Shown here one piece after another: positions 1-64,000 of a stretch of DNA of 64,000 nt. The notes under the pieces were generated by a model, which was given only the letters and a program-made list of their open reading frames with translations, made no database searches and had not been told where the DNA came from. Both the position numbers and the translations under genes were made by a program. Position 1 is the stretch's first letter, and every line of letters begins with the position of its first letter. This DNA comes from a virus, in the IMG/VR virus record IMGVR_UViG_3300010398_001198, positions 1 to 64,000 of that record. One strand, written 5' to 3'.

Positions 1-76
1 CACCTGGCCCGCGGCCATATTCGCACCGTGGAAGTGCCGGTACGGACGCCAACGCGGCTCAGGCATGATTAGATAA

Positions 77-150
77 GGGACAGTTTTAAGTGTTAAGTTT
101 TAAGTTTTAAGTTGTTTCGGACTTAACCCTTAACCCTTAAAACTTGCCCC
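77..150. repeat. Heptamer inverted-array element, copy 1 (TTAAGTT arm / CCCTTAA arm)
   Basis: gggacagttttaagtgttaagttttaagttttaag-ttgtttcggac-ttaacccttaacccttaaaacttgcccc; near-identical to 6571-6654. Confidence 0.9.
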
Positions 151-189
151 GGCCCTCTCTGCGGAGAGGAGCCCGGTTCCGCTTTCGTA

Positions 190-234
190 GCGCCCGCATA
201 CGGTCAAAGGACTTGACCGGCGGGCGCTTTTTTT
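190..234 (+). terminator. Intrinsic terminator-like hairpin with T7 tract
   Basis: gcgcccgc...cggtcaa-agga-cttgaccg-gcgggcgc followed by ttttttt. Confidence 0.7.
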
Positions 235-254
235 GTGCCTGGAGACCGCCATGC

Positions 255-905
255 CTACGACACACGCCGCTTCTTCTTGGCTGGAGCCACGGTCAGCAGC
301 AAGGGCTGGACGGGGATCGGCGGCTTGCGCGTGCCCTTGCGGGAATTACAGGAATGACAGGCGGCAATCACGTTCTGCACAGTATGCGAGCCACCTTTCG
401 ACAGCGGCACGATGTGATCTTGCGTCAACTTCCCTTTGCGGCGTTTGCCACAGTAATAGCAGCGATGGTCTTGGGCCGCCTGGATTTCCAGCCATTGGTC
501 ATGCGTCAGATCATTTACCGGCGCCCTTTTCTTCAGCGCCCGACGCCGGCGGCCTTGAGCACGCGTGGCTTCCCGATGATTGTTCTTCCACTTCTTATCA
601 GCGACCCGGGCTGCCTCTGGATCTTGCTCTCGTTTCTCACGTGCCAGTTGGGCAAAAAGCTCAGGATCCTCCGCATAGATGGCGCGTTTCTTTGCGTTCA
701 CGCGGTCGCGATTCTCAGAGTACCACCGCTGCCACTGTGCCTTGCGCTGGCCCGCATATCGCCCGCGGTATTTCTTGTCGCGTTGTTTTACATGCGACGA
801 GTTCTTTTGGCGACTCGCCTTGGCTCGTTCAGAAAACTTGCTGGGATTGGCGGCATAACGGGCACGTGCACCAGCACGCCTGTCTGGATAGATCTTGGCT
901 GACAC
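255..905 (-). CDS. Free-standing HNH endonuclease (HNH1), antisense to late operon
   Basis: CYYCG...TQDHIVPLSKGGSHTVQNVIAACHSCNSRK; GTG start after GAGGAG. Confidence 0.9.
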   Translation of the reverse strand: MSAKIYPDRRAGARARYAANPSKFSERAKASRQKNSSHVKQRDKKYRGRYAGQRKAQWQRWYSENRDRVNAKKRAIYAEDPELFAQLAREKREQDPEAARVADKKWKNNHREATRAQGRRRRALKKRAPVNDLTHDQWLEIQAAQDHRCYYCGKRRKGKLTQDHIVPLSKGGSHTVQNVIAACHSCNSRKGTRKPPIPVQPLLLTVAPAKKKRRVS

Positions 906-996
906 GATATCTCCTCACTGAGATAGGGGGAAAGACCGGGCTCCCTGTGAGTGAGCACAAGGACTTTGCGGGCGATGATCAGTCGCCACCCGGCAA
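906..996 (-). ncRNA. Structured leader RNA class A, copy 1
   Basis: P1 gccgggt/gcccggt, P2 ggcga/tcgcc, cgcaaagt, P3 ccttgtg-CTCACT-cacaggg, RBS hairpin tatctc-AGTGAG-gagata. Confidence 0.75.
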
Positions 997-1002
997 CAAG
1001 AG

Positions 1003-1011
1003 AGTATAGCA
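1003..1011 (-). promoter_or_regulatory. Extended -10 promoter (TGCTATACT) for HNH1 cassette
   Basis: TGnTATACT on minus strand; GTGCAA 17 nt upstream; same motif heads every antisense cassette. Confidence 0.7.
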
Positions 1012-1051
1012 CAAATATGTCTATTTTGCACTAAGAAAGGCATGATTCAAA

Positions 1052-1642
1052 ATGCCTTGGACTGCTCAGGACGCTGATAGGCACCATAAGGGCTTATCAG
1101 CGAAGCAAAAAAGACAGTGGTCGCATGTGGCCAACAGCCAATTAAAGACCTGTTTGGACCGTGGCGGTTCTCAGGAACACTGCGAAGGACAGGCCATCCG
1201 CGCTGCCAATGCGGCTGTGAACAAGAGTGTCGACGCTGAGAACCTGGCCCTCGTGGTGGAAGCCCGCATTGCCAAAAGTGAGGACGCTGAGCAGCGCCTC
1301 TTTGGGTGGGCCTCCATTGCCGTCATGAAAGATGGGACGCCGCTCCTCGACCTGCAGGGCGATGTCCTGGAGATCGAGGACCTCGCCGAGGCGTGGTACG
1401 CGTACGTCTTAGAGTCAGGCGAATTGAATTTCGTACACAAGGGCGAGTGCCGTGGTCGGATGATTGAGGCCATGGTGTTCACCCCCGAGAAGATTAGCGC
1501 GCTGGGACTGCCTCCTGACTCGCTCCCCCTCGGGGCCTGGGTCGGCTTCCATGTGCCCGATGCCGACGACTACCACCTCGTCAAATCCATGGGCTACCTC
1601 ATGTTCTCCATTGAAGGCTTTGCCGAGCGTGAGGAGGTCTAG
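1052..1642 (+). CDS. XkdF-like putative prohead serine protease with N-terminal extension
   Basis: QRLFGWASIAV...DLQGDVLEIEDLAEAWYAY...NFVHKG...IEAMVFT...AWVGFHV resembles XkdF family; position before scaffold/capsid. Confidence 0.75.
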   Translation: MPWTAQDADRHHKGLSAKQKRQWSHVANSQLKTCLDRGGSQEHCEGQAIRAANAAVNKSVDAENLALVVEARIAKSEDAEQRLFGWASIAVMKDGTPLLDLQGDVLEIEDLAEAWYAYVLESGELNFVHKGECRGRMIEAMVFTPEKISALGLPPDSLPLGAWVGFHVPDADDYHLVKSMGYLMFSIEGFAEREEV

Positions 1643-1644
1643 CC

Positions 1645-3333
1645 ATGCCCACGCGCCTCCGCAAACTCAAAATTACCCGCGTGGCCGTCTGTCAGCAGGG
1701 CGCCAACTACGATGTCGAGAGCGGCGAGGGGGCGCATATCCTGCTCTTTAAGAGTGCGGATGCGGAGGCCGAGGCCCTCGACAAAGCCGAGCGCAGTACG
1801 GCCGGGACCAACGACCTCCCCGACTCTGCCTTCGCCTATATCAGCCCTGGGGGCACAAAGGATGAGGACGGCAAGACTGTCCCTCGCTCCCTGCGCCACC
1901 TGCCATATAAGACTGCCTCAGGGGCTATCGACAAACCGCATTTGCGCAATGCGCTTGCAAGATTAAGCCAGACCGATATCCCGGCGAGTGCCAAAGCCAG
2001 TGCAAAACGCAAGCTCCGCGCTGCCGCCCGGTCAGCCGGCATCGACGTGAGCGACGAGGTCGAGAAGTTTGATGCGCCCATGGGCCTCCATGCCGAGCCC
2101 GACGGCGACGAAACCCCGCCGCTGTCCTATGCCCAGCGCGGCCAGCAGTACGACCTCTGGGAAACCCTCTGGGGCAAATGGCAGTGCCTGTGCGAGACCT
2201 ACTATGCCTGCGTTGGCGACTGCGACGAGGATAACCTGCCCTATCTGCCGATCCTGGTCGAGTCCGTGGGGCAGTTTCAAGACGAGGTCGCGGACCTCAT
2301 CGACGGCCTGGGGCTCACGGCGAAGATGGCCCCCATCCTGGCCGACCTCACTTCGGTGGCGAAAGCCGGGGCGCCCATGGCGGGCCATCGCCTCACGCGC
2401 CTGCAAGACGCTATCGCCCAGCTCCAGCAGATTCTCGAAGAGTGTACGCCCCCAACCATTGACCGCCCTGGGGTCTCTGCCGCCGATGTGCGCAGTATGC
2501 CTGGGGTCATGAAAGGAAGGGCCGCGCGGCGGCCCATTGCCGACACCGTCGCAAAGGAGGACCCGCCTATGGCCACCGCGGTGCGCAAAAATGCCGAGAG
2601 TGACAAGGAACACTGCGACAACTGCGACGACACAGACTGCGACAACCCGGCCCACGACCGTATGAAGAAGGAACTGCTGGTGCACGGGAATGCAGCCCAG
2701 ATGCAGATCGATGCCCTGACCAAACGTGCCCACGAGGCCGAAGACCTGGTGCTCAGCCTGCGCGCTGATCTCGCGAAGAGCACCCAGGAACTCACGGCGC
2801 TCCGCGAAGAACAGCGCATCGCCAAGATGAGCCCTGAGGAGCAGCGCGAGACCCTGCTGGCCGGCATGCCTGAACTGGTGCGCAAGAGCTACCTCGATCA
2901 GGAAGCCCGCCTCGAAATCATCGAAAAGGCCAACCGCGAGTTACACGAGAAAAACGAGCGCCTCGACTATATCGCGAAAACCGCCGAGTTTCGCGCCCTC
3001 GGGCTCACCCCCGATCACTGGCATGTGCTCAAAGCCGTTGAGGGCATCGCCGACGAGAGCGCCCGGACGGAGTTGGTGCGCCTGCTCAAGGCCGCCACCG
3101 AGCAACTGAAAACGTCCAGCCTCTTTGGCGTGCGCGGTGTCGAGGGCCATGGCCCGAGTGGCACGGACAGCAGTGGCGATGCGGAAGGGCAGATTCTCGC
3201 CCTGGCCAAAGCCTACGCGGAAGAGAAGGGTGTGCCGCTGGCCAAGGGCATCGAGGTCATTGCCAAGAGCCATCCCGAGCTCTGGGAACTGAACCAGCGC
3301 GAGAAACGCGCCAAGAATCGGGTAAACACATAA
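1645..3333 (+). CDS. Putative capsid scaffold/head assembly protein
   Basis: N-term LRKLKITRVAVCQQGAN...HILLFKS, C-terminal coiled coil, lies before capsid genes. Confidence 0.65.
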   Translation: MPTRLRKLKITRVAVCQQGANYDVESGEGAHILLFKSADAEAEALDKAERSTAGTNDLPDSAFAYISPGGTKDEDGKTVPRSLRHLPYKTASGAIDKPHLRNALARLSQTDIPASAKASAKRKLRAAARSAGIDVSDEVEKFDAPMGLHAEPDGDETPPLSYAQRGQQYDLWETLWGKWQCLCETYYACVGDCDEDNLPYLPILVESVGQFQDEVADLIDGLGLTAKMAPILADLTSVAKAGAPMAGHRLTRLQDAIAQLQQILEECTPPTIDRPGVSAADVRSMPGVMKGRAARRPIADTVAKEDPPMATAVRKNAESDKEHCDNCDDTDCDNPAHDRMKKELLVHGNAAQMQIDALTKRAHEAEDLVLSLRADLAKSTQELTALREEQRIAKMSPEEQRETLLAGMPELVRKSYLDQEARLEIIEKANRELHEKNERLDYIAKTAEFRALGLTPDHWHVLKAVEGIADESARTELVRLLKAATEQLKTSSLFGVRGVEGHGPSGTDSSGDAEGQILALAKAYAEEKGVPLAKGIEVIAKSHPELWELNQREKRAKNRVNT

Positions 3334-3430
3334 GTTTCAAGGGTTAAGGGTTAAGTTTTAAGGCTCGGAGTCAGACACAGAACAGCCTCAGTCTCCCAGC
3401 TCTCCCACTTAATACTTAATACTTAAATCT
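3332..3430. repeat. Heptamer inverted-array element, copy 2
   Basis: tttcaagggttaagggttaagttttaag-spacer-cttaatacttaatacttaaa immediately after stop codon. Confidence 0.85.
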
Positions 3431-3490
3431 AAGCGTTTCTTCCCGCCTCGCGTGTCCAGAACGGCGTGGCAGGCGGGGAAGGAGGGTCCG

Positions 3491-3892
3491 ATGCCCCATA
3501 TTGCGGTTTATGACGACTCCTTTCGCAGTACCACCGATATGCGCACCAAGCAATTTGCCCCGGTGAAACTCGCCGCCACCAAAGACTGGATTACCGAGTG
3601 TGCGGCCGCCACGGATGACGTGTACGGCTTGCAGCAGGGCCGCCCCAATGTGGGCGAGGCCGGACGCATCGCCATTGCCGGACGCTGGACTGCCCTGGTG
3701 GATGGCTCCGGCACGGCCATTGCCATCGGGGACTTCCTGGGACCCAACGCCGCCGGCACCATGCTGGTGAAAAAGAGCACCGCCGATAACTCGATCTGCG
3801 CCCGGGCACTCGATGTCTGCACGATTAGCGGCGGCAAAATTGATGTCAATTTGTTTGGCGGCATCGGCGCACGGTTCCGGGCGGCGGCGTAA
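3491..3892 (+). CDS. Capsid cement/decoration protein (DUF2190-like)
   Basis: ~130 aa, PVKL...GLQQG.P..GEAGRIAIAG...AIAIGDFL pattern, directly upstream of MCP; ATG after GGAGG. Confidence 0.7.
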   Translation: MPHIAVYDDSFRSTTDMRTKQFAPVKLAATKDWITECAAATDDVYGLQQGRPNVGEAGRIAIAGRWTALVDGSGTAIAIGDFLGPNAAGTMLVKKSTADNSICARALDVCTISGGKIDVNLFGGIGARFRAAA

Positions 3893-3993
3893 GCCAAGGC
3901 CCGACGTGCGACGGGCCTGCAACCCTCATCTCTGGCACAGCCTGCGTCATGACGTGACACAGGAATAGCCGTCAGTTCAGAAAGGAGCTGCCC

Positions 3994-4935
3994 TTGGCAG
4001 AGAGCGCATTAAGGGACGTCTATGTTGATATATTACTTACAGAAATATCTATAGGTTATTCCAACCCAGATTACATAGCACCACTCATTGCTCCGGTGGT
4101 GCCGGTGCGCTATCCCACCGGGTTCATTCCGCAGTACATGCAGAGTGACTGGTTCCGCAACAACGCCAACCGGCGGGCGACCGGCACGCTGAGTCGGCGC
4201 GGCTCCTTCAACCTGGGGACCGACACCTACGCCTCGAAGCGCGACAGCTTCGGCTTCGAACTGGCCGATGAAGTGCGCGACGCCACCATGGAACCCTACA
4301 ACATGGACCGCGACGGCACGCTGTTTGCCACCGATAAAGTCCTCATGGCGCAGGAGATGGACTTCGCCACCAACCTGTTCACGGCGGGCGTGTGGGTCGA
4401 TGCCGCCGGCTATGTGCAGTGGAACGATTATGGGGCCTCAACCCCCCTGCTCCTGGTGACCCAGGCCCTCGATAACATCGAAGGCCGCATCGGGCGCGAG
4501 GGCAACACCATGATCCTCGGCAAGCAGGTCTTCACCGTGCTGCGCTGGCACCCCGACTTGCTCGACACCATCAAGTACACCCAGATGGCCATCGTCACCG
4601 AGCAAATCATGCAGAGCCTCTTCGGCGTGGACCGCATCCTCATCGGCCGCGGCATCTATACCGCCAGCCCGGAAGGCACGGCGGAAGCGTCCGTCGTCTA
4701 CCAGCGCATTTGGGGCAAGCATGTGCTGTTTCTCTATAACCCGCCGAGCCCGAGCCTGATTACCCCGGCGGCGATCTACAACTTCACGTGGCAAAGGGTT
4801 CCGTCCGCAAACTCGTACATGCGCCGATTCCGTGAAGAAAGTCGCGAGGTCGACGTCCTGGAGAGTAACGGCTACCACGACTATCATGTGACGTCTCAAC
4901 GGTCTGCGGAGTTTTATGCGAATATAATCGCATGA
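3994..4935 (+). CDS. Major capsid protein
   Basis: 313 aa, DILLTEISIGYSNPDYIAPLIAPVVPV motif typical of a gpE-like MCP family; TTG start after AAGGAG. Confidence 0.8.
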   Translation: MAESALRDVYVDILLTEISIGYSNPDYIAPLIAPVVPVRYPTGFIPQYMQSDWFRNNANRRATGTLSRRGSFNLGTDTYASKRDSFGFELADEVRDATMEPYNMDRDGTLFATDKVLMAQEMDFATNLFTAGVWVDAAGYVQWNDYGASTPLLLVTQALDNIEGRIGREGNTMILGKQVFTVLRWHPDLLDTIKYTQMAIVTEQIMQSLFGVDRILIGRGIYTASPEGTAEASVVYQRIWGKHVLFLYNPPSPSLITPAAIYNFTWQRVPSANSYMRRFREESREVDVLESNGYHDYHVTSQRSAEFYANIIA

Positions 4936-4951
4936 TGAATTTGTACCCTTT

Positions 4952-5644
4952 TTAGAAAAGCCGCATCTGTTGAGGGACAGCGCGATTCCCTTTACTGGAA
5001 TTGCACCAGGTATGGGCCAGCACCGCATTGCGATAACTGTGTTCCGAGCCCGGCTGACTCACGGGAATGATGTGATCACGTGAAGCATCCTGGAAACGGC
5101 GGACCCGCGTATGACAAATACCGCATATGCCCTTGTCACGGATAAAGAGCACGGCGATATCAACCTCTTCAATGTATGGGATACCCTTCTCCAGCGCCCG
5201 GCGCTTGTGCTGATACTCCGTGACCTTATTGCGGTTCAACTGCCGCCACAATTTCCGTTTCAGCGCATAGTACGCTTTCTTCTTCAAGCGGCTCCGGCGC
5301 TCGCGCAGCCGACAGAGGACGCGGTTGGCTTCGCGGTAAAGGGCGGCGGCGGCCAGGACCTGTGCCTTATGCAGGGTTTTCCAGCGCTGCTGCCGGGCCT
5401 TGAATTGTTCAGGATGATCCTTGCCCCACTGCATCGAGCGCGCATTGATCTTGTCTTTGTTCCTGACGTGATAACCAGCTTTGTAGGCTTTGCGCTTGGC
5501 AACACGCTCAGGCTTGGACTCACGTTCTTTGACACACTGCTTGCAGTAGGGCGACAGCTTGTCATAACGGCTGTTATCAACAAAAAACTCGGCGTACAGC
5601 TTGGACTTCTTACACTTAGGACAGCGTTTACGCGGTTCGTCCAT
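4952..5644 (-). CDS. Free-standing HNH endonuclease (HNH2)
   Basis: N-term CPKC...YCKQC zinc ribbon, C-term CGIC...RDHIIPVS...NAVLAHTWCNSSKGN; start placed at ATG 5644 after GGGAGG. Confidence 0.9.
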   Translation of the reverse strand: MDEPRKRCPKCKKSKLYAEFFVDNSRYDKLSPYCKQCVKERESKPERVAKRKAYKAGYHVRNKDKINARSMQWGKDHPEQFKARQQRWKTLHKAQVLAAAALYREANRVLCRLRERRSRLKKKAYYALKRKLWRQLNRNKVTEYQHKRRALEKGIPYIEEVDIAVLFIRDKGICGICHTRVRRFQDASRDHIIPVSQPGSEHSYRNAVLAHTWCNSSKGNRAVPQQMRLF

Positions 5645-5740
5645 GCGGCCTCCCATACGGCCAGAGGTGAGTGGCTTGGGCTCAAGACCTGTATGGGCAG
5701 GTCTCAACTTGCGCGTCAGCGTCCCAACGACCCAAGCTCT
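5645..5740 (-). ncRNA. Structured leader RNA class A, copy 2
   Basis: P1 gcttgggt/gcccaagc, P2 cgttgg-GACG-ctgacg, cgcaagt, P3 tgagacctg-CCCATA-caggtcttg, RBS hairpin ggcc-gTATGGGa-ggcc. Confidence 0.75.
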
Positions 5741-5743
5741 ATA

Positions 5744-5752
5744 AGTATAACA
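5744..5752 (-). promoter_or_regulatory. Extended -10 promoter (TGTTATACT) for HNH2 cassette
   Basis: Motif at same position relative to leader as other cassettes. Confidence 0.7.
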
Positions 5753-5765
5753 AATTCAGAGAGTT

Positions 5766-6566
5766 ATGTCAATGCTTGAAGGCTCTGATCTCCCCGATGA
5801 CACTGGCGCCGATGCCGCCCCCGAGGCGGTGCTGGCGATCCTTGAGCGGCTGACGCCGCAGCAGCAGAGTGCCCTGGCGCTCCTCGTGGAGCAGGACGGG
5901 CAGGGCTGCGGCCTGTCGACCCAGATGTGTTCCTCGCTCGTCCAACGGGATCTCCTGGTCAAAGCGGTGGACCCGCTCACCGATGGCCCGCGCGTGTGCA
6001 CCAAGGGCTGTGGCCATGCATGGTACGACATCCCGGCGGCGGTCCAGACGGCGTATGCCACCTGGGCGGCGCAGTGGGAGGAGGACGGGGCGCCGGTGAC
6101 CACCGCCGTGCCTGCTCCGCCCCCGCCTCCAGCCAGGCCCCTGGCGACGCGCCGTGAGATGGGGCCGAGTCATTGGACAAGGTTCACCTTGCCGGGCCTG
6201 GGCTATTTCACCTACAAGGGCACGAACTACGACCGTGGCCAGCTCCTGACGCTGACGGGCAGCCCGCGCGATGAGCAATTAGAACGCCTGGGCTATGTCT
6301 ACCCGGTGCCCAAAGGCGAGACCTACCGCCAGGCCCAGTGCGGGTCCTGCGGCATGTGGTTCTTGAATGAAGAGTTCCGCGACGCGCATGGACGCTTGCG
6401 CCATCGTCACCGCTTCGAAGGCGACGACCTGGATGTAGCGGCGGGCATGGCGGGCCCTGCAGGGGGGGCCGCCTTGCGCGATGTGACGGGGGATGCCGAG
6501 GAGCGCCGCATGCAGCAGCAGTATCCGCTGCATCTGGAGCGGACGAAAGCAACGTTAGAAGGCTAG
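5766..6566 (+). CDS. Hypothetical head-region protein
   Basis: Co-oriented 266-aa ORF in late operon with CGSCG motif. Confidence 0.6.
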   Translation: MSMLEGSDLPDDTGADAAPEAVLAILERLTPQQQSALALLVEQDGQGCGLSTQMCSSLVQRDLLVKAVDPLTDGPRVCTKGCGHAWYDIPAAVQTAYATWAAQWEEDGAPVTTAVPAPPPPPARPLATRREMGPSHWTRFTLPGLGYFTYKGTNYDRGQLLTLTGSPRDEQLERLGYVYPVPKGETYRQAQCGSCGMWFLNEEFRDAHGRLRHRHRFEGDDLDVAAGMAGPAGGAALRDVTGDAEERRMQQQYPLHLERTKATLEG

Positions 6567-6570
6567 GGAC

Positions 6571-6654
6571 GGGGACAGTTTTAAGTTTTAAGTTTTAAGT
6601 TTTAAGTCGTTTCGGACCTTAAACCTTAACCCTTAACCCTTAAAACTTGGCCCC
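6571..6654. repeat. Heptamer inverted-array element, copy 3
   Basis: ggggacag(ttttaag)x4-tcgtttcggac-cttaaaccttaacccttaacccttaaaacttggcccc. Confidence 0.9.
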
Positions 6655-6677
6655 TCCTGAGGAAGGAAGGAGGGCCT

Positions 6678-7121
6678 ATGTTTCAACGTGTGACCGTCGT
6701 GCAGGAAGGGCTCAAGCTGCCCCGCACCGCGACCATCATTCCACAGGCGGGCGTCAAATCGCTCTATACGATTAGCGGCGTCATCCGCATTCGCCAACTC
6801 TACGGCGTCGTCACCACCGTCATTGCCGGCGGGGCGAACAACACCAAGTTCCAGTTCAAGCCCACCGGCCAGACCGCCATTGACCTCTGCGCGGTGGGCG
6901 ATATTGGCACCACCCCGCTGGCGGTGGGGCAACTGATTGGCGTCGTTTTTCCGCCCGCGACCGCGCTGGCCATGGGCTGGGGCGTCCAGGATACGACGCA
7001 GGACTTTCTCATTGGCCCCGGCACCATTGATCTCAACTGTGTGGCGGCGGCGGGGACCGGCGCCTTCCGGTTCTTGCTGGCCTATGACGGGGAACCGAAC
7101 AGCTTTGTGACGCTGGCTTAG
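6678..7121 (+). CDS. Hypothetical beta-rich virion protein
   Basis: 147-aa ORF with RBS GGAGGG in late operon. Confidence 0.6.
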   Translation: MFQRVTVVQEGLKLPRTATIIPQAGVKSLYTISGVIRIRQLYGVVTTVIAGGANNTKFQFKPTGQTAIDLCAVGDIGTTPLAVGQLIGVVFPPATALAMGWGVQDTTQDFLIGPGTIDLNCVAAAGTGAFRFLLAYDGEPNSFVTLA

Positions 7122-7351
7122 GGCTTAGCGCTGGTCGGACAGGCGCCTTGAAAGCCGGCCGTCGAGTGCACGGTCGCGCCGGAGGGACACTGCACCACAA
7201 AGGTCTGGCCCGCGACATTGCGAATGGCGGTGGGACAGCGCGGCTTAAAGCGTGCAATGGCGTGGGTATTGGCCCCCGTGGGACTGCCAGCCATAAACGT
7301 GGTCGTGGTGTGGGTCGACGCCCCGGTGGGGCAGTTCGGGAGCATAGCCAT
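7118..7351 (-). CDS. Small antisense protein with CPT/SPT-GA repeats (77 aa)
   Basis: GGAGG RBS, TGCTATGCT extended -10 at 7390-7398, exactly fills the gap between + genes. Confidence 0.6.
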   Translation of the reverse strand: MAMLPNCPTGASTHTTTTFMAGSPTGANTHAIARFKPRCPTAIRNVAGQTFVVQCPSGATVHSTAGFQGACPTSAKP

Positions 7352-7423
7352 ACGCGACCTCCGGTCTGTGGGAGAGATCTGAGGTCCGCAGCATAGCAGG
7401 CCGGACCCTGAGAGACAAGGAGA

Positions 7424-7963
7424 GTGATGCCCCCACGCCCAGAGCCCTATCGCATCGGCTTCTTTTACCTGGGAGAGGCGCCGGACGCCCTCCCGCACAA
7501 GGAGATCCCTATGCTCAATCCCCAAACCAACCCCTGGTGGGGCACCTTTCTCGTGACCCACGGCAGTGACTCCGAAGAAGAAAAGGCGTTTCTCGGCTAT
7601 CTCACCAGCAAGGCGATTGATCCGGGGAGCGATCCGAGCACCCTGGACGCCGCCTATACCGACTTTCACGCCTGGCTGACCGACTCGTACGCCCACGATG
7701 CCACGGCCAGTGAAGCCGCCGTGGCGAGCGCGACCCCGCAGGGCATTGCCGAGGCCCGGCAGGTCGAACTCACGGCCTATGCGGTGCCACGGGCCAGCCA
7801 TGCCGATCCGGTGCTGCAAAAGCCCGGCCAGGCCGCGACCCGCCCGCCCGAGCTGCGCGTCGAGCCACCGGCACCGCCCACCGAGACGCCAGCGACGAGT
7901 AGCGAAAGTAGCAGCCCCGAACCGCGCTATGGCACGCGGCGGCGCAGTGAGGGGGAGGCATGA
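7424..7963 (+). CDS. Hypothetical protein, Pro/Ala-rich C-terminus
   Basis: RBS AAGGAG; alternative start at 7511. Confidence 0.55.
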   Translation: MMPPRPEPYRIGFFYLGEAPDALPHKEIPMLNPQTNPWWGTFLVTHGSDSEEEKAFLGYLTSKAIDPGSDPSTLDAAYTDFHAWLTDSYAHDATASEAAVASATPQGIAEARQVELTAYAVPRASHADPVLQKPGQAATRPPELRVEPPAPPTETPATSSESSSPEPRYGTRRRSEGEA

Positions 7964-8193
7964 ACCCGGCCAGTGAACGGATGCTCACCCATATGACCTA
8001 TGACCATCTGCCGGCGCATCTCCAGGCGGTGAGTCAACCCGTGTGTGATCTCGCCTGGCTGATGGCCCGGACCCTAGACAGTGCCGATCCTCTGGTGGGC
8101 GCGGAAGTCACGACCGGATTACGCCGGCTCCTGGAAGCGAAGGATTGTTTTGTCCGCGCCCGGGTATGCCTGGGGCATGGCAACCAGGGCTAA
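7960..8193 (+). CDS. Small conserved phage helical protein (HLPxHLQ...LRRLLEAKDCFVRA type)
   Basis: Recognisable widespread phage motif; overlapping start/stop coupling. Confidence 0.7.
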   Translation: MNPASERMLTHMTYDHLPAHLQAVSQPVCDLAWLMARTLDSADPLVGAEVTTGLRRLLEAKDCFVRARVCLGHGNQG

Positions 8194-8285
8194 TCTATGG
8201 CCCAGCAAGCACTTCGAGCCTTTTGGCGTCTCGTTCACTGAATGAGCGCAAGGAGAACGCCATCTCTTACACGTACGCGGGAAAG

Positions 8286-8906
8286 TTAGAGAGGACGATA
8301 GTACCCCCGGCCAGGGTTCAGATTATGCTTGCGGAGGATGCGCCAGATGGTGGCTTGAGATACGCCAAAACGTTGAGCGAGTGACACTTGACCATAGCCA
8401 TTGGGGTCATAGAGACGACAAATCTCTTGGTGGTCAGCCTGCGTCAACTTTGTATTACTGGGGAGTCGTCTGCGTCCTTTGCGAATAGAGTCCTGCACAT
8501 TGTCGCGCTGCGTACCCAGCCAGAGATGCGCTGGGTTGACACAGGCAGGATTATCGCCATCAGGGCAATTATGGCAGACATACATCTCAGGTGGAACGGA
8601 GCCATGGGTAAGGATATAGGCGGCTCGATGGGCAGGCGTGTTCACGCCCTGGAGTTGGAAATGTCCATAACCATCTTTGTCTTTGTGCCCTTGCCAGATC
8701 CAGCATGCTTCCGGCGTGGTCTTCAGGACTCTTGTCCAGAACAGATCTGCACCGCTGATGACTCGCAGAGCAGGTTTGCCACGACGCGCTCGCCCCTCGA
8801 AGCGATTTTTGCAGAGGGTCGAACAATAGCGGGCGGTCTCTGCACGATAGGGATGGACGAGAAAGGTATTGCCGCATTCCTCACAGATACAGGATACACG
8901 AATCAT
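8286..8906 (-). CDS. Free-standing HNH endonuclease (HNH3; I-HmuI-like HNH + C-terminal HTH)
   Basis: CEECG...YCSTLC, CWIWQG...GYG...AHRAAY...VCHNC...DNPACVNPAHLWLGTQRDN, QVSLAQRFGVSQATIWRI; ATG 8906 after GAGGAG. Confidence 0.92.
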   Translation of the reverse strand: MIRVSCICEECGNTFLVHPYRAETARYCSTLCKNRFEGRARRGKPALRVISGADLFWTRVLKTTPEACWIWQGHKDKDGYGHFQLQGVNTPAHRAAYILTHGSVPPEMYVCHNCPDGDNPACVNPAHLWLGTQRDNVQDSIRKGRRRLPSNTKLTQADHQEICRLYDPNGYGQVSLAQRFGVSQATIWRILRKHNLNPGRGYYRPL

Positions 8907-9002
8907 GCGATGTCTCCTCAACAGACAGTGAAGGGGTACCCGGGCTCTCTCCAGGTTGAGGCTGGAGGGACTTGCGAGCAGCCGTCGCCGCTACCCAGGC
9001 TT
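8907..9002 (-). ncRNA. Structured leader RNA class A, copy 3
   Basis: P1 cctgggt/gcccggg, P2 agcggc-GACG-gctgct, cgcaagt, P3 ctccag-CCTCAAC-ctggag, RBS hairpin tgtct-GTTGAGG-agaca. Confidence 0.75.
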
Positions 9003-9005
9003 ATG

Positions 9006-9014
9006 AGTATAGCA
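9006..9014 (-). promoter_or_regulatory. Extended -10 promoter (TGCTATACT) for HNH3 cassette
   Basis: Motif position conserved among cassettes. Confidence 0.7.
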
Positions 9015-9044
9015 TAGATTTCAAAGGGTTAGAAGGAAAAAACG

Positions 9045-9485
9045 GTGAGTTACACCTACGCCGGCAACCCAGCAGCATCCAAGGTCGATGAGGTCCATTA
9101 CAGATTGGGCGATGTGGACGCTTCGAATCCTATAAGCACCGACGAGGAGTGCGCCTTTGCCCTGTGCGAGCACGGCGGCAATACCTATCTGGCCGCCGCC
9201 GCGCTTGCAGAGACGAAGGGCATGGAGTTTCTCTACAAGCCCTCGATCCGGCGAGGTGATCGCTGGGTGACGTATACCGACCGGGCCAATCACTTCCTCA
9301 CCCTGGCCCGCCAGCTCCGCAATAACGCGTCCATGGCCACCACGAATATCTATGTGGGCGGCCAGAGCGAGAGTGAGAAAAAAGCCGACCGCCATAGCCT
9401 CGACCAGGTGCAGCCGTATATGCGGACGACGCTCCATCAGACCCGCCCATGGTACAGTTGGGAGGATATGGAGCGTGAGCCATGA
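9045..9485 (+). CDS. Putative head-tail adaptor
   Basis: SYTYAGNP...DEVHYRLGDVD...DEEC..AL pattern typical of head-tail connector proteins. Confidence 0.6.
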   Translation: MSYTYAGNPAASKVDEVHYRLGDVDASNPISTDEECAFALCEHGGNTYLAAAALAETKGMEFLYKPSIRRGDRWVTYTDRANHFLTLARQLRNNASMATTNIYVGGQSESEKKADRHSLDQVQPYMRTTLHQTRPWYSWEDMEREP

Positions 9486-10333
9486 TGCCCGTCAGTACCC
9501 TGACGCCCAGCCTGGTGCGGGACACCTATCTCCTCGGCATTGATCTCGGGAGTGCCTGGCAGGGGGCAACCGGCGACCAGGCGATTGCGCGCCTGCTCTT
9601 TGCCCAGGTGGCCCGCGCCGAAGCCCTCATGAACATCCACTTTCACCGCTTCCACGTGCTCACGGCCCCGGACCCCACCATGGTACTCGGGCAAGACTAT
9701 GACTTCCTCGGGCTCCCCATCCCCTATACGCCCCCGGAGCCGGAGGCGACCCACTATCAGCTCACCCTGCACTTTCACGATGTGCAGGCGATTACGCGCG
9801 TGCGCCTCATGACCGGGATGGATACGCAAGTGCCGCCGCAGCCGGTGTGGCTGACGCTCGCCCTCACGGCCCTCGTCTTTTCCTCGTACGATGAACGTCT
9901 GTACATCCCCGTAGACCTGGCGCCATCTCCCCCCGGCGGCGAGATCTGGGCCGTCGACTATCTCTGCGGGCTGGAGGCCTTACCCCCGGAGGTGGTGGAA
10001 TGGTGCGCCCTGCGGACCGCCATGCAAATTCTCAGTATCACGGGCTCCGGGCGCGATGTGACGCATGGCACCAGTGGCGAAATGCTCATTCAGGACGGCA
10101 TCGAAGAAAGCGTGCGCTACGGCAATAATGCCCAGTACGGCGGCATCTATGCCGGGCCGATTAAGATCCTCCAGGGCCAACTCGACGATCTCGATCTCGT
10201 GCGCCTGCGCTTTCGCTATCAGAATACGGCCGGTGACCACAGCCAGATCCCAGCAGACGCCTTGCTACCCAGTCAGCCGTACGAGCAGTCCGTCTGTACG
10301 CCGCGCTCCCCCCTGCTGGTGACGGCACCCTGA
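9482..10333 (+). CDS. Putative neck/head-completion protein
   Basis: TPSLVRDTYLLGIDL N-terminus resembles neck proteins of large myophages; position. Confidence 0.5.
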   Translation: MMPVSTLTPSLVRDTYLLGIDLGSAWQGATGDQAIARLLFAQVARAEALMNIHFHRFHVLTAPDPTMVLGQDYDFLGLPIPYTPPEPEATHYQLTLHFHDVQAITRVRLMTGMDTQVPPQPVWLTLALTALVFSSYDERLYIPVDLAPSPPGGEIWAVDYLCGLEALPPEVVEWCALRTAMQILSITGSGRDVTHGTSGEMLIQDGIEESVRYGNNAQYGGIYAGPIKILQGQLDDLDLVRLRFRYQNTAGDHSQIPADALLPSQPYEQSVCTPRSPLLVTAP

Positions 10334-10344
10334 GGGAGCCCGCC

Positions 10345-10857
10345 ATGGCACTCACTCCCCAGCAACTCCAGCAACTCCAGGCCGATATTGCCGCCGACCC
10401 GGTGCTCTCGCAGGTCCCCCACACCTCGGACGGCGCGCTCGAAGTGGCGGACGCCTACAACGCCCAGGCCAGTCCCGTCTTCTGGGTCTGGAAAACCAGC
10501 CTCCTGGAGCAAGACGTGTATGAGACCACGAGCCCGGACAACACAACATGGTCATGGGCGACCTATAAAGCCCAGACTGTGCAAGATCGGGATTCCTGGG
10601 CGCGCATGTTTAATCCGGGGCTCGTCAATCCGTCCCTCCGGCAAACGCGTGACGGCTGGACCGCCATCTTTGGGGGCCAGGGCGCTTCGCTGCAGCAGGT
10701 CAATTTTCTCCTGGCGCTCGCCCGACGTCCGGCGCGGCGGATCGAGGCGCTGCTGTATGTGCCCACCCTCGGCACGGGCACACCCGCCAGCCCGGCCAAT
10801 ATGGGCTATGAGGGGACCATCAGCGGGTCCGACGTGGAGCAAGCATGGGTCAGCTAA
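10345..10857 (+). CDS. Hypothetical virion-associated protein (paralog of 44829..45422)
   Basis: WVWKTSL...TWSWATYKAQT...NPSLRQTRDGW.AIFGGQGAS shared with 44829..45422. Confidence 0.75.
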   Translation: MALTPQQLQQLQADIAADPVLSQVPHTSDGALEVADAYNAQASPVFWVWKTSLLEQDVYETTSPDNTTWSWATYKAQTVQDRDSWARMFNPGLVNPSLRQTRDGWTAIFGGQGASLQQVNFLLALARRPARRIEALLYVPTLGTGTPASPANMGYEGTISGSDVEQAWVS

Positions 10858-11606
10858 CCACGCTCCCACCCACCCACACGGTGCAGATTCACCTCGATGG
10901 CTACTGCCATACCTGCAAGCTGTGGCACCGCCATCCCCCGCTCTCGCCCACGGCGTTTTCCGAGGCCCTGTGGGACTGGCATGCCAAACACATGGGCCAT
11001 GAGGTGGAACTCCTCTCCCCGCGCCGGCGGCTGCCCCGGCGCTTCCGTGACTGGCTCTGGCAGCGGCTGGGCGTCGCCCCCTGGTGGTTGGACTACCGCG
11101 AGAACACCAATTTCAAACTGAGCTTTACCGCCGCGACCGTCATCACCTGTACCCTCGCCTCCCTGGCTTCCTCTGGCACCTTTGTGGCCGGGCGTGAAGC
11201 CGCCGGGGTGGACAACAGTAGCGCCCGCAATATTGACTCGGAAATTACTGCCAAGCTGACGACCGGCACCAGCCCGACCGTGGATACGGAACTGCGCGTC
11301 TATGGCTATCAGGCGCTCAACCCCGATACACCGCTCTACCCCGATACCATTAGCGGCACGAACGCCGCGGTTACCCTGACCAGCACCTATCAACTGAGTG
11401 GCGGCTTTCTCCTCCTGGGCTCCTCGGCAGTCTCGGCGACCTCGAGTATCGGCTACCCCATCAAGTGTCTGTCCACGGCGCAAGCGTGGGGCAAGGAGCC
11501 CAAACGCTGGGGCCTGTATATCACCCATAACACCGCCGTGGCGCTGCATGCCACCGGGACGAACCACGTACTCACGTATACCTCGGCATTCCTTACAGAT
11601 ACATAA
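10845..11606 (+). CDS. Hypothetical protein: His/Cys-rich N-terminus + beta-rich C-terminal domain
   Basis: Co-oriented ORF; CHTC...WH...HAKHMGH. Confidence 0.65.
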   Translation: MGQLTTLPPTHTVQIHLDGYCHTCKLWHRHPPLSPTAFSEALWDWHAKHMGHEVELLSPRRRLPRRFRDWLWQRLGVAPWWLDYRENTNFKLSFTAATVITCTLASLASSGTFVAGREAAGVDNSSARNIDSEITAKLTTGTSPTVDTELRVYGYQALNPDTPLYPDTISGTNAAVTLTSTYQLSGGFLLLGSSAVSATSSIGYPIKCLSTAQAWGKEPKRWGLYITHNTAVALHATGTNHVLTYTSAFLTDT

Positions 11607-11618
11607 TGAAAGGAACTC

Positions 11619-12494
11619 ATGCCATACACGCAAGGTGTCCGCAGTCTCGCCTATGGGGCGCCGGTGAATTGGGATGCGCCGCTCAACCGGGGGCTCCAGA
11701 ACTGGTGGAAGGTGCTGCCAGGCCGGATCGGTGCGCCCACCTGGCTCGATCTCACCGGACGGATCGCCTTGCCACTGACCGGCATGTCCCCGCCCAGCAC
11801 GACGCAGGGCTTTGGCGCCACGCGGCGACCGGGGGGCCTCAGCGAACTGCGCTTTAATGGCACGACGTCGCTGGGCGCGCTCGGCAACTCGTCACTCTAT
11901 ACCAGCAGCAGTGACACGGCGCACACCTTTGCCTGCTGGTTCCTGCAATCGAGCAGCGTCGCCGAGGACGAAATGCGCATCGTCACCTGGTGCCGGGCCA
12001 CCGGCTCGACCGGCTGGGGCCTCTACACGGATACCTACAATGCCAACCCCAACCGCCTGGCCGGGCTCTACAAGACCACGGCCAATGCCCTGAGCACGTG
12101 CTACAGCACGACCACCATTGCGCTCAACACGTGGTACTTTGGCACCTGGGTGATCAGCGGCACCACCGGGACCCTGTATCTCAATGCGCACCAGGAAGGC
12201 ACCGTCAGCGATGTCGATCCCAGTGTGAGTTTTACCTCTGGTGCGTTTGCCTCCGAACTGGGACATCTCAACGGCAATGCCACCACCTACTGGCCCGGGG
12301 CACTCGATGAGGTGCGGCTGTATAACCGGGCGCTGTCGGCTGCTGACGTGGCGGCCCTGTACCTGGCCGCGCTCCAGGGCTGGCCGCAAGAACTGAGCTG
12401 GCAACTCTGGCCGCCGCTCGGGCTGCGGACGGAGACGCCGCCGCAACGTGTCTGGAGCCTGACGCAGGCCCTCCAGCGAGCGATCAATTGGTAG
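11619..12494 (+). CDS. LamG/concanavalin-A-like lectin domain protein
   Basis: HTFACWF...WYFGTWV..GTTGTLYLNA...WPGALDEVRLYNRALSAADV. Confidence 0.85.
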   Translation: MPYTQGVRSLAYGAPVNWDAPLNRGLQNWWKVLPGRIGAPTWLDLTGRIALPLTGMSPPSTTQGFGATRRPGGLSELRFNGTTSLGALGNSSLYTSSSDTAHTFACWFLQSSSVAEDEMRIVTWCRATGSTGWGLYTDTYNANPNRLAGLYKTTANALSTCYSTTTIALNTWYFGTWVISGTTGTLYLNAHQEGTVSDVDPSVSFTSGAFASELGHLNGNATTYWPGALDEVRLYNRALSAADVAALYLAALQGWPQELSWQLWPPLGLRTETPPQRVWSLTQALQRAINW

Positions 12495-12507
12495 GCAGGG
12501 AGAGTCC

Positions 12508-12969
12508 ATGGCTGCTGGATATGTGTTTTCCACGGCAGGATCGCTGGCGCTGACGGCCGCGACTGCCAAAACGATTCTCAACCTGATTACGGCAACCAAT
12601 GCCCTATCGCGCATCATCGAGTTCAGCGTGTCCTTTGATGGCGTGACAGCTTCAGCGGTGCCAGCCACGGTCGAGCTCTGCTCGTCCACGCAGGCGGGCG
12701 CCGGCACCCCTGGCACGGCCCCGACCATCACGCAGATTCGCGGCGCGACGCGGACGGTGCAGGCGACGGCCCAGCAAGGCTACACGGCTGAGCCCACCGT
12801 TCTCACAACGCTCAAGCGCTGGCTCGTGCCAGTCTATAACGGCGTCCTGGTCATTCAGTTTCCCCTCGGACGGGAGCCCGAACAGACGACCGCTAAGGGA
12901 CTGGCCATTCGGGTCACGGCCCCCGCGGCGGTGAACGCGCAGGCTTACGCAGAATTTGAGGAAGGATAG
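12508..12969 (+). CDS. Hypothetical beta-sandwich virion protein
   Basis: RBS GGGAG, 153 aa, co-oriented. Confidence 0.65.
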   Translation: MAAGYVFSTAGSLALTAATAKTILNLITATNALSRIIEFSVSFDGVTASAVPATVELCSSTQAGAGTPGTAPTITQIRGATRTVQATAQQGYTAEPTVLTTLKRWLVPVYNGVLVIQFPLGREPEQTTAKGLAIRVTAPAAVNAQAYAEFEEG

Positions 12970-13112
12970 CCAGTCGCGAGTGGTCCCAAATGGCATTAGC
13001 CAAACGTTTCCAATGTGGACAGACGCATATTAGTCGTATTATCCGTGGTGAACAGCGGCAACCTGTCGTTACCCCTTGGGTGCGACCTGATGTGCAAGAA
13101 CGAGATGTTTGA
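12966..13112 (+). pseudogene. Remnant C-terminal HTH of an HNH endonuclease gene
   Basis: AT-richer gap translates IASREWSQMALAKRFQCGQTHISRIIRGEQ, similar to the HNH3 HTH QVSLAQRFGVSQATIWRILR. Confidence 0.55.
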
Positions 13113-13127
13113 AGAGGGCTAATAGGT

Positions 13128-13310
13128 ATGGTGTATCTCGTGTCCGATGGGCGGGCCTGTGGCATGCCGCAGGTCCCGGAAGTGCGCTCTCCCTATGAGA
13201 CGCTGGCCGAGGCGCTGGCGCAGGCGACGGAAGATCGCGTGATGGGCCGCACGCCGCTGCGCATTGAAGATGGCGACACCCAGGCGGTCTTGTGGACCGC
13301 AGAGGAGTGA
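13128..13310 (+). CDS. Hypothetical small protein
   Basis: 60-aa co-oriented ORF. Confidence 0.45.
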   Translation: MVYLVSDGRACGMPQVPEVRSPYETLAEALAQATEDRVMGRTPLRIEDGDTQAVLWTAEE

Positions 13311-13315
13311 CGACT

Positions 13316-14101
13316 ATGTCTGCATCTACGCTTCCCGCGGTCCTGGCCGCCGCGCTTGCCCCGCTGACCCGCGAGGACTTCGTGCGCCTCGCCCAGCAGC
13401 AACTGACTCGGAAGGCGGCCTATGCGCGGCGCGGCATCGACTATGACGGCCTCACCTCGCAGATCGCCCTGCCGGTGGTCGAGCCTGCCCGCGTCATGTT
13501 CCGCGACCAGCATGGTCACTGGATCGAGGGGGTGAGTGAGCCGAAGATCGATCCTAATCACTTCCGCGTCTGGCTCACCGTGCGGGCCTATGCCCCGTGC
13601 AAGCGCCATGCGCCCCATCCCTGTCACTGCCGGAAACGGTTGACGGGACTGCGGGAAGGCCCCGCCAACCTCCTCACCAACCAGTTTGCCGGGTTTGTGC
13701 GGGCCGGGATCTTTGGCACGACGACGACGGTCACCGATACCGGCACGACCGGACGCTCGATTACCAATGCCCTCAATGGTGGGGTGAACGCGGCCTCCAC
13801 GCTGATTACGTCGGGGACGGGGGCGGCTGCCGCGACCGTGGCCGATATCGCCATGCAAACGGCCACGGAAACGGTGGTGGCCGGGGCGCCCAGCGCCATT
13901 ACGGGCAGCGGCGCGACCGGCTCCTTCACGATTGCCGGGACGATTACCGCGACCGCGGCGCGCGCCTATACCGAATGTGGCATCCAGATTACGACGACGA
14001 CCAATACGTGGAATTTCCTCGTGGCCCACGATACATACACGACTTTAAACGTAAGTAACACGGGCACTTTGGCCGTGACATATACCATTCAGAACCAATA
14101 G
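13316..14101 (+). CDS. Hypothetical tail/virion protein
   Basis: GTGAAAATVADIAMQT motif common in phage tail proteins; RBS GGAG. Confidence 0.6.
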   Translation: MSASTLPAVLAAALAPLTREDFVRLAQQQLTRKAAYARRGIDYDGLTSQIALPVVEPARVMFRDQHGHWIEGVSEPKIDPNHFRVWLTVRAYAPCKRHAPHPCHCRKRLTGLREGPANLLTNQFAGFVRAGIFGTTTTVTDTGTTGRSITNALNGGVNAASTLITSGTGAAAATVADIAMQTATETVVAGAPSAITGSGATGSFTIAGTITATAARAYTECGIQITTTTNTWNFLVAHDTYTTLNVSNTGTLAVTYTIQNQ

Positions 14102-14113
14102 GATGACTGTCGT

Positions 14114-14518
14114 ATGGCTGATCCCGAACCTTTTGACCTCCCCGATATCCATCCGTGCACGCCGGGCCACGGGCTTCCGCTGGGGGAGCGCCGTGCCTGG
14201 GTGGCCCCCGAGTTTTGTTATGTGATCGCCTGTCCGCGCTGTGGTCTGGGCGTTATGGCGGACAGCGTCGACGCCGCCATAGGCCAATGGAACGACTTGC
14301 ACCCGGCCCGCGAGCTCAGCGAGGCCGAGCGCGACCTGCCGCCTGTCGAGGCGGCGATCCCGCTGCCCCCACGGCACTATCTCTGCGAAGACAACGTGCA
14401 TATTATCCAGCGCCTGCCGGACGGCGGCTATGCCTGTGCCCAGTGCGGGCTGGGCTTCCGGGAGCATCACGCGCTCGATATTGTCGTGGGCTCGGGGAGC
14501 ATGACCACCGCGACCTAG
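14114..14518 (+). CDS. Double zinc-ribbon protein, Lar-like motif
   Basis: ACPRCG...SVDAAIGQWN and C...CAQCG. Confidence 0.55.
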   Translation: MADPEPFDLPDIHPCTPGHGLPLGERRAWVAPEFCYVIACPRCGLGVMADSVDAAIGQWNDLHPARELSEAERDLPPVEAAIPLPPRHYLCEDNVHIIQRLPDGGYACAQCGLGFREHHALDIVVGSGSMTTAT

Positions 14519-14528
14519 GAGGACGGCC

Positions 14529-16184
14529 GTGCCGGTCTTCGTCATTGGGCCGCTCCTGCGCCGAGCACAGCAGCCTCTCGTCTTCTGGCCCATGTCCGCG
14601 CCGGTGGTGTCGCAGAGTATTGGCCTCACGGTCACCGCCACAGGCGCCGCCAGTCGGGTCGCCTCCTCCGTTCTGGCACGGACGGGCACCACCCTGGCCA
14701 CCAGTGCCCGCGTGGCGTCCTCGGTTCTTGCCCGCGCTGGACTCCTGAGCACCACGAGTGCCCGTGTGGCCTCCTCGGTCCTGGCGCGCTCCACGACCGT
14801 CCTCGCCACCAGTACCCGCATCGGCTCCGCGACCACGGCCCGCACGGCGAGCGTCCTGGCCACCAGTAGCCGTGTGGCCTCCTCGGTGCTCGCCCGGACG
14901 GGTCTCCTCAAGACCACGAGCGCCCGCGTGGCCTCGTCCGTCCTCGTCCGTGCCGCGACGGTCAGCACAACGAGCACGCGCGTGGCCTCCTCGCTCAAAC
15001 CCGTCACAGGCATGGCCAGCGGCACGGCTACTCGTGCCGCCTCCTCCGTCCTCGCCCGCACCGGCGCACTCAGCACCCTCAGTACCCGCATCGGCAGTGC
15101 GACGACCAGCCGCACGGTGCGCGCCCTGACCTCCAGTGTGCGCACGGGATCGGCCTCCACCAGCCGGACCGTCCTGGTGAATGCCCTGAGCGTCCGCACC
15201 GGCAATGCCAGTGTCAGTCGGGCCGGCGTCACCAGTACCACCAGCATGCGCCTCGCCTCGTCCGTGCTGGCGCGGACGGTGGTTGCCCGCAGTACGGTAG
15301 TGACCTCCAATGCCTCCGCCCAAGTCCTGCGCACCGTGCTCGCGAGTAGTACCGTCGCGGTGCGTGCCTCCTCGGTGCGCGCCCAGCTCGGGAAAATGGC
15401 GAGTAGCAGTGCCCAGCTCCTGTCGGCGGTGCGGGCCAGTACCGCCACAGTCCTGAGCACGAGTACCCGCGTGGGCAGCGCCAGTCGGCTCACAACCGGC
15501 ATGGTGCAAAGTACCGTCAGTCGCCGCGCCAGCAGTGTCGTGGTGCGGGTGGGGGTCCTGCGGGCCGTGGGCCAGGCCCTAACGGCGGGGGCCGTCGTCG
15601 CGGCGCAGGGCACCAGCCGTGGCACCAGCGTCCGCCTGGCCAGTGCCGGGACCAGTCGCCTCGCCACGACCCAGAGTGGGCGCGCGCTTGTCGCCAGTAG
15701 TGGTGTGGCACGGACGGGGCGACTCCAGGGCGTGGGACAGGCCCGTGTCCTCACGAATCTGCTGGCCGTGCAGGGGCGTATGCGCGCCCTCCCGAGTCTC
15801 CTGCTGGCCGCCTCCCTGGCCGCACGAGGGACGATGCAGGGGCAGGCGCAGCGGCTGGGATCCTCCCTGGTACAGGCGCAGGGCCAGGTGGGGGCGCTGG
15901 TCGGGCTCCAGGTGCTGGCGGTCAGCGTCCAGGGTGCTGGTCGCTTCCAGAGCCGGGTCCAGGTGGTGGGTTTTGCCCCCAGGCATGCGCCCCCGATCCG
16001 GCGGGTGGAATATCCCACGCAGATTGTCTATCTGCGGCCCGATGGGTCCATCCAGCGGGTGGTGCCCAAGATCCCGGTCTCGCATCCGCAGGCCTACACG
16101 ACCGGACGGGGCGCGCCAGGCCGCAGTCAGGTCGTCCGGTCGCAGGTGCAGCGCTATACCTATGTCCGCCCCGCGAAGACGTAG
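14529..16184 (+). CDS. Low-complexity Ala/Ser/Thr/Arg repeat protein
   Basis: ~15-aa repeats T(S)ARVASSVLAR; GTG start after GGAGG. Confidence 0.7.
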   Translation: MPVFVIGPLLRRAQQPLVFWPMSAPVVSQSIGLTVTATGAASRVASSVLARTGTTLATSARVASSVLARAGLLSTTSARVASSVLARSTTVLATSTRIGSATTARTASVLATSSRVASSVLARTGLLKTTSARVASSVLVRAATVSTTSTRVASSLKPVTGMASGTATRAASSVLARTGALSTLSTRIGSATTSRTVRALTSSVRTGSASTSRTVLVNALSVRTGNASVSRAGVTSTTSMRLASSVLARTVVARSTVVTSNASAQVLRTVLASSTVAVRASSVRAQLGKMASSSAQLLSAVRASTATVLSTSTRVGSASRLTTGMVQSTVSRRASSVVVRVGVLRAVGQALTAGAVVAAQGTSRGTSVRLASAGTSRLATTQSGRALVASSGVARTGRLQGVGQARVLTNLLAVQGRMRALPSLLLAASLAARGTMQGQAQRLGSSLVQAQGQVGALVGLQVLAVSVQGAGRFQSRVQVVGFAPRHAPPIRRVEYPTQIVYLRPDGSIQRVVPKIPVSHPQAYTTGRGAPGRSQVVRSQVQRYTYVRPAKT

Positions 16185-16233
16185 GAGAGCCTCGCAAAGT
16201 GGTGTCGGTTCTCGTATAGTCTTTCCACCGAGG

Positions 16234-16333
16234 AGTTTTAAGGGTTAAGGGTTAAGTTTTAAGGTCAGAGGCGGGTATAGATATGCACCATCCTCCGAAC
16301 CTTCCCCCACTTAAAACTTAATCCTTAAAACTT
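16234..16333. repeat. Heptamer inverted-array element, copy 4
   Basis: agttttaagggttaagggttaagttttaag-core with GCACCATC-cttaaaacttaatccttaaaact. Confidence 0.88.
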
Positions 16334-16358
16334 CAATCTCACTCCGAAGGAGTGTCTC

Positions 16359-16760
16359 ATGCAAACCGCCTGGAACGGGTTAGCCCTGCCGACCCTCAGT
16401 GACAATGTCGTCCTCACCGAAGCCTACCAGAGCTGGAGCGTGCCGCTGCTGCTCCAGGATACGCCCGCGATTCCGACGAGCGTGGTCTTGCCCTCGCTCA
16501 CCTTTGGGCTCATCATCTGGAGTTATGATGCACCGCTCTGGTTTGCCGTGAATGCCATGCCCACCCCCATTGCGCCGCTCCAATCCCCCACCGTGGCGGC
16601 CAATCAGTTTGTCGTAGGCCATATCGTCAATGCCGATGCGGGGGTGCATTACACCATCCCGGATGGCACCATGGCCAATACCCTCTACCTGATCTCGCAG
16701 GACGCCTCGGTCCGGGTCGCGGTCACCGCCCTCCGGCGGCTGGATGCCGGACCGCCGTAA
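16359..16760 (+). CDS. Hypothetical protein
   Basis: RBS AAGGAG, 133 aa. Confidence 0.6.
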   Translation: MQTAWNGLALPTLSDNVVLTEAYQSWSVPLLLQDTPAIPTSVVLPSLTFGLIIWSYDAPLWFAVNAMPTPIAPLQSPTVAANQFVVGHIVNADAGVHYTIPDGTMANTLYLISQDASVRVAVTALRRLDAGPP

Positions 16761-16783
16761 GCGGTGCGCCCACTCATGGAGAG

Positions 16784-17155
16784 ATGCCCATGCCCTGTCG
16801 ACTGATCCTCCCACTGCTGCTCATCCTGTGTCCCCTGACGGCTCTCGCCCAAGTTCCCGCCCCTGTGCCACCGACCTGTGAGCAGACGGTGGAGACGCAG
16901 TATCGGGGCCTGGTAACGGACAAGGTGCTCCTGGATGCCAGTGCCAGCACCTGGCTCGCGCAACTCCAGACCCTGGCCAGTAGCCTGCGGATTCAGCGCA
17001 CGCAGTATGACCTCAAAGCGCAACAAGCCGCCCTGGCCGAACAACAGTTTGCCACCCTCTACGAGCATCTGCGCCAGAGCCGGGAACGGGAAGCCGCCCT
17101 CCAGAAGGAACTGGAAACCCTGCGCCAGGGCCAGCCCCCAACCCCCGCAAATTAG
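16784..17155 (+). CDS. Signal-peptide coiled-coil protein (possible spanin-like)
   Basis: RLILPLLLILCPLTALA-Q signal-like N-terminus, long coiled coil. Confidence 0.55.
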   Translation: MPMPCRLILPLLLILCPLTALAQVPAPVPPTCEQTVETQYRGLVTDKVLLDASASTWLAQLQTLASSLRIQRTQYDLKAQQAALAEQQFATLYEHLRQSREREAALQKELETLRQGQPPTPAN

Positions 17156-17190
17156 GGAGCTTGCTTCTCTCACCTGTTTGCTTTTATACT

Positions 17191-17272
17191 GTGTGCGCGT
17201 GCGGAGTCAGCCACTGCAGGGCCTGGAGTTCCGGGTATGCTTCGTGGCACCCCACACTTCGCACCGGTACAC
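17191..17272 (+). ncRNA. Candidate rod-shaped small RNA
   Basis: TTGCTT-N18-TATACT promoter (17161-17190); nested stems gtgtgc/gtacac, gtgcggagt/acttcgcac, gccac/gtggc, cctgg/ccggg. Confidence 0.4.
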
Positions 17273-17367
17273 CCCTGTAGACGATCGCACTCCTTCTTCC
17301 CTATCACTGTCTGCATCCCCATACCCACATGGCCCTTGTCTGTCTGCACTCGCCGGCGAGGTGCGCG

Positions 17368-17763
17368 ATGAGCGACGAAGTGCAGGGAACCGTCACCGGC
17401 GGCAATGGTGAACGGCTCGAACTGCGTCTGGGCACCCGCACGCTGGGGCTCACGACCCGCGATCTCATTCCTATCTTATTGCTCGCGATTCTCGGGGTCG
17501 GCGGCTATCTCCTCTATGGGGCCGTGAGTAAAGACCTCGGGCGTCTGGATCGCCAGCATGACCAAGTGCTGACGGCGCTCCAGCAGAATGCGCTCCGGAT
17601 CGTGGACGCCGTCCAGGCAGCCAATGCGCACCGCGAAGAGCAAACAGAAACCATCCGAAAAATGTTGCTCTTGCATGAAGTCAACCAGAGCCGTGCGCCC
17701 GAGGACCGGATGCCGCTGGAACTGGCGCCTGAGACCCTGTCGCCGCCACAGAAAGGGCGCTGA
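17368..17763 (+). CDS. Single-TM membrane protein (possible holin-like)
   Basis: LIPILLLAILGVGGYLLYG TM segment followed by coiled coil. Confidence 0.5.
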   Translation: MSDEVQGTVTGGNGERLELRLGTRTLGLTTRDLIPILLLAILGVGGYLLYGAVSKDLGRLDRQHDQVLTALQQNALRIVDAVQAANAHREEQTETIRKMLLLHEVNQSRAPEDRMPLELAPETLSPPQKGR

Positions 17764-17765
17764 GA

Positions 17766-18205
17766 TGGGGACGCCACTGACCATCCTCGTGCCCCCCGGC
17801 GAGGTGTTCACCATTCGCGGTACCGGTGTGCCCAGCCTGCGCTGGCATGTGGGGCCAGTGTTCCCGAAACAAGGAGGCCGTATGCCCATTGAAGTCAGCA
17901 TCAGTAATGAGGAAAAAATCCGGCTCAGTGTGTCGCCTCTAACGCCTGGAGGGCAACCCGCGCCCGTCGATGGCCCGACACAGTGGACGGTGACAGGCGC
18001 ATGTACGCTCGAGCCGATTGATGACACGAGTACATGGGTCGTCTCAGGAAATACGATTGGTGATTCGGTCGTCACGGCCACCGCGGATGCGGATTTAGGG
18101 ACAGGAGTTGTCACTATTGCCGATACCTGCACGGTGCATGTGGCGAACCCCATGGCGAGCAGTTTAGGGTTGGCGGCGGGCACGCCGGAACTCAAAACAC
18201 CATAG
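17766..18205 (+). CDS. Ig-like/beta-rich virion protein
   Basis: VTATADADLGTGVVTI pattern; start could be 17766 or 17882. Confidence 0.55.
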
Positions 18206-18211
18206 AGACTT

Positions 18212-18877
18212 TTGCGTATGCTCCACTCAGGCCGTTTAGGTCGCAAACATTTTGACCTCAATAAGCAGATTGCCATGATTCAAGGACATGGGAGTGCCTG
18301 TCTGATTACGCCCTGCTTGCAGTGTCCCTGCCTGCTCGAAGACCGGCAATTCTCGCCGACCTGCTTTGCCTGTCATGGCACCGGACGCCTCTATCTCGCC
18401 GACCAGGCCTTCAGCACCACCTTACTGCTGCATCATGAGGATTCGAAGCGCACCTTTGAAGAGGCGGGCACCTGGACCATGGGGACGATCCTGGCCAGTG
18501 TGCTACCCGATGTGCGGCTCTATGACCGCGATAAGGTGCGGGTCCTGGACATCCTGGACACCTTTAACGACGAGGTGTTGACGCAGGGCCTGGACGATAC
18601 GGTGCGCTTTACCAGTGGCGTGCATGTGCTGCTCGTCGCCGATCGCCAGCGCATCTACCGGGAGACGCTGGATTATGTGCTGACGCCCCCCGCGACGATT
18701 ACGTGGGTGGCTGGGGGACTCGCGCCAGGGCTGGGGCAGCAATACAGCATTAAGTATGAGGCACAGGCCGAGTACTTGGTTGTGGAGGACAGCCCACGGC
18801 TGCGCGTCGAGTATCACGTGCCGCAGTCCTCCGAAGTGCGTCTGCAACGACTTGATCGTCTGAGCGAGGAGTTTTAG
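18212..18877 (+). CDS. Putative head-tail joining protein
   Basis: CLQCPC...PTCFACHGTG.LY motif seen in neck proteins of SPO1-like myophages. Confidence 0.6.
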   Translation: MRMLHSGRLGRKHFDLNKQIAMIQGHGSACLITPCLQCPCLLEDRQFSPTCFACHGTGRLYLADQAFSTTLLLHHEDSKRTFEEAGTWTMGTILASVLPDVRLYDRDKVRVLDILDTFNDEVLTQGLDDTVRFTSGVHVLLVADRQRIYRETLDYVLTPPATITWVAGGLAPGLGQQYSIKYEAQAEYLVVEDSPRLRVEYHVPQSSEVRLQRLDRLSEEF

Positions 18878-18879
18878 CC

Positions 18880-19272
18880 ATGCGAAGCGTTGTGTGCTGT
18901 GTCCTGCTGTGTGCCCTGGGAACCGGGGGTCTAGTCCACGCACAAACCGTCGTCACCCTCACCCAACATGCCCGGGTGATCGAGGGGCGATGGGTGATGG
19001 AGAATGAGGCCTCAGACGCGACCTTGCAGCGTCTCGCCCAGGAGGGCGTCACGCTGGCCTATGCAGTGGGCGGGTCAATGGCGTATTGCCACCCGCAGCG
19101 GCCTGCCTCTCCTGAGAACGTGGCCGAGACGGTAGCGGAGCCTGGAGTCGTGCAGACCATCCTCGCCGTCTGTACGGCGCTCACCTGCCCTGGCGCTGGG
19201 ACCGGCACCATCACCACGGTGGACCTGCTCATGCCGGCGGTCGTCACCAACCTGCCACCGGTAGAGGAGTAA
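18880..19272 (+). CDS. Signal-peptide hypothetical protein
   Basis: MRSVVCCVLLCALGTGGLVHA-Q. Confidence 0.55.
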   Translation: MRSVVCCVLLCALGTGGLVHAQTVVTLTQHARVIEGRWVMENEASDATLQRLAQEGVTLAYAVGGSMAYCHPQRPASPENVAETVAEPGVVQTILAVCTALTCPGAGTGTITTVDLLMPAVVTNLPPVEE

Positions 19273-19277
19273 CGGTC

Positions 19278-20048
19278 ATGCCGCTACCGCAGGGGATGTC
19301 GGCGACGGTACAAGCCGTGCGCGCTGCAGCCGAGTTGGTGCAGTGGGCCTGGATTCAGCTCGCCGAGGGCTCTAGCCTCTCTGCCGGCGAACAGCGGGCC
19401 TATATTGGCGGGCTGAGTACGCCGCGTTCCATCGAGCATCCCTACGGCGGCGATCCCTATCAGGCACGGGTGGTCAACCTGGCCACCGCCGCGCCGCGCC
19501 TCGAACACGGCTTTGCGGCGTACCACTTGCCCGAGCGCATCAACTGGGCGCAGGCACGCGGGGCCAGACGGAGTAAGGCCGGACGTTTTTATCTGATTAT
19601 CCCTTTTACGCACGGAGCGTATCGGGGCCACAAGGGACCGGCCCGCACGCAGGCCCGCGCCATGCCGCCCTCCGTCTACCGCGTGGCGCGGCGCTTACAG
19701 CCCGGCATGCATCTCACCTCTGGGCGCTCGCATGGGATGGCCCTGCACGCGCCGGGGATGACGCCCTATGTCCCGGCCTTTCGTCGCAATCGCCGGCCTG
19801 GCTACGAGCACGCCATGCGGCAAGAGAGAATGATCCGGCGTCCAGGGCGGGGCGTCGGGTCCACATACCTCACCTTCCGCACAATCCACCAAGACAGTGT
19901 GGGATGGTGGATACCGGGCCGCTCAGGTGTGGAATTGGCGAAGCAGGCGCAACGTGATACCGCCCCTGCCGTGCAGGCCATGCTGGCGGCAGCCGTCCGG
20001 CAGGATGTGGAGGACCTGATGCGGCGACAACTGGGAGGGCGGCCATGA
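19278..20048 (+). CDS. Putative tail-completion/neck protein
   Basis: RLEHG..AY.L and TFRTI...S.GWWIPG motifs. Confidence 0.5.
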   Translation: MPLPQGMSATVQAVRAAAELVQWAWIQLAEGSSLSAGEQRAYIGGLSTPRSIEHPYGGDPYQARVVNLATAAPRLEHGFAAYHLPERINWAQARGARRSKAGRFYLIIPFTHGAYRGHKGPARTQARAMPPSVYRVARRLQPGMHLTSGRSHGMALHAPGMTPYVPAFRRNRRPGYEHAMRQERMIRRPGRGVGSTYLTFRTIHQDSVGWWIPGRSGVELAKQAQRDTAPAVQAMLAAAVRQDVEDLMRRQLGGRP

Positions 20049-20407
20049 GTACCGAGGCGCCCGACACCATTCGTCAGGCCCTGGCGGGCTACGATGCGCA
20101 GACCCTTGCCGCCTGGCTGGTGGATCTGAACTGCTTGCTGTGGCCAGCCGATTTCCCACTGCCCCCGCCACCAGGATGGGCCGCGGCCCCGCGCGGGCGG
20201 ATGCGCTACAGACTGGCGGCCCCTGTGTACACCGTCATACGTCAGCTCATCACCGCCGAAGATTTTTCCCGTGCATGGTGGACCTTGAAGCTCCAGAGGT
20301 CCGTCGACGAGTGGGCAGCCTGGTGGGATGAGCAGGGGCAACGCTCGGCGGAGTCCCTCTGGGCCTTACAGCAGGAGGAGCGAGAGAGGGAGGCGTTATG
20401 CTCGTAG
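20045..20407 (+). CDS. Hypothetical Trp-rich protein
   Basis: Coupled ORF, 120 aa. Confidence 0.5.
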   Translation: MSTEAPDTIRQALAGYDAQTLAAWLVDLNCLLWPADFPLPPPPGWAAAPRGRMRYRLAAPVYTVIRQLITAEDFSRAWWTLKLQRSVDEWAAWWDEQGQRSAESLWALQQEEREREALCS

Positions 20408-21225
20408 AATCGAAGCTCGCCGCCTGGATCAGTGCCGGAATTGCGCTCTACAAGGCGCATCCCCTGATGGTGGAGAGCATTTTCTATGATGCGAGCCAGA
20501 GCGGTGCGCCGACCGCCCTCGGCGATGGGTATGTGACGGACCTCGAAAAACTCTGGTTGCCCGATGAGTACGCTGGTGGCACATTACGCTGGGCCGATGC
20601 CACGTTTCCTATCGTGAGCAATACGCCGACCACCCTCACCGTCACGGGCGATCCCTCGCTGGTGGAGTCCGTGGATTTCGTCTGCTACCAGATCGTGCCG
20701 CCCGCCGTGGCGAGTCTGACGCAACTCCTCCAGCAGGAGAAATTCAGTGTCCTGACCGCCTTTGCGCAAGTGCCCACCTCCATGCCCGCGATCACCATCC
20801 GGCTGGAGAAGGATGCCCAGGGCGACACCTACATTGGCGAGGACCTGCGGCAGTATGCCATTGAGGGGGTGGAGTTTGACGTACGCTCGCAAGTCATGAC
20901 TGGGAGCTATGTGCTGAGTGTATGGACAGTCAATAGAGAAGCCACCATTTACCTTTATGCGTGGCTCATGCACTGGGCCTTGAACAGCATGGCCCAATTT
21001 ACCACTTGGGGCCTCTATGACGTGAGTTTAGGCGGCTCTGACCTGGACCCAGCGCTCCAGTACCTTGCCGAGCGCACCTATACCCGCCATCTCCTGTTCA
21101 CCGCCAGCCGCATCGAGCGGGCGGTGAGTACCCGTGAGCCCATCGAGTATGTGACCGATCTCTGCGTCAAAGTGTGCGCCCAGTATGCCACCCTGGCCGC
21201 GACCATTTACCCTGTGATGGACTAG
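20398..21225 (+). CDS. Putative tail terminator
   Basis: MPAITIRL...SYVLSVWTVN..ATIYLY pattern; position before sheath. Confidence 0.5.
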   Translation: MLVESKLAAWISAGIALYKAHPLMVESIFYDASQSGAPTALGDGYVTDLEKLWLPDEYAGGTLRWADATFPIVSNTPTTLTVTGDPSLVESVDFVCYQIVPPAVASLTQLLQQEKFSVLTAFAQVPTSMPAITIRLEKDAQGDTYIGEDLRQYAIEGVEFDVRSQVMTGSYVLSVWTVNREATIYLYAWLMHWALNSMAQFTTWGLYDVSLGGSDLDPALQYLAERTYTRHLLFTASRIERAVSTREPIEYVTDLCVKVCAQYATLAATIYPVMD

Positions 21226-21229
21226 GAGG

Positions 21230-21565
21230 ATGTCTATGGCTGAGCCTGAGACCCCTGAGACGCCCGAACCGGAGCCCGAGACGCCCATGCCCGCGGAGGA
21301 ACCGGACGACCTCCCCGAGCCCACAGCGCCATCGGAGGCGCCGGCCACCGCCCTGCTCGCCGCCGTCGAGCCCCGTCTGGCCTTCGATGAGTTTGTCGCC
21401 ACCGCGCCCGGCATGGTGGCCCTCAGCCGCTCAGTGCAGGAAGCCGCGATGGCGGCGCTGCGGCGGTGGATGCGCACGCAGGGGAAAAACGCCGACGGGC
21501 ATTATGTCCTGGTCGAGTGGCAGGCATGCTACACGGGCATGCTCGGGCATGCGGCGCGGATTTAG
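21230..21565 (+). CDS. Hypothetical acidic protein
   Basis: EPET repeats; RBS GGAGG. Confidence 0.55.
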   Translation: MSMAEPETPETPEPEPETPMPAEEPDDLPEPTAPSEAPATALLAAVEPRLAFDEFVATAPGMVALSRSVQEAAMAALRRWMRTQGKNADGHYVLVEWQACYTGMLGHAARI

Positions 21566-21789
21566 GGCGACAGGATCTCGTAGTCTTGCATAGTGATCTG
21601 TGAGCAAGGGCAATGACAGTCATCGCACAGAAACGCAAGGCAGAGACCGCAGGATTTCACGAAAAACGCCGCATCGAGTTGGGCCTGACATTGGCTACAG
21701 AGGAGTGGTCGAAACGGATGACGGGCACACCACTCGACTACCAGGAGATGCCAACGCTGGATGTCTTCAGGACTGGCTGGTTGGGTCAT
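21562..21789 (-). CDS. Small Cys-rich protein of antisense two-gene cassette
   Basis: CSQC...CGLC..LCDDCHCPC; follows 21805..22059. Confidence 0.5.
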   Translation of the reverse strand: MTQPASPEDIQRWHLLVVEWCARHPFRPLLCSQCQAQLDAAFFVKSCGLCLAFLCDDCHCPCSQITMQDYEILSP

Positions 21790-21804
21790 GAGGATCTCCT
21801 TCTC

Positions 21805-22059
21805 CTAGCTGGCCTTGGGGGCTTGGCGAACCCGTACGATGGCGAAATAGGCTTCGATGGCTTTGAGAATGCGCTTGGCTTTCGTAGGCCCAATACGGGC
21901 AATAAGCCAGACTTGAGGATCATTATCATGCTTGGTGTTATTATACCCGCCTTTGCCATAAGAGGGAATAGAGTCAAGAAGTTGCTGCTCAATCGCTCGT
22001 TGTCGCCGAGCCGACTCACGCTTGGACGCACGTTCTTTCTCAGGATCTTTATAGGGCAT
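21805..22059 (-). CDS. Small basic protein with HNH-like N-terminus (MPYKDPEKER...), no nuclease domain
   Basis: ATG 22059 after GAGGTGAG; AT-rich. Confidence 0.55.
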   Translation of the reverse strand: MPYKDPEKERASKRESARRQRAIEQQLLDSIPSYGKGGYNNTKHDNDPQVWLIARIGPTKAKRILKAIEAYFAIVRVRQAPKAS

Positions 22060-22155
22060 GTGACTCACCTCACCACAAGGGAGAACCAGAAGGAGGGGGA
22101 GCGCTGGCAGGTGGTTAGACTGCCCCGGTTGCAATCCGGTGCGCCCCTCATGAGA
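22060..22155 (-). ncRNA. Structured leader RNA class B, copy 1 (C4-antisense-like three-way junction)
   Basis: P1 gaggggcgc/gcgc(t)cccc, ccgg-attgcaa-ccgg, ggcag-tctaACCAC-ctgcc, RBS hairpin cct-tGTGGTg-agg; promoter TGTTATAAT at 22161-22169. Confidence 0.6.
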
Positions 22156-22194
22156 CGTAGATTATAACATATTTTTGTGGGGAATAGAAGGATT

Positions 22195-24288
22195 ATGGCG
22201 ACTTCACCTTTACTTATTCTTGATGCTAATGGCGCTCCTAGGACTGAGCCGTCTGTTTCGTCCCATTGGTCCTTCGATCAGACCTCCACCGGACGCTATA
22301 TAGCCCAACACGACGTCATCGAACTGTCGTACATGGAGGGCGGACCAGCCAATCAGCTCGTGCCGTATCTCGATGCGGCTGAGATTGCGAGCATTTACGA
22401 TCCCGAATCATTGGGTATCCTCGGTGCGGACCTGGCGAATTATCTGTATGCCCCGAGTGGCGACTACAATGTGCGGGGCGCCTACCGCACCTATGTGCTG
22501 CGTCTCGGACAACCCACCAGGGCCAGTCTCACCCTGAATAACGATGCGGCGCAGCCGGTCCTGACGCTGACCACGGATGACGCCGGGACCTACGCCAACA
22601 AGAACAGCGTGCAGGTCGCCTCAGGGACGGTCGTGGGCAAGCGCCTGACCTTCCGCTTCCGCCAGGAGATGACCGTCCTCGATAACTTGCTCAACGCCAT
22701 GCATCTGGCGTACACGGGCAATGCCTCTGCCGCGACACTCACGATTACCCGCACCAATGACAAAGCGGTGCGCCTCCAGACCACGCTCACGGGTGCCAGT
22801 GATGGGTCGATCCCGATGGACCTCGATCTCACGCAGGATGCCTTCAGCACCATCCAGCAACTGGCCACGTACCTGAATGGCCAAAACGGCTACCGCGCCA
22901 GTATCGACCGCTATGGGAATGCCCTCATGCCGAGTGCGGAACTCGACGGCGTGGCCGGGGCGACGATCCGCACGCCCCCGGCGCTCCTCATCCACTACAT
23001 CGGCGCAGGATCAGCCGCCACCATGACCGTGACCAATACCGGCCTCACCACGACGGTGACCGGCGGGCCTGGGGGCCAGAACCTGAGCGTGGACTTTACG
23101 GCGGCGACGACTGACACGCTGGCGGAACTGGTGGCGTACATCAACGGCATTACCGGGGTGTACACCTGCACGCTGGGGCCGAACGCCGACCCGGAGATGG
23201 CCCCGCTCAACCAGCTCGCCATCGTCACGAACCAGGACATCCGCACCGCCACCTATACGCTGACCTCCCAGGCAGGGGAAATGGATTACCTCCTCACTGC
23301 CGGCCTGGGAAGCATCGTCTACGCGATCAATACGCAAGTGGCGCGGGTGACCGCGACCCGGGTGGCGAATGCCACGACCCAGCCGGCGAATCTCGCCCAG
23401 ACGTTCATGGCGGGGGGCACCAATCCGGTCCCGACCACCGCCGACTGGCTCAATGCCCTGACGGTGATTGAGCAGGAGGACCTGGTGGGCGCCATCCTGT
23501 TCCCCGTGACCACCGATCCCGTCTACCAGGACGCCATCAACGCGTGGGTGACGTCGCAGCACAATACCCAGGGGAAAAGCTTCCGCAGTTTCTTTGCCCC
23601 GCCCGACAATACCAGCACGGACGATGCGAAGTCCCTGGCGCTCGGGTTCAACTCGACGTTCGCGGCCATGATCCCGCAGCCGATGGTCGCGGCTTCAGGG
23701 GTGACGGAGCAACCCCCGCTCTACCCGACGGCCTGCTACTGCGGCGCGGCGGCGGGGGCGCTCCCGACCCAACCGGTAACGCGGCTGGTGGTGCGCGGAC
23801 GGTCCTTACCGACGCGGGCCAAGTTTTCGAAGGCCGTGCGCGAGGACCTCCTGAGTAATGGCGTGTCGGTCCTAGAGGAAGTGAAGGGGGTGGGTGTACG
23901 CGTCTCGCTCGCGGTCACCACCTCGCTCAGTGCCGACCGCATTGACCGCATGCTGAGTGAGTCGATGGCCCGCGATGTGATCGAGCAACGCATCAAGGCG
24001 TATGTCGAGCCGCTGATTCCACATTGGGCGATGAACGAGTGGCTCGCAACGGTCAAAGGGGCGGTCTATAACGCTCTGGCGAGCCTGGAGGTTGATGGGA
24101 TTATCAGCAAGGGCCGGGATGCGAATGGGCGGATTCTGCCGGCCTGGCTCCCGGTGCAAGTGAGCATCCAGGCGCCCATCTGCAAGATCAAAGTGCACGT
24201 GTTTATGGGTGGTGAGGTCGACCACGTCCTCGTGCTTGGTACTATTAGTTATCAGACCTTCGAGCTAGAAGTACCAGCGGGGGCATAG
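22195..24288 (+). CDS. Contractile tail sheath protein
   Basis: ~700 aa; GGTNPVPTTADWLNAL..., DLLSNGVSVLE...V.LAVTT; AT-rich recoded ends. Confidence 0.85.
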   Translation: MATSPLLILDANGAPRTEPSVSSHWSFDQTSTGRYIAQHDVIELSYMEGGPANQLVPYLDAAEIASIYDPESLGILGADLANYLYAPSGDYNVRGAYRTYVLRLGQPTRASLTLNNDAAQPVLTLTTDDAGTYANKNSVQVASGTVVGKRLTFRFRQEMTVLDNLLNAMHLAYTGNASAATLTITRTNDKAVRLQTTLTGASDGSIPMDLDLTQDAFSTIQQLATYLNGQNGYRASIDRYGNALMPSAELDGVAGATIRTPPALLIHYIGAGSAATMTVTNTGLTTTVTGGPGGQNLSVDFTAATTDTLAELVAYINGITGVYTCTLGPNADPEMAPLNQLAIVTNQDIRTATYTLTSQAGEMDYLLTAGLGSIVYAINTQVARVTATRVANATTQPANLAQTFMAGGTNPVPTTADWLNALTVIEQEDLVGAILFPVTTDPVYQDAINAWVTSQHNTQGKSFRSFFAPPDNTSTDDAKSLALGFNSTFAAMIPQPMVAASGVTEQPPLYPTACYCGAAAGALPTQPVTRLVVRGRSLPTRAKFSKAVREDLLSNGVSVLEEVKGVGVRVSLAVTTSLSADRIDRMLSESMARDVIEQRIKAYVEPLIPHWAMNEWLATVKGAVYNALASLEVDGIISKGRDANGRILPAWLPVQVSIQAPICKIKVHVFMGGEVDHVLVLGTISYQTFELEVPAGA

Positions 24289-24293
24289 GAAGA

Positions 24294-24345
24294 GCGGGAA
24301 GGGGGCTGGTCGCAGAGTAACGCGTCTGAAACCCCTCCCGCACCG
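24294..24345 (-). ncRNA. Orphan antisense hairpin RNA behind extended -10 promoter
   Basis: TGCTATACT at 24352-24360; gcgggaGGGGT...caga-cgcgttac-tctg...AGCCCCCttcccgc. Confidence 0.45.
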
Positions 24346-24376
24346 TAGGGGAGTATAGCACAGGGGAAAGGGCCTT

Positions 24377-25261
24377 TTAAGGAATGAGAAAGAGTTGATG
24401 GGGGCCGGGGGCACGCTCTTTCTCTATCACCATAGTTGGTCGTGGTAAATGTTTCCAGCTTCGGCCGCTACACAGGGCTTGGGTGGCTGGATATGGTAAA
24501 TCCATGATGGTGACGATCTTGATGATGGGCCAGCCCTCAGCATATTTGGCTAAGACTTCAATAGCCGTTTGTTCAGTCATTTTGCTATGACCATTGCGTT
24601 CACCAAAACTGTGACGCTTATCGCGTATCGAATCGTCAAGATTGTCTTTTTGGGTTCCGCTATGGATATGCCAAGGATTACAACAAGACGTGTAATGACA
24701 ATAGTGCGCGACTTTCGTTTCAGGAGACAACGAACATCCATTGCACAGCTCATAGGCGGCACGATGGGTATAGATTTGTTTCTTATCAACAATAATTTTC
24801 CCGTACCCATTCAAGTCAAGCGTCCCTGTCCATGGCATACAACAATAGGGACACCATTCTTCATGGTCGCAACGCTGGACACGTGTCCAGAAATCACGCA
24901 GTGCTTTCCATCTTTTGTCCCGACTCGTATAGATCGTTGCGCATTTCCGCGAACAAAATCGGTCTCCTGTATTCGATTGTTGACGGACAGACAGAATGAA
25001 CTCTTCCCCACATTGCGGGCATATGCCCGTTTCTTCTGGCAAACGCATAGCGACGTACTTACAAACCTTCGAACAAAATTGCGCGGTTTCTTGACGATAG
25101 GCTCTGACCGTAAAAGGTTGATGGCACCCTTGGCATTCCAAAGTGACAGACCGTCGCCGCGCCACACCTTTACAGGCATTCGAGCAAAACTGCGCATTTT
25201 TATGTTTTGCGGGGACCTCAAAAGGATGCGTACACGAGGGGCAGATGCGCGTAATGGACAT
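24377..25261 (-). CDS. Free-standing HNH endonuclease (HNH4): three zinc ribbons + HNH + HTH
   Basis: CxxC...FCSxxC x3, CMPWTG..LNGYG...THRAAYEL...AHYCHYTSCCNPWHIHSGTQKDN; ATG 25261 after AGGAG. Confidence 0.92.
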   Translation of the reverse strand: MSITRICPSCTHPFEVPAKHKNAQFCSNACKGVARRRSVTLECQGCHQPFTVRAYRQETAQFCSKVCKYVAMRLPEETGICPQCGEEFILSVRQQSNTGDRFCSRKCATIYTSRDKRWKALRDFWTRVQRCDHEEWCPYCCMPWTGTLDLNGYGKIIVDKKQIYTHRAAYELCNGCSLSPETKVAHYCHYTSCCNPWHIHSGTQKDNLDDSIRDKRHSFGERNGHSKMTEQTAIEVLAKYAEGWPIIKIVTIMDLPYPATQALCSGRSWKHLPRPTMVIEKERAPGPHQLFLIP

Positions 25262-25362
25262 GATGTATCTCCTGTAGATACCCCTGAGCAATGGAGGAAA
25301 CGTGCACGGCAACCTACCCAGGTAGTAGGGTTTTCGGGTCGCGATTCCCTAGCCGTACACAA
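25262..25362 (-). ncRNA. Structured leader RNA class B, copy 2
   Basis: P1 gtgtacggc/gccgtgcac, ggg-aatcgcga-ccc, cctac-taCCTGg-gtagg, RBS hairpin gtatct-aCAGG-agatac; TGTTATACT at 25369-25377. Confidence 0.6.
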
Positions 25363-25395
25363 AACATAAGTATAACATATTTTAGGACAAAAATC

Positions 25396-25830
25396 ATGGC
25401 CTCGCGTATTTACATAGCGTCGAGTGTTTCAATCATTGCTGTGAACGGTTCTGGTCAGGCGTTTCCACTGGGGCTGGTGGACAATCTACGTTTGGAGAAG
25501 GCGTTCGTTACGGAAGGGGTCATAGAGATCGGTTCTTTTCAGTACGCGGACATTTTGACCCACGGCTATGGTGCTCGCTTCTCCTGGGGTCGGGCCTACA
25601 CGGCGGGCGGCGATCTCATCTCCATGGGCCTGGTGCCGGGGGATGTGAACATCCCGCAGTTTCAGCCGATCTTTCTGCGCGTCATCGATCAGATTGCGCA
25701 GCGGGAAGTGGCGCTCATCCACCGGGGCGTGATTGAGACCTATACGGTGGAAATCAATGGGCGAGCCAAACTTTTGAACAACGTTTCGGGCATATGCTGC
25801 TCGTTGCTTTCGGAGTCTGAGATCAATTGA
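25396..25830 (+). CDS. Tail tube protein
   Basis: 144 aa after sheath; GLVDNLRLEK.F.TEGV.EIGS. Confidence 0.75.
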   Translation: MASRIYIASSVSIIAVNGSGQAFPLGLVDNLRLEKAFVTEGVIEIGSFQYADILTHGYGARFSWGRAYTAGGDLISMGLVPGDVNIPQFQPIFLRVIDQIAQREVALIHRGVIETYTVEINGRAKLLNNVSGICCSLLSESEIN

Positions 25831-25867
25831 CAATGAGAGTCTTTCACTCTAACGAAATAAACTAGTT

Positions 25868-28195
25868 ATGGCCGAGACACCCGAAGTCCGCATTAACGTC
25901 AGGCTGGAGCAGGCAACGCAGCAGATCGACCAGTTTGCGCAGGCGCTGAGCCGGGTCGATCAGAAGGCGCGGGGCATCTTTGCGTCACTGCAAAATCTGT
26001 CGCGGCAGTATGAGCAACAGGGCTTTCTCGGCGCCGGGGATCAGCGCACCCTCGAGCGTGGGCTGCAGCAGTGGGAGCGGGCGCGACATCTCATTGAACT
26101 GCGTCGGGCGGGAGCCGCGGCCCGTGTTGCGGAGGTGCAGGCCGGTGATCCGCTCGAGCCCGGCTATGCCCTGCGCGAGGCCAATGCCCTGCGCGCCTGG
26201 CAGCAACTCAACCTACACCGGCAGGGCCTGGCCACCTTGCAAGGGCGGGTGGGCAACCTCTTCGCGGGGGACATCCCTGGGGTGACCAATGCGTGGATCG
26301 CTGGCCCCTCCGCGCTCCGCCGTGCCCACGCCGCGATTTCGCCGACCGGCCCCATTACGCCCCTGCAGTGGGCGCATGCGGATCTCCAACTGCGGCAGCG
26401 CCTACAGACCGAGCGGGGCATGGAACAGGCGCAACTCCTGTCGATCTTTGCGCAGATGGGCGCGCCCGCGTCGCTTGCATTACCCTTTGATCTCATTGAT
26501 GCCGGCCGCAGACGTCGTGATCCCTCTGCGATCATGCTCGGTCGCCGCGGCGGCTGGGCGCAAGCGGCCGCCGCGGGACTGCCGATACCAGAGGTTCCAG
26601 GCCCGCCGCCCACGGCGCGGCTACCGTGGGACCTTATTGATGCGGGGCGTGACATCCGTACCCCTGGGGCACTCGGGCTCGGTCGCCGTGCCGGCTGGGC
26701 GCAAGCGGCCGCCGCGGGACTGCCCCCTCCCCCACCGCCCAACTGGCTGGAGCGGGCCGGCGCATGGGGCGGAGAGGCGATGCCCGGCTTTCTCGCGTGG
26801 GGCGGTCGCATGGCCGGCCGCGTAGGCGGTCTGGCCGCCGGCTACGGCGCCTATCAACTCCTGTCCGAAGGCATGAAGGACTACGAAACGCGCTGGACGG
26901 GCGTCCTGCGCGTGGGCTCGATGTTGGGCGGGCAATATCAGGACCTCGATGCGACGATCACGCGGCTGCGCCGGGACTACAAACTCCTCGCCCAGGAAGC
27001 CGTCGAGGCGATGACCACTATTGGACGGGCCACGGGCGGCGTTGCCGGAATTGACCGGACCATGGCCGTCGGTCGCGCCTACGGCATTGAACCAGGACAA
27101 GCCGCCGCCCTTCACGCCTCCTTTGCGCTCCTCGGCGCCAATGCCGTCCCCGATCTGGGGCGCATCACCGGGGCGCGCAACTGGGCCGTGGGCCGTGGCA
27201 TCGACATGCTGCCAGGAGCCCCCTTCTTGTCGGAAGTGGAAAAGATTGCCCAGGTCGGAGGTCTCGGCTTTGCGCCGCTCGGGGAAGGCCAGTATGGGGC
27301 GTTGGGCGTGCTGATGTCGTCGTTTGGTGGACGGTATAGGGGCGCACCAGGGGCGGCCTATGAGCAGTTTGCCGCCGGGGTGGGCGAGGCCGGCAACCAG
27401 TATAGCGATGCGCTCCGGCAACAGGCGGCGGCTCGGGTGGCCCAGCGCACACCCGTGGTCATGCTCGGGAAGCGTGCGCTCAATATTCGTGACTCCTGGT
27501 GGGACCGCCAGACGGCCCTGGAAAATGCCGCGCAGATCCCGGAAATGCTGGGCGGGCTCTTTGAACAAGTGCAGTTGCAAGGAGGCGGCAATCCCGATCT
27601 CGCCAAGTCCTACTATCAGCTCATGTTTCGCACCCCCAAGCGCTATCAGGCCGGGGTGGAATATGAAGGGCTGCGCAACATTGCCACCACCGAGCCGGGC
27701 GGTATCGAGGCGTGGCTCAGACGGGCGGGGGCGCAGGAAGATACCACGATTGCTCAGCTCTTAGCGGGGCAGCAAACCGGGGCGCAGAAAGGCGTTGACA
27801 TTCGCGAGCGTGCCGCAGCGATCCAAGCGTTGGGCGAAACAGGGGTGATTGCGGACCTGGAGAAATACCGCACCAACCTGCAAAAAACCATTGGGGTGAT
27901 GGCTGAGGCCGCTGGCCCGATCGATGCCGTCACCAAAGGATTTCAGGAACTCGATCCAGCTATCCGGCGCTCCATCGGGGCGTTTCTCATCATCGGTGGG
28001 CTCATCTCCCAAAATCCGGCGCTCATTGGCGGCGGCGCGGCGGTGGGCGCAGGTCCCGAGGTGACCGACTGGCTCGGCGACCTCCTGACGCCCAGTGTAC
28101 CGTTCAGGCCCGAGGCGCAGCAACGCCGGCCTAATCCGTGGATAAGCCCACGCCAGCCCGAACCTGGAGCGACCTCGCCGCGCACCACCAAGTAA
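25868..28195 (+). CDS. Tape measure protein
   Basis: 775 aa, Ala/Gly-rich helical, follows tube. Confidence 0.7.
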   Translation: MAETPEVRINVRLEQATQQIDQFAQALSRVDQKARGIFASLQNLSRQYEQQGFLGAGDQRTLERGLQQWERARHLIELRRAGAAARVAEVQAGDPLEPGYALREANALRAWQQLNLHRQGLATLQGRVGNLFAGDIPGVTNAWIAGPSALRRAHAAISPTGPITPLQWAHADLQLRQRLQTERGMEQAQLLSIFAQMGAPASLALPFDLIDAGRRRRDPSAIMLGRRGGWAQAAAAGLPIPEVPGPPPTARLPWDLIDAGRDIRTPGALGLGRRAGWAQAAAAGLPPPPPPNWLERAGAWGGEAMPGFLAWGGRMAGRVGGLAAGYGAYQLLSEGMKDYETRWTGVLRVGSMLGGQYQDLDATITRLRRDYKLLAQEAVEAMTTIGRATGGVAGIDRTMAVGRAYGIEPGQAAALHASFALLGANAVPDLGRITGARNWAVGRGIDMLPGAPFLSEVEKIAQVGGLGFAPLGEGQYGALGVLMSSFGGRYRGAPGAAYEQFAAGVGEAGNQYSDALRQQAAARVAQRTPVVMLGKRALNIRDSWWDRQTALENAAQIPEMLGGLFEQVQLQGGGNPDLAKSYYQLMFRTPKRYQAGVEYEGLRNIATTEPGGIEAWLRRAGAQEDTTIAQLLAGQQTGAQKGVDIRERAAAIQALGETGVIADLEKYRTNLQKTIGVMAEAAGPIDAVTKGFQELDPAIRRSIGAFLIIGGLISQNPALIGGGAAVGAGPEVTDWLGDLLTPSVPFRPEAQQRRPNPWISPRQPEPGATSPRTTK

Positions 28196-28207
28196 GAAAG
28201 GCACAGT

Positions 28208-28720
28208 ATGCGTGCACCACTCGACCATACCTACACCATTGACGGGCAACCCTACCGGCTGCGCGAAGCGCTCTTTGAGGGCCAGCGCCGTATTGCCCAG
28301 CACTACGCCATGGCCCTCACCGTGGCGACGCCCTTGGTGGACCCGGCCACCGGCCAGCCGTTGATCGTGGGCGAAGCGCTCTGGAGCGCGTACGCCCGCA
28401 CCTTGGAACAAATTGATGGGCAGAATCTCTATGCGAAGGCCGTGACGCAGGAATGCCTGGTCGAAGCGCCCGACTTCTGGTGGAGCAGTGGCCCGGCTGT
28501 GGCGGGCACGAATGGCACGCCGCCACGCGTCCTGACGTTTGCACAGGTAACGCCGGCGGTCTGGGGGGCGCACCGCCAGGAGGTGGACACCTTCCTCCAG
28601 GCGATATTTCGCGCTGACAACCCGGACGATGCACCAGCACCTGGCGGACGCCCGGACGAGCCGGCAATGGTGGCGCTTCCTCAAACTGTTCCCGCAGTGC
28701 TGCGGGGTCGTGCCGAATGA
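28208..28720 (+). CDS. Putative tail assembly chaperone
   Basis: Size and helical character; paired with following small ORF. Confidence 0.4.
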   Translation: MRAPLDHTYTIDGQPYRLREALFEGQRRIAQHYAMALTVATPLVDPATGQPLIVGEALWSAYARTLEQIDGQNLYAKAVTQECLVEAPDFWWSSGPAVAGTNGTPPRVLTFAQVTPAVWGAHRQEVDTFLQAIFRADNPDDAPAPGGRPDEPAMVALPQTVPAVLRGRAE

Positions 28721-29045
28721 GCAGGCCCTGACCATGAGTCAGTGGCTCTGGGTACAGTGCCAGATGCTCCTCGATGACGGTGTGCAGGCCTGTGCCCAGT
28801 GTGATGCCCTGAGTACGAGCGCCTTTTGCCCGTCCTGTGGGGCGCGCTTGCAACCGGATATGCTCCCCTGTGACACCTGCGGGGCGCTCGGGGACAGCGC
28901 CTTTTGTGGCGCGTGTGGCAGCGTCCGGCGCAGCCAGGTGGAAGAGGCCGTGCTGGCTGGCTCCTTCGACTGGGATGCCTGGGCCAAGAGCTTGACGCCT
29001 TTTCTCGGTCCGATGACGGCGCAGGAACGCGCCTTGCTGGAGTGA
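28710..29045 (+). CDS. Small protein with double zinc ribbon (possible chaperone T-like)
   Basis: LTMSQWLW...CAQC..FCPSCG..CDTC..FCGACG; start uncertain (GTG near 28710 or ATG 28734). Confidence 0.5.
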   Translation: MPNEQALTMSQWLWVQCQMLLDDGVQACAQCDALSTSAFCPSCGARLQPDMLPCDTCGALGDSAFCGACGSVRRSQVEEAVLAGSFDWDAWAKSLTPFLGPMTAQERALLE

Positions 29046-29049
29046 CGCG

Positions 29050-31143
29050 ATGCCGCAGAGTACGGCGACGCAGTGTACGATCCGCTTTCTCACGCCCAGT
29101 GGCAGCCGCTTCACCGTGAGCAGTGGCCAGGCCGCCGATGGCGCGCTGCGCGCCGTGGAGACCCACAAGGACCTGCGCGAGGCCGTGGGCTCGTTTAGCT
29201 TGCACTTCGATGGACGTCCGGACCACGAAGGCCGGCGCTGGCATGAGCGCATTCCCAAGCGCACCCTGGTGACCATCGCCATGACGCGCCGGGGCCATCC
29301 CACGCTGCCGGATGTGAACCCCATCGTCATGCTGGGGCTGACGGACGATCACGCCGTCGAAGAGAGTTGGGGCGAGGCGCAACCCCGCCGCATGGTGCAT
29401 GTGCATGGGCGCGAGCTCGCCGCCCTGCTCCTCGACGCCACGCTGTGGTTTCATCCGGCGCTGGCCGACAATCCCCACTACGGGACGCTGAGCCTGGAGA
29501 GCGCGGAGAAGGGGCTGCAAGAGTTGGCGCTGTTTTATCATCCCGATCTGGCCAAGGGCGGGGAGGATCCCCGCGCCACCCTCTCCCGCATTCTCGACTA
29601 TTTTCTCTATGTCGGTGGCAGCGCGGTGGTGCCGGTTGGTCAGCCCGGCGCCACCAAGCTCCCGGTGATGCAGGTCGAACTCCCCGATGGACTCGCCATC
29701 AGCGACGTGCTCCAGAAAAACGAGGCTACCTGGAACACCTTTGAGCCGGTGACGGTGCCCATGGTGCATTTTCCCATCGAAGTCAGTAGCGTCTGGAACT
29801 ACCTGCATCTCTATATCGACCGCACCTTTCAGGAGTTCTTTAGTCGCGTCGAGGATGGGGTCTGCAAGCTGTTCTTTCGGGGCAGACCGTTCAGCCATAC
29901 CCAGGTCGCGAGCGGCACGCGCTTTAAGCCGACCACCCAGGAGCCCACGCTGCACACCCTGACCCTCAGCGAGGCGGATATCGTGTCGCTGAGTGCCCAG
30001 GCACAGACGGCGAATGTCTATAACGTCTTTATGGTATCGCCGCTCAACCTGACAAGTCTCTTTAAAGACCCCAACCTGCGCTACAACATCTTGCCGGCGA
30101 TGATTACCGATCCCATGCATCCCTCCTTTATCGGGCGCTACGGCTTGCGCGTCATGGAAGTGCAGTCGCAGTATCTCTCGCCCCTCGGCTTCCAGCCCGC
30201 CCCTGGCACACGGGGCGCGCCGCTCGACGGGACCCCCGCCGGCGAAGCGCTCTATGCCCCCATGGCCAACAAGATCGCGGCGGAAGAAGGGCTCCCAGCC
30301 GCGCTCCGTCCGTATTTTGTCGCCCTCATTCGGTGGGAATCTTCCTTTAACCCCAACGCGCAAGGCAAGGTCCTTCGCAGTCTCAATCAGGCGCAGGGTA
30401 TCGCGCAGTGGGTCGCGCCCTATCCCGCAGGGGTGGGGCTCACGGATCCCATGGACCCGGACAATGCCTTGCGGGCGGCCGCCCGCTACTGGCAGCAAAT
30501 GCGGGCACTGCCGTATATTCGCGATAACCCCGACCTGCTGGTGGCGGGCTATAACGCTGGGCCAGGCGCGGTGCACCAGTACGGGGGCGTGCCGCCGTAT
30601 CAGGAGACGCAAAACCTGGTGCGCAAGGTGCAAGCCTCGGCGCCGAACTACGCGGGGCTCGCCGGGGTCGCCACCGATCCCGATCAGCCGGCACCGCCGG
30701 TAGGGGCCTATACCCCGATTGAAAAGATGGCGGATCTCCAAAATATCATAGGGGATGCCACGCACTGGGGGGAAATTCTCCTGGCCTGGTACGACATGGG
30801 CGGCGAGCTCTTTGGCGGCACGCTGGTGGTGCGCGGCCATCCGGCCTGGAACGTCGGCCATCGCCTCCTGGGCCGCGACCAGCAGGGGGCCTGGGAAGCG
30901 TACATCGAGGGCGTCGATCACCGCTTTGACATGCGCACCGGGCAATATCTGACCCTTCTCCGGTTGACGCGCGGCTGGTATCTGTCGGCAGCGTATGCCT
31001 CGCGCCTGTGGCGTGAAGGTGCCACGACGATTACGGCAGCGCAGGGCGGACCGCCCTCCCCGCCGCCGGCACCACTACGGGGGCGTGTGCATATTGAGGG
31101 GCTGGAAGGGTTCACGGAGCCACCTGCGATACCCACTCCCTGA
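29050..31143 (+). CDS. Baseplate hub protein with inserted soluble lytic transglycosylase domain
   Basis: ALIRWESSFNPNA...AQGIAQW...AGYNAGPGAV..YGGVPPYQETQN.V SLT motifs inside hub-like protein. Confidence 0.85.
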   Translation: MPQSTATQCTIRFLTPSGSRFTVSSGQAADGALRAVETHKDLREAVGSFSLHFDGRPDHEGRRWHERIPKRTLVTIAMTRRGHPTLPDVNPIVMLGLTDDHAVEESWGEAQPRRMVHVHGRELAALLLDATLWFHPALADNPHYGTLSLESAEKGLQELALFYHPDLAKGGEDPRATLSRILDYFLYVGGSAVVPVGQPGATKLPVMQVELPDGLAISDVLQKNEATWNTFEPVTVPMVHFPIEVSSVWNYLHLYIDRTFQEFFSRVEDGVCKLFFRGRPFSHTQVASGTRFKPTTQEPTLHTLTLSEADIVSLSAQAQTANVYNVFMVSPLNLTSLFKDPNLRYNILPAMITDPMHPSFIGRYGLRVMEVQSQYLSPLGFQPAPGTRGAPLDGTPAGEALYAPMANKIAAEEGLPAALRPYFVALIRWESSFNPNAQGKVLRSLNQAQGIAQWVAPYPAGVGLTDPMDPDNALRAAARYWQQMRALPYIRDNPDLLVAGYNAGPGAVHQYGGVPPYQETQNLVRKVQASAPNYAGLAGVATDPDQPAPPVGAYTPIEKMADLQNIIGDATHWGEILLAWYDMGGELFGGTLVVRGHPAWNVGHRLLGRDQQGAWEAYIEGVDHRFDMRTGQYLTLLRLTRGWYLSAAYASRLWREGATTITAAQGGPPSPPPAPLRGRVHIEGLEGFTEPPAIPTP

Positions 31144-31157
31144 GAAAGGATGCGCGC

Positions 31158-32036
31158 ATGCGTGAAGCGGGCCTGCCCCCATTGATGGCGGATAGCTACG
31201 GCGAACGTCGCCTCCTCACCGCGTCGAAAGGCGTCGTGCGCGCCGTGTATCCTGACGAGTGGCGCGTCGATATTGAAACCGAGGACGGCTCCCGCCTCAA
31301 CCACATCCTGGTCGTGGGGCCCTATCTGCCGGAAGTGCACGTGGACGCCGAGCAGCCGTCCCATGTGGGCTATATCTATACGCGCAGCGTGGCCGATGCT
31401 TACTGCTGGCCGATGCCGGCGCGGCGCCTCCTCGGCAGTCACGATAGCCCGACCGGGGACAGCGGCGACCAACCCGAGCGCCGCTTTTATCATACGCATC
31501 ACTACATCTTTCGCTCCGGAGATGTGACCGTGCGCATTACCCGTGACAACCGCCTGGTGTTCGAAACCGAGCAAGGCGACTATATCCAGCTCGATACCAA
31601 ACGCCGCGAAGTGCGGATCCAGGCGCCCACGGTCTATGTCGGGCAGACGGAAGGGAGCCGCATCGAGTATGAGCGGGATGACTCGATCCGGGCCTTTGCA
31701 CCGCTCATCCTCATCGGCACCGAGCTGGGCGACAGAATCGAATTTCGAGACGGGGCAGAAATTACGCTCCAAGCGCCCTTCATCAAGCTCACGGCCTCTG
31801 AGGTCGTCATTGATCCCGTCACCATCAAGCTCGGCAACGAGAATGCCTCTGAGCCGCTGGTGCTGGGGAATCAGTGGTTGGCGCTGTACAATGCTTTCAT
31901 AGCCTTGTTCAATGCGCACCAACATACGAATGTGCAGACCGGCGGCGGCGTGTCCGGGCCACCGCAGACCCCCTCGCCCGGCATGACGGATGCGCAGTTG
32001 TCGGATATCGCTTATACCTCGAAGGACGGCCTCTGA
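31158..32036 (+). CDS. Baseplate spike (gpV/gp45-like)
   Basis: N-term OB-like, beta-helix, C-term FNAHQHTNV...SGPP. Confidence 0.8.
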   Translation: MREAGLPPLMADSYGERRLLTASKGVVRAVYPDEWRVDIETEDGSRLNHILVVGPYLPEVHVDAEQPSHVGYIYTRSVADAYCWPMPARRLLGSHDSPTGDSGDQPERRFYHTHHYIFRSGDVTVRITRDNRLVFETEQGDYIQLDTKRREVRIQAPTVYVGQTEGSRIEYERDDSIRAFAPLILIGTELGDRIEFRDGAEITLQAPFIKLTASEVVIDPVTIKLGNENASEPLVLGNQWLALYNAFIALFNAHQHTNVQTGGGVSGPPQTPSPGMTDAQLSDIAYTSKDGL

Positions 32037-34807
32037 TGCCTCTGCCAGCGAATCAAGTCCATCCATCCATGCAAACAGCGGCAGAGCCGTTCTTTCCAAA
32101 CGGAACACTTCACGCTGGGGTGTACACATTGGTCTTCCGCGTGCGCCGCATCCGCGATGGACGCTTATTGCGCGAACACCGCCTCATCAACATGCCCGTC
32201 CGGATCACCGTCTCCACCGAGGTGCGCACAGCGGTGTACTATACGAAACAAGGGCCAGTCGCGGATACGCCACTCGGTGGAGGCGTTGGCATGACGTATT
32301 TTGCGATCACGGGCCATACCGGTATTGCGGGGGTACGGAACAATGGCCGTACCCTGGCGGCGACGGTCGGTCTAGAGTCGCCCGCGCTCCAGGGCCCACC
32401 GCTGCCACCGGGGAGTAGTCTCATTGACGGCGCGGCGGCCATTAAAGACCTGCAGGACATGATCTTCAGTTACTTTTTTCCGCAGGGCTCCCCACCCCTG
32501 CCGGGCGTCACGCATGCGCAGGACCTCCAGCTTGAATTTCTCAACCTGACCGCCCCGACCTCGGCCCAGGACCGCACCGGGCGTGTCGGCTGGATTATTC
32601 ATCCGCACCGCAACCTCGTCGATATCCAGCAAGAGGCTCCCAAACCGTTTCTCTATACCTACACGCTGCAGTTTCCCGCCCTCGGCTCGACCAACAAGCA
32701 GATCCCGGATCGCTTTGTACGCGAGTACACCGATCCGACGAGTGGGCTCGGGCCGGTGCAGCGCCACCTGGCCGATGCCCTCGCTCCCATTCCCGCCACC
32801 GCTGCCCTGGGCGGCCTGCGTCTGCCCACAACCCCGGCTGCCCTGACGACCTTCCTGGCGCAGCCTACGGCGTTCTTGGTCGCGGCCACCGCCGAGGTGC
32901 AACGGCTCAATACGATCCGGGCAACGGCCCTGAAGATGCTGGACGAGCAGACCGTCAAGGCGATGCGGCCCTTCCTGGCCGGCGTCCAGGGCCTGAGCAC
33001 GGCGGTGCATGACTTTGTAGGCGGGATTGCCGCGACGATCCGCTTTCCCCTCTACGCCAAGCAACAGGTCGGGGCGGCCTTTGGCACCGCCCTCGATCTG
33101 CCGAGTTACTCCGTCGCCACGCTGAAAAAGGCTGCCCAGGACCTCACGCATCTCTTCGATATCGCCTCGGAGGCGCGGGCGGTCAGTGGACTCAACGCGG
33201 GCGAGACGCTGAGCAGTGGTGTCAATGACCTGCTCACGCTACGCCTGAATGACGAGCCCCCGGTCACCCTGGCCCTCGGGACGCTGACGAGCGGCCCCGC
33301 CATCGCCGCCGCGATCCAGGACCAGATCCGTGCGCTGGCGCCGACCGTCCCAGGCAACGCCAGCGCCTACCGCGACTTCACCGCGACCTTTGCGGATGGC
33401 CAGTACCGGCTGGTGTCGGGGACCCAGCATAGTGATGCGGCCCACGTTGCCGTGGTGGTGAGTCCGGATCCCGACCTGACCCCCGGCGATGCCAGCGGAG
33501 TGCTCGGTCTGGGCCTCGCCCACGGCGGCCAGGAACAGGCCGGCAGTGCCGCCGCCAATGACGCGATCGCCCTATTGCGGGGGGTGGAAGACGCCTGTAC
33601 GCATCTGCTGGCGTTCCCGGACTATTTTGCCGACCAGTTGGACGCCCAGGATGCGCGCCTGGCGGCCCTGCTCCCCCCAGGCTCCAGTCGTCCGCAGATC
33701 AGCGGCGACCAGCACATGCAGGAGACCATCATTACGCCGGGCGACAGCCTGCAAGGCATCGCGGCCCGGGTGGGCGTCGACTGGCAGAGCCTGGCGCTGG
33801 TGAACCGCCTCACCTATCCCTATCTCCTCGAGGAGCCGACCACCCTCCTGCGCGGACGCGTCAGTAGCGCGACGCACTGGAGCCTCAGTGATACGAGCCA
33901 GACGTGGCCGGTGAATGCCTACGAGGGACAACGTGTCGATATTGTGGGGGGGATTGGGGCGGGCCAAAGTCGGCGCATTCTCCAGAACACGGCCACGGCG
34001 CTGGTGGTCGATCCGGCCTGGGAGGTGGTACCGGAAGATATCTCGCATTATGCCATTCGCAGTGCGGAGAATCCGGTGGTGCTGACCGGGACCGTGAGCA
34101 GCGCCACGGCCCGCACCGTGACCAATGGGGCGCTCGCCCTCGTGCCGGATAGTCAGCGCGGCCTGACGCTGGTCCTCACCAGTGGGGCGACCGCAGGGGA
34201 GCGGCGGCGCATTATGGCGCATGACCAGACGACCTACACACTGGACCACGACTGGGACGTGATCCCGCCCGGCGGCACGCTCTACCTGCTCTTGGGACCA
34301 GGCCAGGCCACCCGTCGCCAACTGGTCGTGGGTGACCGCCTGAAAGTGCCGCAGCCCAGCGCCCAGGCCGTGCTGCCCCTGCGCAGTCGTCTGGCCGATG
34401 TGAGCGCCATCACCGGACGCCAGGTCAGCCTCGAAGAGCAACTCTTTGGGCGGGATCTGCTCCTCCAGGACGGGGCGCTGGTCTATGATCCGGCACGGGG
34501 GGATGCGGTGAGCATCGCGGGGCTGGACAACTTACGCGCAGCGCTCATCCACTATGTGAACCTCCCCATCGGGGAACTGGAATACCAGCCCGGCATCGGC
34601 TCATACCTTCAGGAAGAGTTAGGCTTGGTCGCGACTCTGCCCTTGGAAATTCAGGTCCTGAGTTCGCTGGAACGGACGATCCGGCAAGATCCTCGGATCG
34701 CGGCGATGGCCGGCGCTCGCATGCACACGCAGGGTGGTGTCACGCAGATTGCCTTTGGGGCCACGGCGATTACGGGGGCTTCGATAGAACGCGTGGTGGT
34801 GCGCTAA
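32036..34807 (+). CDS. Multidomain baseplate protein: LysM + repeats + gp25-like C-terminus
   Basis: TPGDSLQGIAARVGVDWQSLALVNRL (LysM); GLDNLRAAL...GELEYQPGIGS...IRQDPRI (gp25-like). Confidence 0.75.
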   Translation: MPLPANQVHPSMQTAAEPFFPNGTLHAGVYTLVFRVRRIRDGRLLREHRLINMPVRITVSTEVRTAVYYTKQGPVADTPLGGGVGMTYFAITGHTGIAGVRNNGRTLAATVGLESPALQGPPLPPGSSLIDGAAAIKDLQDMIFSYFFPQGSPPLPGVTHAQDLQLEFLNLTAPTSAQDRTGRVGWIIHPHRNLVDIQQEAPKPFLYTYTLQFPALGSTNKQIPDRFVREYTDPTSGLGPVQRHLADALAPIPATAALGGLRLPTTPAALTTFLAQPTAFLVAATAEVQRLNTIRATALKMLDEQTVKAMRPFLAGVQGLSTAVHDFVGGIAATIRFPLYAKQQVGAAFGTALDLPSYSVATLKKAAQDLTHLFDIASEARAVSGLNAGETLSSGVNDLLTLRLNDEPPVTLALGTLTSGPAIAAAIQDQIRALAPTVPGNASAYRDFTATFADGQYRLVSGTQHSDAAHVAVVVSPDPDLTPGDASGVLGLGLAHGGQEQAGSAAANDAIALLRGVEDACTHLLAFPDYFADQLDAQDARLAALLPPGSSRPQISGDQHMQETIITPGDSLQGIAARVGVDWQSLALVNRLTYPYLLEEPTTLLRGRVSSATHWSLSDTSQTWPVNAYEGQRVDIVGGIGAGQSRRILQNTATALVVDPAWEVVPEDISHYAIRSAENPVVLTGTVSSATARTVTNGALALVPDSQRGLTLVLTSGATAGERRRIMAHDQTTYTLDHDWDVIPPGGTLYLLLGPGQATRRQLVVGDRLKVPQPSAQAVLPLRSRLADVSAITGRQVSLEEQLFGRDLLLQDGALVYDPARGDAVSIAGLDNLRAALIHYVNLPIGELEYQPGIGSYLQEELGLVATLPLEIQVLSSLERTIRQDPRIAAMAGARMHTQGGVTQIAFGATAITGASIERVVVR

Positions 34808-36315
34808 TGCCCTTAACTATCCTTCCGAAGGACCACATATTATCGAATGAAGTCAGCTATGTGCTCGCGGGCAATATCGTCAATGACATTAACAACATCT
34901 CCGTCTTGCGCCAGTTCCTGGAAGCGGATGCGGCGAGCCTGGCTGATCTCTACTACGCCCTTTATACGACGGTGCAAGGATGGTTCATCAATGCTGCTGA
35001 AGGGATTGATCTCGATATCCGCGGGCGGGATATGGGCCTGGCGCGGGATGTCGGTCAGGCCGCCTCGGACCTGGTGACCTATACGCCCCTTGCGACCTGG
35101 GTGGATGACATCCCATTGCCTGCCCCACTTGTGGTGCAGGCCACCCTCGCCGATGGCACCCAGGTCCTCTATCGCTCCCTGGGGGATCTCGTCCTCACGC
35201 CCTCGGGACGCAGCATCAGTGGCCAGGCCCCGGCCACCAGCCTGACCGGGGGGACCAATGACCATCTCACCCTCAACCTGGATAGTGATGGCGCGCAAAC
35301 CATCTTCCTGGGCACGCAGACCACCGCGACCGGCATTGCGGCCGCGATCCAGGCCGCCGTCCGCGCCTTGACGGCGGTGTATCCTAGCAACCAGCAGGCC
35401 TACACCGGCTTTCGCTGCGATTATGGCGTGACTACGGCGGGCGCCTACACCCTGAGGTCAGGCAGTGCGGGCTCATCGACAGCCGTCGTGGTCACGGTGG
35501 CGGCGAGTCTCGACGCCTCGCATGTCCTCAAACTCGGCCTTACCCAAGGGGGGATCGAGACAGTGGGGCAGGACGAGCTCGCCGTCCCTGTGGTCTGTGA
35601 TCAGATTGGGGTCATTGGCAATGTGGGCGCCGGCCAGATCAACACGCAGGTAAGTGCCGTTACGGGTATTGACCATATCGCCAATCCCCTCATGGTTGCG
35701 AATGGCCGCGAACCGGCGAGTGATGACGCCTACCGGCAGGATCTGCGCTCGTATCTCCTGGCGCTGGGCCGCGGGACCCAGGATAGTGTCGAGCGGGCCG
35801 TGGCGCATACCGTCAGCGCCGATGGGCAGATGCACGTCATGTCCAGCCAGGTGGTCTATGGCGCAGGGACGATCCAGGCCTATATCTGCGATGGCCGCAG
35901 TCTCACGGTGGGCGCGCAAACGGATGTGATTCAGGACGTGCAGGATGAGTTGGACGGACTCGGGCAGGAAGTCGGCGGCTGGGTGCCGAGCGGCAACGCG
36001 GCGGGCGTGGTTTCCGCCAATATTCTCACCGTCAACGTCAATGTGACCGTCACGGTCGGCCCTACGCCGGACCTGGTCAGAGCCCAAGCGGCCATCGCCA
36101 CCGTAATCTACCAGACGCTCTACCAGTGGGGTGTGGGCCAGAGTCTGTCCTATGCCCAACTGACTACCAGAATTGATGCGGCGGTGGCGGAAGTGTTTGA
36201 TGTGGTGTTTACGCTGCCCGTGGCATGGACGACCGCGCCGCCGCTCGCCATCGGCGGGGCCATCGGGCAAAAAGTGATGCCGGGGGCCATCGCCGTGCAG
36301 GTCGTGCGGGCGTAA
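34807..36315 (+). CDS. Baseplate J-like protein
   Basis: AEGIDLD.RGRDMGLAR; GNVGAGQIN; GREPASDDAYRQ.LRSYL. Confidence 0.85.
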   Translation: MPLTILPKDHILSNEVSYVLAGNIVNDINNISVLRQFLEADAASLADLYYALYTTVQGWFINAAEGIDLDIRGRDMGLARDVGQAASDLVTYTPLATWVDDIPLPAPLVVQATLADGTQVLYRSLGDLVLTPSGRSISGQAPATSLTGGTNDHLTLNLDSDGAQTIFLGTQTTATGIAAAIQAAVRALTAVYPSNQQAYTGFRCDYGVTTAGAYTLRSGSAGSSTAVVVTVAASLDASHVLKLGLTQGGIETVGQDELAVPVVCDQIGVIGNVGAGQINTQVSAVTGIDHIANPLMVANGREPASDDAYRQDLRSYLLALGRGTQDSVERAVAHTVSADGQMHVMSSQVVYGAGTIQAYICDGRSLTVGAQTDVIQDVQDELDGLGQEVGGWVPSGNAAGVVSANILTVNVNVTVTVGPTPDLVRAQAAIATVIYQTLYQWGVGQSLSYAQLTTRIDAAVAEVFDVVFTLPVAWTTAPPLAIGGAIGQKVMPGAIAVQVVRA

Positions 36316-36336
36316 CCGCCGGGGAAGGAAAGACCC

Positions 36337-36486
36337 ATGGGACTGATCCTTGCCGTTGTGCTCATCGTGTTGCTGTTCGGGGGGCTCCCAGCCTGGAACT
36401 ACCACTCATTTGGCTATTACCCCTCGGGCGTCATAGCGATTGTGCTGGTGATGCTGGTCCTGCTCATGCTCATGGGACGGCTCTAG
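36337..36486 (+). CDS. DUF3309-like small membrane protein (49 aa; not in ORF track)
   Basis: MGLILAVVLIVLLFGGLPAWNYHSFGYYPSGVIAIVLVMLVLLMLMGRL; RBS AAGGA. Confidence 0.8.
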   Translation: MGLILAVVLIVLLFGGLPAWNYHSFGYYPSGVIAIVLVMLVLLMLMGRL

Positions 36487-36487
36487 T

Positions 36488-38734
36488 ATGGCCGACACCC
36501 TTGCCATCTCGACCGGCGATATTCTCTCCCGGATGCTCAGGAGGCTTCCGCCGAGTCTCTGGGACACCGATCCGAGCGCCGACACGCTCCAGCGCGATCT
36601 CTTTGCCGCCATCGCGTCCCAAACTGCCGTGTGGTTGGAACAACGCGACATTGCCCGCACCATGACCTTGATGTTACAGGCCGAAGGCATTGATCTTGAC
36701 GTTTTACTTCAAGATTACGGCTTAAAAAGATATTTGCAGCTCCCGGACCCCTATGCCCGCCAGGTCGGGATGCACATCTTGTGGACCCCGCAGGGCACGG
36801 GGTATAGCGTCGCCCGGCTGGCCGATCTCCTCTTGTACAACCAGCCGCATGTCACCATGCGTACGGGCCGCAACGAGCAGCACGTCTTTGTGGCGTCGGC
36901 GCAGTCCGTCACGACTCCCTACGGCTACTGGGGCCTGGTGAGCGACGAGGGCCTGTGGTACGCCGTCACCGTGGACGGAGAAGTCCCGGTGTGCAGCCTG
37001 GCACCGCCCTGTGGGGTGGATCTCTCTCCAGGCCCGCACACGCTCAGGTGGTTCACGGTCCTCGACGAGAATGCGGCGCCCTGGTACGTCACCGTTGCCG
37101 CTGATACCCTCACCGTCTCCCAGACGCCGCCGCAGGGCTACGGCACGGCGGACCCCTTCTATGTGCTGGATGGTCACGGCAACCGCTGGGGGCTCAGTGT
37201 GGACAGCCGCAGTGAAGCCCTGGTGACGACCGTGTCTCCCGGCCTGACGACCTTTGGCTACTGGCGCGTGCGCGACCGGGCCGGCACCGTGTACGACCTG
37301 TGGATCGAGGGCGAAGTCCCCACCATCGCCACCGCACCACCCGGCGGGAGTACCGACCAGACACCGGGCGGCTCGCCCCTCGACTGGCTGAGTGTGGCCG
37401 ATGAGACCGGCACCTCGTGGTTTCTGACCCTCCAGGACGACACCCTCTTCCCACAGCGGACGTCCCCAGGCGGCACCGGCACGACCGCCGATCCCCAATT
37501 CCTTGATGCTGGCAGCCGCCTCTGGAGCCTCAGCGTGGACAGTCGCGCCGAAGCCGTGGTGAGTACGCTGCTGCGCGCGGTGACCTCGGATTACCTCGTG
37601 CTCGATCCTGGCCATGCGTATCAGGCCCTGCGGCTTGTGGACAGCAGCGGCGTGCCCTGGTGGCTCTCGATCAGTGGCGGGGCGCAGCGGCTCACCGCGA
37701 CGCAACCAGTGGGCGCCGCCGACGTGACACCGTCGGGTGGTCCCTATCGCTGGCTGCGCGTGTACGACCTGGCCGCGATGCTGTGGTACGCGTACCCGAA
37801 TACCAGTGGCACGCTCGTGGTTTCGACCACCAATCCTGGGGGTCTGGGGACGGCGCAACCGCAAACCCTAGGGGATAGCGCGGGTGTCCTCTGGCACTAC
37901 GGCGTGAGTGGCGGGGCGTTTGCCGTGAGCAGCACGCCCCCCGTCGATTATGGGGGCATGGCGACGGCGGTCTGTCTCAATGATCCGACGGGTGCCCGCT
38001 GGTTCTGGCGCGTGCACGAGGGCGCCTTGCAATGGTCAGCACAACTTTGGCCCGATACCATGGATCAAAGTCCGTGGGGCGAGCTCGGCTGGCTGCAACT
38101 CCTCAATGATGTCAGTGCGACGGTGTATGTCTCGCCTGGCGTGGCCGGCATGCCGCTGGTGACGCTCGCCCCGCCAGCCAACTCCCCCTGGGGCTGGAGT
38201 CAGCCCGTCACGCTGCGCGATGTGGAGGGGACCGCCTGGCACCTGACAGTCAGCACGCGCCCCCAGACCGTGGAGTACTGGCGGCTGCACGATGCCACCG
38301 GAACCGTGGTCTATCTCTCCATCGATGCGGAGGTACCGCTCCTGGCCGCGACGCCACCGGGCGGGGGCACGGACCAGACGCCGGGCGGGCAACCCCTCGA
38401 CTGGCTCACGATCTATGATGAAGGCGGTGGGGTCTGGTATAGCGCGGTGGAGGGGGATACGCTGACCATGACGCACACGCTGCCCCCAGGGACGGGGACG
38501 CAGGTGCCCGTGAGCCTCTGGGGCACAACAGGCATTTTCTGGCAGATCCAGGGTAGTAGCCTGACGGAGGCACTCGTCACCGTCGCCCTGCCCAGTCCCA
38601 ATGTGGTCGGCGTCGTCCAGGATGCCGCTCCAACACTGCCACTGCCGATACCGACGCTGCCACTGCGCGATGCCGTGGATGCGATTAGCCACATTCAAGC
38701 CGCTGGCTCGCTCGTGACGGTGCGGGTCAGTTAG
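36488..38734 (+). CDS. Baseplate wedge/tail protein I-like with Trp-rich repeat extension
   Basis: LDVLLQDYGLKRY...PDPYAR N-term; repeated D..G..W(Y/F/H)L modules. Confidence 0.7.
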   Translation: MADTLAISTGDILSRMLRRLPPSLWDTDPSADTLQRDLFAAIASQTAVWLEQRDIARTMTLMLQAEGIDLDVLLQDYGLKRYLQLPDPYARQVGMHILWTPQGTGYSVARLADLLLYNQPHVTMRTGRNEQHVFVASAQSVTTPYGYWGLVSDEGLWYAVTVDGEVPVCSLAPPCGVDLSPGPHTLRWFTVLDENAAPWYVTVAADTLTVSQTPPQGYGTADPFYVLDGHGNRWGLSVDSRSEALVTTVSPGLTTFGYWRVRDRAGTVYDLWIEGEVPTIATAPPGGSTDQTPGGSPLDWLSVADETGTSWFLTLQDDTLFPQRTSPGGTGTTADPQFLDAGSRLWSLSVDSRAEAVVSTLLRAVTSDYLVLDPGHAYQALRLVDSSGVPWWLSISGGAQRLTATQPVGAADVTPSGGPYRWLRVYDLAAMLWYAYPNTSGTLVVSTTNPGGLGTAQPQTLGDSAGVLWHYGVSGGAFAVSSTPPVDYGGMATAVCLNDPTGARWFWRVHEGALQWSAQLWPDTMDQSPWGELGWLQLLNDVSATVYVSPGVAGMPLVTLAPPANSPWGWSQPVTLRDVEGTAWHLTVSTRPQTVEYWRLHDATGTVVYLSIDAEVPLLAATPPGGGTDQTPGGQPLDWLTIYDEGGGVWYSAVEGDTLTMTHTLPPGTGTQVPVSLWGTTGIFWQIQGSSLTEALVTVALPSPNVVGVVQDAAPTLPLPIPTLPLRDAVDAISHIQAAGSLVTVRVS

Positions 38735-38743
38735 GAGGATAGA

Positions 38744-39796
38744 ATGCCGCACATGCTCGCGCAGCAACATCAGGGCATTTACGACTGTATCCGGGCCGGC
38801 ACGGCCCGGACACATACCACGATCAGTGCAGCGCTCACGGCGATTGGCAGTACCCCAACGATGCTGGTGCTGACCTTTGCCGGGGATGGTATCTGGAGTA
38901 TCGGCGCCAACCTGACGATTCCCACGACCATTACCCTGATGATCCCGCCGGGGGTGACGGTGAACGTGGCGGCGGGGATCACGCTGACCATCAATGGCGC
39001 GTTCCTGAGCTACAATACCGGCTGGAAAACCGGGACCGGCACCGTGGCCCAGACCCTGATTACCTCCCATCTCTCCAGCGGGGTGACGGCCAATACGTTT
39101 CTCGCCCAGCCGGGCGCCGCGACCGGGATAGGGGTGGTCGTGGAGAATGGTCCCGCCTCGACGGCGGCCCGCGTGCGCCTCTTCACCGATCAAGGCGGTG
39201 GACAGTCGGGCCTCCAGATCAGCACCAATGATGCGGCGGCCAATATCCAGGGCTGGCAGATCATCGTGGGGGGCGGCGGCTCGCTCGCCTTTGCCCGGCC
39301 AGGTGGGAATTCGATGATGCTCCTCAGCAATACCGGCTTAGGCATTGGCCTGGGGCAAGTCCCCGGCGGCTTGCTGCAACTGCTCAGCGATAGCGCCTAC
39401 AAGCCCGGGGCTGGGGGGCTCTGGAGTATTCCCTCCTCGCGGGCGCTCAAAGACATCACCGGGGACTATACGGAAGGTCTGGTCCTGCTGCGGCGCTTGC
39501 CCCAGGCGGTCCGCTTTCGCTATAACGGGAAGGGCGGCACCGAGGTGGATGGCCCTGCGGACGTGGGCTTTGTGGCGGAGGACCTCCAGGCCGTCGCGCC
39601 GCAACTGGTACGCGAGGTGGTCAATCCGCACGCCGAGGAGGAACCGGACCTGCCCACCATGCTGGCCACCAATCTGGGCGAGATCCTCTACGTGCTCATC
39701 AACGCCGTGCTCGAACTCGACCGCCGTGGGGGTGGGACTGCCGAAGAGGCCCAGGCTGCACCAGTGCCGCCGCAGCGGCGCCGGAGGACCGCCTGA
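38744..39796 (+). CDS. Tail fibre with C-terminal intramolecular chaperone (peptidase S74-like)
   Basis: SSRALKDI.....GL..LRRL..AVRFRY...GFVAEDLQAVAPQLV. Confidence 0.85.
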   Translation: MPHMLAQQHQGIYDCIRAGTARTHTTISAALTAIGSTPTMLVLTFAGDGIWSIGANLTIPTTITLMIPPGVTVNVAAGITLTINGAFLSYNTGWKTGTGTVAQTLITSHLSSGVTANTFLAQPGAATGIGVVVENGPASTAARVRLFTDQGGGQSGLQISTNDAAANIQGWQIIVGGGGSLAFARPGGNSMMLLSNTGLGIGLGQVPGGLLQLLSDSAYKPGAGGLWSIPSSRALKDITGDYTEGLVLLRRLPQAVRFRYNGKGGTEVDGPADVGFVAEDLQAVAPQLVREVVNPHAEEEPDLPTMLATNLGEILYVLINAVLELDRRGGGTAEEAQAAPVPPQRRRRTA

Positions 39797-40053
39797 TGCC
39801 GCAGATCCTCTTGCCGCTGGAAATCAGCCTGCGCATGACCATCGCCATCCTGGAGCGCGACCTGGCGCAGACCCAGGCACGCTTGCTCCAGGTGACCGCC
39901 GAGCACCAGCATCAGGCCAATGTTGCGGCCCTGCTCGCCCAGGCCGGGGTGGCGCTGCCTGTGCCGCTGAGTGCCTGCACGTTTGATGCCGAGCAGGGCG
40001 TCCTGCGCTTTGAGGCAGAGGAGCCGGAGCTCCCGGCCCTCCCAGAGGCCTGA
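39796..40053 (+). CDS. Small coiled-coil protein
   Basis: Coupled to tail fibre gene. Confidence 0.55.
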   Translation: MPQILLPLEISLRMTIAILERDLAQTQARLLQVTAEHQHQANVAALLAQAGVALPVPLSACTFDAEQGVLRFEAEEPELPALPEA

Positions 40054-40075
40054 GGCATAAAACATCAGCAGCTTA

Positions 40076-40105
40076 TTGACACCCTCACAGTCTCTCCTAT
40101 ATCAT
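40076..40105 (+). promoter_or_regulatory. Sigma70-type promoter TTGACA-N18-TATCAT
   Basis: Consensus -35 and near-consensus -10 in intergenic gap. Confidence 0.65.
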
Positions 40106-40112
40106 AGGAGAT

Positions 40113-40158
40113 GCGTGTGGAAGTCGGCCGTAAGGCTCGGCATCCACACGCTTTTTTT
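40113..40158 (+). terminator. Leader terminator/attenuator hairpin
   Basis: gcgtgtgga...tccacacgc + T7. Confidence 0.7.
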
Positions 40159-40310
40159 CTGTGTGAGTCTTGCTCACCTGTCGGTCGACTTCTGGACGCA
40201 CGTTGCAATCAGCGCATGGTCCCATGACGGCCCGCGCTGGTTGACTTCCACGCGCCCCCCTTCCGGTTGCGTAGGCTGGAAGGGGGATATACCCGCCTGG
40301 AGGACAGCAC

Positions 40311-40685
40311 GTGCTGCGTTTCTTCCTCTCTGCACTCCTCCTTGGTCTGCTTCCCACGCTGGTGGATGCCCAGTGTCCGGACCTCACCACGCCGCAAAGC
40401 CCCTTTGCCAAAGAGCCGCTGCTGGTCTCCTCGACCCCGGTGGCCCTGACCGCCTCGATCTATAAGCCGGCGGGCATCATTCCCACCATGGCGGTGGTGA
40501 GTGTGGAGGGCGGCGCCATTCGCTATGAGGTCGTCGGAGCGCCGACGGCCACGACCGGTCACCCGATTGCTGGGACGCCCCCGCAAACCTTTCCCATCTG
40601 TGGCCTGGACTCGATTGCCGCCTTTCAAGCCGTGCGCCAGAGCCAGGACGCGCAACTCTTCATTACCTACTACCGTGCGAAATAG
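40311..40685 (+). CDS. Signal-peptide beta-sandwich protein
   Basis: LRFFLSALLLGLLPTLVDA-Q; GGAGG RBS. Confidence 0.7.
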   Translation: MLRFFLSALLLGLLPTLVDAQCPDLTTPQSPFAKEPLLVSSTPVALTASIYKPAGIIPTMAVVSVEGGAIRYEVVGAPTATTGHPIAGTPPQTFPICGLDSIAAFQAVRQSQDAQLFITYYRAK

Positions 40686-40695
40686 GAGCCGTCGC

Positions 40696-43600
40696 ATGCC
40701 GCGCCGCCTCATCTGGCTGTTGAGTCTGCTGCTCGTGCTCCAGCCCGTGGGCCTCGTCGCGCAGGTTCTGCCTCCGCTTGCGCCGGCAGGGGGCGGCAGT
40801 ACCCCGACCTTTCCCGGCTCCCTGTGTACCGATATGGTGGCCATCGGCCAGGACACCGCCGGGCTGATGGTGTGTTCTCCTGTCTTGCCACCCATGGCGC
40901 CAGGGCTGGTGCCGAGTGGAGGGGATGTCAGCGCCAGCGGCCAGGTCCTCCAGACGCACCTGAGTAGCCCCTTGCCTGTCCCCCAGGGCGGGATGGGGCT
41001 CACCACCGGCACATCCGGCGGCATGCCCTACTTCAGTAGTGCCACCACACTGGCCTCGACGCCGACCTTTGCCCTCAATGCGCCCATCCTGGGCGGGGGT
41101 GCAGGCCAATCGCCCGTGCCGGGCACGCTCTCGGGGACGACCCGCGAACTCGCCAGTGTCACCGGTGCACATGTTCCCAACCGCCAGCTGACCTTTGACG
41201 CCAACGGCAACGTGATTGCCAGCCCCTATGACGTCATAGGCGGGGTCCAGGTCCTCAGCGTGTTCGGACGCATCGGGGCGGTCACGGCGCAAAGTGGTGA
41301 CTACACGGCGGCGCAAGTGACACATGCGGCCTCCCTCACCGCCGCCAATGTGTTTACGGATCCTGGGGGCCAGACCATGCCCCTGCTGGCCCTGACCGGC
41401 TCCAGTAGCGGTACGCTCTATGTACGGGCGCCGGCCGCGGCAGGCGTCTCCCTGGTGGTGCTCCCGGCGGGGGTGAGTGATTTCTCGTCGACCGGCGGCC
41501 CGAGTCAGGTCGTGCAGCAGACCACCACGGCAGGGGCGTTCACGGTGAGTCGCCTGAGCCTGGCTGATCTCGCCGATGGGGGGAATGCCTGCACCAGTGC
41601 CAGCCTGTGCCCAGGCTATCAAGCCGCGCTGGGGTTTCCGCCGGAAAACGTCAGCAACAAAACCTCGGACCCGGCGCTCGGGGGCAGTGATTTCCTCTAT
41701 CCCACCCAGGCCGCGGTCAAAGGCTACGTGGATGCCGGGCTGGCGGGGAAGCAAGCCCTCCTGGGCTTTGCGCCGGAAGACCGCGCCAACAAAGCCTCCA
41801 GCGCCGTGCTGGGGACGAGTGACACCCTGTATCCGACCCAGAATGCCGTCAAGGCCTATGTCGATACGGGCCTGGCCGGCAAGCAGGCGAGCCTGGGCTT
41901 CACGCCGGAAAACGTCACCAACAAAGCCACCGCGACCGCCTTAGGGACCAGCAACACGCTCTATCCCACGCAGAACGCGGTCAAGGTCTACGTCGATACT
42001 GGGCTGTCGAGCAAGCAAGACACTCTGGGCTTTACGCCGGAAACCACTGCCAACAAGGCCACCGGGACCACCCTGGGGACGAGTGATACCTTTTACCCCT
42101 CCCAAAATGCCGTCAAGGTCTACGTGGATGCGGCCATTGCGACGGTCCAGGGCAGTATTACCTGGGGGCCGGGCCTCACCTTCAGCGGTGGCGTGGCCAG
42201 TGTCGCCTCGACGGAAACGGGCTTTCTGACGGGCGCCAGCAGTGCCCTCGCGTGCGGGGCCTCGGCGCAGGGCAAGATGCAGGTCCTCGACACTGGCGCG
42301 CTCCAGTACTGCGATGGGGCCACGACGGCCCTGCTCCACAGTGGCTTCCTCACGCAGAGTGGTCTCACCTGGAATGTCACCCCGAGTGCCTGTACGGGCG
42401 ATACCAATGGCGGCAAGCTGACCATTGTGGGCACGGAAATCCGCTGCGCCTCGGACATCGGCGGCACGGGCGGGGCGGGGGGCGTCACCAGCGTGTTCGG
42501 GCGCACCGGCGCGGTGGTGGCCACCGCCGGAGATTATCTGGTCAGCCAGATTACCAACGCTGTCGATGTCACGGCGGCCAACGTCTTTCCGCACGCCAGC
42601 GGCCAGTCGATGCGGCAACTGCTCCTGCCTGGGGCGACCTCGGGAACGCTGACGGTCAAAGCGGCGGCGGTGGCCGGCAGCAGTACGTTGACCTTGCCGG
42701 CGGGGGCGACGGATTTCAGCAGTACAGGCGGTGCGGGGCAAGTGGTGCGCCAGAACGCGGCGGGGGGCGCGCTCACGGTCGCGGCCCTGGCCTTTAGCGA
42801 CCTCACGGGGACCGGCGCGGTGTGTACCACCGCCGGCGTCTGCACGGGCTACCAGGCGACCATCACGTGGGGTGCCGGGCTCAGCGTCACGGGCGCGACC
42901 GCCAGTGTGGCCTCGACCGAAGCAGGCTTCCTCACCACGGGCAGCACGGACCTCACTGCGGGGGCCGGACAAGCCGGGAAGATGCAGGTGATCGCCGATG
43001 GGCGCCTGCAATACACCGATGGCGCCGCGACTCCGCTCCTGCGCCAGGGCTATCTCCTCACCCCCCTGGGCGGCCCGGGCGTGCTCCAGGCGAGTACGGG
43101 GGGCACGAGTCTGGCGGCCTTTGCGGGGAGTGCCTGTAACGATCCTGCGGCGTTTATGACCGGCCTGACGCCCACCGGCGATGCCATCTGCGGCCTCCCT
43201 GCAGCGCTGGTCTTCAGCAGTCGAGCCCTGCTGGCGACGGCGAGCGCGACCTTTCCCAGTGCCGTCAATCTCGGTGCCCTGGCCGGCGGCATCGTCAAAA
43301 CCACCGTCAGCGGGGGTCTGGCGAGCGTGAGTACCGTGATCGCGCCGACGAGCGCCCTGGTGGGGGTGGACGATCCGCAGATCCTCACCCAGAAAGGGGT
43401 GGCGCCGCGTGCCGCCCCATTTGCCGGCGTCTCCCCCGTGGTTGGGAATCTGAGTACCACGGATCTCCTCGTCGTGAGCGGGCTCACCGGGTCCACGCTG
43501 ATCGGCAATCCGCAAGGCGCCACCAGTGCCGGCGGGCTGGTGCGACTCCAGGTGACCTCCGCCACGCCACAACCCCTGACCTGGGATACCCTGTGGAGTA

Positions 43601-44829
43601 GCGAGGGAGGCTCCCCCCTGCCCACGACCACGACCGGCGGCAGCACCTATGACATGTTCTGGTTCCAGTACAACGCCACCTCCGGCAAGCTCGATCTCGT
43701 CTACAACTCGCAACTCATGCAGTGGACCCTCCCCACGGGTGTCACGCCGGGGACCTATACCTGTCCGGGCTCCGTGACGATTGATAGCCGGGGCCGGGTG
43801 ACGGCCATCGCCAACGGCACATGCGGCGGGGGCACGGGAGGCACCCCAGCGGGAGGTGTCGGCGATGTCCAGATCAACGGCGGCGGGGTCCTGGCCGCTG
43901 ATCCCGGCGATTTCGCCTATGACGTGGGCACGAAAACGTTGATCGCCCCGCACCTCCTTGGCTCGCGTCGGCGGACCTATGCCACCTTCCGCGATCTCCA
44001 GGGCCAGGCCACGTATGTGCTCGCCCCGGCCATGCAGAGTAAGGTGCACGTGCAGTCCCTGCCGGATGAGGACGGGGAATACTGCGTTAAGGGGGGGAGC
44101 TGCTTTGCCAGCGGCGGGGTCACGGTCTCCGGTACCCCGACGGCTGGACAAACGGCGGAATTTACCGCGGCGAGCGTGATCCAGGGCGTGAGTACCACGG
44201 GCAGTGGCAGCTATGTCAAGGCCGGGAGCCCGACCCTGACGACCCCCACCATTGCGGCCCTAGCGAATCTCACCAGCAATGGGGTGCTCACGACGAGTGG
44301 GGGCACGGGCACGCTCGTGGTGGATACGGGGGGCACAACCGGCACGGGGGCCTGGGTGAAGGGGACGAATCCGACTCTGACCGGGCCGACGATTGCCGCG
44401 CTGGCGAACCTGACGACCAATGGCATTCTCACCACGACGGGGGGGACGGGTACGCTCGTGGTCGATACGACCACCCGCACCGTCGAGACCGGCGTGCAGT
44501 CCCTCACGTCGAGTACCACCTATACCTGTGTGCGTAATGGCCCGAGTACCCAACCAGTCATGAATGAATGCACCATGACCTACACCGGGGCTGCCGGGGC
44601 CACGGTGACCATCGGCACCTCGGGGACACTCCAGGACGGCGATCGCTTTCTGGTGCGTCTGCGCTGCACGGTGGGGGCGCAGACCATCGCCTACGGCGCC
44701 AATATTATCAATAGCCTGCAAATCATTGGGCCGACGAGCTGCCCGCTCGACGGTGCCCGCGAAATTGTCATAGGACTTCTCTATTCTGCGGCACTCGCCA
44801 AGGCCCAGGTCATTGGGAGTACGAACTAA
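40696..44829 (+). CDS. Giant signal-peptide, tail-fibre-like repeat protein (~1377 aa)
   Basis: MPRRLIWLLSLLLVLQPVGLVA-Q; VFGRTGAV motifs; four GFTPEN.ANK...YPTQNAVK.YVD repeats. Confidence 0.8.
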   Translation: MPRRLIWLLSLLLVLQPVGLVAQVLPPLAPAGGGSTPTFPGSLCTDMVAIGQDTAGLMVCSPVLPPMAPGLVPSGGDVSASGQVLQTHLSSPLPVPQGGMGLTTGTSGGMPYFSSATTLASTPTFALNAPILGGGAGQSPVPGTLSGTTRELASVTGAHVPNRQLTFDANGNVIASPYDVIGGVQVLSVFGRIGAVTAQSGDYTAAQVTHAASLTAANVFTDPGGQTMPLLALTGSSSGTLYVRAPAAAGVSLVVLPAGVSDFSSTGGPSQVVQQTTTAGAFTVSRLSLADLADGGNACTSASLCPGYQAALGFPPENVSNKTSDPALGGSDFLYPTQAAVKGYVDAGLAGKQALLGFAPEDRANKASSAVLGTSDTLYPTQNAVKAYVDTGLAGKQASLGFTPENVTNKATATALGTSNTLYPTQNAVKVYVDTGLSSKQDTLGFTPETTANKATGTTLGTSDTFYPSQNAVKVYVDAAIATVQGSITWGPGLTFSGGVASVASTETGFLTGASSALACGASAQGKMQVLDTGALQYCDGATTALLHSGFLTQSGLTWNVTPSACTGDTNGGKLTIVGTEIRCASDIGGTGGAGGVTSVFGRTGAVVATAGDYLVSQITNAVDVTAANVFPHASGQSMRQLLLPGATSGTLTVKAAAVAGSSTLTLPAGATDFSSTGGAGQVVRQNAAGGALTVAALAFSDLTGTGAVCTTAGVCTGYQATITWGAGLSVTGATASVASTEAGFLTTGSTDLTAGAGQAGKMQVIADGRLQYTDGAATPLLRQGYLLTPLGGPGVLQASTGGTSLAAFAGSACNDPAAFMTGLTPTGDAICGLPAALVFSSRALLATASATFPSAVNLGALAGGIVKTTVSGGLASVSTVIAPTSALVGVDDPQILTQKGVAPRAAPFAGVSPVVGNLSTTDLLVVSGLTGSTLIGNPQGATSAGGLVRLQVTSATPQPLTWDTLWSSEGGSPLPTTTTGGSTYDMFWFQYNATSGKLDLVYNSQLMQWTLPTGVTPGTYTCPGSVTIDSRGRVTAIANGTCGGGTGGTPAGGVGDVQINGGGVLAADPGDFAYDVGTKTLIAPHLLGSRRRTYATFRDLQGQATYVLAPAMQSKVHVQSLPDEDGEYCVKGGSCFASGGVTVSGTPTAGQTAEFTAASVIQGVSTTGSGSYVKAGSPTLTTPTIAALANLTSNGVLTTSGGTGTLVVDTGGTTGTGAWVKGTNPTLTGPTIAALANLTTNGILTTTGGTGTLVVDTTTRTVETGVQSLTSSTTYTCVRNGPSTQPVMNECTMTYTGAAGATVTIGTSGTLQDGDRFLVRLRCTVGAQTIAYGANIINSLQIIGPTSCPLDGAREIVIGLLYSAALAKAQVIGSTN
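41632..42135 (+). repeat. Four ~123-bp (41-aa) in-frame tandem repeats, fibre-shaft type
   Basis: LGF(P/A/T)PE...NK...LG.SD.LYPTQ.AVK.YVD. Confidence 0.85.
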
Positions 44830-45422
44830 TGTCTCTCATTGTTCTCTTCCTCCTGCTGCTGCCAGGCCTCGTCGCGGCACAAGGCTTGACTGATGTCCAG
44901 TACACCCTCTTGCATGACGACATCACGATTACGCATGCGAGCGAGTTCCAAGCCTCGGTCGCTGCCGCCGATTATCAACCGATAGCCGATGCGTACAATC
45001 TCCTGGCCACTGGCCCCTTCTGGGTATGGAGGACAAGTTTAACCCCGAAGGAGATCTATGAGGCGACGGCGGACGGCGGCGGCACCTGGTCGTGGAGCAC
45101 CTATAAGGCGCAGACCCAGCAGGAACGCGACGCATGGCGCGATATGATGGCCCCCAACTTGCTCAATCCCAGTCTCAAACAGACGCGAGATGGCTGGCTC
45201 GCCATCTTCGGGGGACAAGGGGCTAGTCAGGTCCAGGTCAATTATCTCCTTGCCCTGTCCAGGCGCCAGGCCCGGCGGGGGGAAGCCCTGCTGGCCACGA
45301 CCACGAGCGGGAATGGCTCAACAGCGACCCCTGCCACCTTGACGTATGAGGGTCTGATCACCTGGATTGACGTCAACCACGCGGTCAGCGGCGCGCCGCT
45401 TCCTGGAGGGCCACGTCCATGA
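44829..45422 (+). CDS. Signal-peptide paralog of 10345..10857
   Basis: MSLIVLFLLLLPGLVAA-Q; shared TWSWSTYKAQT, NPSLKQTRDGWLAIFGGQGAS. Confidence 0.8.
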   Translation: MSLIVLFLLLLPGLVAAQGLTDVQYTLLHDDITITHASEFQASVAAADYQPIADAYNLLATGPFWVWRTSLTPKEIYEATADGGGTWSWSTYKAQTQQERDAWRDMMAPNLLNPSLKQTRDGWLAIFGGQGASQVQVNYLLALSRRQARRGEALLATTTSGNGSTATPATLTYEGLITWIDVNHAVSGAPLPGGPRP

Positions 45423-46000
45423 TCAGGCGGCTTGTCATCCTGCTGCTCTGTGCGCTGCTCCTGTGGACCTCGGGTGTCGGGGCCGCCACGTCCTTGCAGT
45501 ACACCCTGCCGGGGACCGGGATTACCTTTGGCGACTCCGGGCAGAATGTCCTGATGGTGTTTAGCAACAAAGCCACGGGCACCGGCACCGTCAGCGCCCA
45601 GTATGACAAGAATGCGTTGGCGACGGCCACCGGGGCCATGCCCTCCCTGTGGGCACTCCATTGTCAGATCTCGTTCACCGGCACCAATGTCGTCGGAGCC
45701 ACGGCGGAATTGTACATTGCCCATGCGGACGCCGCCGGCACCACTCAGGATGGCGCGGTTGGGCAGAGTAGTACCACCATCACCAGCGATCAGCGCCGCG
45801 TGCTGACGCCCGTGGGCGTGCTCTCGACGTACCAAACGGCCACCAATACGACCATGTACGCGAGTTTCCGCAACATTTATATTCCCGGCAGATACTTCAG
45901 TTTGGCCTGGTGGAATGCCACTGGGCTCACCAGTGAAACGAGCACGACCAAGCATAAGTGCACGATGTACCCCATGCCCATTCAAGGCCAAGGAACCTAG
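45419..46000 (+). CDS. Signal-peptide beta-rich protein
   Basis: MIRRLVILLLCALLLWTSGVGA-A. Confidence 0.7.
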   Translation: MIRRLVILLLCALLLWTSGVGAATSLQYTLPGTGITFGDSGQNVLMVFSNKATGTGTVSAQYDKNALATATGAMPSLWALHCQISFTGTNVVGATAELYIAHADAAGTTQDGAVGQSSTTITSDQRRVLTPVGVLSTYQTATNTTMYASFRNIYIPGRYFSLAWWNATGLTSETSTTKHKCTMYPMPIQGQGT

Positions 46001-46004
46001 CCCT

Positions 46005-46898
46005 ATGCGCCAGCTTCTGAAGCTCCTCCTCTTCCTCTGTGCTCTGCTCCTCGTGGCGGTCTGTGTGCTGGCACAGCAGAACCCCCAGGTCGTCCTGAGT
46101 GATCCGCTCCTGCGCGGGGCGGTGTCCTGGTGGCGTCCGCTCCTCGGCTTCACGGGGGGGGATCGCCTCTTTGACCTCTTGCCGGCCCAAAACCACCTCA
46201 CCCTCACCAACATGAGCCTGGGAAGCACGTCCGGCTGGAGTCCCACGACGCGGCCCGGGGGCGTGGCGCAGATCAACTGCGACGGGACGGATGACTATCT
46301 CAGCATCCCCAACAACAGCTCGTTCAATCTGAGCGCGGGGTCCCTGGTCGTGTGGGCCATGCGGACCAGCACGGCGGCGGAGATGATCATTGTCTCCATG
46401 AGTGATGGGGGCCTGTGCTGTAACAATTTGCTCGCGCTCGAGTGGAAAAACAATACTAGTGACACCCTACGGATCTTGATCACCAGCGGCGGGGTCGATC
46501 AACTCGTGGTCTCGACCACCTCGACCACGATTGCGCCGGCCAACGTCTGGCATCACCTCGCCTTCACCGTGGACAGCAGCGGCAATGCCCTCTATGTCGA
46601 TGGCGTGCAGGCCGCGATGACGTATGGGACGGGCACCGCAAGCACCACGGCGTTTTTCTCGACCATCTATAGTGCGGCCACCACGTTTGATGTCTGCCGC
46701 ATGAATACCACGGATGCCCCCGCCTATCTGACCGGCGCGATTGCCCAGCTCACGCTCTACAACCGGGCACTCACGGCGGGGGAGGTGATGGCCCACTATC
46801 AGCGCTCCCAGGGCCTGCCGCCCATGGGGCTGCGGGCGGATGAGCTCGTGGCCAGTACCACGTTTCCCACTGGGACCTTGTTGCCTTTTTTCCCCTAA
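46005..46898 (+). CDS. Signal-peptide LamG-like lectin (paralog of 11619..12494)
   Basis: MRQLLKLLLFLCALLLVAVCVLA-Q; WHHLAFTVD...LYVDG...LYNRALTAGEV. Confidence 0.85.
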   Translation: MRQLLKLLLFLCALLLVAVCVLAQQNPQVVLSDPLLRGAVSWWRPLLGFTGGDRLFDLLPAQNHLTLTNMSLGSTSGWSPTTRPGGVAQINCDGTDDYLSIPNNSSFNLSAGSLVVWAMRTSTAAEMIIVSMSDGGLCCNNLLALEWKNNTSDTLRILITSGGVDQLVVSTTSTTIAPANVWHHLAFTVDSSGNALYVDGVQAAMTYGTGTASTTAFFSTIYSAATTFDVCRMNTTDAPAYLTGAIAQLTLYNRALTAGEVMAHYQRSQGLPPMGLRADELVASTTFPTGTLLPFFP

Positions 46899-46909
46899 GG
46901 AGATCGCTC

Positions 46910-48406
46910 ATGCGACGACTACCTCTCCTCCTCACTCCCCTGCTCCTCTGGTGTGCCCTCGCCTCGGCGCAGGGGCCACAATCGGTCCCCGGCGTCAACT
47001 CACTCCCTAACGATACTAGTACAGGTACTATTATCAACCGCTTGGCCAAAATCGTTCCGGGTGGCGCTGGGGGCCAGGGCAAGCTCATTCTACCTGCGCC
47101 CACGGATACGCAGATCAAGCTCTATGTGGTCATCGCGGGGGCGGGCACCACCGGGAATGCCCTCTATGTCGAAATCGGCGATGCGGCCTGCGAGATGGAT
47201 AACGCCGTGACGAGCAAGGCCGGCACCTATATCGTCCACGGCACCACGCCAGATGGCGCGGGCAAATACGGTCGCTGCCATCAGGTGGACACCAACCCCT
47301 CCCCTGGGATGGTCATGGGGTCACTGCTCACGGACAATACCGTAGTCGGCGGTCTCGCCCGTATCAGCGCCCAGAACCAGGCGTTTATTCCCGGCTCTGG
47401 GACTGGCACAGGTTCAGTGACGAGCGTCGATGTGACGATGGCGCCGGAGTTCACCAAGACCGGTGGCCCGATCACGGCGGCAGGCACCATCGCCTTCACC
47501 AAAGCGACCCAAACCGCGAACCTGGTCTATGCGGGTCCGGCCTCTGGCGGGGCCACTGCGCCCACCTTTCGTGCCCTGGTGGTGGCCGACCTCCCGGCAG
47601 GCACCGCCTCTGGCAGTTGCGGCGGGGATCTGGGCAGCACGTTTCCGAACTGTACCGTCCTCAAGGCGAGTAGCACGTTTGCCCTGGCGGGGGAGAATGC
47701 CCCGACCGCCCTGGTAGCCGATGTCAATGATTATGTCCTCCCCAGCACCTTTGCAGCCCTCCTCAACGGTGGTGCTGCTGACCGCAACATTACCGGCTTT
47801 GCGGCCCCAGCCCAGGGTGGCGATACCAAGGCGATCTGCAATGTCGGCACGACCAATGCCTTAGTCTTGAAGAACCAGAGTACCGGCTCGGCGGCGGCCA
47901 ATCGCATCCTGGCCACGGATGACGTGACCCTGCCGCCCGATCTGTGCACGCTGCTCCGATACACGACCACCGCGCCCGCTCGCTGGCGACCCCTGGTGAA
48001 CAAACTGCCGGATTATCTCTCTGCGCGCCCGTTCTCCATGCAAATTGGTGATCCGGACCCGACCAGCCCCACGTTGATCGCGGGCAACGATAGTCCTGGA
48101 GGCTGGACGAATCTCTACCGGCGCCAGGTCCAGATTCTGGCCATCGCGTGTATGGGCGATGCGGGGGCCACGACGATTAACCCGATCCTGCGCGGCGGTA
48201 CGGCCACAAGTCTCCTGACGACGCCGTGTACGTGCGGTAACGCGGTTTTTGCCGGGTGCTCCCTGAACGGCCTGCCCCTCGTCAACCCGGCCACTGCCGC
48301 AGGGGCTACGTGTACTACTACACCTTGTAGTATCGACCTGAACATTAACACGGTCGATAACGTCACGCGCCAGGTGACGATTAATGTGGACGCCATTATT
48401 AAATAA
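46910..48406 (+). CDS. Signal-peptide tail-fibre-like protein
   Basis: MRRLPLLLTPLLLWCALASA-Q; GSVTSVDV, PTFRALVVADLP, GGDLGSTFPN motifs. Confidence 0.75.
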   Translation: MRRLPLLLTPLLLWCALASAQGPQSVPGVNSLPNDTSTGTIINRLAKIVPGGAGGQGKLILPAPTDTQIKLYVVIAGAGTTGNALYVEIGDAACEMDNAVTSKAGTYIVHGTTPDGAGKYGRCHQVDTNPSPGMVMGSLLTDNTVVGGLARISAQNQAFIPGSGTGTGSVTSVDVTMAPEFTKTGGPITAAGTIAFTKATQTANLVYAGPASGGATAPTFRALVVADLPAGTASGSCGGDLGSTFPNCTVLKASSTFALAGENAPTALVADVNDYVLPSTFAALLNGGAADRNITGFAAPAQGGDTKAICNVGTTNALVLKNQSTGSAAANRILATDDVTLPPDLCTLLRYTTTAPARWRPLVNKLPDYLSARPFSMQIGDPDPTSPTLIAGNDSPGGWTNLYRRQVQILAIACMGDAGATTINPILRGGTATSLLTTPCTCGNAVFAGCSLNGLPLVNPATAAGATCTTTPCSIDLNINTVDNVTRQVTINVDAIIK

Positions 48407-48428
48407 GGGAACAAAAAAGAGGTGCATT

Positions 48429-50429
48429 ATGTGGTCTCTCCTCCTCCTGCTCGCGCTCCTGCTCCTGCCATTTCCTAGTACTGCTAAGACTATATGGGTG
48501 GCCACGTCGGGCGGCAACGATGGGAATTCCTGTACGGCGGCCCAGACCAACACCACGCCCAAAGCCACCATCACGGCGGGCATCGGCTGCCTCGTGGGCG
48601 GCGACACGCTCATTGTGAAAAGCGGCACGTATGCCGAGGCGATCAAAGACACGATCCCGGCAGGCAGTGCGGGGGCGCCCACGACTGTCAAAAGCGAGGT
48701 GCAATACGGCGCCGTGATCAAGCCCAGTTGCTCGGGCTCTGGCCCGCCCTCGGGGTGTGACGTGGTGCTCTATGGCCAGTGTACCATCGTGGCCATTGAA
48801 AAGAGCCACATTGTGTTTGATGGCTTTACCGTAGACGCGGCCAATGCCAATACCGACTGCCGCATCATGATCGACATGGGGGGCTACCATCCCTCGACCG
48901 ACATCGTGGTCCAGAACAACGATGTCGTAGGCCATTGCCCGGATAAAAACTCTGGCTCCAACTGCCTCGGCATGAGTACACACACCGACACGAGTAACGT
49001 CACCGTACGGGGCAATAAAGTCCATGACATTGGGTGGGGCGCACTGCAAAACTGTAACAGCGGTCCCCCCCCCTGTAACAATTTCAACGCCTACTGCACC
49101 TACCTCACCTTTCATGACTCGATCATCGAAAACAACGAGTTCTACAATTGCAGCGGCTATGCCGTTCAGATGTGGTCGTCGGGCTCGCCCACCGATCCCA
49201 CGGGGCCAGACCGCAGTATCATCCGGGGCAATTATGCCCATGATGTCGGCCTCTCCTGTTTCCTCGTGGCGTCGGGGGATGGCCAGCAGGTCTACAACAA
49301 CATCGCGGTCAACTGTGGCAAGTTTTTTGACAGCAGCACCGGCAATACGGTGACCATTCACAGTAGTGCCCGGGGCCTCAACCTCGGCAATTCTGGGCTC
49401 AGCACGACCAACCTCAAGGCGCACTACAATACCGTGGTCGGGAGCACGGGCTATTGTGTCTCCTCCGGGATTGATGCCGGGGGCATTGTCCGCGACACGA
49501 TCTGCTACCAGAACGGGACGAACGGCATCAACACGGTGAGTGGCGTGGCGCCCGTCGCGGATCATAACCTGTTTGGCACCAATCCGCTGTTTACCAACCT
49601 CGGGGATACCCCCTATCAGTTGAGCACCGGCAGTCCCGCCCTCGATACCGGCATCTGTGTGAGCGGGATTGCGAGCGACAAACTCGGTGCGGTCCGCCCC
49701 CAACCCACCGGCGGATCGTGTGATATTGGCGCCTACGAAGGCACCGGAGGGACCGCCCCCACCCCCCCTAGTCTGCTCGCCTGGTGGAAGCTCAATGACG
49801 GCACCGGCACCAGCGCGAGCGATAGCACCGGCAACGGGCACACCGCCACCTGGACGACCGGCCTCACCTGGCAGCCAGGGAAGGTCGGCAGCAAAAGTCT
49901 GGGCTGTGATGGCGTGAATGCCACGACGGTCACCGGCGGGCTCCCGACCACCGCGCCGTACAGCTATGTGTTCTGGATTCAAGGCACGACCACGCCGCCG
50001 ACCTCGGGCAATAATCAGATTGTCGTCCACAATGGCGACACCTCGGATTCCTTTGGCTTTGCCTGGGGCTCGCCGACGACCGGTTTTGACCAGGCAGCGT
50101 ACACGCAAGACGCCAGTGGGAATTACATCGCCGTGCGCCTCACCACGCCCTTACAGGCAGGCCAGTGGTATCACGTCGGCGTGACGTTCGACAACACCAC
50201 CCTGCGCATCTACCTGAATGGCGTCCAGCAAAGCACCGCCGCCGTGACGACCATGAAGGGCGCGACCGGGGACTTCCACTTCTGCGGCACCCCGGCGGGC
50301 ACCAGCACGTATTTCGCCGGCCAGCTCGACGAGGTGAAGGTCTGGAACTACGCCCTCACGGCGGCGCAGGTGCTCCAGGAGTACCGCAGCACCGTGGCGA
50401 GTGTGCGGCACCGCAGTGTGCACCCCTGA
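48429..50429 (+). CDS. Signal-peptide right-handed beta-helix (pectin-lyase-like) + LamG protein
   Basis: WVATSGGND...PKATI..G; Asn/Cys ladders; LSTGSPALDTG...CDIGAYE; LAWWKLNDGTG...WYHVGVTFD...LDEVKVWNYAL. Confidence 0.85.
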   Translation: MWSLLLLLALLLLPFPSTAKTIWVATSGGNDGNSCTAAQTNTTPKATITAGIGCLVGGDTLIVKSGTYAEAIKDTIPAGSAGAPTTVKSEVQYGAVIKPSCSGSGPPSGCDVVLYGQCTIVAIEKSHIVFDGFTVDAANANTDCRIMIDMGGYHPSTDIVVQNNDVVGHCPDKNSGSNCLGMSTHTDTSNVTVRGNKVHDIGWGALQNCNSGPPPCNNFNAYCTYLTFHDSIIENNEFYNCSGYAVQMWSSGSPTDPTGPDRSIIRGNYAHDVGLSCFLVASGDGQQVYNNIAVNCGKFFDSSTGNTVTIHSSARGLNLGNSGLSTTNLKAHYNTVVGSTGYCVSSGIDAGGIVRDTICYQNGTNGINTVSGVAPVADHNLFGTNPLFTNLGDTPYQLSTGSPALDTGICVSGIASDKLGAVRPQPTGGSCDIGAYEGTGGTAPTPPSLLAWWKLNDGTGTSASDSTGNGHTATWTTGLTWQPGKVGSKSLGCDGVNATTVTGGLPTTAPYSYVFWIQGTTTPPTSGNNQIVVHNGDTSDSFGFAWGSPTTGFDQAAYTQDASGNYIAVRLTTPLQAGQWYHVGVTFDNTTLRIYLNGVQQSTAAVTTMKGATGDFHFCGTPAGTSTYFAGQLDEVKVWNYALTAAQVLQEYRSTVASVRHRSVHP

Positions 50430-50581
50430 TGTGGGACACTTTTCGCCATATGGCCGTTTTTGCCTTCTCCTGGCGTCATAGAGACACGCAAGGCTTTGGG
50501 AGGGAGTAGGAGACCCTCTCCCCCCGTTCGTGGCACCACGGCGATATGCTCCACGTCATTTGCCCATTTCTGCATCCCCCC

Positions 50582-51676
50582 TCAACTGCCATTCGTGACA
50601 CCTCCGCCCTCCTGTGCTTCTTCCCGCTGCCACAAATCCGGCTGGTTGCGGATCTCCCCGGTCGTGGGATCGACATCCGTAACGGGGCCAGGCTGCCCGC
50701 CGCCCTGGCGCTCGCCATAGAGCTCCTCTTGGGCCTGCTGTGCCGAGCGCGCGAGCACGGCCTTGAGGTCCGCCGCGACGGTCGTGCTACTCCAGTCCAG
50801 GCCCGCCCGGGTGGCAATCTCGACCACCTGCCCCGCCTGGATGAGGCGGTCCAGTGGGAGGGCAGGGACGTCATTGACCCGTAGCGGTTCCCCAAAGACC
50901 GCCAGCAGCGCCCGTGCCTGCGTCGTCGCCCGCATGCCACGGAGCCACTGTTGCAGAGGGGCGAGCACCACCTGACGCTCCTCGTCGGGCCGCTCCTCGG
51001 TCTCGCCCGGATCGCCCACCTCGGCAAAGATTTCGGAGACCCCGGGCAGCGCTTTCACCGCCGAGGACTTGGCGCGTTTGAAGGCGATCTGCAGCACCGT
51101 CGATTCGACATCCGCGAGGTCGTCATTGTCGAGGCGGTAGCGCGTATACGCCTGGCGTCCTTGGGGCGTAAAGGTGCGGGATTTGAGCGTGCTCTTGTCC
51201 ACGCCCGCCGGCACCTGATTGGCGTTCACCCAGCGATAGGCGTACTTGCTTTCGCGGGTCGAGCAGGAGCCAAAGCCGACCACCCGCCGCCCGCCAAAAT
51301 AGCGCAGGGGCAGCATGATGCGGACCTGGTAATGGCCGTCCTCACGGCATTCCTCGAGGTGCGGGGCGTCAAAGTCGGCTTCATAGACCGCCAGCAGATT
51401 ATGGATTCCATCCTGATTCAGGGCGGGCTTCTGGCCTTTGGCGAGCATGGCCGTGATCTCGGTCTTGCTCTGGATACGGTGATACCCGCCACTCTCGAAG
51501 CTGTACATATGCCGGCTGGGGTCCATCTGTTCCTCCACATACTGGACGAGGAGCCGGCGAAATTCCCCCATCCAGGTCATGCGTTGCTGAATGTCGGCAA
51601 TACTGGGCAGGCGGGGCGAGACGGTCAGATCGAGCGTGCCTTCGGTGGGCACGGGCACAAGCGTATTCGTCGCCAT
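50582..51676 (-). CDS. Putative single-strand annealing/recombination protein
   Basis: KPALNQDG..., GFGSCSTRESKYAYRW, DLADVESTVLQIAFKRAKSSAV resembles a widespread phage family. Confidence 0.55.
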   Translation of the reverse strand: MATNTLVPVPTEGTLDLTVSPRLPSIADIQQRMTWMGEFRRLLVQYVEEQMDPSRHMYSFESGGYHRIQSKTEITAMLAKGQKPALNQDGIHNLLAVYEADFDAPHLEECREDGHYQVRIMLPLRYFGGRRVVGFGSCSTRESKYAYRWVNANQVPAGVDKSTLKSRTFTPQGRQAYTRYRLDNDDLADVESTVLQIAFKRAKSSAVKALPGVSEIFAEVGDPGETEERPDEERQVVLAPLQQWLRGMRATTQARALLAVFGEPLRVNDVPALPLDRLIQAGQVVEIATRAGLDWSSTTVAADLKAVLARSAQQAQEELYGERQGGGQPGPVTDVDPTTGEIRNQPDLWQREEAQEGGGVTNGS

Positions 51677-51694
51677 GGGCTCTCCTTCGGAGAG

Positions 51695-51801
51695 AGGGTT
51701 AAGGGTGAAGATTTAAGGGTTACGGGTCCGAGACTGCTATGCATGTGCACCATCTTCGGCACTTTCCCCCACTTAAAACTTCACCCTTACAACGTAAAAC
51801 T
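51695..51801. repeat. Heptamer inverted-array element, copy 5 (degenerate)
   Basis: gggttaagggtgaagatttaagggttacgg-core GCACCATC-cttaaaacttcacccttacaacgtaaaact. Confidence 0.8.
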
Positions 51802-51808
51802 GCCTGTG

Positions 51809-52075
51809 TTACACTGTTGCTTCTTCCAGCACATCTCGTTCCTGCGACAGCGCTGCCGGGAGGGTGGTAGCTCCGGCAGCGTCTGTCCGTGGTGCGTCAA
51901 GGCACATATGCTTCGTCCCCAGCACGGGACTGCGTGGGGGCCGCTGCGTCTGGTAGTGCCATTTCCCTGACACCGGGTGCTTGCGCCAGACCCGCAGCAG
52001 CACCAGCATGCCACAGTGCGGACAGGGGCCAAACGTGGGCTGGGGGGACGTGTAGCCGGCGAGAAAGGTGGGCAT
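51809..52075 (-). CDS. Small zinc-binding hypothetical protein
   Basis: CPHCG...HMC. Confidence 0.5.
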   Translation of the reverse strand: MPTFLAGYTSPQPTFGPCPHCGMLVLLRVWRKHPVSGKWHYQTQRPPRSPVLGTKHMCLDAPRTDAAGATTLPAALSQERDVLEEATV

Positions 52076-52077
52076 GG

Positions 52078-52605
52078 TTAGTCTTCTGCCTCCAGAACCA
52101 ATGATAACTGGCACGGCTGCTGGGCATAGCGCTGCCAGGCACGCTGCACCGCCCCAGAGCCAGGGAACAGATCAACGAACTCATCCCCCGCCTGCATATT
52201 CAGCACGGCAAAGAGCCAGGAACAAAAGGCGAACGGTTTCACGCCAGCCAATCCCCGCTGGAGCGTAATATTTGCCGCAACCCAATCACGCACGGTGGGC
52301 TGGTGGCGTGTACGCGGACGGCCGCCCCAGACGAGGACAGGTTCCCACGTATAGGCTGGGTTCACGTGCGGCTTGAATATGGCAAAGGGTTTGACCCAGG
52401 ACATCACGCGCACCTCAGGAGGACACAGCGGTAGCAATATGCGCAGCGAGGGCGAGGAACAGGAGAGTGCCCAGCCGTCAAATGCCCCTTGGGTCAACTC
52501 GGCTAGGAGCACGCCATGATCGACTTCCGCACAGCGCGGATCAGCCTGGTAATGCCGCCGGGCTTGCCCTAGATACGGGGGATCGGCATAGGCAAAGCGC
52601 ATCAC
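52078..52605 (-). CDS. Putative amino-DNA methyltransferase
   Basis: FAYADPPY catalytic motif and VDLFPGSG SAM-binding motif. Confidence 0.75.
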   Translation of the reverse strand: MMRFAYADPPYLGQARRHYQADPRCAEVDHGVLLAELTQGAFDGWALSCSSPSLRILLPLCPPEVRVMSWVKPFAIFKPHVNPAYTWEPVLVWGGRPRTRHQPTVRDWVAANITLQRGLAGVKPFAFCSWLFAVLNMQAGDEFVDLFPGSGAVQRAWQRYAQQPCQLSLVLEAED

Positions 52606-52785
52606 TCAGCATTCCTCCCGCGGGCGCTGCGCGTCCCACTGCTCTAACGTCTCCCGCCACAGCCGGACCTCAGCCGCATAGAGGCCGATCAGCCGCGACA
52701 CCCGGCGGGTTTCCCAAGCGAGCCAGCAGACGGCGCCCGCAATGATGATCAGTCCGAGCAGGGTGAGCATGGCTAGCATCCCTCC
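52606..52785 (-). CDS. Small single-TM protein
   Basis: LTLLGLIIIAGAVCWLAW. Confidence 0.5.
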   Translation of the reverse strand, partial: GGMLAMLTLLGLIIIAGAVCWLAWETRRVSRLIGLYAAEVRLWRETLEQWDAQRPREEC

Positions 52786-53315
52786 TCCACGGCGCACGTC
52801 CAGCGCAGATGCCATCCTCCGGTGGCGCGTGGGATGGTGGCGGTGATCAGGGGGCAGATGGTTGTTTCCCAAGTGTCCCGGTGCAACCAGCTTGCAGCAT
52901 TCACGTCATAGAGGAGGGCCTTGCCCATCGGGGAGGTGGCGACACCGACCCAGTGGGTGTAGCGATAGGCGGCGCCGATAGGGACACGCGGCTCCAGCCA
53001 CGGGCCTTCCCATTGTACGAAGGCGAGGCCATAGCGCGGCCACTGTGTCCCGGTTTTGGTCGCGGGCCGTCGCGCCAGGCTGAGGGCCGTCCACATCGTC
53101 GAGGGATTCACCCAGGGGCGCTGGGGAAAGTCGGGAAAGAGCCGGCGCACGCGGGCCACGGGGACGCCGAGGACCGCCGCCAGGGCACACGGGCCACAAC
53201 TGGCCTTCCAGGCGAGATGCGCTTCTTCCACATCCGGGGGACAGTACAAGACGGTGCTCTCCGGAAAGACGCCAGGGGTCCAGGGATCATGCGGAAACAA
53301 CAGCAATTGCTGCAT
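52773..53315 (-). CDS. Hypothetical protein, possible papain-like (C39-type) fold
   Basis: SCGPCALA...HWVGV...LYDVN. Confidence 0.4.
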   Translation of the reverse strand: MQQLLLFPHDPWTPGVFPESTVLYCPPDVEEAHLAWKASCGPCALAAVLGVPVARVRRLFPDFPQRPWVNPSTMWTALSLARRPATKTGTQWPRYGLAFVQWEGPWLEPRVPIGAAYRYTHWVGVATSPMGKALLYDVNAASWLHRDTWETTICPLITATIPRATGGWHLRWTCAVEEGC

Positions 53316-53515
53316 CTAGTCGTCCTTCTCTCGCCGCAACCGATCAATCACCTCGCCCAGCACGTCATGCTCCCACGATAGCGCCGGGGCCTTGAGCCAC
53401 AGGGTCTCTTCCAGGTGCTCTGCCAGCTCGGCATCGGTCAGCGTCTCCAGCCAGGCGGCGGTCGCATAGGAGGCCGTGAGGCGCATCGTGAAGTCTTCCA
53501 GGCTGTACTGCACGA

Positions 53516-53764
53516 TCATGGGGCGTCCTCCTCCCGCACAGCCACGGCAAGAGGGACGAGGCGGAGTCCATAGAGGTCCCCCCCACGGACGATCCGGAGA
53601 CGCCGGCCCTGATCCTGCATCAGCTTCACGGCTTTCCGACTTTGGGGACATTGGCGACTCAGCGATGACCGGGCGTAGATGGTCCATATCTCACCATCAG
53701 GCGTCTGCACCTGCATGCCTATGTCGAGCTCATACAGGGCTTTGATCTTGCGATAGGTTGCCAT
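53516..53764 (-). CDS. Small hypothetical protein
   Basis: GGAGG RBS; coupled series. Confidence 0.55.
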   Translation of the reverse strand: MATYRKIKALYELDIGMQVQTPDGEIWTIYARSSLSRQCPQSRKAVKLMQDQGRRLRIVRGGDLYGLRLVPLAVAVREEDAP

Positions 53765-53983
53765 CTAGGCCTCCTCCCCCATGCGGTCCACCCACACCTG
53801 CCGATAGCTTTTCAGCTCGCGCCAGCTCGTCTGCCCCCACGGCTGGGCCTCCCAGGCGATCCCGGACCGATGCCGGCGCATGCGCTGCAGCCGCCCCGTC
53901 ACCCACTGGCCCTGGTCGTGATAGATACCGAGCACGGGGGTGCCGGCCCGGATCAGGCGGTTGAAATCACGGACATCGCTCAT
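53765..53983 (-). CDS. Small hypothetical protein
   Basis: GGAGG RBS; coupled series. Confidence 0.55.
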   Translation of the reverse strand: MSDVRDFNRLIRAGTPVLGIYHDQGQWVTGRLQRMRRHRSGIAWEAQPWGQTSWRELKSYRQVWVDRMGEEA

Positions 53984-54223
53984 CTAGGCTACCTCCTGGC
54001 GGTACTCTCTGACATAATCCATCAAGTGTGCCGGCAGCGGCACATGGTAAAACGTCTCCCGCAGCGCGGCCTGCTCGGTGGCGTACTCCCACTCGGCCAG
54101 GGTGATGCGGTCCTGGAGCAGCCGCCAGTAGCGCCCCTCCTGCTGCGGGGGGAGGGTGTCGCGCAGCAGGGTGGCGAGCTCGGTGAGGGCCGCGGTAAAG
54201 CGCGGGTGGTCGGTGTCGGTCAT
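53984..54223 (-). CDS. Putative helicase loader/inhibitor-like protein (paralog B)
   Basis: PRF...L.EL......YW.L....L.EWEYA...A..RETF..VPLPA.L. Confidence 0.55.
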   Translation of the reverse strand: MTDTDHPRFTAALTELATLLRDTLPPQQEGRYWRLLQDRITLAEWEYATEQAALRETFYHVPLPAHLMDYVREYRQEVA

Positions 54224-54789
54224 GCGCCCTCCTCCTTCCCGCCAATGAGCTTGCGCAGCGGGGTCAGTCCCCGTGGGCGGCGTCCCTCTGGGGCAAAGTC
54301 TTCCGTCAGGGGCAACCAGCGCCGTGGATCAGGCGGATTGATGTGGCCCAAGGCCACCTGCACATCCCGTGGCTGTTTCCTGATCCACTCCCGGTACTCC
54401 TCCTGCTTCTGGCGGTCCTCCTCCTCTTGCTGCGCCTGGGCCTCTTGCCACTCCGGGGAGGCCCGCAGCGCCTTGAGGGCCGCGTCTGCCTCCGCCTGCC
54501 GGGTCTGCTCCTGCGCCCGTTCAACGAGACGGGCTTCCCGCTCCTGGCGCTGGCGCAGTTCCTGGACAAAGTGCATGAGGACGGCGGGCAATGGGACCTT
54601 GTGAAAGGTCTCACGCCACATCGCTTGCGCCGCCGCGTATTCCCACTCGGGCAGACTCACCTCGTTGCGAAAGAGCGCCCAGTAGAGCCGCTGGCGCTCC
54701 TTCTCCAACTGGTCGCTGAAAAAGACGGCCAGCTCATTGAGGACCTCGAAGAAGCGGGGGGCGTCGTCCTGCGTCATCGGGTTGTTCAT
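54220..54789 (-). CDS. Putative helicase loader/inhibitor-like protein (paralog A) with coiled-coil tail
   Basis: Same motif as 53984..54223; directly after initiator gene. Confidence 0.55.
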   Translation of the reverse strand: MNNPMTQDDAPRFFEVLNELAVFFSDQLEKERQRLYWALFRNEVSLPEWEYAAAQAMWRETFHKVPLPAVLMHFVQELRQRQEREARLVERAQEQTRQAEADAALKALRASPEWQEAQAQQEEEDRQKQEEYREWIRKQPRDVQVALGHINPPDPRRWLPLTEDFAPEGRRPRGLTPLRKLIGGKEEGA

Positions 54790-55798
54790 GCAGCACCTCC
54801 TGTAACACTTCTGCCCCATTGCGCATGGAGCGATACGATTTCAGCGTGAGTCCATGCCGCGCCGCCGCCTCCTCGTCACTCTCGCGTTGCGAGCGGGCAC
54901 CTCCAGAGCCACGTTCCCGTGCCTTTTCTTCCTCTTCCAGCACCATCTGACACCAGCGATCCTGCCAGTCTAAGGGCTGGCTCTTGTACGTGATCACCTT
55001 AAACCGCTTGGTCAACAGTTCGAGATCGACATGGGGTGCGTCTCGTGCAGCTTGTGCCAGTCTCTCAGGCGTGGGTGCAAAGTCCTTCGGTGGCTTGTAG
55101 CGTCCTGCCGTGCCAGTAACCTGGGCTGCTATTGTCTCGTACGCGGGCGGGGGCGTATCCCCCTCCCCAAGATCTCTGGAAGTAATCTCTGAAGTAATCT
55201 CTGGTATTGTTGAGGTATTTTTACCTGACGATGAGGTATTTTTACCTGACGATGAGGTAAAAGTGCTATCACGATCAGGTATTTTTACCTCATCGGAAAT
55301 ATCAATAGCTTGTGAGGAATTTGAGTCTATATAGTCCTCGTCTTTTTCATTTTCAGGATCAGGCACTTTTACCTCATCAGCTCTTGCAAGGAGTTGCGCA
55401 GTTACCGCCTCGGGATGAAACAGAAAGTAGCGTGTATGATCGAAGCGGTAGCGTGTCGTAGGATTCTTGTGAACCGTCACAAATCCTTTCTCGATGAGCA
55501 GATCGAGGGCAACGCGAATCGTTTTGCGTCCATAGAGCCCGAGGAGTCCTTCTTCGATGGCGCTTTCATTCTGGAATTGCAATAGGGAGGTGTCCTGCTT
55601 GCCTTCTTCACCATGGAGGCGAGCGATTCGATTCGCGTGCATGGCTTGCTCACGATTCGCCAGTTTGTGGTTGTGCCAGTGCCCGAAAAAGGAGAGAAGC
55701 GCGGCGGCACAATGGTTGCCATCGCAGAGCACCAACTGTGACCTCCTGATGAGAATGAGGGGCTCTTTCTCGGGATAAGAAATACATGATGCTCTCAT
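54734..55798 (-). CDS. Phage replication initiator
   Basis: N-terminal wHTH-like region, central iteron-encoded low-complexity region, TIPEITSEIT motif. Confidence 0.7.
   Translation of the reverse strand: MRASCISYPEKEPLILIRRSQLVLCDGNHCAAALLSFFGHWHNHKLANREQAMHANRIARLHGEEGKQDTSLLQFQNESAIEEGLLGLYGRKTIRVALDLLIEKGFVTVHKNPTTRYRFDHTRYFLFHPEAVTAQLLARADEVKVPDPENEKDEDYIDSNSSQAIDISDEVKIPDRDSTFTSSSGKNTSSSGKNTSTIPEITSEITSRDLGEGDTPPPAYETIAAQVTGTAGRYKPPKDFAPTPERLAQAARDAPHVDLELLTKRFKVITYKSQPLDWQDRWCQMVLEEEEKARERGSGGARSQRESDEEAAARHGLTLKSYRSMRNGAEVLQEVLHEQPDDAGRRPPLLRGPQ
55212..55380. repeat. Iterons / probable replication origin
   Basis: GAGGTATTTTTACCTGACGAT x2 tandem plus further AGGTA(T)TTTTACCT variants in an AT-rich tract inside the initiator gene. 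Confidence 0.8.
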
Positions 55799-55818
55799 GG
55801 CTACACCCTCATTCTCAG

Positions 55819-55834
55819 TGTGACGGATGTCACA
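55819..55834. promoter_or_regulatory. Perfect CRP/FNR-family box TGTGA-N6-TCACA
   Basis: tgtgacggatgtcaca, ~20 bp upstream of initiator start. Confidence 0.5.
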
Positions 55835-55862
55835 TCTTCTTTACGACAAAGAGCAATACCTC

Positions 55863-56540
55863 TTAGTGGGTGTGTTGACACTCTCTGCCCATGGCTCGAT
55901 AGGCAGCCTCTTGTGCCGCCTGCTTCATGCGATCAATATCAAAGGAGTACGCAAATCCATGTTCTGTGGTCCATTCCAGCTTGAAGAAATCCACCTGCTC
56001 CAGCCTATAGAGACAGCCAAGAATTGTTGGTGTTTCTTCAACGGTATATGCCCGTAAGATTGCAAAGGATATCCAGCCATAACAGCGCAATGGCTCAATG
56101 GTCCAGGCATTTGCATGCTCGAACAGCGCTAATGCTGTAAAGGCTAGAGATGGCGTGTCCATGCGAGGGAGCGCATGAATACTTAGGATATGCAGCCAGG
56201 TTAAGGACACAGGGCATGTATAGACAAAGCCACCATCATCTGGTGCTGTTCTCTCCTCTTGGGCTTCTGGTAATTGGTGCGTATGTTTCTCGCCCCAAAA
56301 TCGCCAATCTCCCTTACTTACGAGATATGCTCGAAACTCCTCGACCCCCTTCGTATTCTTCCGGCTATTACACGAGTTGCACGCAGGTACGAGGTTGGCT
56401 AACTCATCGCCACCCCCGTTGTTGCGTGCGTCTTGATGCTCAATCGTGAAGTCGTCAAAGGGATTCATCTGCTTGCCACAGTACCAACAGTGTCCATTGG
56501 TCTTCGCCCAGACCTGCGGGCGATATTGCTTGTAACTCAT
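55863..56540 (-). CDS. HNH domain fused to possible winged-helix domain
   Basis: CWYCG...TIEHQDARNNGGGDELANLVPACNSCNSRK; start placed at ATG 56540. Confidence 0.75.
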   Translation of the reverse strand: MSYKQYRPQVWAKTNGHCWYCGKQMNPFDDFTIEHQDARNNGGGDELANLVPACNSCNSRKNTKGVEEFRAYLVSKGDWRFWGEKHTHQLPEAQEERTAPDDGGFVYTCPVSLTWLHILSIHALPRMDTPSLAFTALALFEHANAWTIEPLRCYGWISFAILRAYTVEETPTILGCLYRLEQVDFFKLEWTTEHGFAYSFDIDRMKQAAQEAAYRAMGRECQHTH

Positions 56541-56729
56541 GCTCTGCCCTCTCTGCGTGCAAAACTGCCTACGATTGAGTAGGCTTATGTGACATTGCAA
56601 GACGTTCAATGAGAATAAGCAATGTCTAAATGCATGAGAGGATTGTAGCATTTTCAAATGTAACCTGCAACAAATCTCTTGCAATAAAGCATATCTTCCG
56701 GCATACTCTCTTCTAGGAGGCCATGCATT

Positions 56730-56975
56730 ATGACGTTGGGTGAACGCATACGAGCCCGTCGAAAACGTCTCGGATTGAGTCAGGGCAAGCTGGCGCGTCG
56801 GGCAGACATTGATCAGGGGCAACTCTCCCGCATTGAGTCGGGTGAGACGACCAATCCTGGCATTCAGCCCTTGACCGCGATTGCGCGTGCCCTCGACTGT
56901 TCGCTGGACTACCTTGTGGACCGCTATGATGAGGACCATGTTGACCCCTCATGTGCGATGGCTGCCTCTACCTAA
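56730..56975 (+). CDS. XRE-family HTH regulator (Cro/CI-like)
   Basis: LGERIRARRKRLGLSQGKLARRADIDQGQLSRIESG; TTGCAA-N17-CATACT promoter upstream. Confidence 0.92.
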   Translation: MTLGERIRARRKRLGLSQGKLARRADIDQGQLSRIESGETTNPGIQPLTAIARALDCSLDYLVDRYDEDHVDPSCAMAAST

Positions 56976-57279
56976 CCCTGGACCCCCCATGCGCACCCTG
57001 CTCCTCGCCACCGTCCTCCTCCTCGCCCTCCTGGTACTGCTGCTGCGCCTCCAGGAGTTGCACTGGGGCGATGTGGTCGAGGCGCTGTGGCTGCTCGTGC
57101 GGCGCTGGCGCTAACCCTGGAGGTGCCTATGCCCCCTATGCCTCGTCTCCGCATTCCCCGTCCCCGGCAGTGGCGGCGCTGTTTCGCCTGTCATCGCACG
57201 TTTCGTATTCCGACGCCGTTGCGCATGCTCTGCCCGGTCTGTTGCTGGCGACAGAAGCTCTATGATGAGGTCCGCCATG

Positions 57280-57486
57280 CCTGAGACCCTCGTACCAGCT
57301 GTCCGCGTCTGTCCCCACTGCCAGCAGCCCCTCGTCTGTCGCCTGGCCGATGAAGGTGCCGGGGTCTGTATCGGGGCGGTGCAGGGGTACTACACCGATG
57401 CTGGTATCCTGCTCCACCTGTGCGCGACCCATGCGGGGCTGTGGGACACGCATACGCCCACCCTTCCCTTGGGAGAGCACCGATGA
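57280..57486 (+). CDS. Small zinc-ribbon protein
   Basis: CPHC...HLCATH. Confidence 0.45.
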   Translation, partial: PETLVPAVRVCPHCQQPLVCRLADEGAGVCIGAVQGYYTDAGILLHLCATHAGLWDTHTPTLPLGEHR

Positions 57487-57677
57487 CCAATATGTTCGTC
57501 CGCTTCCCTCGTGATGGCGTCTGGCAGAGCGTGGAGATCGACACCCTCACCGATGCCGAACTCGTGACCTTTTTTTGCCAGCAGGACCCCGACACGGTTC
57601 GAAGGTGGGCCATCGACCTGGCCATCTGGATTCGGGACCATGTGCAGGTGATCCCTGATGAGCCTGCTGATGCCTGA
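57483..57677 (+). CDS. Small hypothetical protein
   Basis: Coupled ORF with GGAG RBS. Confidence 0.5.
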   Translation: MTNMFVRFPRDGVWQSVEIDTLTDAELVTFFCQQDPDTVRRWAIDLAIWIRDHVQVIPDEPADA

Positions 57678-57688
57678 GGAGACTCCCT

Positions 57689-58066
57689 ATGGCCCATCGT
57701 CTGCCTCCCCTTTATCCGCCGACTTGGAAAGAGTTCTCGCGCTACATTCGTTATGGGCGGGCGAAGGGGCAATGTGAGTGCCCAGGTGGTCCCGGCTACT
57801 GTGGCTTGCACTGCACCCATCCTGGCCCCCGGCGCTGTGTCGAACGCGACCAACAACCCGCGATCTGGGCCAATGGCGTTGTCGTGCTGACCGTCGCGCA
57901 CTGTTGCCAGTGTGAGCCCTTGTGTGTGATTCCAGAACATTGTATTGCGTGCTGCAATAGATGTCATTTGAGAATTGATATGCTCTTGCATCAACATCAT
58001 GCTGCTGAAACAAGACGTCTTTCTAAAGAAATGCTTGGTCAAATCCCTTTGCGTTTTATGACATAA
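57689..58066 (+). CDS. HNH-like conserved phage protein with replaced (recoded) C-terminus
   Basis: YPPTWKEFS.YIR..RAKGQCE...VVLTVAH...CNRCHLRID. Confidence 0.75.
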   Translation: MAHRLPPLYPPTWKEFSRYIRYGRAKGQCECPGGPGYCGLHCTHPGPRRCVERDQQPAIWANGVVVLTVAHCCQCEPLCVIPEHCIACCNRCHLRIDMLLHQHHAAETRRLSKEMLGQIPLRFMT

Positions 58067-58101
58067 TCTGTTAGAATATGGCATCAATAGAGGAGAGATA
58101 G

Positions 58102-58764
58102 ATGCCATATCCATGTGTCCATTGCGGAAGAATGAAGGCTCGTACAAGCAAGAGTAGATGTTCAGCGTGCAATGAATACAAGCGGCGCACTGGGCAGGAG
58201 CGGCCTTTTGGGCTGGAAACGGGCTGGAAAGCTGCGGCCCGGCATGCTGAAGAAACCCCTGGATGGAAAGGGGATGACGCTCATCCCAATACCAAACGTG
58301 CTCGGGCTCGTCGCCGCTATCCCCTTGGTCCATGTGTTGTTTGTGGCGCACCAGGCGTTGACCGCCATCACAAGGATGAGGATACCGGGAATAATGCCCC
58401 AGAGAATATCGCCATTCTCTGCCGTCTCTGTCATATGAAGATCGATGGTCGCTTGGAGGCAATTCATCAGATAGATCGTCATCGACCGAAGAAACTTTGT
58501 CTAAATTGTGGACGTCCTTCCAAGCCCCTGCGAAAGGGGCGTTGCCATGCCTGCCATGAATATTTGACGCGCCGAGGGAGAGAGCGTCCCTATCATGGCG
58601 ATGGTCGCCACGAAAAAACGCAGCCTCTCCATGAAGCCCCGTGCGTGCGTTGTGGGCGTCGTGCTGACATTGTGGGCGCTCCAGTCCGTGGCTATTGTAA
58701 GAGCTGCTATCGCTATATCTGGGAGCAGGAGCGTGAGATTTCATCCGTGCCTCTACCTTCGTAA
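58102..58764 (+). CDS. HNH endonuclease with multiple CxxC fingers (HNH5)
   Basis: CVVCG..GVDRHHKDEDTGNNAPENIAILCRLCH; repeated RCxACxEY.RR.G.ERP. Confidence 0.85.
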   Translation: MPYPCVHCGRMKARTSKSRCSACNEYKRRTGQERPFGLETGWKAAARHAEETPGWKGDDAHPNTKRARARRRYPLGPCVVCGAPGVDRHHKDEDTGNNAPENIAILCRLCHMKIDGRLEAIHQIDRHRPKKLCLNCGRPSKPLRKGRCHACHEYLTRRGRERPYHGDGRHEKTQPLHEAPCVRCGRRADIVGAPVRGYCKSCYRYIWEQEREISSVPLPS

Positions 58765-58906
58765 TAGGTGCCATTTACTCACCGATTTGCCCTTGCATCT
58801 GCGCCATGCGGCGGAGTCGCGTCGGCTCCTGAAAGAGCACCTCGGCCAGATGCCCCTGTTTGCCGACCTGAACAGCCCCTTTGCCCGGAGAGTGCGCCAT
58901 GGCTGA
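58763..58906 (+). pseudogene. Orphaned original 3' end of gene 57689..58066
   Basis: NRCHLLTDLPLHLRHAAESRRLLKEHLGQMPLF aligns to NRCHLRIDMLLHQHHAAETRRLSKEMLGQIPL. Confidence 0.8.
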
Positions 58907-58981
58907 CGGCGACGATCTCCCTGATAGTGAGTACGAATCTATCTATGGTCGCGAGGCCCTCCTGGACCGCCCCAACGGCCA

Positions 58982-59239
58982 CTAAGCTACCCGCCACTGG
59001 TGCTGCTGTGCCGCCATCCGCGCTTGCGGCGAGCCCCGCGCCTCGTCCGCCTTGCGCACGTCGGCCCAAAACGCCGGGGTGGCGAGTGGGATGCCGAGCT
59101 TGATATGCCCGGCCAGATTCTCGGAGCGCCCGCATGTGCACGACCAGGTGATGGATCTATCGGCAAAACCCTCCTGGGGCAGCGTCAGGAGGACGTACTG
59201 CGTCACGCGCCACGTACAGATATGGGGCTGGGGCATGGC
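58982..59239 (-). CDS. Small hypothetical protein
   Basis: ATG after GAGGAG; HICTW...CTCG. Confidence 0.45.
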   Translation of the reverse strand, partial: AMPQPHICTWRVTQYVLLTLPQEGFADRSITWSCTCGRSENLAGHIKLGIPLATPAFWADVRKADEARGSPQARMAAQQHQWRVA

Positions 59240-59246
59240 TCCTCTC

Positions 59247-59504
59247 CTAACGTCTGCGTAGCTTCCCATGGCACCCGACACACAACGTCACCAGGGCACG
59301 CATCGGCGCTTCCCACGGACCACCAGGGACATACCACTTATGATGCACTTGCAACTCCTTCTCCTTTGCCCCACACTCCTGACACGTCCACCGATCCCGC
59401 TGCATGACCTCCAGCCGCCGCTTTTGCCACCGCGGGTCACGCAGGAGTTGCTGGTAGCGCGTCGGGCGCGGGCGCTTCGGACGGCGCAGGGCGGTGCGGC
59501 TCAT
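59247..59504 (-). CDS. Small HNH protein
   Basis: LRDPRWQKRR.EVMQRD.WTCQECG...LQVHH...LVTLCVGCH. Confidence 0.85.
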   Translation of the reverse strand: MSRTALRRPKRPRPTRYQQLLRDPRWQKRRLEVMQRDRWTCQECGAKEKELQVHHKWYVPGGPWEAPMRALVTLCVGCHGKLRRR

Positions 59505-59560
59505 AGCGCCTCTCCTTCTCCACTCCCAATAGGCTGGGATGCCCTATGAAAACAGGGGCT

Positions 59561-59599
59561 GAATTAGGGGGGGGTGGTGGCCCCACCCCCCCTTAATTC
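59561..59599. terminator. GC-rich hairpin downstream of ParB-like gene
   Basis: gaatta-gggggggg-tgg...cca-ccccccc-ttaattc; no clear U tract. Confidence 0.4.
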
Positions 59600-59622
59600 C
59601 TTACGGACCTTTCTGCCCCTTC

Positions 59623-60663
59623 CTAGAGAATTTGTGGGAACTTTTGTCCCACTCTGCCATGCCAGACCAACTTCCCGGCATCGCGGAGTTTGATGCCAGG
59701 TTCTGTCACCGCGAGGTTCCAGGCATTAATAATCATCGGCGCCTTGGCTTCATCGCGCAGGATGTACCGCACCCGCCGTGGGCCTTTTGGCTGGAGAATA
59801 CGATTCCGTAAGATCAGAATCGGATCTCCTGGCTCTAAGTTTTCTCCTGTGGCCAGACTCCAAAAAAAGTGATCTGCTCGCCCTTTGCGCTGTTGGGAAT
59901 CTGCCCCATCCCACGCTGGTGAAACCTCCCGAGGTCTGCCTCGCCTGGGCGGCTTGGGGTCTGCCGGCAGTGGCCCGACGCGACAGAGGTAATGGAGGGC
60001 AGTTGTCAGCCCGGGCGCTGCCAATCCCTGACATTTTTTCCCAAAGGGGATCGACTGCAGAATAGACGCATGCTGCGGCAATGTATCCGTGAGTTCATTA
60101 TCGGTGATATCAGGATGGGCATTCATCATTTGTCCGGTTTCATAGCGATAGACCCAGCGCAAGGCGGCAGCGATATTCGTGGCGTTCTTGACACCCTGAA
60201 TCCCCAGAATATCTCCGGCGGTGCGCTTGGCCCCCTGGCCCATCGTCTTAAACCGCTCGAAGTCAATGCCGTGGACAACGAGGGTCCAGATCGTCTGTTG
60301 TAAATCAATCACGGCCTGAAGCCGGTGCTGGCCTTCGACAAGCCGTCCCTCATGGTCGAAAATGATCGTTTCTCCGTTAATTTGCCACCGACTTTTCTCA
60401 ATGGCCCGTTTGAGCCGTCGCAGTTGGGATAACCGTATACTGCGATTGGTGTTTTTCCGCTGTAAGAGGGTCATGGCCACTTCTGGGGTGATCTCCGCCA
60501 AATAAACGCTGATACCCAGGAGACTTAGCGGCAATGTGCGGATCGTACAGGAGAAAAGTGCCGCATCGAGCGTGATTATGTCCTCAGCATGGAGCACACT
60601 TAGTGGCGGGCTCTCATGGGTGAAGAGGTTGCGTTCCTGCTTCTGAGACGCTTCGCTCTGCAT
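59623..60663 (-). CDS. ParB-like (DGQHR-type) domain protein
   Basis: EITPEVAM.LL...NTNRSI...WQINGETIIFD..GRLVEGQHRL.AV. Confidence 0.75.
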   Translation of the reverse strand: MQSEASQKQERNLFTHESPPLSVLHAEDIITLDAALFSCTIRTLPLSLLGISVYLAEITPEVAMTLLQRKNTNRSIRLSQLRRLKRAIEKSRWQINGETIIFDHEGRLVEGQHRLQAVIDLQQTIWTLVVHGIDFERFKTMGQGAKRTAGDILGIQGVKNATNIAAALRWVYRYETGQMMNAHPDITDNELTDTLPQHASILQSIPFGKKCQGLAAPGLTTALHYLCRVGPLPADPKPPRRGRPREVSPAWDGADSQQRKGRADHFFWSLATGENLEPGDPILILRNRILQPKGPRRVRYILRDEAKAPMIINAWNLAVTEPGIKLRDAGKLVWHGRVGQKFPQIL

Positions 60664-60717
60664 GGGAGAAGCTCCTTTCGTGATCCCGGATGGTGCTTAC
60701 ATCACCATCCGGGGGGC

Positions 60718-60930
60718 TTACTGGTCATTCCCTTCCCAGGGATTGACCGCATCGGGGAAGACTTCGCAGCCCACCCCAAAATAGACCGCCTCATAGCTGA
60801 ACTCGTCGATGGCATCGAGGAGGTCATACACGAGACTTTTAAAGATGCGCGCCTGTCGCGTCTCGCGGGTCTCGCCATACGTGTTATAGAGAGCAGAGGG
60901 TGGAGGCCGTGGCTGCTGTGATTTCCTCAT
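60718..60930 (-). CDS. Small hypothetical protein
   Basis: GGAGG RBS. Confidence 0.45.
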   Translation of the reverse strand: MRKSQQPRPPPSALYNTYGETRETRQARIFKSLVYDLLDAIDEFSYEAVYFGVGCEVFPDAVNPWEGNDQ

Positions 60931-61415
60931 GCGCGTCCTCCTGCCCCCTCTGGTGGTCGCTCATGGGGCGGCGCGCTGTTCCGCGTCCAGGGTCGAAACG
61001 CCCGCAATGCCTCCACGTCCACCTCGTTCCAGTTGCCGCGAAACGTGATCGCCCGGTCATCAATGGTCAGGAATGCCGGGGGCTTGTGTTCGGGAAACGT
61101 CAACGCCCAGCGCTCCGTGCCGTCCGGGCTCTCAGCAAACACCGCGTCCACCGTATCCAGACAGCCGTCCGCCATGACGTACCCGGCCATCTTCCCCCAT
61201 TCCAGAGCCCAGCGCTGCATAGCCCGCCGTCCGATCAGTGCCCCGGAGCGCGAGGAGTGCACCGCCAGGGTGAAGTGCGGATGGGCCTCCTCCAGAAAGC
61301 GCCAGAGGCCGTCTGTGGGGGGATCAGGGCAGACGTCGATGCCCTGCCAGCCACTGGCATAGGAATGGATCACGCCGTCATAGTCTAAAATGAGCACGGG
61401 CCGATGGGCTGGCAT
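60927..61415 (-). CDS. HAD-superfamily phosphatase-like protein
   Basis: LILDYDGVIHSY...SSRS...KPPA.LTIDDRA. Confidence 0.8.
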   Translation of the reverse strand: MPAHRPVLILDYDGVIHSYASGWQGIDVCPDPPTDGLWRFLEEAHPHFTLAVHSSRSGALIGRRAMQRWALEWGKMAGYVMADGCLDTVDAVFAESPDGTERWALTFPEHKPPAFLTIDDRAITFRGNWNEVDVEALRAFRPWTRNSAPPHERPPEGAGGRA

Positions 61416-61418
61416 AGC

Positions 61419-61751
61419 TCACACCCCCTGCTCTTCCAGCGGCTCTGGGCTGCCCTCTGGCCACGCCTCCAGACGATAGGTGCCGCGATCTGCACAGCCT
61501 GTCCCCGCTGCTGCATGTGGTGCAGTGACGAGGGGCTCCTGGGGCTCCTCACGTGCCGCCTCGTCCCAGGCATCCATCGCTAGATCGAGGGCCTCCCGCA
61601 GGACCGTCAGCACGCGTGGCTGCTCGTCCAGACGCAGGGCTTGCATCCGGGCATAGAGCGTTGCCGAGATGGGGAGATCGAGCCGGTGCCTGGCGTCACC
61701 CGGTCCTACGGCCAGGCGGCGCTGTTCGCGGAAGTAATACTGATAGATCAT
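61419..61751 (-). CDS. Hypothetical protein
   Basis: Co-oriented ORF. Confidence 0.45.
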   Translation of the reverse strand: MIYQYYFREQRRLAVGPGDARHRLDLPISATLYARMQALRLDEQPRVLTVLREALDLAMDAWDEAAREEPQEPLVTAPHAAAGTGCADRGTYRLEAWPEGSPEPLEEQGV

Positions 61752-61942
61752 GGGATTGCTCCTATCTCAGCCCAAGAATGATTACCCAGAACAACAACAC
61801 CCACCCGAGGAAGGCCAGCCCGCTGCCCACGGCGACCAGCACGAGGAACAGCCGCCGGTCACGGGTGCACGTCGCATGCTCGCGCGGATACCAGCGGTCG
61901 TCATCGTTGTGGGCTTCGACCATGGCGACCTCCTGTGGAGGA

Positions 61943-62025
61943 GAGGGTTAAGGTTTAAGGGGGGAAATGGCCACATGCTCTTCCTCTCTTGCTTAAAACT
62001 TAAATCTTAAAACTTAAATCTCCCC
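61943..62025. repeat. Heptamer inverted-array element, copy 6
   Basis: gagggttaaggtttaaggggg-spacer-cttaaaacttaaatcttaaaacttaaatctcccc. Confidence 0.8.
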
Positions 62026-62559
62026 TGTCGTGTCGGGGAACATATCAGGACGATCGATATACCAGCAGAGCGCCGTCGCCGCGGCGAGCCAGCCCTGATA
62101 GGTGCCGACGTAATGGCCCGCGTGTGCCAGCAAGGCGTGCATGGCCCGTTGGTTGGCATCGGCACGACGACCCTGGGCTTTGAGCTCTAACCACATGCCG
62201 TGGTAGCCCCGGCGAGCCAGCGGCCAATGCAAATCTGGACACCCTGGACGCACGCCCATCGCCTTCAGGCGACCCGCGCCGGCCTTGCTCCGGTATTTGC
62301 CGTTCGGGATGTGGTAGAGGAGCCGGAGCAGAGGCACCTCACGCACCGCCACCTCATCGACCCAGCGCAGGAGGGCGATCTGCTCCTCTTCTTCCCACTG
62401 CCGCCGCCTGCGCATCGTGTGCCACTTGGTGGCTGGGAGATCGAGGCTCGGCACGGGCATCGCAGGAGCAGTGGGCGGTGTAGGGCGGGCGGCTCTGCCG
62501 TTAGTAATGACATAGCCCCGGGCCGTGAGCAGGTCTTCCATCGTCGTGATCAGGGCCAT
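62014..62559 (-). CDS. VRR-NUC domain nuclease
   Basis: EEEEQIALLRW...YHIPNG...LKAMGVRPGCPDL...LELKA. Confidence 0.85.
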   Translation of the reverse strand: MALITTMEDLLTARGYVITNGRAARPTPPTAPAMPVPSLDLPATKWHTMRRRRQWEEEEQIALLRWVDEVAVREVPLLRLLYHIPNGKYRSKAGAGRLKAMGVRPGCPDLHWPLARRGYHGMWLELKAQGRRADANQRAMHALLAHAGHYVGTYQGWLAAATALCWYIDRPDMFPDTTGEI

Positions 62560-62762
62560 ACGCCGTCCTCCTCTAGAGCCTCATTGGCCAGCCATTGGCG
62601 CAGGGCCTGCCGCTCCATCGCGGTCAGCACCAGCATGAGAAAGGCCACATGCGTCTCCGTTTCCATGGCGTCCCAGGCTCGCTGGAGCGTCTGCTTGGGC
62701 GTGGGGTGCTGCCGGGGCCTGACGCGGGCGGCCCGGCGCGGACGGGGCAGCGGCGCGGTCAT
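62550..62762 (-). CDS. Small hypothetical protein
   Basis: ATG after GGGAG. Confidence 0.4.
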   Translation of the reverse strand: MTAPLPRPRRAARVRPRQHPTPKQTLQRAWDAMETETHVAFLMLVLTAMERQALRQWLANEALEEDGVWP

Positions 62763-63043
62763 GGCGTCTTCTCCCCTGGTGAGCGCCGTCTGACCCGCAG
62801 GGCGCGTGTCCAGCGATGACAACAGCACAGACAGCGACGCGGCTCAGGCACGCCGTCAAAGTGCACCAAATCAAAGGGGTGGACCTGCAGGGCCTGCGCC
62901 CAGCGCTCCAGCTCGGCCAGCGTCACCCCTTGTTCCTGGCGCTCGATGCGCTCCAGGCGCCGCTGACTGGTCTCTAACGTCGCGGCCAGCGCCTCACGCG
63001 ACTGCTGCCGGCGCACGCACTCGTCAAACAACAACATCTCCAT
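62759..63043 (-). CDS. Cro-like XRE HTH protein
   Basis: SREALAATLETSQRRLERIERQEQGVTLAELERWAQALQV. Confidence 0.75.
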   Translation of the reverse strand: MEMLLFDECVRRQQSREALAATLETSQRRLERIERQEQGVTLAELERWAQALQVHPFDLVHFDGVPEPRRCLCCCHRWTRALRVRRRSPGEKTP

Positions 63044-63249
63044 AGGCTCGTTCCTGAGAGGGGGGCATGTACGTTGAAAAAGCGCTATAATTGCGAATAG
63101 GTGGTATTATAAAGCGATTAGAGGACAGCGCAAGCGCAAAAAAATAGCACTATGCGCCTAGGGGTTTTTCCACAAAGCCAGACACTTCGCCTATTGTTTT
63201 TTTCGCTACAGTCCACTATTCTGTGCCAGATTCTGGTACGATAGATAAG

Positions 63250-63351
63250 CAGTTTTAAGCGTTAAGTTTTAAGTTTTAAGGGGGAGGAGATAGTGTAGGA
63301 TGGTGCGCATCTGCACCAGTCTCCGACCCTTAACCCTTAACCCTTAAATCT
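63250..63351. repeat. Heptamer inverted-array element, copy 7
   Basis: cagttttaagcgttaagttttaagttttaag-core (rc GCACCATC)-cccttaacccttaacccttaa. Confidence 0.88.
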
Positions 63352-63377
63352 ACGTGGTAGAAGGAGATCAGGAAGAC

Positions 63378-63860
63378 ATGGGACGCAGCCCGAAAATGCC
63401 GCTCGGTTCCTCGGAAGCGTTTGTGCTCCGGGCGTTGGAAGTCCGGGCCGCCGCTGCCACCCGCCTGCGGGTGGCGAAGGAGATCTCTGGGATCATGGAT
63501 AGGGACCTGGGACACCAGGCGGGGCTGCAACAGCGGCATACCAGTTCGATCCTGGCCGGGGAGAAGTGGCCCTCGTTGCGGGCGCTCCTCTACCTGGCGT
63601 TCAGCCTGGAGGTGCCCCTGTCGCAGCTCCTCGTTCCATCGCCCAGCAGCGTCGAGGAGGACGATCTTGCTGCGCATCTCCAGGCCATCCCCGACCTGCG
63701 CGCGCTCGTCTCTCGCGTGGCCCGGTGGCCCGCCGCGGACGTGGCCGCGCTGCGCCAACTTGCCACCCTCCTGGAGCACCGCCGCACCGTGCTGCCGGGT
63801 TTTGTCGCGATGCTGGAAGCGACCGCCGTGCTTGCCCCGCCGGCACCCTCTCCCGTCTAA
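63378..63860 (+). CDS. CI-like XRE repressor, divergent from Cro-like gene
   Basis: DRDLGHQAGLQQRHTSSILAGEKWPSLRALLYLAFSLEVPLSQLL. Confidence 0.7.
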   Translation: MGRSPKMPLGSSEAFVLRALEVRAAAATRLRVAKEISGIMDRDLGHQAGLQQRHTSSILAGEKWPSLRALLYLAFSLEVPLSQLLVPSPSSVEEDDLAAHLQAIPDLRALVSRVARWPAADVAALRQLATLLEHRRTVLPGFVAMLEATAVLAPPAPSPV

Positions 63861-64000
63861 CCCGGTACCAAATTCTTCCTTGTGTTTTCCTGATGGATGG
63901 GATAGGGTTTTCCCCTATGCCTATCTAAGGGAATGACCTGAGTTGCCCACACCAGGCAGTTGGGGCCGCTGGCTCCGAGCCAGGAGGAGTGGTCCTATGG

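Follow-up and report, generated by a model that had tools for sequence, protein, structure and literature searches.

Introduction

In the cobalamin riboswitch (Rfam RF00174), loop L5 kisses the L13 regulatory hairpin, and antisense kissing complexes are used in plasmid copy-number control by the ColE1 RNA I/RNA II and R1 CopA/CopT pairs. HIV-1 SL1/DIS carries a self-complementary hexamer in a hairpin loop, with unpaired flanks. In T-even phages, homing-endonuclease genes are silenced by RNA structures that sequester the ribosome-binding site (RBS), and such RBS hairpins have been described for I-TevI, I-TevII, I-TevIII and segB, as well as for mobE of phage Aeh1 (PMC2988022). The T-even structure is a simple, gene-specific hairpin that forms on read-through transcripts only, and an embedded late or middle promoter gives shorter, translatable mRNAs (PMC2988022).

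Here we describe a leader RNA found three times in the soil phage record IMGVR_UViG_3300010398_001198, in front of genes of the same class as those under T-even control, phage homing endonucleases. We consider it likely that this leader is a portable, cis-acting translational lock on the Shine-Dalgarno sequence (SD) that keeps the enzyme scarce.

Results

Three HNH leaders share one fold

We analysed a window of 64,000 nucleotides (positions 1 to 64,000 of the record). Three minus-strand leaders (903-994, 5642-5737 and 8904-9000) have a common fold, a three-way junction followed by an SD hairpin, and they are the only copies in the whole 122.7-kb record. Each is ~85-99 nt long and lies in the order promoter-like site, leader, gene. 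A preliminary description had proposed one architecture for these leaders; all its elements can be read at the places given below, and minimum-free-energy folding gives the identical three-way junction in 3/3 leaders, with unremarkable single-sequence folding z-scores (-0.8 to -1.1). The junction cores were read from the sequence together with this fold, and the promoter-like sites are predictions.

Copy 1
1003..1011, minus strand: promoter-like site, extended -10 TGc TATACT, ending 9 nt before the first base of P1
935..994, minus strand: three-way-junction core
988-994/935-941, minus strand: P1
971-987, minus strand: P2, loop CUGAUCA at 976-982
964-970, minus strand: J2/3, CGCAAAG
942-963, minus strand: P3, loop CUCACU at 950-955
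908..925, minus strand: SD hairpin P4 (UAUCUC/GAGAUA)
255..905, minus strand: HNH1 gene, 216 aa, GUG start at 905-903 (Pfam HNH_5 9.4e-15, HNH 2.5e-13)

Copy 2
5744..5772, minus strand: promoter-like site, TTGACA-17-TATACT with TG upstream, 11/12 matches
5674..5737, minus strand: three-way-junction core
5730-5737/5674-5681, minus strand: P1
5714-5729, minus strand: P2, tetraloop GACG at 5720-5723
5708-5713, minus strand: J2/3, CGCAAG
5682-5707, minus strand: P3, loop CCCAUA at 5692-5697
5647..5662, minus strand: SD hairpin P4 (GGCC/GGCC), SD GGGAGG
4952..5644, minus strand: HNH2 gene, 230 aa, AUG at 5644-5642 (Pfam HNH 8.2e-08)

Copy 3
9006..9014, minus strand: promoter-like site, extended -10 TGc TATACT
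8938..9000, minus strand: three-way-junction core
8993-9000/8938-8945, minus strand: P1
8977-8992, minus strand: P2, tetraloop GACG at 8983-8986
8971-8976, minus strand: J2/3, CGCAAG
8946-8970, minus strand: P3, loop CCUCAAC at 8955-8961
8912..8926, minus strand: SD hairpin P4 (GUCU/AGAC), SD GAGGAG
8286..8906, minus strand: HNH3 gene, 206 aa, AUG at 8906-8904, I-HmuI-like HNH_3 with a C-terminal HTH (Pfam HNH_3 7.1e-06, HTH_7 1e-3)

As in the T-even genes, the SD is sequestered in a stem near the start: in 3/3 copies the 3' strand of P4 is the SD, and in copy 1 the SD, GAGGAG, spans the P4 loop and 3' strand. The P4 loop is matched to P3 in each copy. In copy 1, AGUGAG (914-919) is exactly complementary to CUCACU in P3; in copy 2, the loop bases GUAUGGG (5652-5658) complement CCCAUAC (5691-5697); in copy 3, GUUGAGG (8916-8922) complements CCUCAAC (8955-8961). 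Copies 1, 2 and 3 score 52.8, 24 and 28.3 bits with covariance model R1 and 64.9, 37 and 43.3 bits with model R2.

The leader is an uncatalogued RNA family with covarying helices

Relatives were collected by pattern scans, covariance models and one pattern-free model search, which together gave ~50 distinct leaders from IMG/VR, soil metagenomes and Chloroflexota genomes. The pattern-free covariance-model search alone found the leader in 16/66 genomes of one Chloroflexota class. Apart from soil phages, this class was the only source of the family among the genomes searched. An Rfam scan of the 64-kb window at gathering score returned no match, and scans of the leaders at permissive thresholds matched no family, including int-alpA (RF02996) and the self-cleaving ribozymes. 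RF02996 (gathering score 35.8 bits) also gave zero matches at E <= 10 across the 122.7-kb record, and a literature search found no paper describing the RNA. The leader thus belongs, as first suspected, to an uncatalogued family, and this family is found in soil phages and Chloroflexota mobile elements.

Covariation was measured on 46 homologues aligned to the covariance model, with 500 shuffles and slid controls. In these alignments, which are biased towards the modelled structure, 93.8% of paired cells are complementary compared to 69% in shuffles, 30/31 pairs show double-sided change, and the covariation score is 0.608 as opposed to 0.177. None of the 500 shuffles attained these values, and slid controls stayed at <=0.09. 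Pairing is high in every element (P1 95.6%, P2 97.7%, P3 97.5%, kiss 88.1%, P4 87.6%), and all 5/5 pairs of the P4 stem show double-sided changes. The homologue search and covariation test called for in the preliminary description yielded ~50 relatives with every helix covarying, and the match to the leader structure is far beyond chance.

The same is true of the kiss between the P3 loop and the SD-hairpin loop. The coordinated loop changes that had been noticed in the three phage copies hold across the family, with covariation at 6/6 positions and 44 different P3-loop sequences. An exact complement of the whole P3 loop lies within the copy's own tail in 37/50 copies, compared to 81/2376 in a cross-copy control. 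Where the P3 loop was correctly delimited, most copies have the start codon 7-10 nt beyond the end of this complement, and for most the complement coincides exactly with the loop of a 4-6-bp hairpin (CACCU/AGGUG type). By computation, P4 alone has a median of -4.4 kcal/mol and the loop-loop duplex a median of -6.9 kcal/mol.

The P2 loop is self-complementary

The P2 loop usually holds a self-complementary tetramer or hexamer (GAUC, GGCC, AGCU or GUAC, with G.U variants GAUU and GGUC). Its symmetric positions are complementary in 91.5% of cases compared to 80% in shuffles (0/500 reach this value), with GC 31 and AU 7 at positions 3/6 and AU 25 and GC 15 at positions 4/5, although many loops came from pattern searches in which C, U and A were preset and only the inner four bases could vary. 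A search for a recurrent partner of the P2 loop in cis found none. Because the loop is self-complementary and has no such partner, two leaders probably pair tip to tip, which suggests that leader RNAs form dimers via their P2 loops.

A pure constitutive lock leaves this self-complementarity unexplained. It might instead reflect a concentration-sensing switch, in which P2-paired leaders, with the junction GNRA turn possibly docking on P1 of the partner, differ from monomers in their translational state; each gene copy would then yield less product, or more, with increasing message or genome copy number. We hold this to be a credible, though not the favoured, reading. Self-complementarity is kept while the letters change through all the tetramers above, G.U variants included, and the Watson-Crick-only hexamer self-duplexes are computed at -4.8 to -9.1 kcal/mol (G.U variants, -0.6 to -0.8). 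However, neither UUGCUA nor the GACG tetraloop of four copies (window copies 2 and 3, L180b and L219) is self-complementary, whereas in the sister phage the orthologue of copy 3 carries a self-complementary GGCC tetraloop. Furthermore, nothing in the sequence connects P2 pairing with whether the P3-P4 kiss is closed or open.

The loop centres are also classical 4-6-bp DNA palindromes containing GATC, AGCT or GGCC, and the P2 inverted repeat (centred on TGATCA, TAGCTA or TGGCCA), at about +20, could act in DNA as an operator or a methylation or restriction site that controls the promoter. We find this highly improbable: the stem sequences covary freely rather than being conserved, the G.U-type variants GAUU and GGUC pair only as RNA, the symmetry axis of the hexamer is offset from that of the stem, and close relatives carry different palindromes.

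The conserved junction letters fit a GNRA-type turn

Two features dominate the junction, the near-invariant pairs at the top of P1 (G-C, G-C and U.G) and the J2/3 strand. Because much of the leader set was gathered with patterns fixing GGGT, CGCAAGT and GAGCCC, its apparent invariance is inflated, and conservation was therefore re-examined on 22 pattern-free copies. In 19/22 of these, J2/3 fits C-GNRA-G (CGCAAG 13, CGUAAG 2, CGGAAG 2, CGAAAG 1, CGCGAG 1), and the three exceptions have 1-2-nt insertions or a deletion; the sister-phage strands read CGACAAG and CGAGCAAG. The junction CGCAA(A)GU, earlier called invariant, is present in all three phage copies and across the family fits C(GNRA)G. 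The J2/3 strand fits a putative GNRA tetraloop-like turn closed by a C-G pair. A proposed pairing of a P2 GAC with the GU(C/U) after this strand is not supported because the U/C is the covarying first pair of P3 (UA 31, CG 10); GAC, moreover, is not characteristic of P2 across the family.

The GNRA-type turn accounts for all conserved unpaired letters; its N takes all four bases and its R varies too. Such a turn serves structure and does not amount to a pocket or a catalytic core, and because nothing else outside the helices is conserved, a riboswitch or ribozyme is unlikely. A small-molecule or ion riboswitch would, like the cobalamin riboswitches, use the junction as an aptamer and strengthen or disrupt the kissing loop on ligand binding. 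The layout is indeed similar to that of a translational riboswitch, with a structured 5' domain, a kissing loop and an RBS hairpin, and the junction is highly conserved. However, a GNRA sequence in which N can be any base offers too little for a specific pocket, no riboswitch in Rfam matches, and the genes (nucleases, a replication loader, a membrane protein and unknowns) share no metabolic theme, so that we rate this reading as very unlikely. A self-cleaving ribozyme, or an RNase processing site, that trims or destroys the 5' end of the mRNA seems extremely improbable. The leader is compact, is built around a junction and stands at the start of mobile-element transcripts, and P2-kiss-P2' helices stacked coaxially over ~16 bp could recruit an RNase specific for double strands, but the unpaired conserved bases do not make up a set resembling a catalytic core, and hammerhead, twister, twister-sister, pistol, hatchet and HDV-like ribozymes gave no match at any threshold tried. 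The ligand-sensing and self-cleaving roles first considered for the leader are thus disfavoured.

The conserved letters gather on one face of the junction, as might be expected if an RNA-binding protein used it as its operator. Such a protein, from the Chloroflexota host or from the phage, could read the invariant GGU/GCC together with C(GNRA)G and stabilise or open the lock, timing expression in the course of infection or induction. Loops with the GNRA fold bind proteins elsewhere, for example in the lambda N-boxB complex, and restriction to one Chloroflexota class and soil phages, among the genomes searched, is as expected with a lineage-specific factor. We nevertheless regard such an operator as unlikely, since no candidate protein is tied to the element, the proteins encoded downstream differ too much to regulate their own leaders, and tertiary folding alone explains the conserved letters equally well.

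The leader behaves as a module with its own promoter-like site

A predicted TGnTATACT promoter-like site lies directly upstream of each of the three leaders, and a promoter scan of window positions 1-10000, which covers all three, found no such site within any leader. In most phage copies a predicted extended -10 element, TGnTATAcT, stands 7-12 nt before GGGU. The genes behind the leader comprise three HNH lineages, a weak GIY-YIG-like gene, a DnaD-like gene, a small membrane protein and several unknown proteins, and 18 HNH1 relatives elsewhere have no leader; both agree with the earlier proposal that the leader moves as its own module. Non-nuclease genes carry it too, so the further idea that it licenses a toxic nuclease is too restrictive. 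In a sister phage, the leader occupies the same slot, beside a capsid-like gene that is 84% identical, but it has different loops and precedes an HNH gene only 28% identical to HNH2. Some Chloroflexota copies lie directly downstream of an integrase gene.

Discussion

The leader anatomy points to a lock that would be OFF by default. Transcription probably begins at or just before P1, after which P1, P2 and P3 would form a three-way junction whose geometry is fixed by the near-invariant pairs at the top of P1 and the C(GNRA)G strand, the adenines of this strand probably docking into the P1 minor groove. This scaffold would aim the 6-7-nt P3 loop at the 6-8-nt P4 loop, with all loop bases pairing in a kissing complex. 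The SD, as the 3' strand of P4, would be held both in the stem and beneath the loop-loop stack, 7-10 nt upstream of the start codon, and because it is doubly held, translation should be low by default. We infer this repression of the downstream gene from base pairing only; a kissing complex could in principle also present the start site instead of hiding it. The single-stranded linker, rich in C and U, may offer ribosomes a standby site. With its own promoter and its own lock, the module could therefore travel with selfish genes, chiefly those for HNH homing endonucleases and, less often, other genes of mobile elements, and would give them a low dose at any landing site.

More speculatively, tip-to-tip pairing of P2 would tie the lock to message concentration. 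The leader would then be a natural mRNA homodimer joined via its P2 loops, with the GNRA turn perhaps resting on G-C pairs of the partner P1 and the dimer setting the strength of the lock, a proposal that we consider doubtful. If true, selfish genes would gain a built-in sensor of message or gene dosage, with nuclease output staying flat during phage genome replication. To our knowledge, no bacterial or phage mRNA has been described that senses dosage in cis as a homodimer.

The known systems each resemble part of this leader. In the cobalamin riboswitch a 5'-domain loop likewise kisses the loop of a downstream RBS hairpin, an analogy of mechanism only: RF00174 has no match in the 64 kb at gathering score or in the permissive leader scans, and the leader lacks the B12-binding four-way-junction core and any sign of a ligand pocket, its genes being unrelated to cobalamin. 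HIV-1 DIS shares the self-complementary loop core, whose variants change letters and keep complementarity; however, our leader lies in the 5' region of phage and mobile-element mRNAs rather than in a packaged viral genome, and its dimerisation is inferred only. In ColE1 and R1 the regulatory contact is also a fully paired 6-7-nt loop-loop helix, but there it forms in trans between two transcripts, whereas the P3-P4 kiss is intramolecular. Int-alpA is, like our RNA, an orphan candidate cis-regulatory element, found near prophage integrase and regulator genes, and some leader copies lie downstream of an integrase. The T-even hairpins also bury the SD in RNA structure, ~8 nt before the start, which makes translation inefficient (PMC2988022). 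In contrast to these hairpins, the leader has its promoter-like site upstream of the whole structure rather than inside it, and it is one conserved RNA family, with a three-way junction, a GNRA turn, a kiss and a self-complementary loop, common to unrelated genes.

Three leaders with one architecture

The window takes in the first 64 kb of a virus record of 122,663 bp, and its positions 200-9200 are also present in seven soil DNA metagenome runs, with no RNA run among those listed as containing them. This region carries three HNH genes that are antisense to the plus-strand structural genes around them, and each is preceded by a structured leader.

Leaders, HNH genes and a neighbouring gene in the window
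255-905, minus: HNH1 gene
903-994, minus: leader copy 1
1052-1642, plus: XkdF-like protease gene, among the surrounding structural genes
4952-5644, minus: HNH2 gene
5642-5737, minus: leader copy 2
8286-8906, minus: HNH3 gene, I-HmuI-like HNH_3 with a C-terminal HTH
8904-9000, minus: leader copy 3

There are exactly three leader copies in the entire record, with lengths of 92-97 nt. Read on the minus strand, the leader runs from helix P1 (GGGU ... (A)GCCC) through hairpin P2, the junction CGCAA(A)G, hairpin P3 and the P1 return strand to a C/U-rich linker and P4, a short hairpin bearing the Shine-Dalgarno sequence (SD). The P3 and P4 loops are exact complements in each copy (CUCACU/AGUGAG, CCCAUAC/GUAUGGG and CCUCAAC/GUUGAGG in copies 1, 2 and 3), and we call this pairing the kiss. 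RNAfold returns an identical three-way junction for all three copies, with unremarkable single-sequence energies (z about -1). On this minus-strand reading, with which RNAfold agrees, the preliminary description of the three leaders proved correct base for base.

A predicted promoter-like site lies ahead of each leader, reading TGcTATACT in copies 1 and 3 and TTGACA-17-TATACT (11/12 positions match) in copy 2. An extended -10 site is found 7-12 nt ahead of GGGU in most phage copies, and the leader RNA probably starts at P1.

A fourth gene of HNH type, weakly HNH_3-like, shares this kind of promoter (TGTTATACT-type). Its leader has a different three-armed fold, with a 9-bp P1 and two hairpins and then the SD region. 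It was undetected by two covariance models of the leader, R1 and R2, its loop/SD match is just 4 bases long, and it may represent a second leader family. Two more HNH-domain genes have short leaders that are apparently unstructured, so the lock, our term for the proposed translational block, is not universal for the nucleases of this genome.

Other HNH-domain genes in the window
24377-25261, minus: weak HNH_3-like gene
25262-25362, minus: leader of this gene
55863-56939, minus: HNH-domain gene, short leader
58102-58764, plus: HNH-domain gene, short leader

Tandem repeats of the heptad TTAAGGG (TTAAGGGTTAAGGGTTAAG and its near copies) also recur intergenically on both strands (8 matches vs 0 in 100 shuffles). 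The first three sites checked lie directly beyond gene ends, and the repeat may be specific to the phage, with a regulatory role or an association with terminators.

TTAAGGG heptads
122-140, minus
3337-3362, plus
6618-6643, minus
16238-16263, plus
63329-63347, minus

Relatives in soil phages and one Chloroflexota class

We scanned IMG/VR, GTDB genomes and JGI metagenomes with sequence patterns. The matches that passed reading and the covariance models R1 to R3 amounted to about 50 distinct copies, most of them from soil metagenomes and three on Chloroflexota or Anaerolineae MAG contigs. The first loose scan gave mainly chance matches in coding DNA, and the real ones among the matches listed were loci L007, L065 and L072. 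Loci L119, L121, L122, L124, L127, L130, L131 and L134, and L141, L143, L147-L150 and L076, were chance matches of later scans, discarded by reading or model. Because the scan patterns fix GGGT, CGCAAGT and GAGCCC, which biases part of the sequence set, R2 was also run pattern-free on the class of one MAG. This search matched 16 of 66 genomes of that Chloroflexota class, at 21 loci, and in a phylum sample of 151 Chloroflexota genomes matches appeared only in genomes known from the class-level search. Among the genomes searched, the family thus occurs in soil phages and a single class of Chloroflexota, and the phages that carry the leader presumably infect this class. Megablast of window positions 1-12000 against the 'phages' GenBank collection gave no match.

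Covariation of the leader and its kissing helix

We analysed covariation in 46 distinct full-length leaders, using the R3 alignment and 500 shuffles. In this alignment, which is fitted to the model and so favours the modelled structure, standard pairs fill 93.8% of cells (69.2% when shuffled), 30 of 31 pairs change on both sides (21.7 when shuffled) and the covariation score is 0.608 (0.177 when shuffled). None of the 500 shuffles attained the observed values, and when the partners were displaced by 1-3 columns the scores were <=0.09. All six pairs of the kissing helix change on both sides; one of them, for example, occurs as AU (11), UA (11), CG (5) and GC (5).

The entire P3 loop, of which there are 44 different sequences, is exactly complemented in the tail of the same copy in 37 of 50 copies, compared to 81 of 2376 in a cross-copy control, and most of the copies without an exact complement can pair if G.U is allowed. 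The covariation conclusion is safe because the effect is large and this independent string-matching test agrees with it. The suggested kissing interaction between loop and ribosome-binding site is supported by this covariation. In most copies the complement ends 7-10 nt upstream of the start codon, and in most it coincides exactly with the loop of a short hairpin (4-6 bp, CACCU[loop]AGGUG type); the SD is therefore split between the loop and the 3' strand. A further pairing put forward for the leader, between GAC of P2 and the GU(C/U) that follows the junction, was not borne out, since the U/C in question forms the covarying first pair of P3.

Junction, P2 loop and search for a known RNA

The strand that joins P2 to P3 (J2/3) reads CGCAAG in 13 of the 22 copies found without sequence patterns, CGUAAG and CGGAAG in 2 each, and CGAAAG and CGCGAG in 1 each, with small insertions or a deletion in the remaining three. 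It is CGCAAAG in copy 1, and CGACAAG and CGAGCAAG in a sister phage of the window. The pattern fits a putative C(GNRA)G turn, and the adjoining top of P1 consists of near-invariant G-C, G-C and U.G pairs. Together these have the look of a structural clamp, one that would involve A-minor docking.

The 7-nt P2 loop consists of C plus a self-complementary hexamer, whose inner tetramer is GAUC, GGCC, AGCU or GUAC, while GAUU and GGUC stay paired via G.U. The symmetric pairs are complementary in 91.5% of cells, a value reached by 0 of 500 shuffles. The symmetry is broken by UUGCUA, which has a single U.U, and by the GACG tetraloop that four copies carry, copies 2 and 3 of the window among them. A search for a cis partner within the same mRNA found no recurrent second copy of the word, which leaves a separate molecule as the sole consistent partner.

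Rfam 15 at the gathering score gave 0 matches in the whole window, and copies 1 and 3 and eight small homologous loci, when scanned permissively, returned noise only (SAM, DLEU2_6, ctRNA_pGA1, mir-9195 and COG2908, with E of 4-8). The leader therefore matches no known Rfam family. We also tried int-alpA (RF02996) as an identity, which had no match in the record at E <= 10; RF02996 found no match at the E. coli CP4-57 intA-alpA locus either. The possibility of a ligand-sensing or self-cleaving RNA, raised in the preliminary description, is unlikely given the missing Rfam match and a GNRA-type turn that does not appear to resemble a ligand pocket. Comparative sequence evidence argues that the leader is a real, uncatalogued cis-regulatory RNA family. 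Full-text literature searches found no paper on such a leader, and a 2023 catalogue of >10,000 unnamed candidate phage RNAs could silently include it (PMC10690425).

The leader as a module of its own

We surveyed the genes behind 29 pattern-derived copies on phage and metagenome contigs and three MAG contigs. About 19 are HNH genes, which fall into at least three lineages: 11 cluster as HNH/HNH_5 and 7 as HNH_3, and one is of the phrog_374 type. The same 29 copies also precede one weak GIY-YIG-like gene, two DnaD-like genes (replication initiator or helicase loader), a gene for a small membrane zinc-ribbon protein and several for unannotated proteins. The proteins encoded after the leader copies of Chloroflexota genomes are mainly unannotated and have 170-370 aa; one family has a conserved C-terminal GRPxGTG region that is HTH-like in appearance. 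For family A, an unknown protein family behind Chloroflexota copies, there was no match in Pfam, PHROG or PDB sequences, nor did the ESM Atlas offer a usable lead. In two Chloroflexota MAG contigs a tyrosine integrase gene lies directly upstream of the leader-gene unit, which suggests integrated mobile elements as the location of the bacterial copies.

Tyrosine integrase genes
L210 2286-3038, minus
L216 2484-3053, minus

None of 18 loci with HNH1 relatives in IMG/VR has the leader, even with filters off, so the RNA is not tied to the HNH1 protein family as such. Furthermore, the sister phage L228 (IMGVR_UViG_3300010398_000034), which is syntenic with the window at 65-80% nucleotide identity and has a capsid-like protein that is 84% identical, retains leaders in the slots of copies 2 and 3.

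Leaders of L228
6512-6582, minus
9842-9909, minus

The leader in the copy-2 slot stands before an HNH gene with just 28% identity to HNH2, and the loops of its P2, P3 and P4 differ in sequence from those of copy 2. The copy-3 orthologue shows compensatory changes in P1, P2 and P3, with GGCC as its P2 tetraloop. The varied genes, the leader-less HNH1 relatives and the sister-phage slot together indicate that the leader is a module independent of the gene behind it, as had been suggested, and it is attached mainly, not only, to selfish nuclease genes. L228 also has an additional 1.16-kb insert at 3278-4439, where the window counterpart is only 3891-3933.

In a variant subclass, P1 has just 4 bp (GGGU/AGCC), P3 is long and an additional hairpin lies upstream. 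These leaders precede DnaD-like replication genes and a weak GIY-YIG-like gene, and keep a 6-8-nt kiss to the SD region. Three other copies have an intact three-way junction without a matching SD-hairpin loop or an obvious downstream ORF, and may be decaying or recombined cassettes.

Variant leaders
L120 8668-8758, minus: variant subclass
L123 456-548, plus: variant subclass
L125 5170-5263, plus: variant subclass
L181 2759-2822, plus: no SD-hairpin match
L209 1501-1563, minus: no SD-hairpin match
L223 1501-1564, plus: no SD-hairpin match

A proposed translational lock

The SD lies within a hairpin whose loop is fully complementary to a loop offered by the conserved three-way junction, and compensatory change upholds both contacts. 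P4 alone is weak, with a median of -4.4 kcal/mol; a nearest-neighbour estimate puts the contribution of the loop-loop helix at about -6.9 kcal/mol. We hypothesize that translation would be OFF by default, with the junction acting as a rigid scaffold and the pyrimidine-rich linker as a possible ribosome standby site. More speculatively, dimerisation through P2-P2' might tune the lock with message concentration. Conceivably, a protein could operate the lock.

Free-standing homing endonucleases are common in phage genomes, and to our knowledge little is known outside T-even phages about how the dose of these dangerous products is controlled. Judged from its sequence, the leader would resemble a portable solution, a promoter plus an RNA lock that could function wherever the cassette lands and would evolve via matched mutation of two loops. 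To RNA biology it contributes a family that is compact, at about 65-95 nt, and covaries with unusual clarity, with an intramolecular kissing loop that is predicted to pair in full onto a ribosome-binding site, a GNRA-type junction and a self-complementary loop that may let mRNAs dimerise. For annotation, the covariance model picks out autonomous cassettes of selfish genes, in soil phages as well as in mobile elements of Chloroflexota, and ties this phage to that Chloroflexota class as host. In synthetic biology, the programmable loop pair could find a further use as an orthogonal translational lock.

The type of control, translational occlusion of homing-endonuclease genes, is already known, and the family would add to it an unusual feature, possible dimerisation. 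Of the documented precedents, the closest are the hairpins that sequester the ribosome-binding sites of T-even homing-endonuclease genes (PMC2988022). Whereas our leader lacks a bypass feature, the T-even hairpins are gene-specific and are bypassed via internal late promoters (PMC2988022).

Follow-up and report, generated by a model that had tools for sequence, protein, structure and literature searches.

We find that this virus genome carries an operon of seven consecutive genes that encode signal-bearing, fibre-like or lectin-like proteins (Table 1). Tailed phages are assumed to build their particles, fibres included, entirely in the cytoplasm; the signal peptides and paired cysteines across the seven products suggest that this lineage sends its whole receptor-binding set, rather than one small moron, out of that compartment. 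Export of the cassette proteins is well supported by their sequences, from which their translocation, cleavage and disulfide formation are predicted to follow. We propose, with a probability of roughly 40%, that the proteins act at the envelope of the producing cell, in the manner of Bdellovibrio MAT (mosaic adhesive trimer) fibres or of Llp of phage T5. As far as we could find, a phage-borne, exported receptor-binding operon is undescribed for tailed phages.

The window (the whole 64,000-nucleotide stretch analysed here) belongs to a 122,663-bp virus contig. The seven cassette genes are tightly packed long open frames, with intergenic gaps or overlaps of at most 23 nt, and together encode 3352 aa. 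Translation would start at GTG in g1 (40311) and at ATG in the other six genes (40696, 44829, 45419, 46005, 46910 and 48429), and a Shine-Dalgarno-like motif lies 6-11 nt 5' of every one of these starts (7/7); the open frames and ribosome-binding sites thus bear out the seven starts named in an earlier note on this DNA. The GC content of the cassette (0.60-0.68) is similar to that of the surrounding DNA, and no clear terminator was found 3' of g7. The same note speaks of prophages and lysogens. No host flanks are in view in this contig, so these terms are assumptions; an integrase gene is present in the 122.7-kb record.

Table 1. Features of the signal-bearing cassette, its leader and its signal-less counterparts (positions in the window).
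Feature	Position	Strand	Description
Ordinary fibre genes	36488..39796	+	748-aa protein and 350-aa S74 chaperone-domain fibre; no signal peptide; directly upstream of cassette
Promoter	40076..40105	+	sigma-70-type, TTGACA-18-TATCAT; 11/12 consensus positions
Promoter-proximal intrinsic terminator	40113..40158	+	hairpin GCGTGTGGA...TCCACACGC then T7; -28 kcal/mol
Second leader hairpin	40254..40303	+	CCCCCCTTCCGG...CTGGAAGGGGG and GGAGG ribosome-binding site of g1; also in L006
Cassette g1-g7	40311-50429	+	seven tightly packed genes, long open frames
g1	40311..40685	+	124 aa; signal peptide; small protein; 2 mature Cys
g2	40696..44829	+	1377 aa; signal peptide; long fibre-like protein; 20 Cys
g3	44829..45422	+	197 aa; signal peptide; no Cys; virus-only family
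g4	45419..46000	+	193 aa; signal peptide; jelly-roll, CBM/TNF-like fold; one predicted disulfide (C82-C181)
g5	46005..46898	+	297 aa; signal peptide; LamG (concanavalin-like) lectin domain; 4 mature Cys
g6	46910..48406	+	498 aa; signal peptide; beta-rich domain, fibre-repeat linker, Cys-rich beta domain
g7	48429..50429	+	666 aa; signal peptide; right-handed beta-helix-like body, C-terminal LamG; 20 Cys
g3' (signal-less g3 paralogue)	10345..10857	+	head-proximal block; 60% identity over 134 aa, E 4e-55
g5' (signal-less LamG paralogue of g5)	11619..12494	+	29% identity over 262 aa, E 2e-18

All seven N-termini read as Sec-type, signal peptidase I substrates, with a basic n-region, an uncharged, hydrophobic h-region of at least 10 residues and small residues at -3 and -1. 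A manual -3/-1 reading places the predicted cleavage sites at LVDA/QC (g1), GLVA/QV (g2), LVAA/QG (g3), GVGA/AT (g4), CVLA/QQ (g5), LASA/QG (g6) and PSTA/KT (g7). This n-h-c layout with a small-x-small site is conserved as a feature, in line with the previous claim of a signal-type N-terminus on every cassette gene. We found no lipobox ([LVI][ASTVI][GAS]C) in the seven proteins, and the cysteine of g1 comes after A-Q. The features of these signals do not fit Tat export: they are 17-23 aa long with Leu-rich h-regions, RR occurs in three of the seven N-termini, and homologues use K or R freely. When approximately 140 genes of the 122.7-kb genome were scanned crudely for hydrophobicity and cleavage sites, 24 were flagged, among them six cassette genes (g1 lies outside the crude gene set); most of the other flagged genes belong to a type IV secretion system (T4SS) region. 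By our own arithmetic, seven consecutive flagged genes have a chance of ~0.17^7 per position, and such a run is not expected through chance.

Alternatively, the cassette genes could encode ordinary cytoplasmic tail fibres whose N-termini are oligomerisation helices, anchors that stay uncleaved or the result of mis-called starts. AlphaFold2 (AF2) draws the N-terminus simply as a helix, and the signal calls are a reading of sequence; even so, we regard this explanation as extremely unlikely. The starts are backed by Shine-Dalgarno sites, and the n-h-c pattern and small-x-small sites are kept despite sequence drift. Among 16 aligned members of the g6 family (of 34 full-length homologues found), the signal peptide and the position of its "AQG" site are constant while the h-region sequence drifts. 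The g4 family, which comprises 181 clusters, has members both with and without a signal peptide, and the signal-less ones begin exactly at the predicted mature N-terminus of the signal-bearing ones. Moreover, in an exhaustive search yielding 131 full-length g4-family representatives, C82 and C181 are both present in 37 of 41 signal-bearing members versus 1 of 90 signal-less members, so that the cysteine pair co-varies with the extension. When the tree of this family is built with cysteines masked, the signal-bearing state still clusters, with 5 changes versus ~35 in shuffles, and 31 of the 33 members of one supported clade bear a signal.

Cysteines elsewhere in the cassette also argue against cytoplasmic residence. 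The mature proteins g1 to g7 contain 2, 20, 0, 2, 4, 12 and 20 cysteines, every count being even, and cysteine makes up 1.9% of the cassette residues versus 0.84% in the head and tail genes. The 20 cysteines of g2 form 10 close pairs, spaced 6-26 residues apart, that are mostly kept in six homologues: both members of pair 1023/1043 are absent in two homologues, and two single-residue differences also occur. In g6, 9 of the 12 mature cysteines are invariant or nearly so. Overall, the proposal of an exported fibre or adhesin assembly stands as far as export is concerned, through the conserved signals, the paired cysteines and the g4 pair that tracks the signal; the destination and purpose first attached to it do not carry over in the same way, since the proteins could end up in the periplasm, on the cell surface or in the virion. 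The apparent move outside the cytoplasm would be old, recurrent across three tail types and accompanied by new disulfides.

The bodies of the proteins resemble phage receptor-binding components. Besides two large repeats, g2 contains four tandem repeats of 44 aa (residues 312-490); its C-terminal ~600 aa are common to six homologues at 37-53% identity, and the N-termini differ. The AF2 model of g4 has a pLDDT of 94, and that of g6 shows a beta-rich domain of ~130 aa (residues 28-158), with Foldseek matches for g6 to tailspike N-termini, T4 gp9 and phage tail fibres. Both g5 (75.3 bits, E 7.6e-21) and g7 (84.6 bits, E 1e-23) match Laminin_G_3 (PF13385; cut-off 27.6), and g7 reaches 23.1 bits against Beta_helix (PF13229), under the cut-off of 25.9. 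Of the bodies initially described as fibre-repeat, LamG and beta-helix, the repeats of g2 and g6 and the LamG domains of g5 and g7 are thus upheld, and the beta-helix of g7 stays below threshold. The counterpart of g7 in contig L005 matches Pel9A-like_beta_helix, and L006 encodes a weakly similar extra protein that matches Beta_helix. From its sequence, g7 looks like a depolymerase. Pfam searches gave no S74 domain in any cassette protein, and PDB sequence searches returned nothing for g6 or g2 and only a LamG-type match for g7.

We found the cassette again in six other metagenomic contigs (L001, L002, L004, L005, L006 and L051), at 33-75% identity and with nearly every homologue bearing its own diverged signal peptide. 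Five of the six have phage genes and one is a short fragment; the tails around the cassette are podovirus-, siphovirus- and myovirus-like. Signal-bearing homologues of g1 are encoded by L005 (51% identity) and L006 (62%), and L001 has a similar small, signal-bearing gene. The same S74 fibre as here lies ahead of the cassette in L006 and L002. The g7 slot is variable among relatives, being filled by pectate-lyase-like proteins (L004 and L051) or Pel9A-like proteins. We best explain the seven genes as a single phage module that is both conserved and mobile.

The cassette has its own promoter and leader, as the earlier note had stated: the sigma-70-type promoter is a near-consensus match, and the structured leader 3' of it has a fold z-score of -5.4 versus shuffles. 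An imperfect palindrome, CTCCTATATCATAGGAG, overlaps the -10 element and is unique in the 122-kb genome. Neither this palindrome nor the leader terminator motif recurs in the genome, so a shared operator did not emerge. Strong sites combining a hairpin with a T-run number only three genome-wide, and the leader terminator is one of them. In L006, a TTGACA promoter sits at the equivalent place, and the terminator hairpin and T-run are retained with changed stem bases. Since a terminator follows right after the promoter, an antiterminator is probably required for full expression, which would then be late. By analogy, the leader looks like the late, antitermination-dependent control at lambda PR'-tR', a late promoter under Q antitermination. 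In both cases a strong constitutive-type promoter is followed by a close intrinsic terminator, with the lambda unit heading the late structural operon; unlike in lambda, the cassette's leader terminator starts ~1 nt after the likely transcription start, and we identified neither a Q-like gene nor a Q-binding element for the cassette. A promoter-plus-terminator leader fits a lysogenic-conversion moron less well.

The cassette shares much with ordinary tailed-phage receptor-binding modules such as CBA120 TSP4 and T4 gp9/gp10, including fibre repeats, a beta-helix with lectin domains, a position behind baseplate or ejection genes, its fold matches and a variable enzymatic slot. To our knowledge, such modules lack signal peptides and assemble in the cytoplasm, whereas every cassette member is signal-bearing. 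Homologues of g3, g4 and the LamG proteins without a signal occur in many phages, and a signal-less trio of g3-like, g4 and LamG genes is found at 37 IMG/VR loci. Because the signal-less homologues in other phages are located in structural gene blocks, the ancestral proteins probably served in the virion. The genome studied here itself encodes g3' and g5', the alignment of the latter beginning just past the g5 signal peptide, and so has a cytoplasmic and an exported copy of two parts. A 153-aa gene at 12508-12969, considered as a g4 paralogue, has no detectable likeness to g4.

We infer the timing of expression, the destination and the target of the cassette products as follows. Transcription would start at the cassette's own strong sigma-70-type promoter, with late expression dependent on an antiterminator. 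The products would leave the cytoplasm via Sec, losing their signal peptides, and disulfide bonds would stabilise them in the periplasm of a diderm host; the module would be an extracytoplasmic version of the usual receptor-binding equipment of phages. Within it, g2 may be the long fibre, g6 a fibre- or adaptor-like protein, g5 a LamG lectin, g4 a jelly-roll binding module and g7 a beta-helix, depolymerase-like protein with LamG, with g1 and g3 as small partners. The set would be a free-standing apparatus at or in the producer's envelope and in the lysate, not a built-in virion part, and would bind or cut envelope glycans also recognised by the phage's signal-less fibres. Receptors on the infected cell and on debris would thereby be masked or destroyed; adhesive fibres could also be displayed, as in Bdellovibrio.

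Two known systems serve as models for this envelope reading. In Bdellovibrio bacteriovorus MAT proteins, a signal peptide is followed by a beta-rich N-domain of ~130 aa, and a trimeric fibre ends in an adhesive tip; these phage-tail-fibre-like fibres sit on the diderm surface, and their genes are scattered over the predator's chromosome, with 13 of 21 ending in an S74 domain (PMC10769870). The order of parts in g6 (signal peptide, ~130-aa beta-rich domain, fibre-like shaft) is like that of MAT proteins, the likeness being one of part order, and the cassette is likewise mosaic, with a variable enzymatic slot. The cassette differs in being one phage operon with LamG and jelly-roll partners, in having S74 in none of its members and an adjoining S74 fibre without a signal peptide, and in the different, repeat-like N-terminal region of g2. 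We found no sequence or fold match of cassette proteins to solved MAT tips. The second model is a set of Sec-type, signal-bearing phage proteins encoded beside fibre genes and acting on the producer's envelope, namely T5 Llp, lambda Lom and Bor, and Cor; of these, T5 Llp acts as a receptor mask and shields progeny from debris. Unlike these single small lipoproteins or outer-membrane proteins, the cassette provides seven proteins with virion-type fibre, lectin and depolymerase bodies.

Several observations count against action at the envelope. Sec alone takes proteins of a diderm only as far as the periplasm, and the cassette contains no outer-membrane anchor, lipobox, beta-barrel, usher or secretion-system gene; we read no sorting signal in its C-termini. 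Signal-less homologues in the structural blocks of other phages also speak against the envelope, as does the LamG family, where no signal-linked conserved cysteines were found. As for receptor masking specifically, 10 kb and a 1377-aa fibre shaft are a heavy investment.

The position of the cassette in its relatives bears on a different destination. In five of six phage contigs, spanning three tail types, it occupies the receptor-binding-protein slot behind tail or ejection genes. Two podovirus-like contigs, the P22-like L011 and L010, have it where a tailspike gene is expected; no signal-less fibre separates it from the ejection-type proteins, and a further fibre gene is not visible there, which favours a virion role. 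The proteins would then be periplasm-matured virion parts, exported and disulfide-bonded, docking on cytoplasm-built virions at or after lysis, where they would act as decoration, tailspikes or receptor-binding fibres, whether additional or principal; a tailed-phage clade with three particle types would have receptor-binding fibres, a tailspike and lectins made in this way. We hold this to be unlikely, with evidence on each side. The conserved g2 C-terminus with N-termini that vary with the phage backbone looks as if fitted to a particle, g6 resembles tailspike N-terminal adaptors, T4 gp9 and head-fibre or cement jelly-rolls, structural modules hold the signal-less relatives, and the leader suggests late expression. 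Against this, signal-less fibres already stand directly upstream, in addition to the signal-less g3 and g5 paralogues, the g2 homologue of L001 has almost no N-terminal domain for docking, the operon is a separate transcription unit, post-lysis assembly would suffer quick dilution, and literature searches gave no precedent in tailed phages.

The 122.7-kb record also encodes an F-like T4SS (TrbI/TraB-like, TraC, TraU and a TraD-type coupling protein, with a weak, sub-threshold TraK_C match), and L004 has a different T4SS (VirD4, VirB4/TrbE and an S26 TraF-like peptidase) ~4 kb from its cassette. Together with the presence of virion-type and exported paralogues in one genome, this raises the idea that the cassette products are mating adhesins of a conjugative phage-plasmid, exported receptor-binding copies that help the T4SS hold recipient cells. 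It appears very unlikely to us: the T4SS lies 14 kb from the cassette, beyond a block of opposite transcription, L005 and L006 have no T4SS within 10 kb downstream, no further g6-bearing contig matched in length a contig encoding a TraC or VirD4 homologue (a weak test), and no surface route is known. We found nothing on point in the literature on conjugative phages.

In wide structural comparisons, g4 comes closest to the XepA N-domain (6i56_D; Z 9.9, rmsd 3.0, 108 residues). XepA is described as an exported protein of the phage-like element PBSX, located in a prophage lytic cassette (PMC6834076). The cassette products could similarly be lysis- or release-associated proteins that weaken or clear envelope or matrix polymers around lysis, in keeping with the depolymerase-like g7 and its counterparts, including the pectate-lyase-like ones, and with the late expression suggested by the leader. 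We put this at very long odds, as the match is barely above unrelated CBM/TNF jelly-rolls, which come next at Z 8-9.4, and the operon here has no holin or endolysin and includes long fibres that lysis does not need. The match is marginal and covers one small domain, and XepA itself is a dumbbell-shaped pentamer encoded in the lysis cassette of a monoderm host.

Returning to the envelope reading, the cassette would be a large counterpart, carried by phages, to surface fibres of the MAT type, or else receptor masking made from the phage's own adhesins. If its products joined virions at lysis, they would define a new assembly route, a two-compartment pathway for tailed phages. In either case, a signal peptide plus paired cysteines offers a testable rule for spotting exported fibre proteins in phage genomes, the cassette is a source of disulfide-stabilised glycan binders and depolymerases, and the signal-bearing and signal-less sister clades of g4 constitute a clean natural experiment on protein adaptation to a change of compartment. 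The earlier statement that no described system has this form should be toned down, in that Bdellovibrio MAT fibres are similar (PMC10769870); a phage-borne operon of such a kind is absent from our literature searches, which on signal-bearing tail fibres gave nothing on point for tailed phages.

GenBank phages gave no match to g2 or to a signal-less g4 homologue, and scans of 185,579 species genomes with g6 and TraC profiles found nothing. The single named lead is a TraC with 45% identity in a Candidatus Tectimicrobiota MAG, too weak a match for naming a host. The sheath protein has only distant relatives in GenBank phages, and IMG/VR and JGI metagenome scans for g6 returned one short partial match, which came up twice for a single contig, and one small contig.

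The seven cassette genes, g1 to g7, are arranged in tandem on the + strand, neighbours overlapping or being separated by no more than 23 nt. The earlier note's seven signal-peptide-like gene starts in a row are borne out: each is preceded at 6-11 nt by a Shine-Dalgarno-like motif (7/7), and each N-terminus, read from the sequence, comprises a short basic stretch, a leucine-rich uncharged core and a small-x-small site, with neither a lipobox nor a Tat motif in any of the seven. Our own crude scan of the ~140 genes in the genome flagged 24, those outside the cassette lying mostly in a type IV secretion system (T4SS) block; seven consecutive signal-bearing genes are far beyond chance. One further flagged gene, encoding 130 amino acids without a family match (18880-19272), sits within the head-tail morphogenesis block and has the signal-peptide-like N-terminus MRSVVCCVLLCALGTGGLVHA followed by Q. 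The protein bodies are also as the note described, with fibre repeats, LamG domains above the Pfam threshold in both g5 and g7, and a beta-helix match in g7 that falls below it. g2 contains two large repeats and four 44-residue tandem repeats (LGFxPExxxNK...YPTQNAVKxYVD).

The window is the initial 64 kb of one contig of 122,663 bp, classed as a virus record. Its GC content is 63%, and no terminal repeat or tRNA was found in these 64 kb. The region 5' of the cassette is a contractile-tail module, and the remainder of the contig encodes a terminase with a LAGLIDADG insert, a D5-type primase, an integrase and an F-like T4SS. The large terminase (Terminase_6C; contig 119120-122137, positions 15120-18137 of the contig stretch L009) carries its LAGLIDADG_3 domain mid-protein, as in an intein or inserted endonuclease; a LAGLIDADG insert is also present in a TraC homologue, P0101, elsewhere. 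Between the sheath and probable tube genes, a 311-aa CxxC-rich protein is encoded on the - strand (24377-25312), where GC falls to 0.52 at 24-26 kb (genome, 0.63), and its gene looks like an inserted homing-endonuclease-type gene.

Features of the cassette, its leader, the tail module and the signal-less paralogues
Feature	Position	Strand	Remarks
g3'	10345-10857		signal-less g3 paralogue, 60% identity
g5'	11619-12494		signal-less LamG paralogue of g5, 29% identity, E 2e-18
Sheath	22177-24288		
Probable tube gene	25291-25830		from size and position only, no family match
Probable tape-measure gene	25868-28195		from size and position only, no family match
Hub protein	29050-31143		SLT domain
LysM protein			listed between hub protein and baseplate J
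Baseplate J	34807-36315		
748-aa protein			listed between baseplate J and S74 fibre
350-aa fibre	38744-39796		S74 chaperone domain
Sigma-70-type promoter	40076-40105		TTGACA-18-TATCAT, overlapped by a unique palindrome
Strong hairpin + T7	40113-40158		begins ~1 base past the likely transcription start
Second hairpin, then ribosome-binding site			in the gap, 3' of hairpin + T7, before g1
g1	40311-40685	+	site VDA/Q
g2	40696-44829	+	site LVA/Q
g3	44829-45422	+	site VAA/Q
g4	45419-46000	+	site VGA/A
g5	46005-46898	+	site VLA/Q
g6	46910-48406	+	site ASA/Q
g7	48429-50429	+	site STA/K

In an alignment of 16 homologues of g6, both signal peptide and AQG site are fixed in position while the hydrophobic core varies freely. 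The mature g1 to g7 proteins contain 2, 20, 0, 2, 4, 12 and 20 cysteines, all even counts, and cysteine content is 1.9% in the cassette versus 0.84% in head and tail genes. Those of g2 fall into ten pairs spaced 6-26 residues; in its shared C-terminal region the pairs are mostly kept in six homologues, with an even count in every homologue and one pair missing as both members in two. Nine cysteines of g6 are invariant or nearly so among the aligned homologues.

Of the sequence evidence for genuine, functional signals, we take the g4 family as the decisive test. When 1.84 billion representatives were searched exhaustively with HMMER, 181 matches were returned in two size classes, signal-bearing proteins of ~180-200 residues and signal-less proteins of ~160-170 residues whose start coincides exactly with that of the conserved mature N-terminus, (M)A-x-K-x-Y. 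Among the 131 full-length members, both C82 and C181 are present in 37 of 41 with a signal versus 1 of 90 without. In a tree computed on the mature part only, with cysteines masked, the signal-bearing state requires 5 changes, versus ~35 under shuffled labels, and one supported clade is signal-bearing in 31 of 33 members. Gain of a disulfide in step with the signal peptide is the outcome expected if the proteins are exported to an oxidising compartment. We put the probability that g1-g7 are exported by Sec and carry disulfides, jointly, at roughly 85%; that there is no export at all seems extremely unlikely.

Signal-less g4 was found at 37 loci in a scan of IMG/VR, often with a g3-like gene directly 5' and a LamG gene directly 3', and with a signal peptide in none. 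In one phage locus (L016), an HK97-type capsid gene and small head-tail genes are followed by this trio; in another (L015), the trio closes the structural block and adjoins an integrase. After that block, by the integrase, L015 also encodes on the - strand (9352-11649) a family-2 glycosyltransferase and a Wzt-type O-antigen ABC transporter ATPase, which may represent host flank or else genes for conversion of surface glycans. In the ESM Atlas, g3 and g4 fall into virus-only clusters, some of the shorter, signal-less length. The signal-less trio elsewhere, together with g3' and g5' in the same genome, thus indicates that the exported cassette is a derived edition of ordinary cytoplasmic phage proteins, and the window's phage keeps both cytoplasmic and exported editions of at least two parts. 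The two paralogues are located in a head-proximal gene block (10345-12494), with a 253-aa Cys/His-rich gene between them.

Over the seven contexts examined, the cassette is a conserved, mobile phage module. Most or all of it recurs in near-identical order, at 33-75% identity, in five long contigs and one short one, and 34 full-length homologues of g6, each metagenomic and 37-89% identical, were found among 5.8 billion proteins. Contig L001/L011 is podovirus-like, judging by its P22-type coat, gp10-like protein and large, SLT-containing ejection-type proteins; the backbone of L004/L010 is similar in appearance. L002 encodes a 1712-aa GpJ-like protein and is thus siphovirus-like, L006 mirrors the window with an S74 fibre followed by g1, and in L005 a GpA-type terminase precedes the cassette. 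The beta-helix slot varies between relatives, holding pectate-lyase-like, Pel9A-like or extra beta-helix proteins. Almost every cassette homologue has its own diverged signal peptide, the single exception being the L001 g3 homologue as called. A few kb 3' of the cassette, L005 also carries an IS605 OrfB/TnpB (Cas12f-like) gene on the - strand (16912-18003).

The main rival to a free-standing role, which we judge on the unlikely side, holds that the proteins mature in the periplasm but belong to the virion proper, being attached at lysis. In its favour are the cassette's position in the receptor-binding slot, the fact that no other fibre gene is visible in the podovirus-like contigs, the conserved C-terminus and variable N-terminus of g2, and virion-type folds; if true, it would be categorically new. 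In the AlphaFold model of g6 (pLDDT 76), a signal helix precedes a beta domain of 130 residues, and a fibre-repeat linker, which is poorly modelled, leads to a second, C-terminal beta domain. The model best matches the N-termini of tailspikes, T4 gp9, tail fibres of phages, and cement or head-fibre proteins with a jelly-roll fold. g4 is modelled (pLDDT 94) as a jelly-roll of CBM/TNF/Eph-LBD type. Among its wide structural matches, the N-domain of XepA, an exported protein of PBSX, narrowly ranks first, and a role as XepA-like lysis helpers is very improbable in our view.

Just past the window's end, the same virus record carries its F-like T4SS (contig 64317-83375), with genes for a TrbI/TraB-like protein, a 935-aa TraC, TraU and a TraD-type coupling protein; this stretch also has a weak, sub-threshold TraK_C match, a lipoprotein-like gene and an Integrase_1-type recombinase. 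In L004, which also bears the cassette, the T4SS is of a different type (VirD4, VirB4/TrbE and an S26 TraF-like peptidase), and both elements are candidate conjugative phages or phage-plasmids. We doubt strongly that the cassette encodes mating adhesins for the T4SS; co-occurrence of cassette and T4SS is seen in these two elements.

Both T4SS types have outer-membrane-complex genes, so the host is probably diderm. In such a host, Sec alone would deliver the proteins to the periplasm only, and nothing in the cassette resembles an anchor or translocator. Tentatively, at somewhat less than even odds, we favour a free-standing extracytoplasmic receptor-binding and depolymerase set, which the coexisting cytoplasmic and exported paralogues fit. 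Such a set would work in the lysate and on the envelope glycans of the producing cell itself, and might mask or destroy receptors, on the model of T5 Llp. Possibly, the proteins could also reach the surface as adhesive fibres like Bdellovibrio MAT proteins, whose layout of signal peptide, 130-aa beta domain, fibre and tip (PMC10769870) resembles that of g6. MAT fibres are already known. In the literature we found no phage operon whose entire fibre, lectin and depolymerase set is signal-bearing, nor a sister-clade switch from signal-less to signal-bearing with disulfide gain. Single signal-bearing phage proteins adjoining fibre genes are known.

A 257-bp gap separates g1 from the last tail-region gene, whose stop codon ends at 40053. 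It holds a promoter and an immediate terminator, and L006 has an identical leader layout with changed stem bases. This arrangement is similar to the promoter-then-terminator layout of lambda PR'-tR', and by that analogy suggests that full-length cassette transcription would need an antiterminator, and hence late expression; no Q-like gene was identified. Strong terminators of the hairpin + T-run type number only three in 122 kb. At 80-240, GTTTTAA-like heptamers occur as a direct run, after which come inverted CTTAACC heptamers and then a strong hairpin + T7 terminator (~190-235) just 5' of an ATG at 251.
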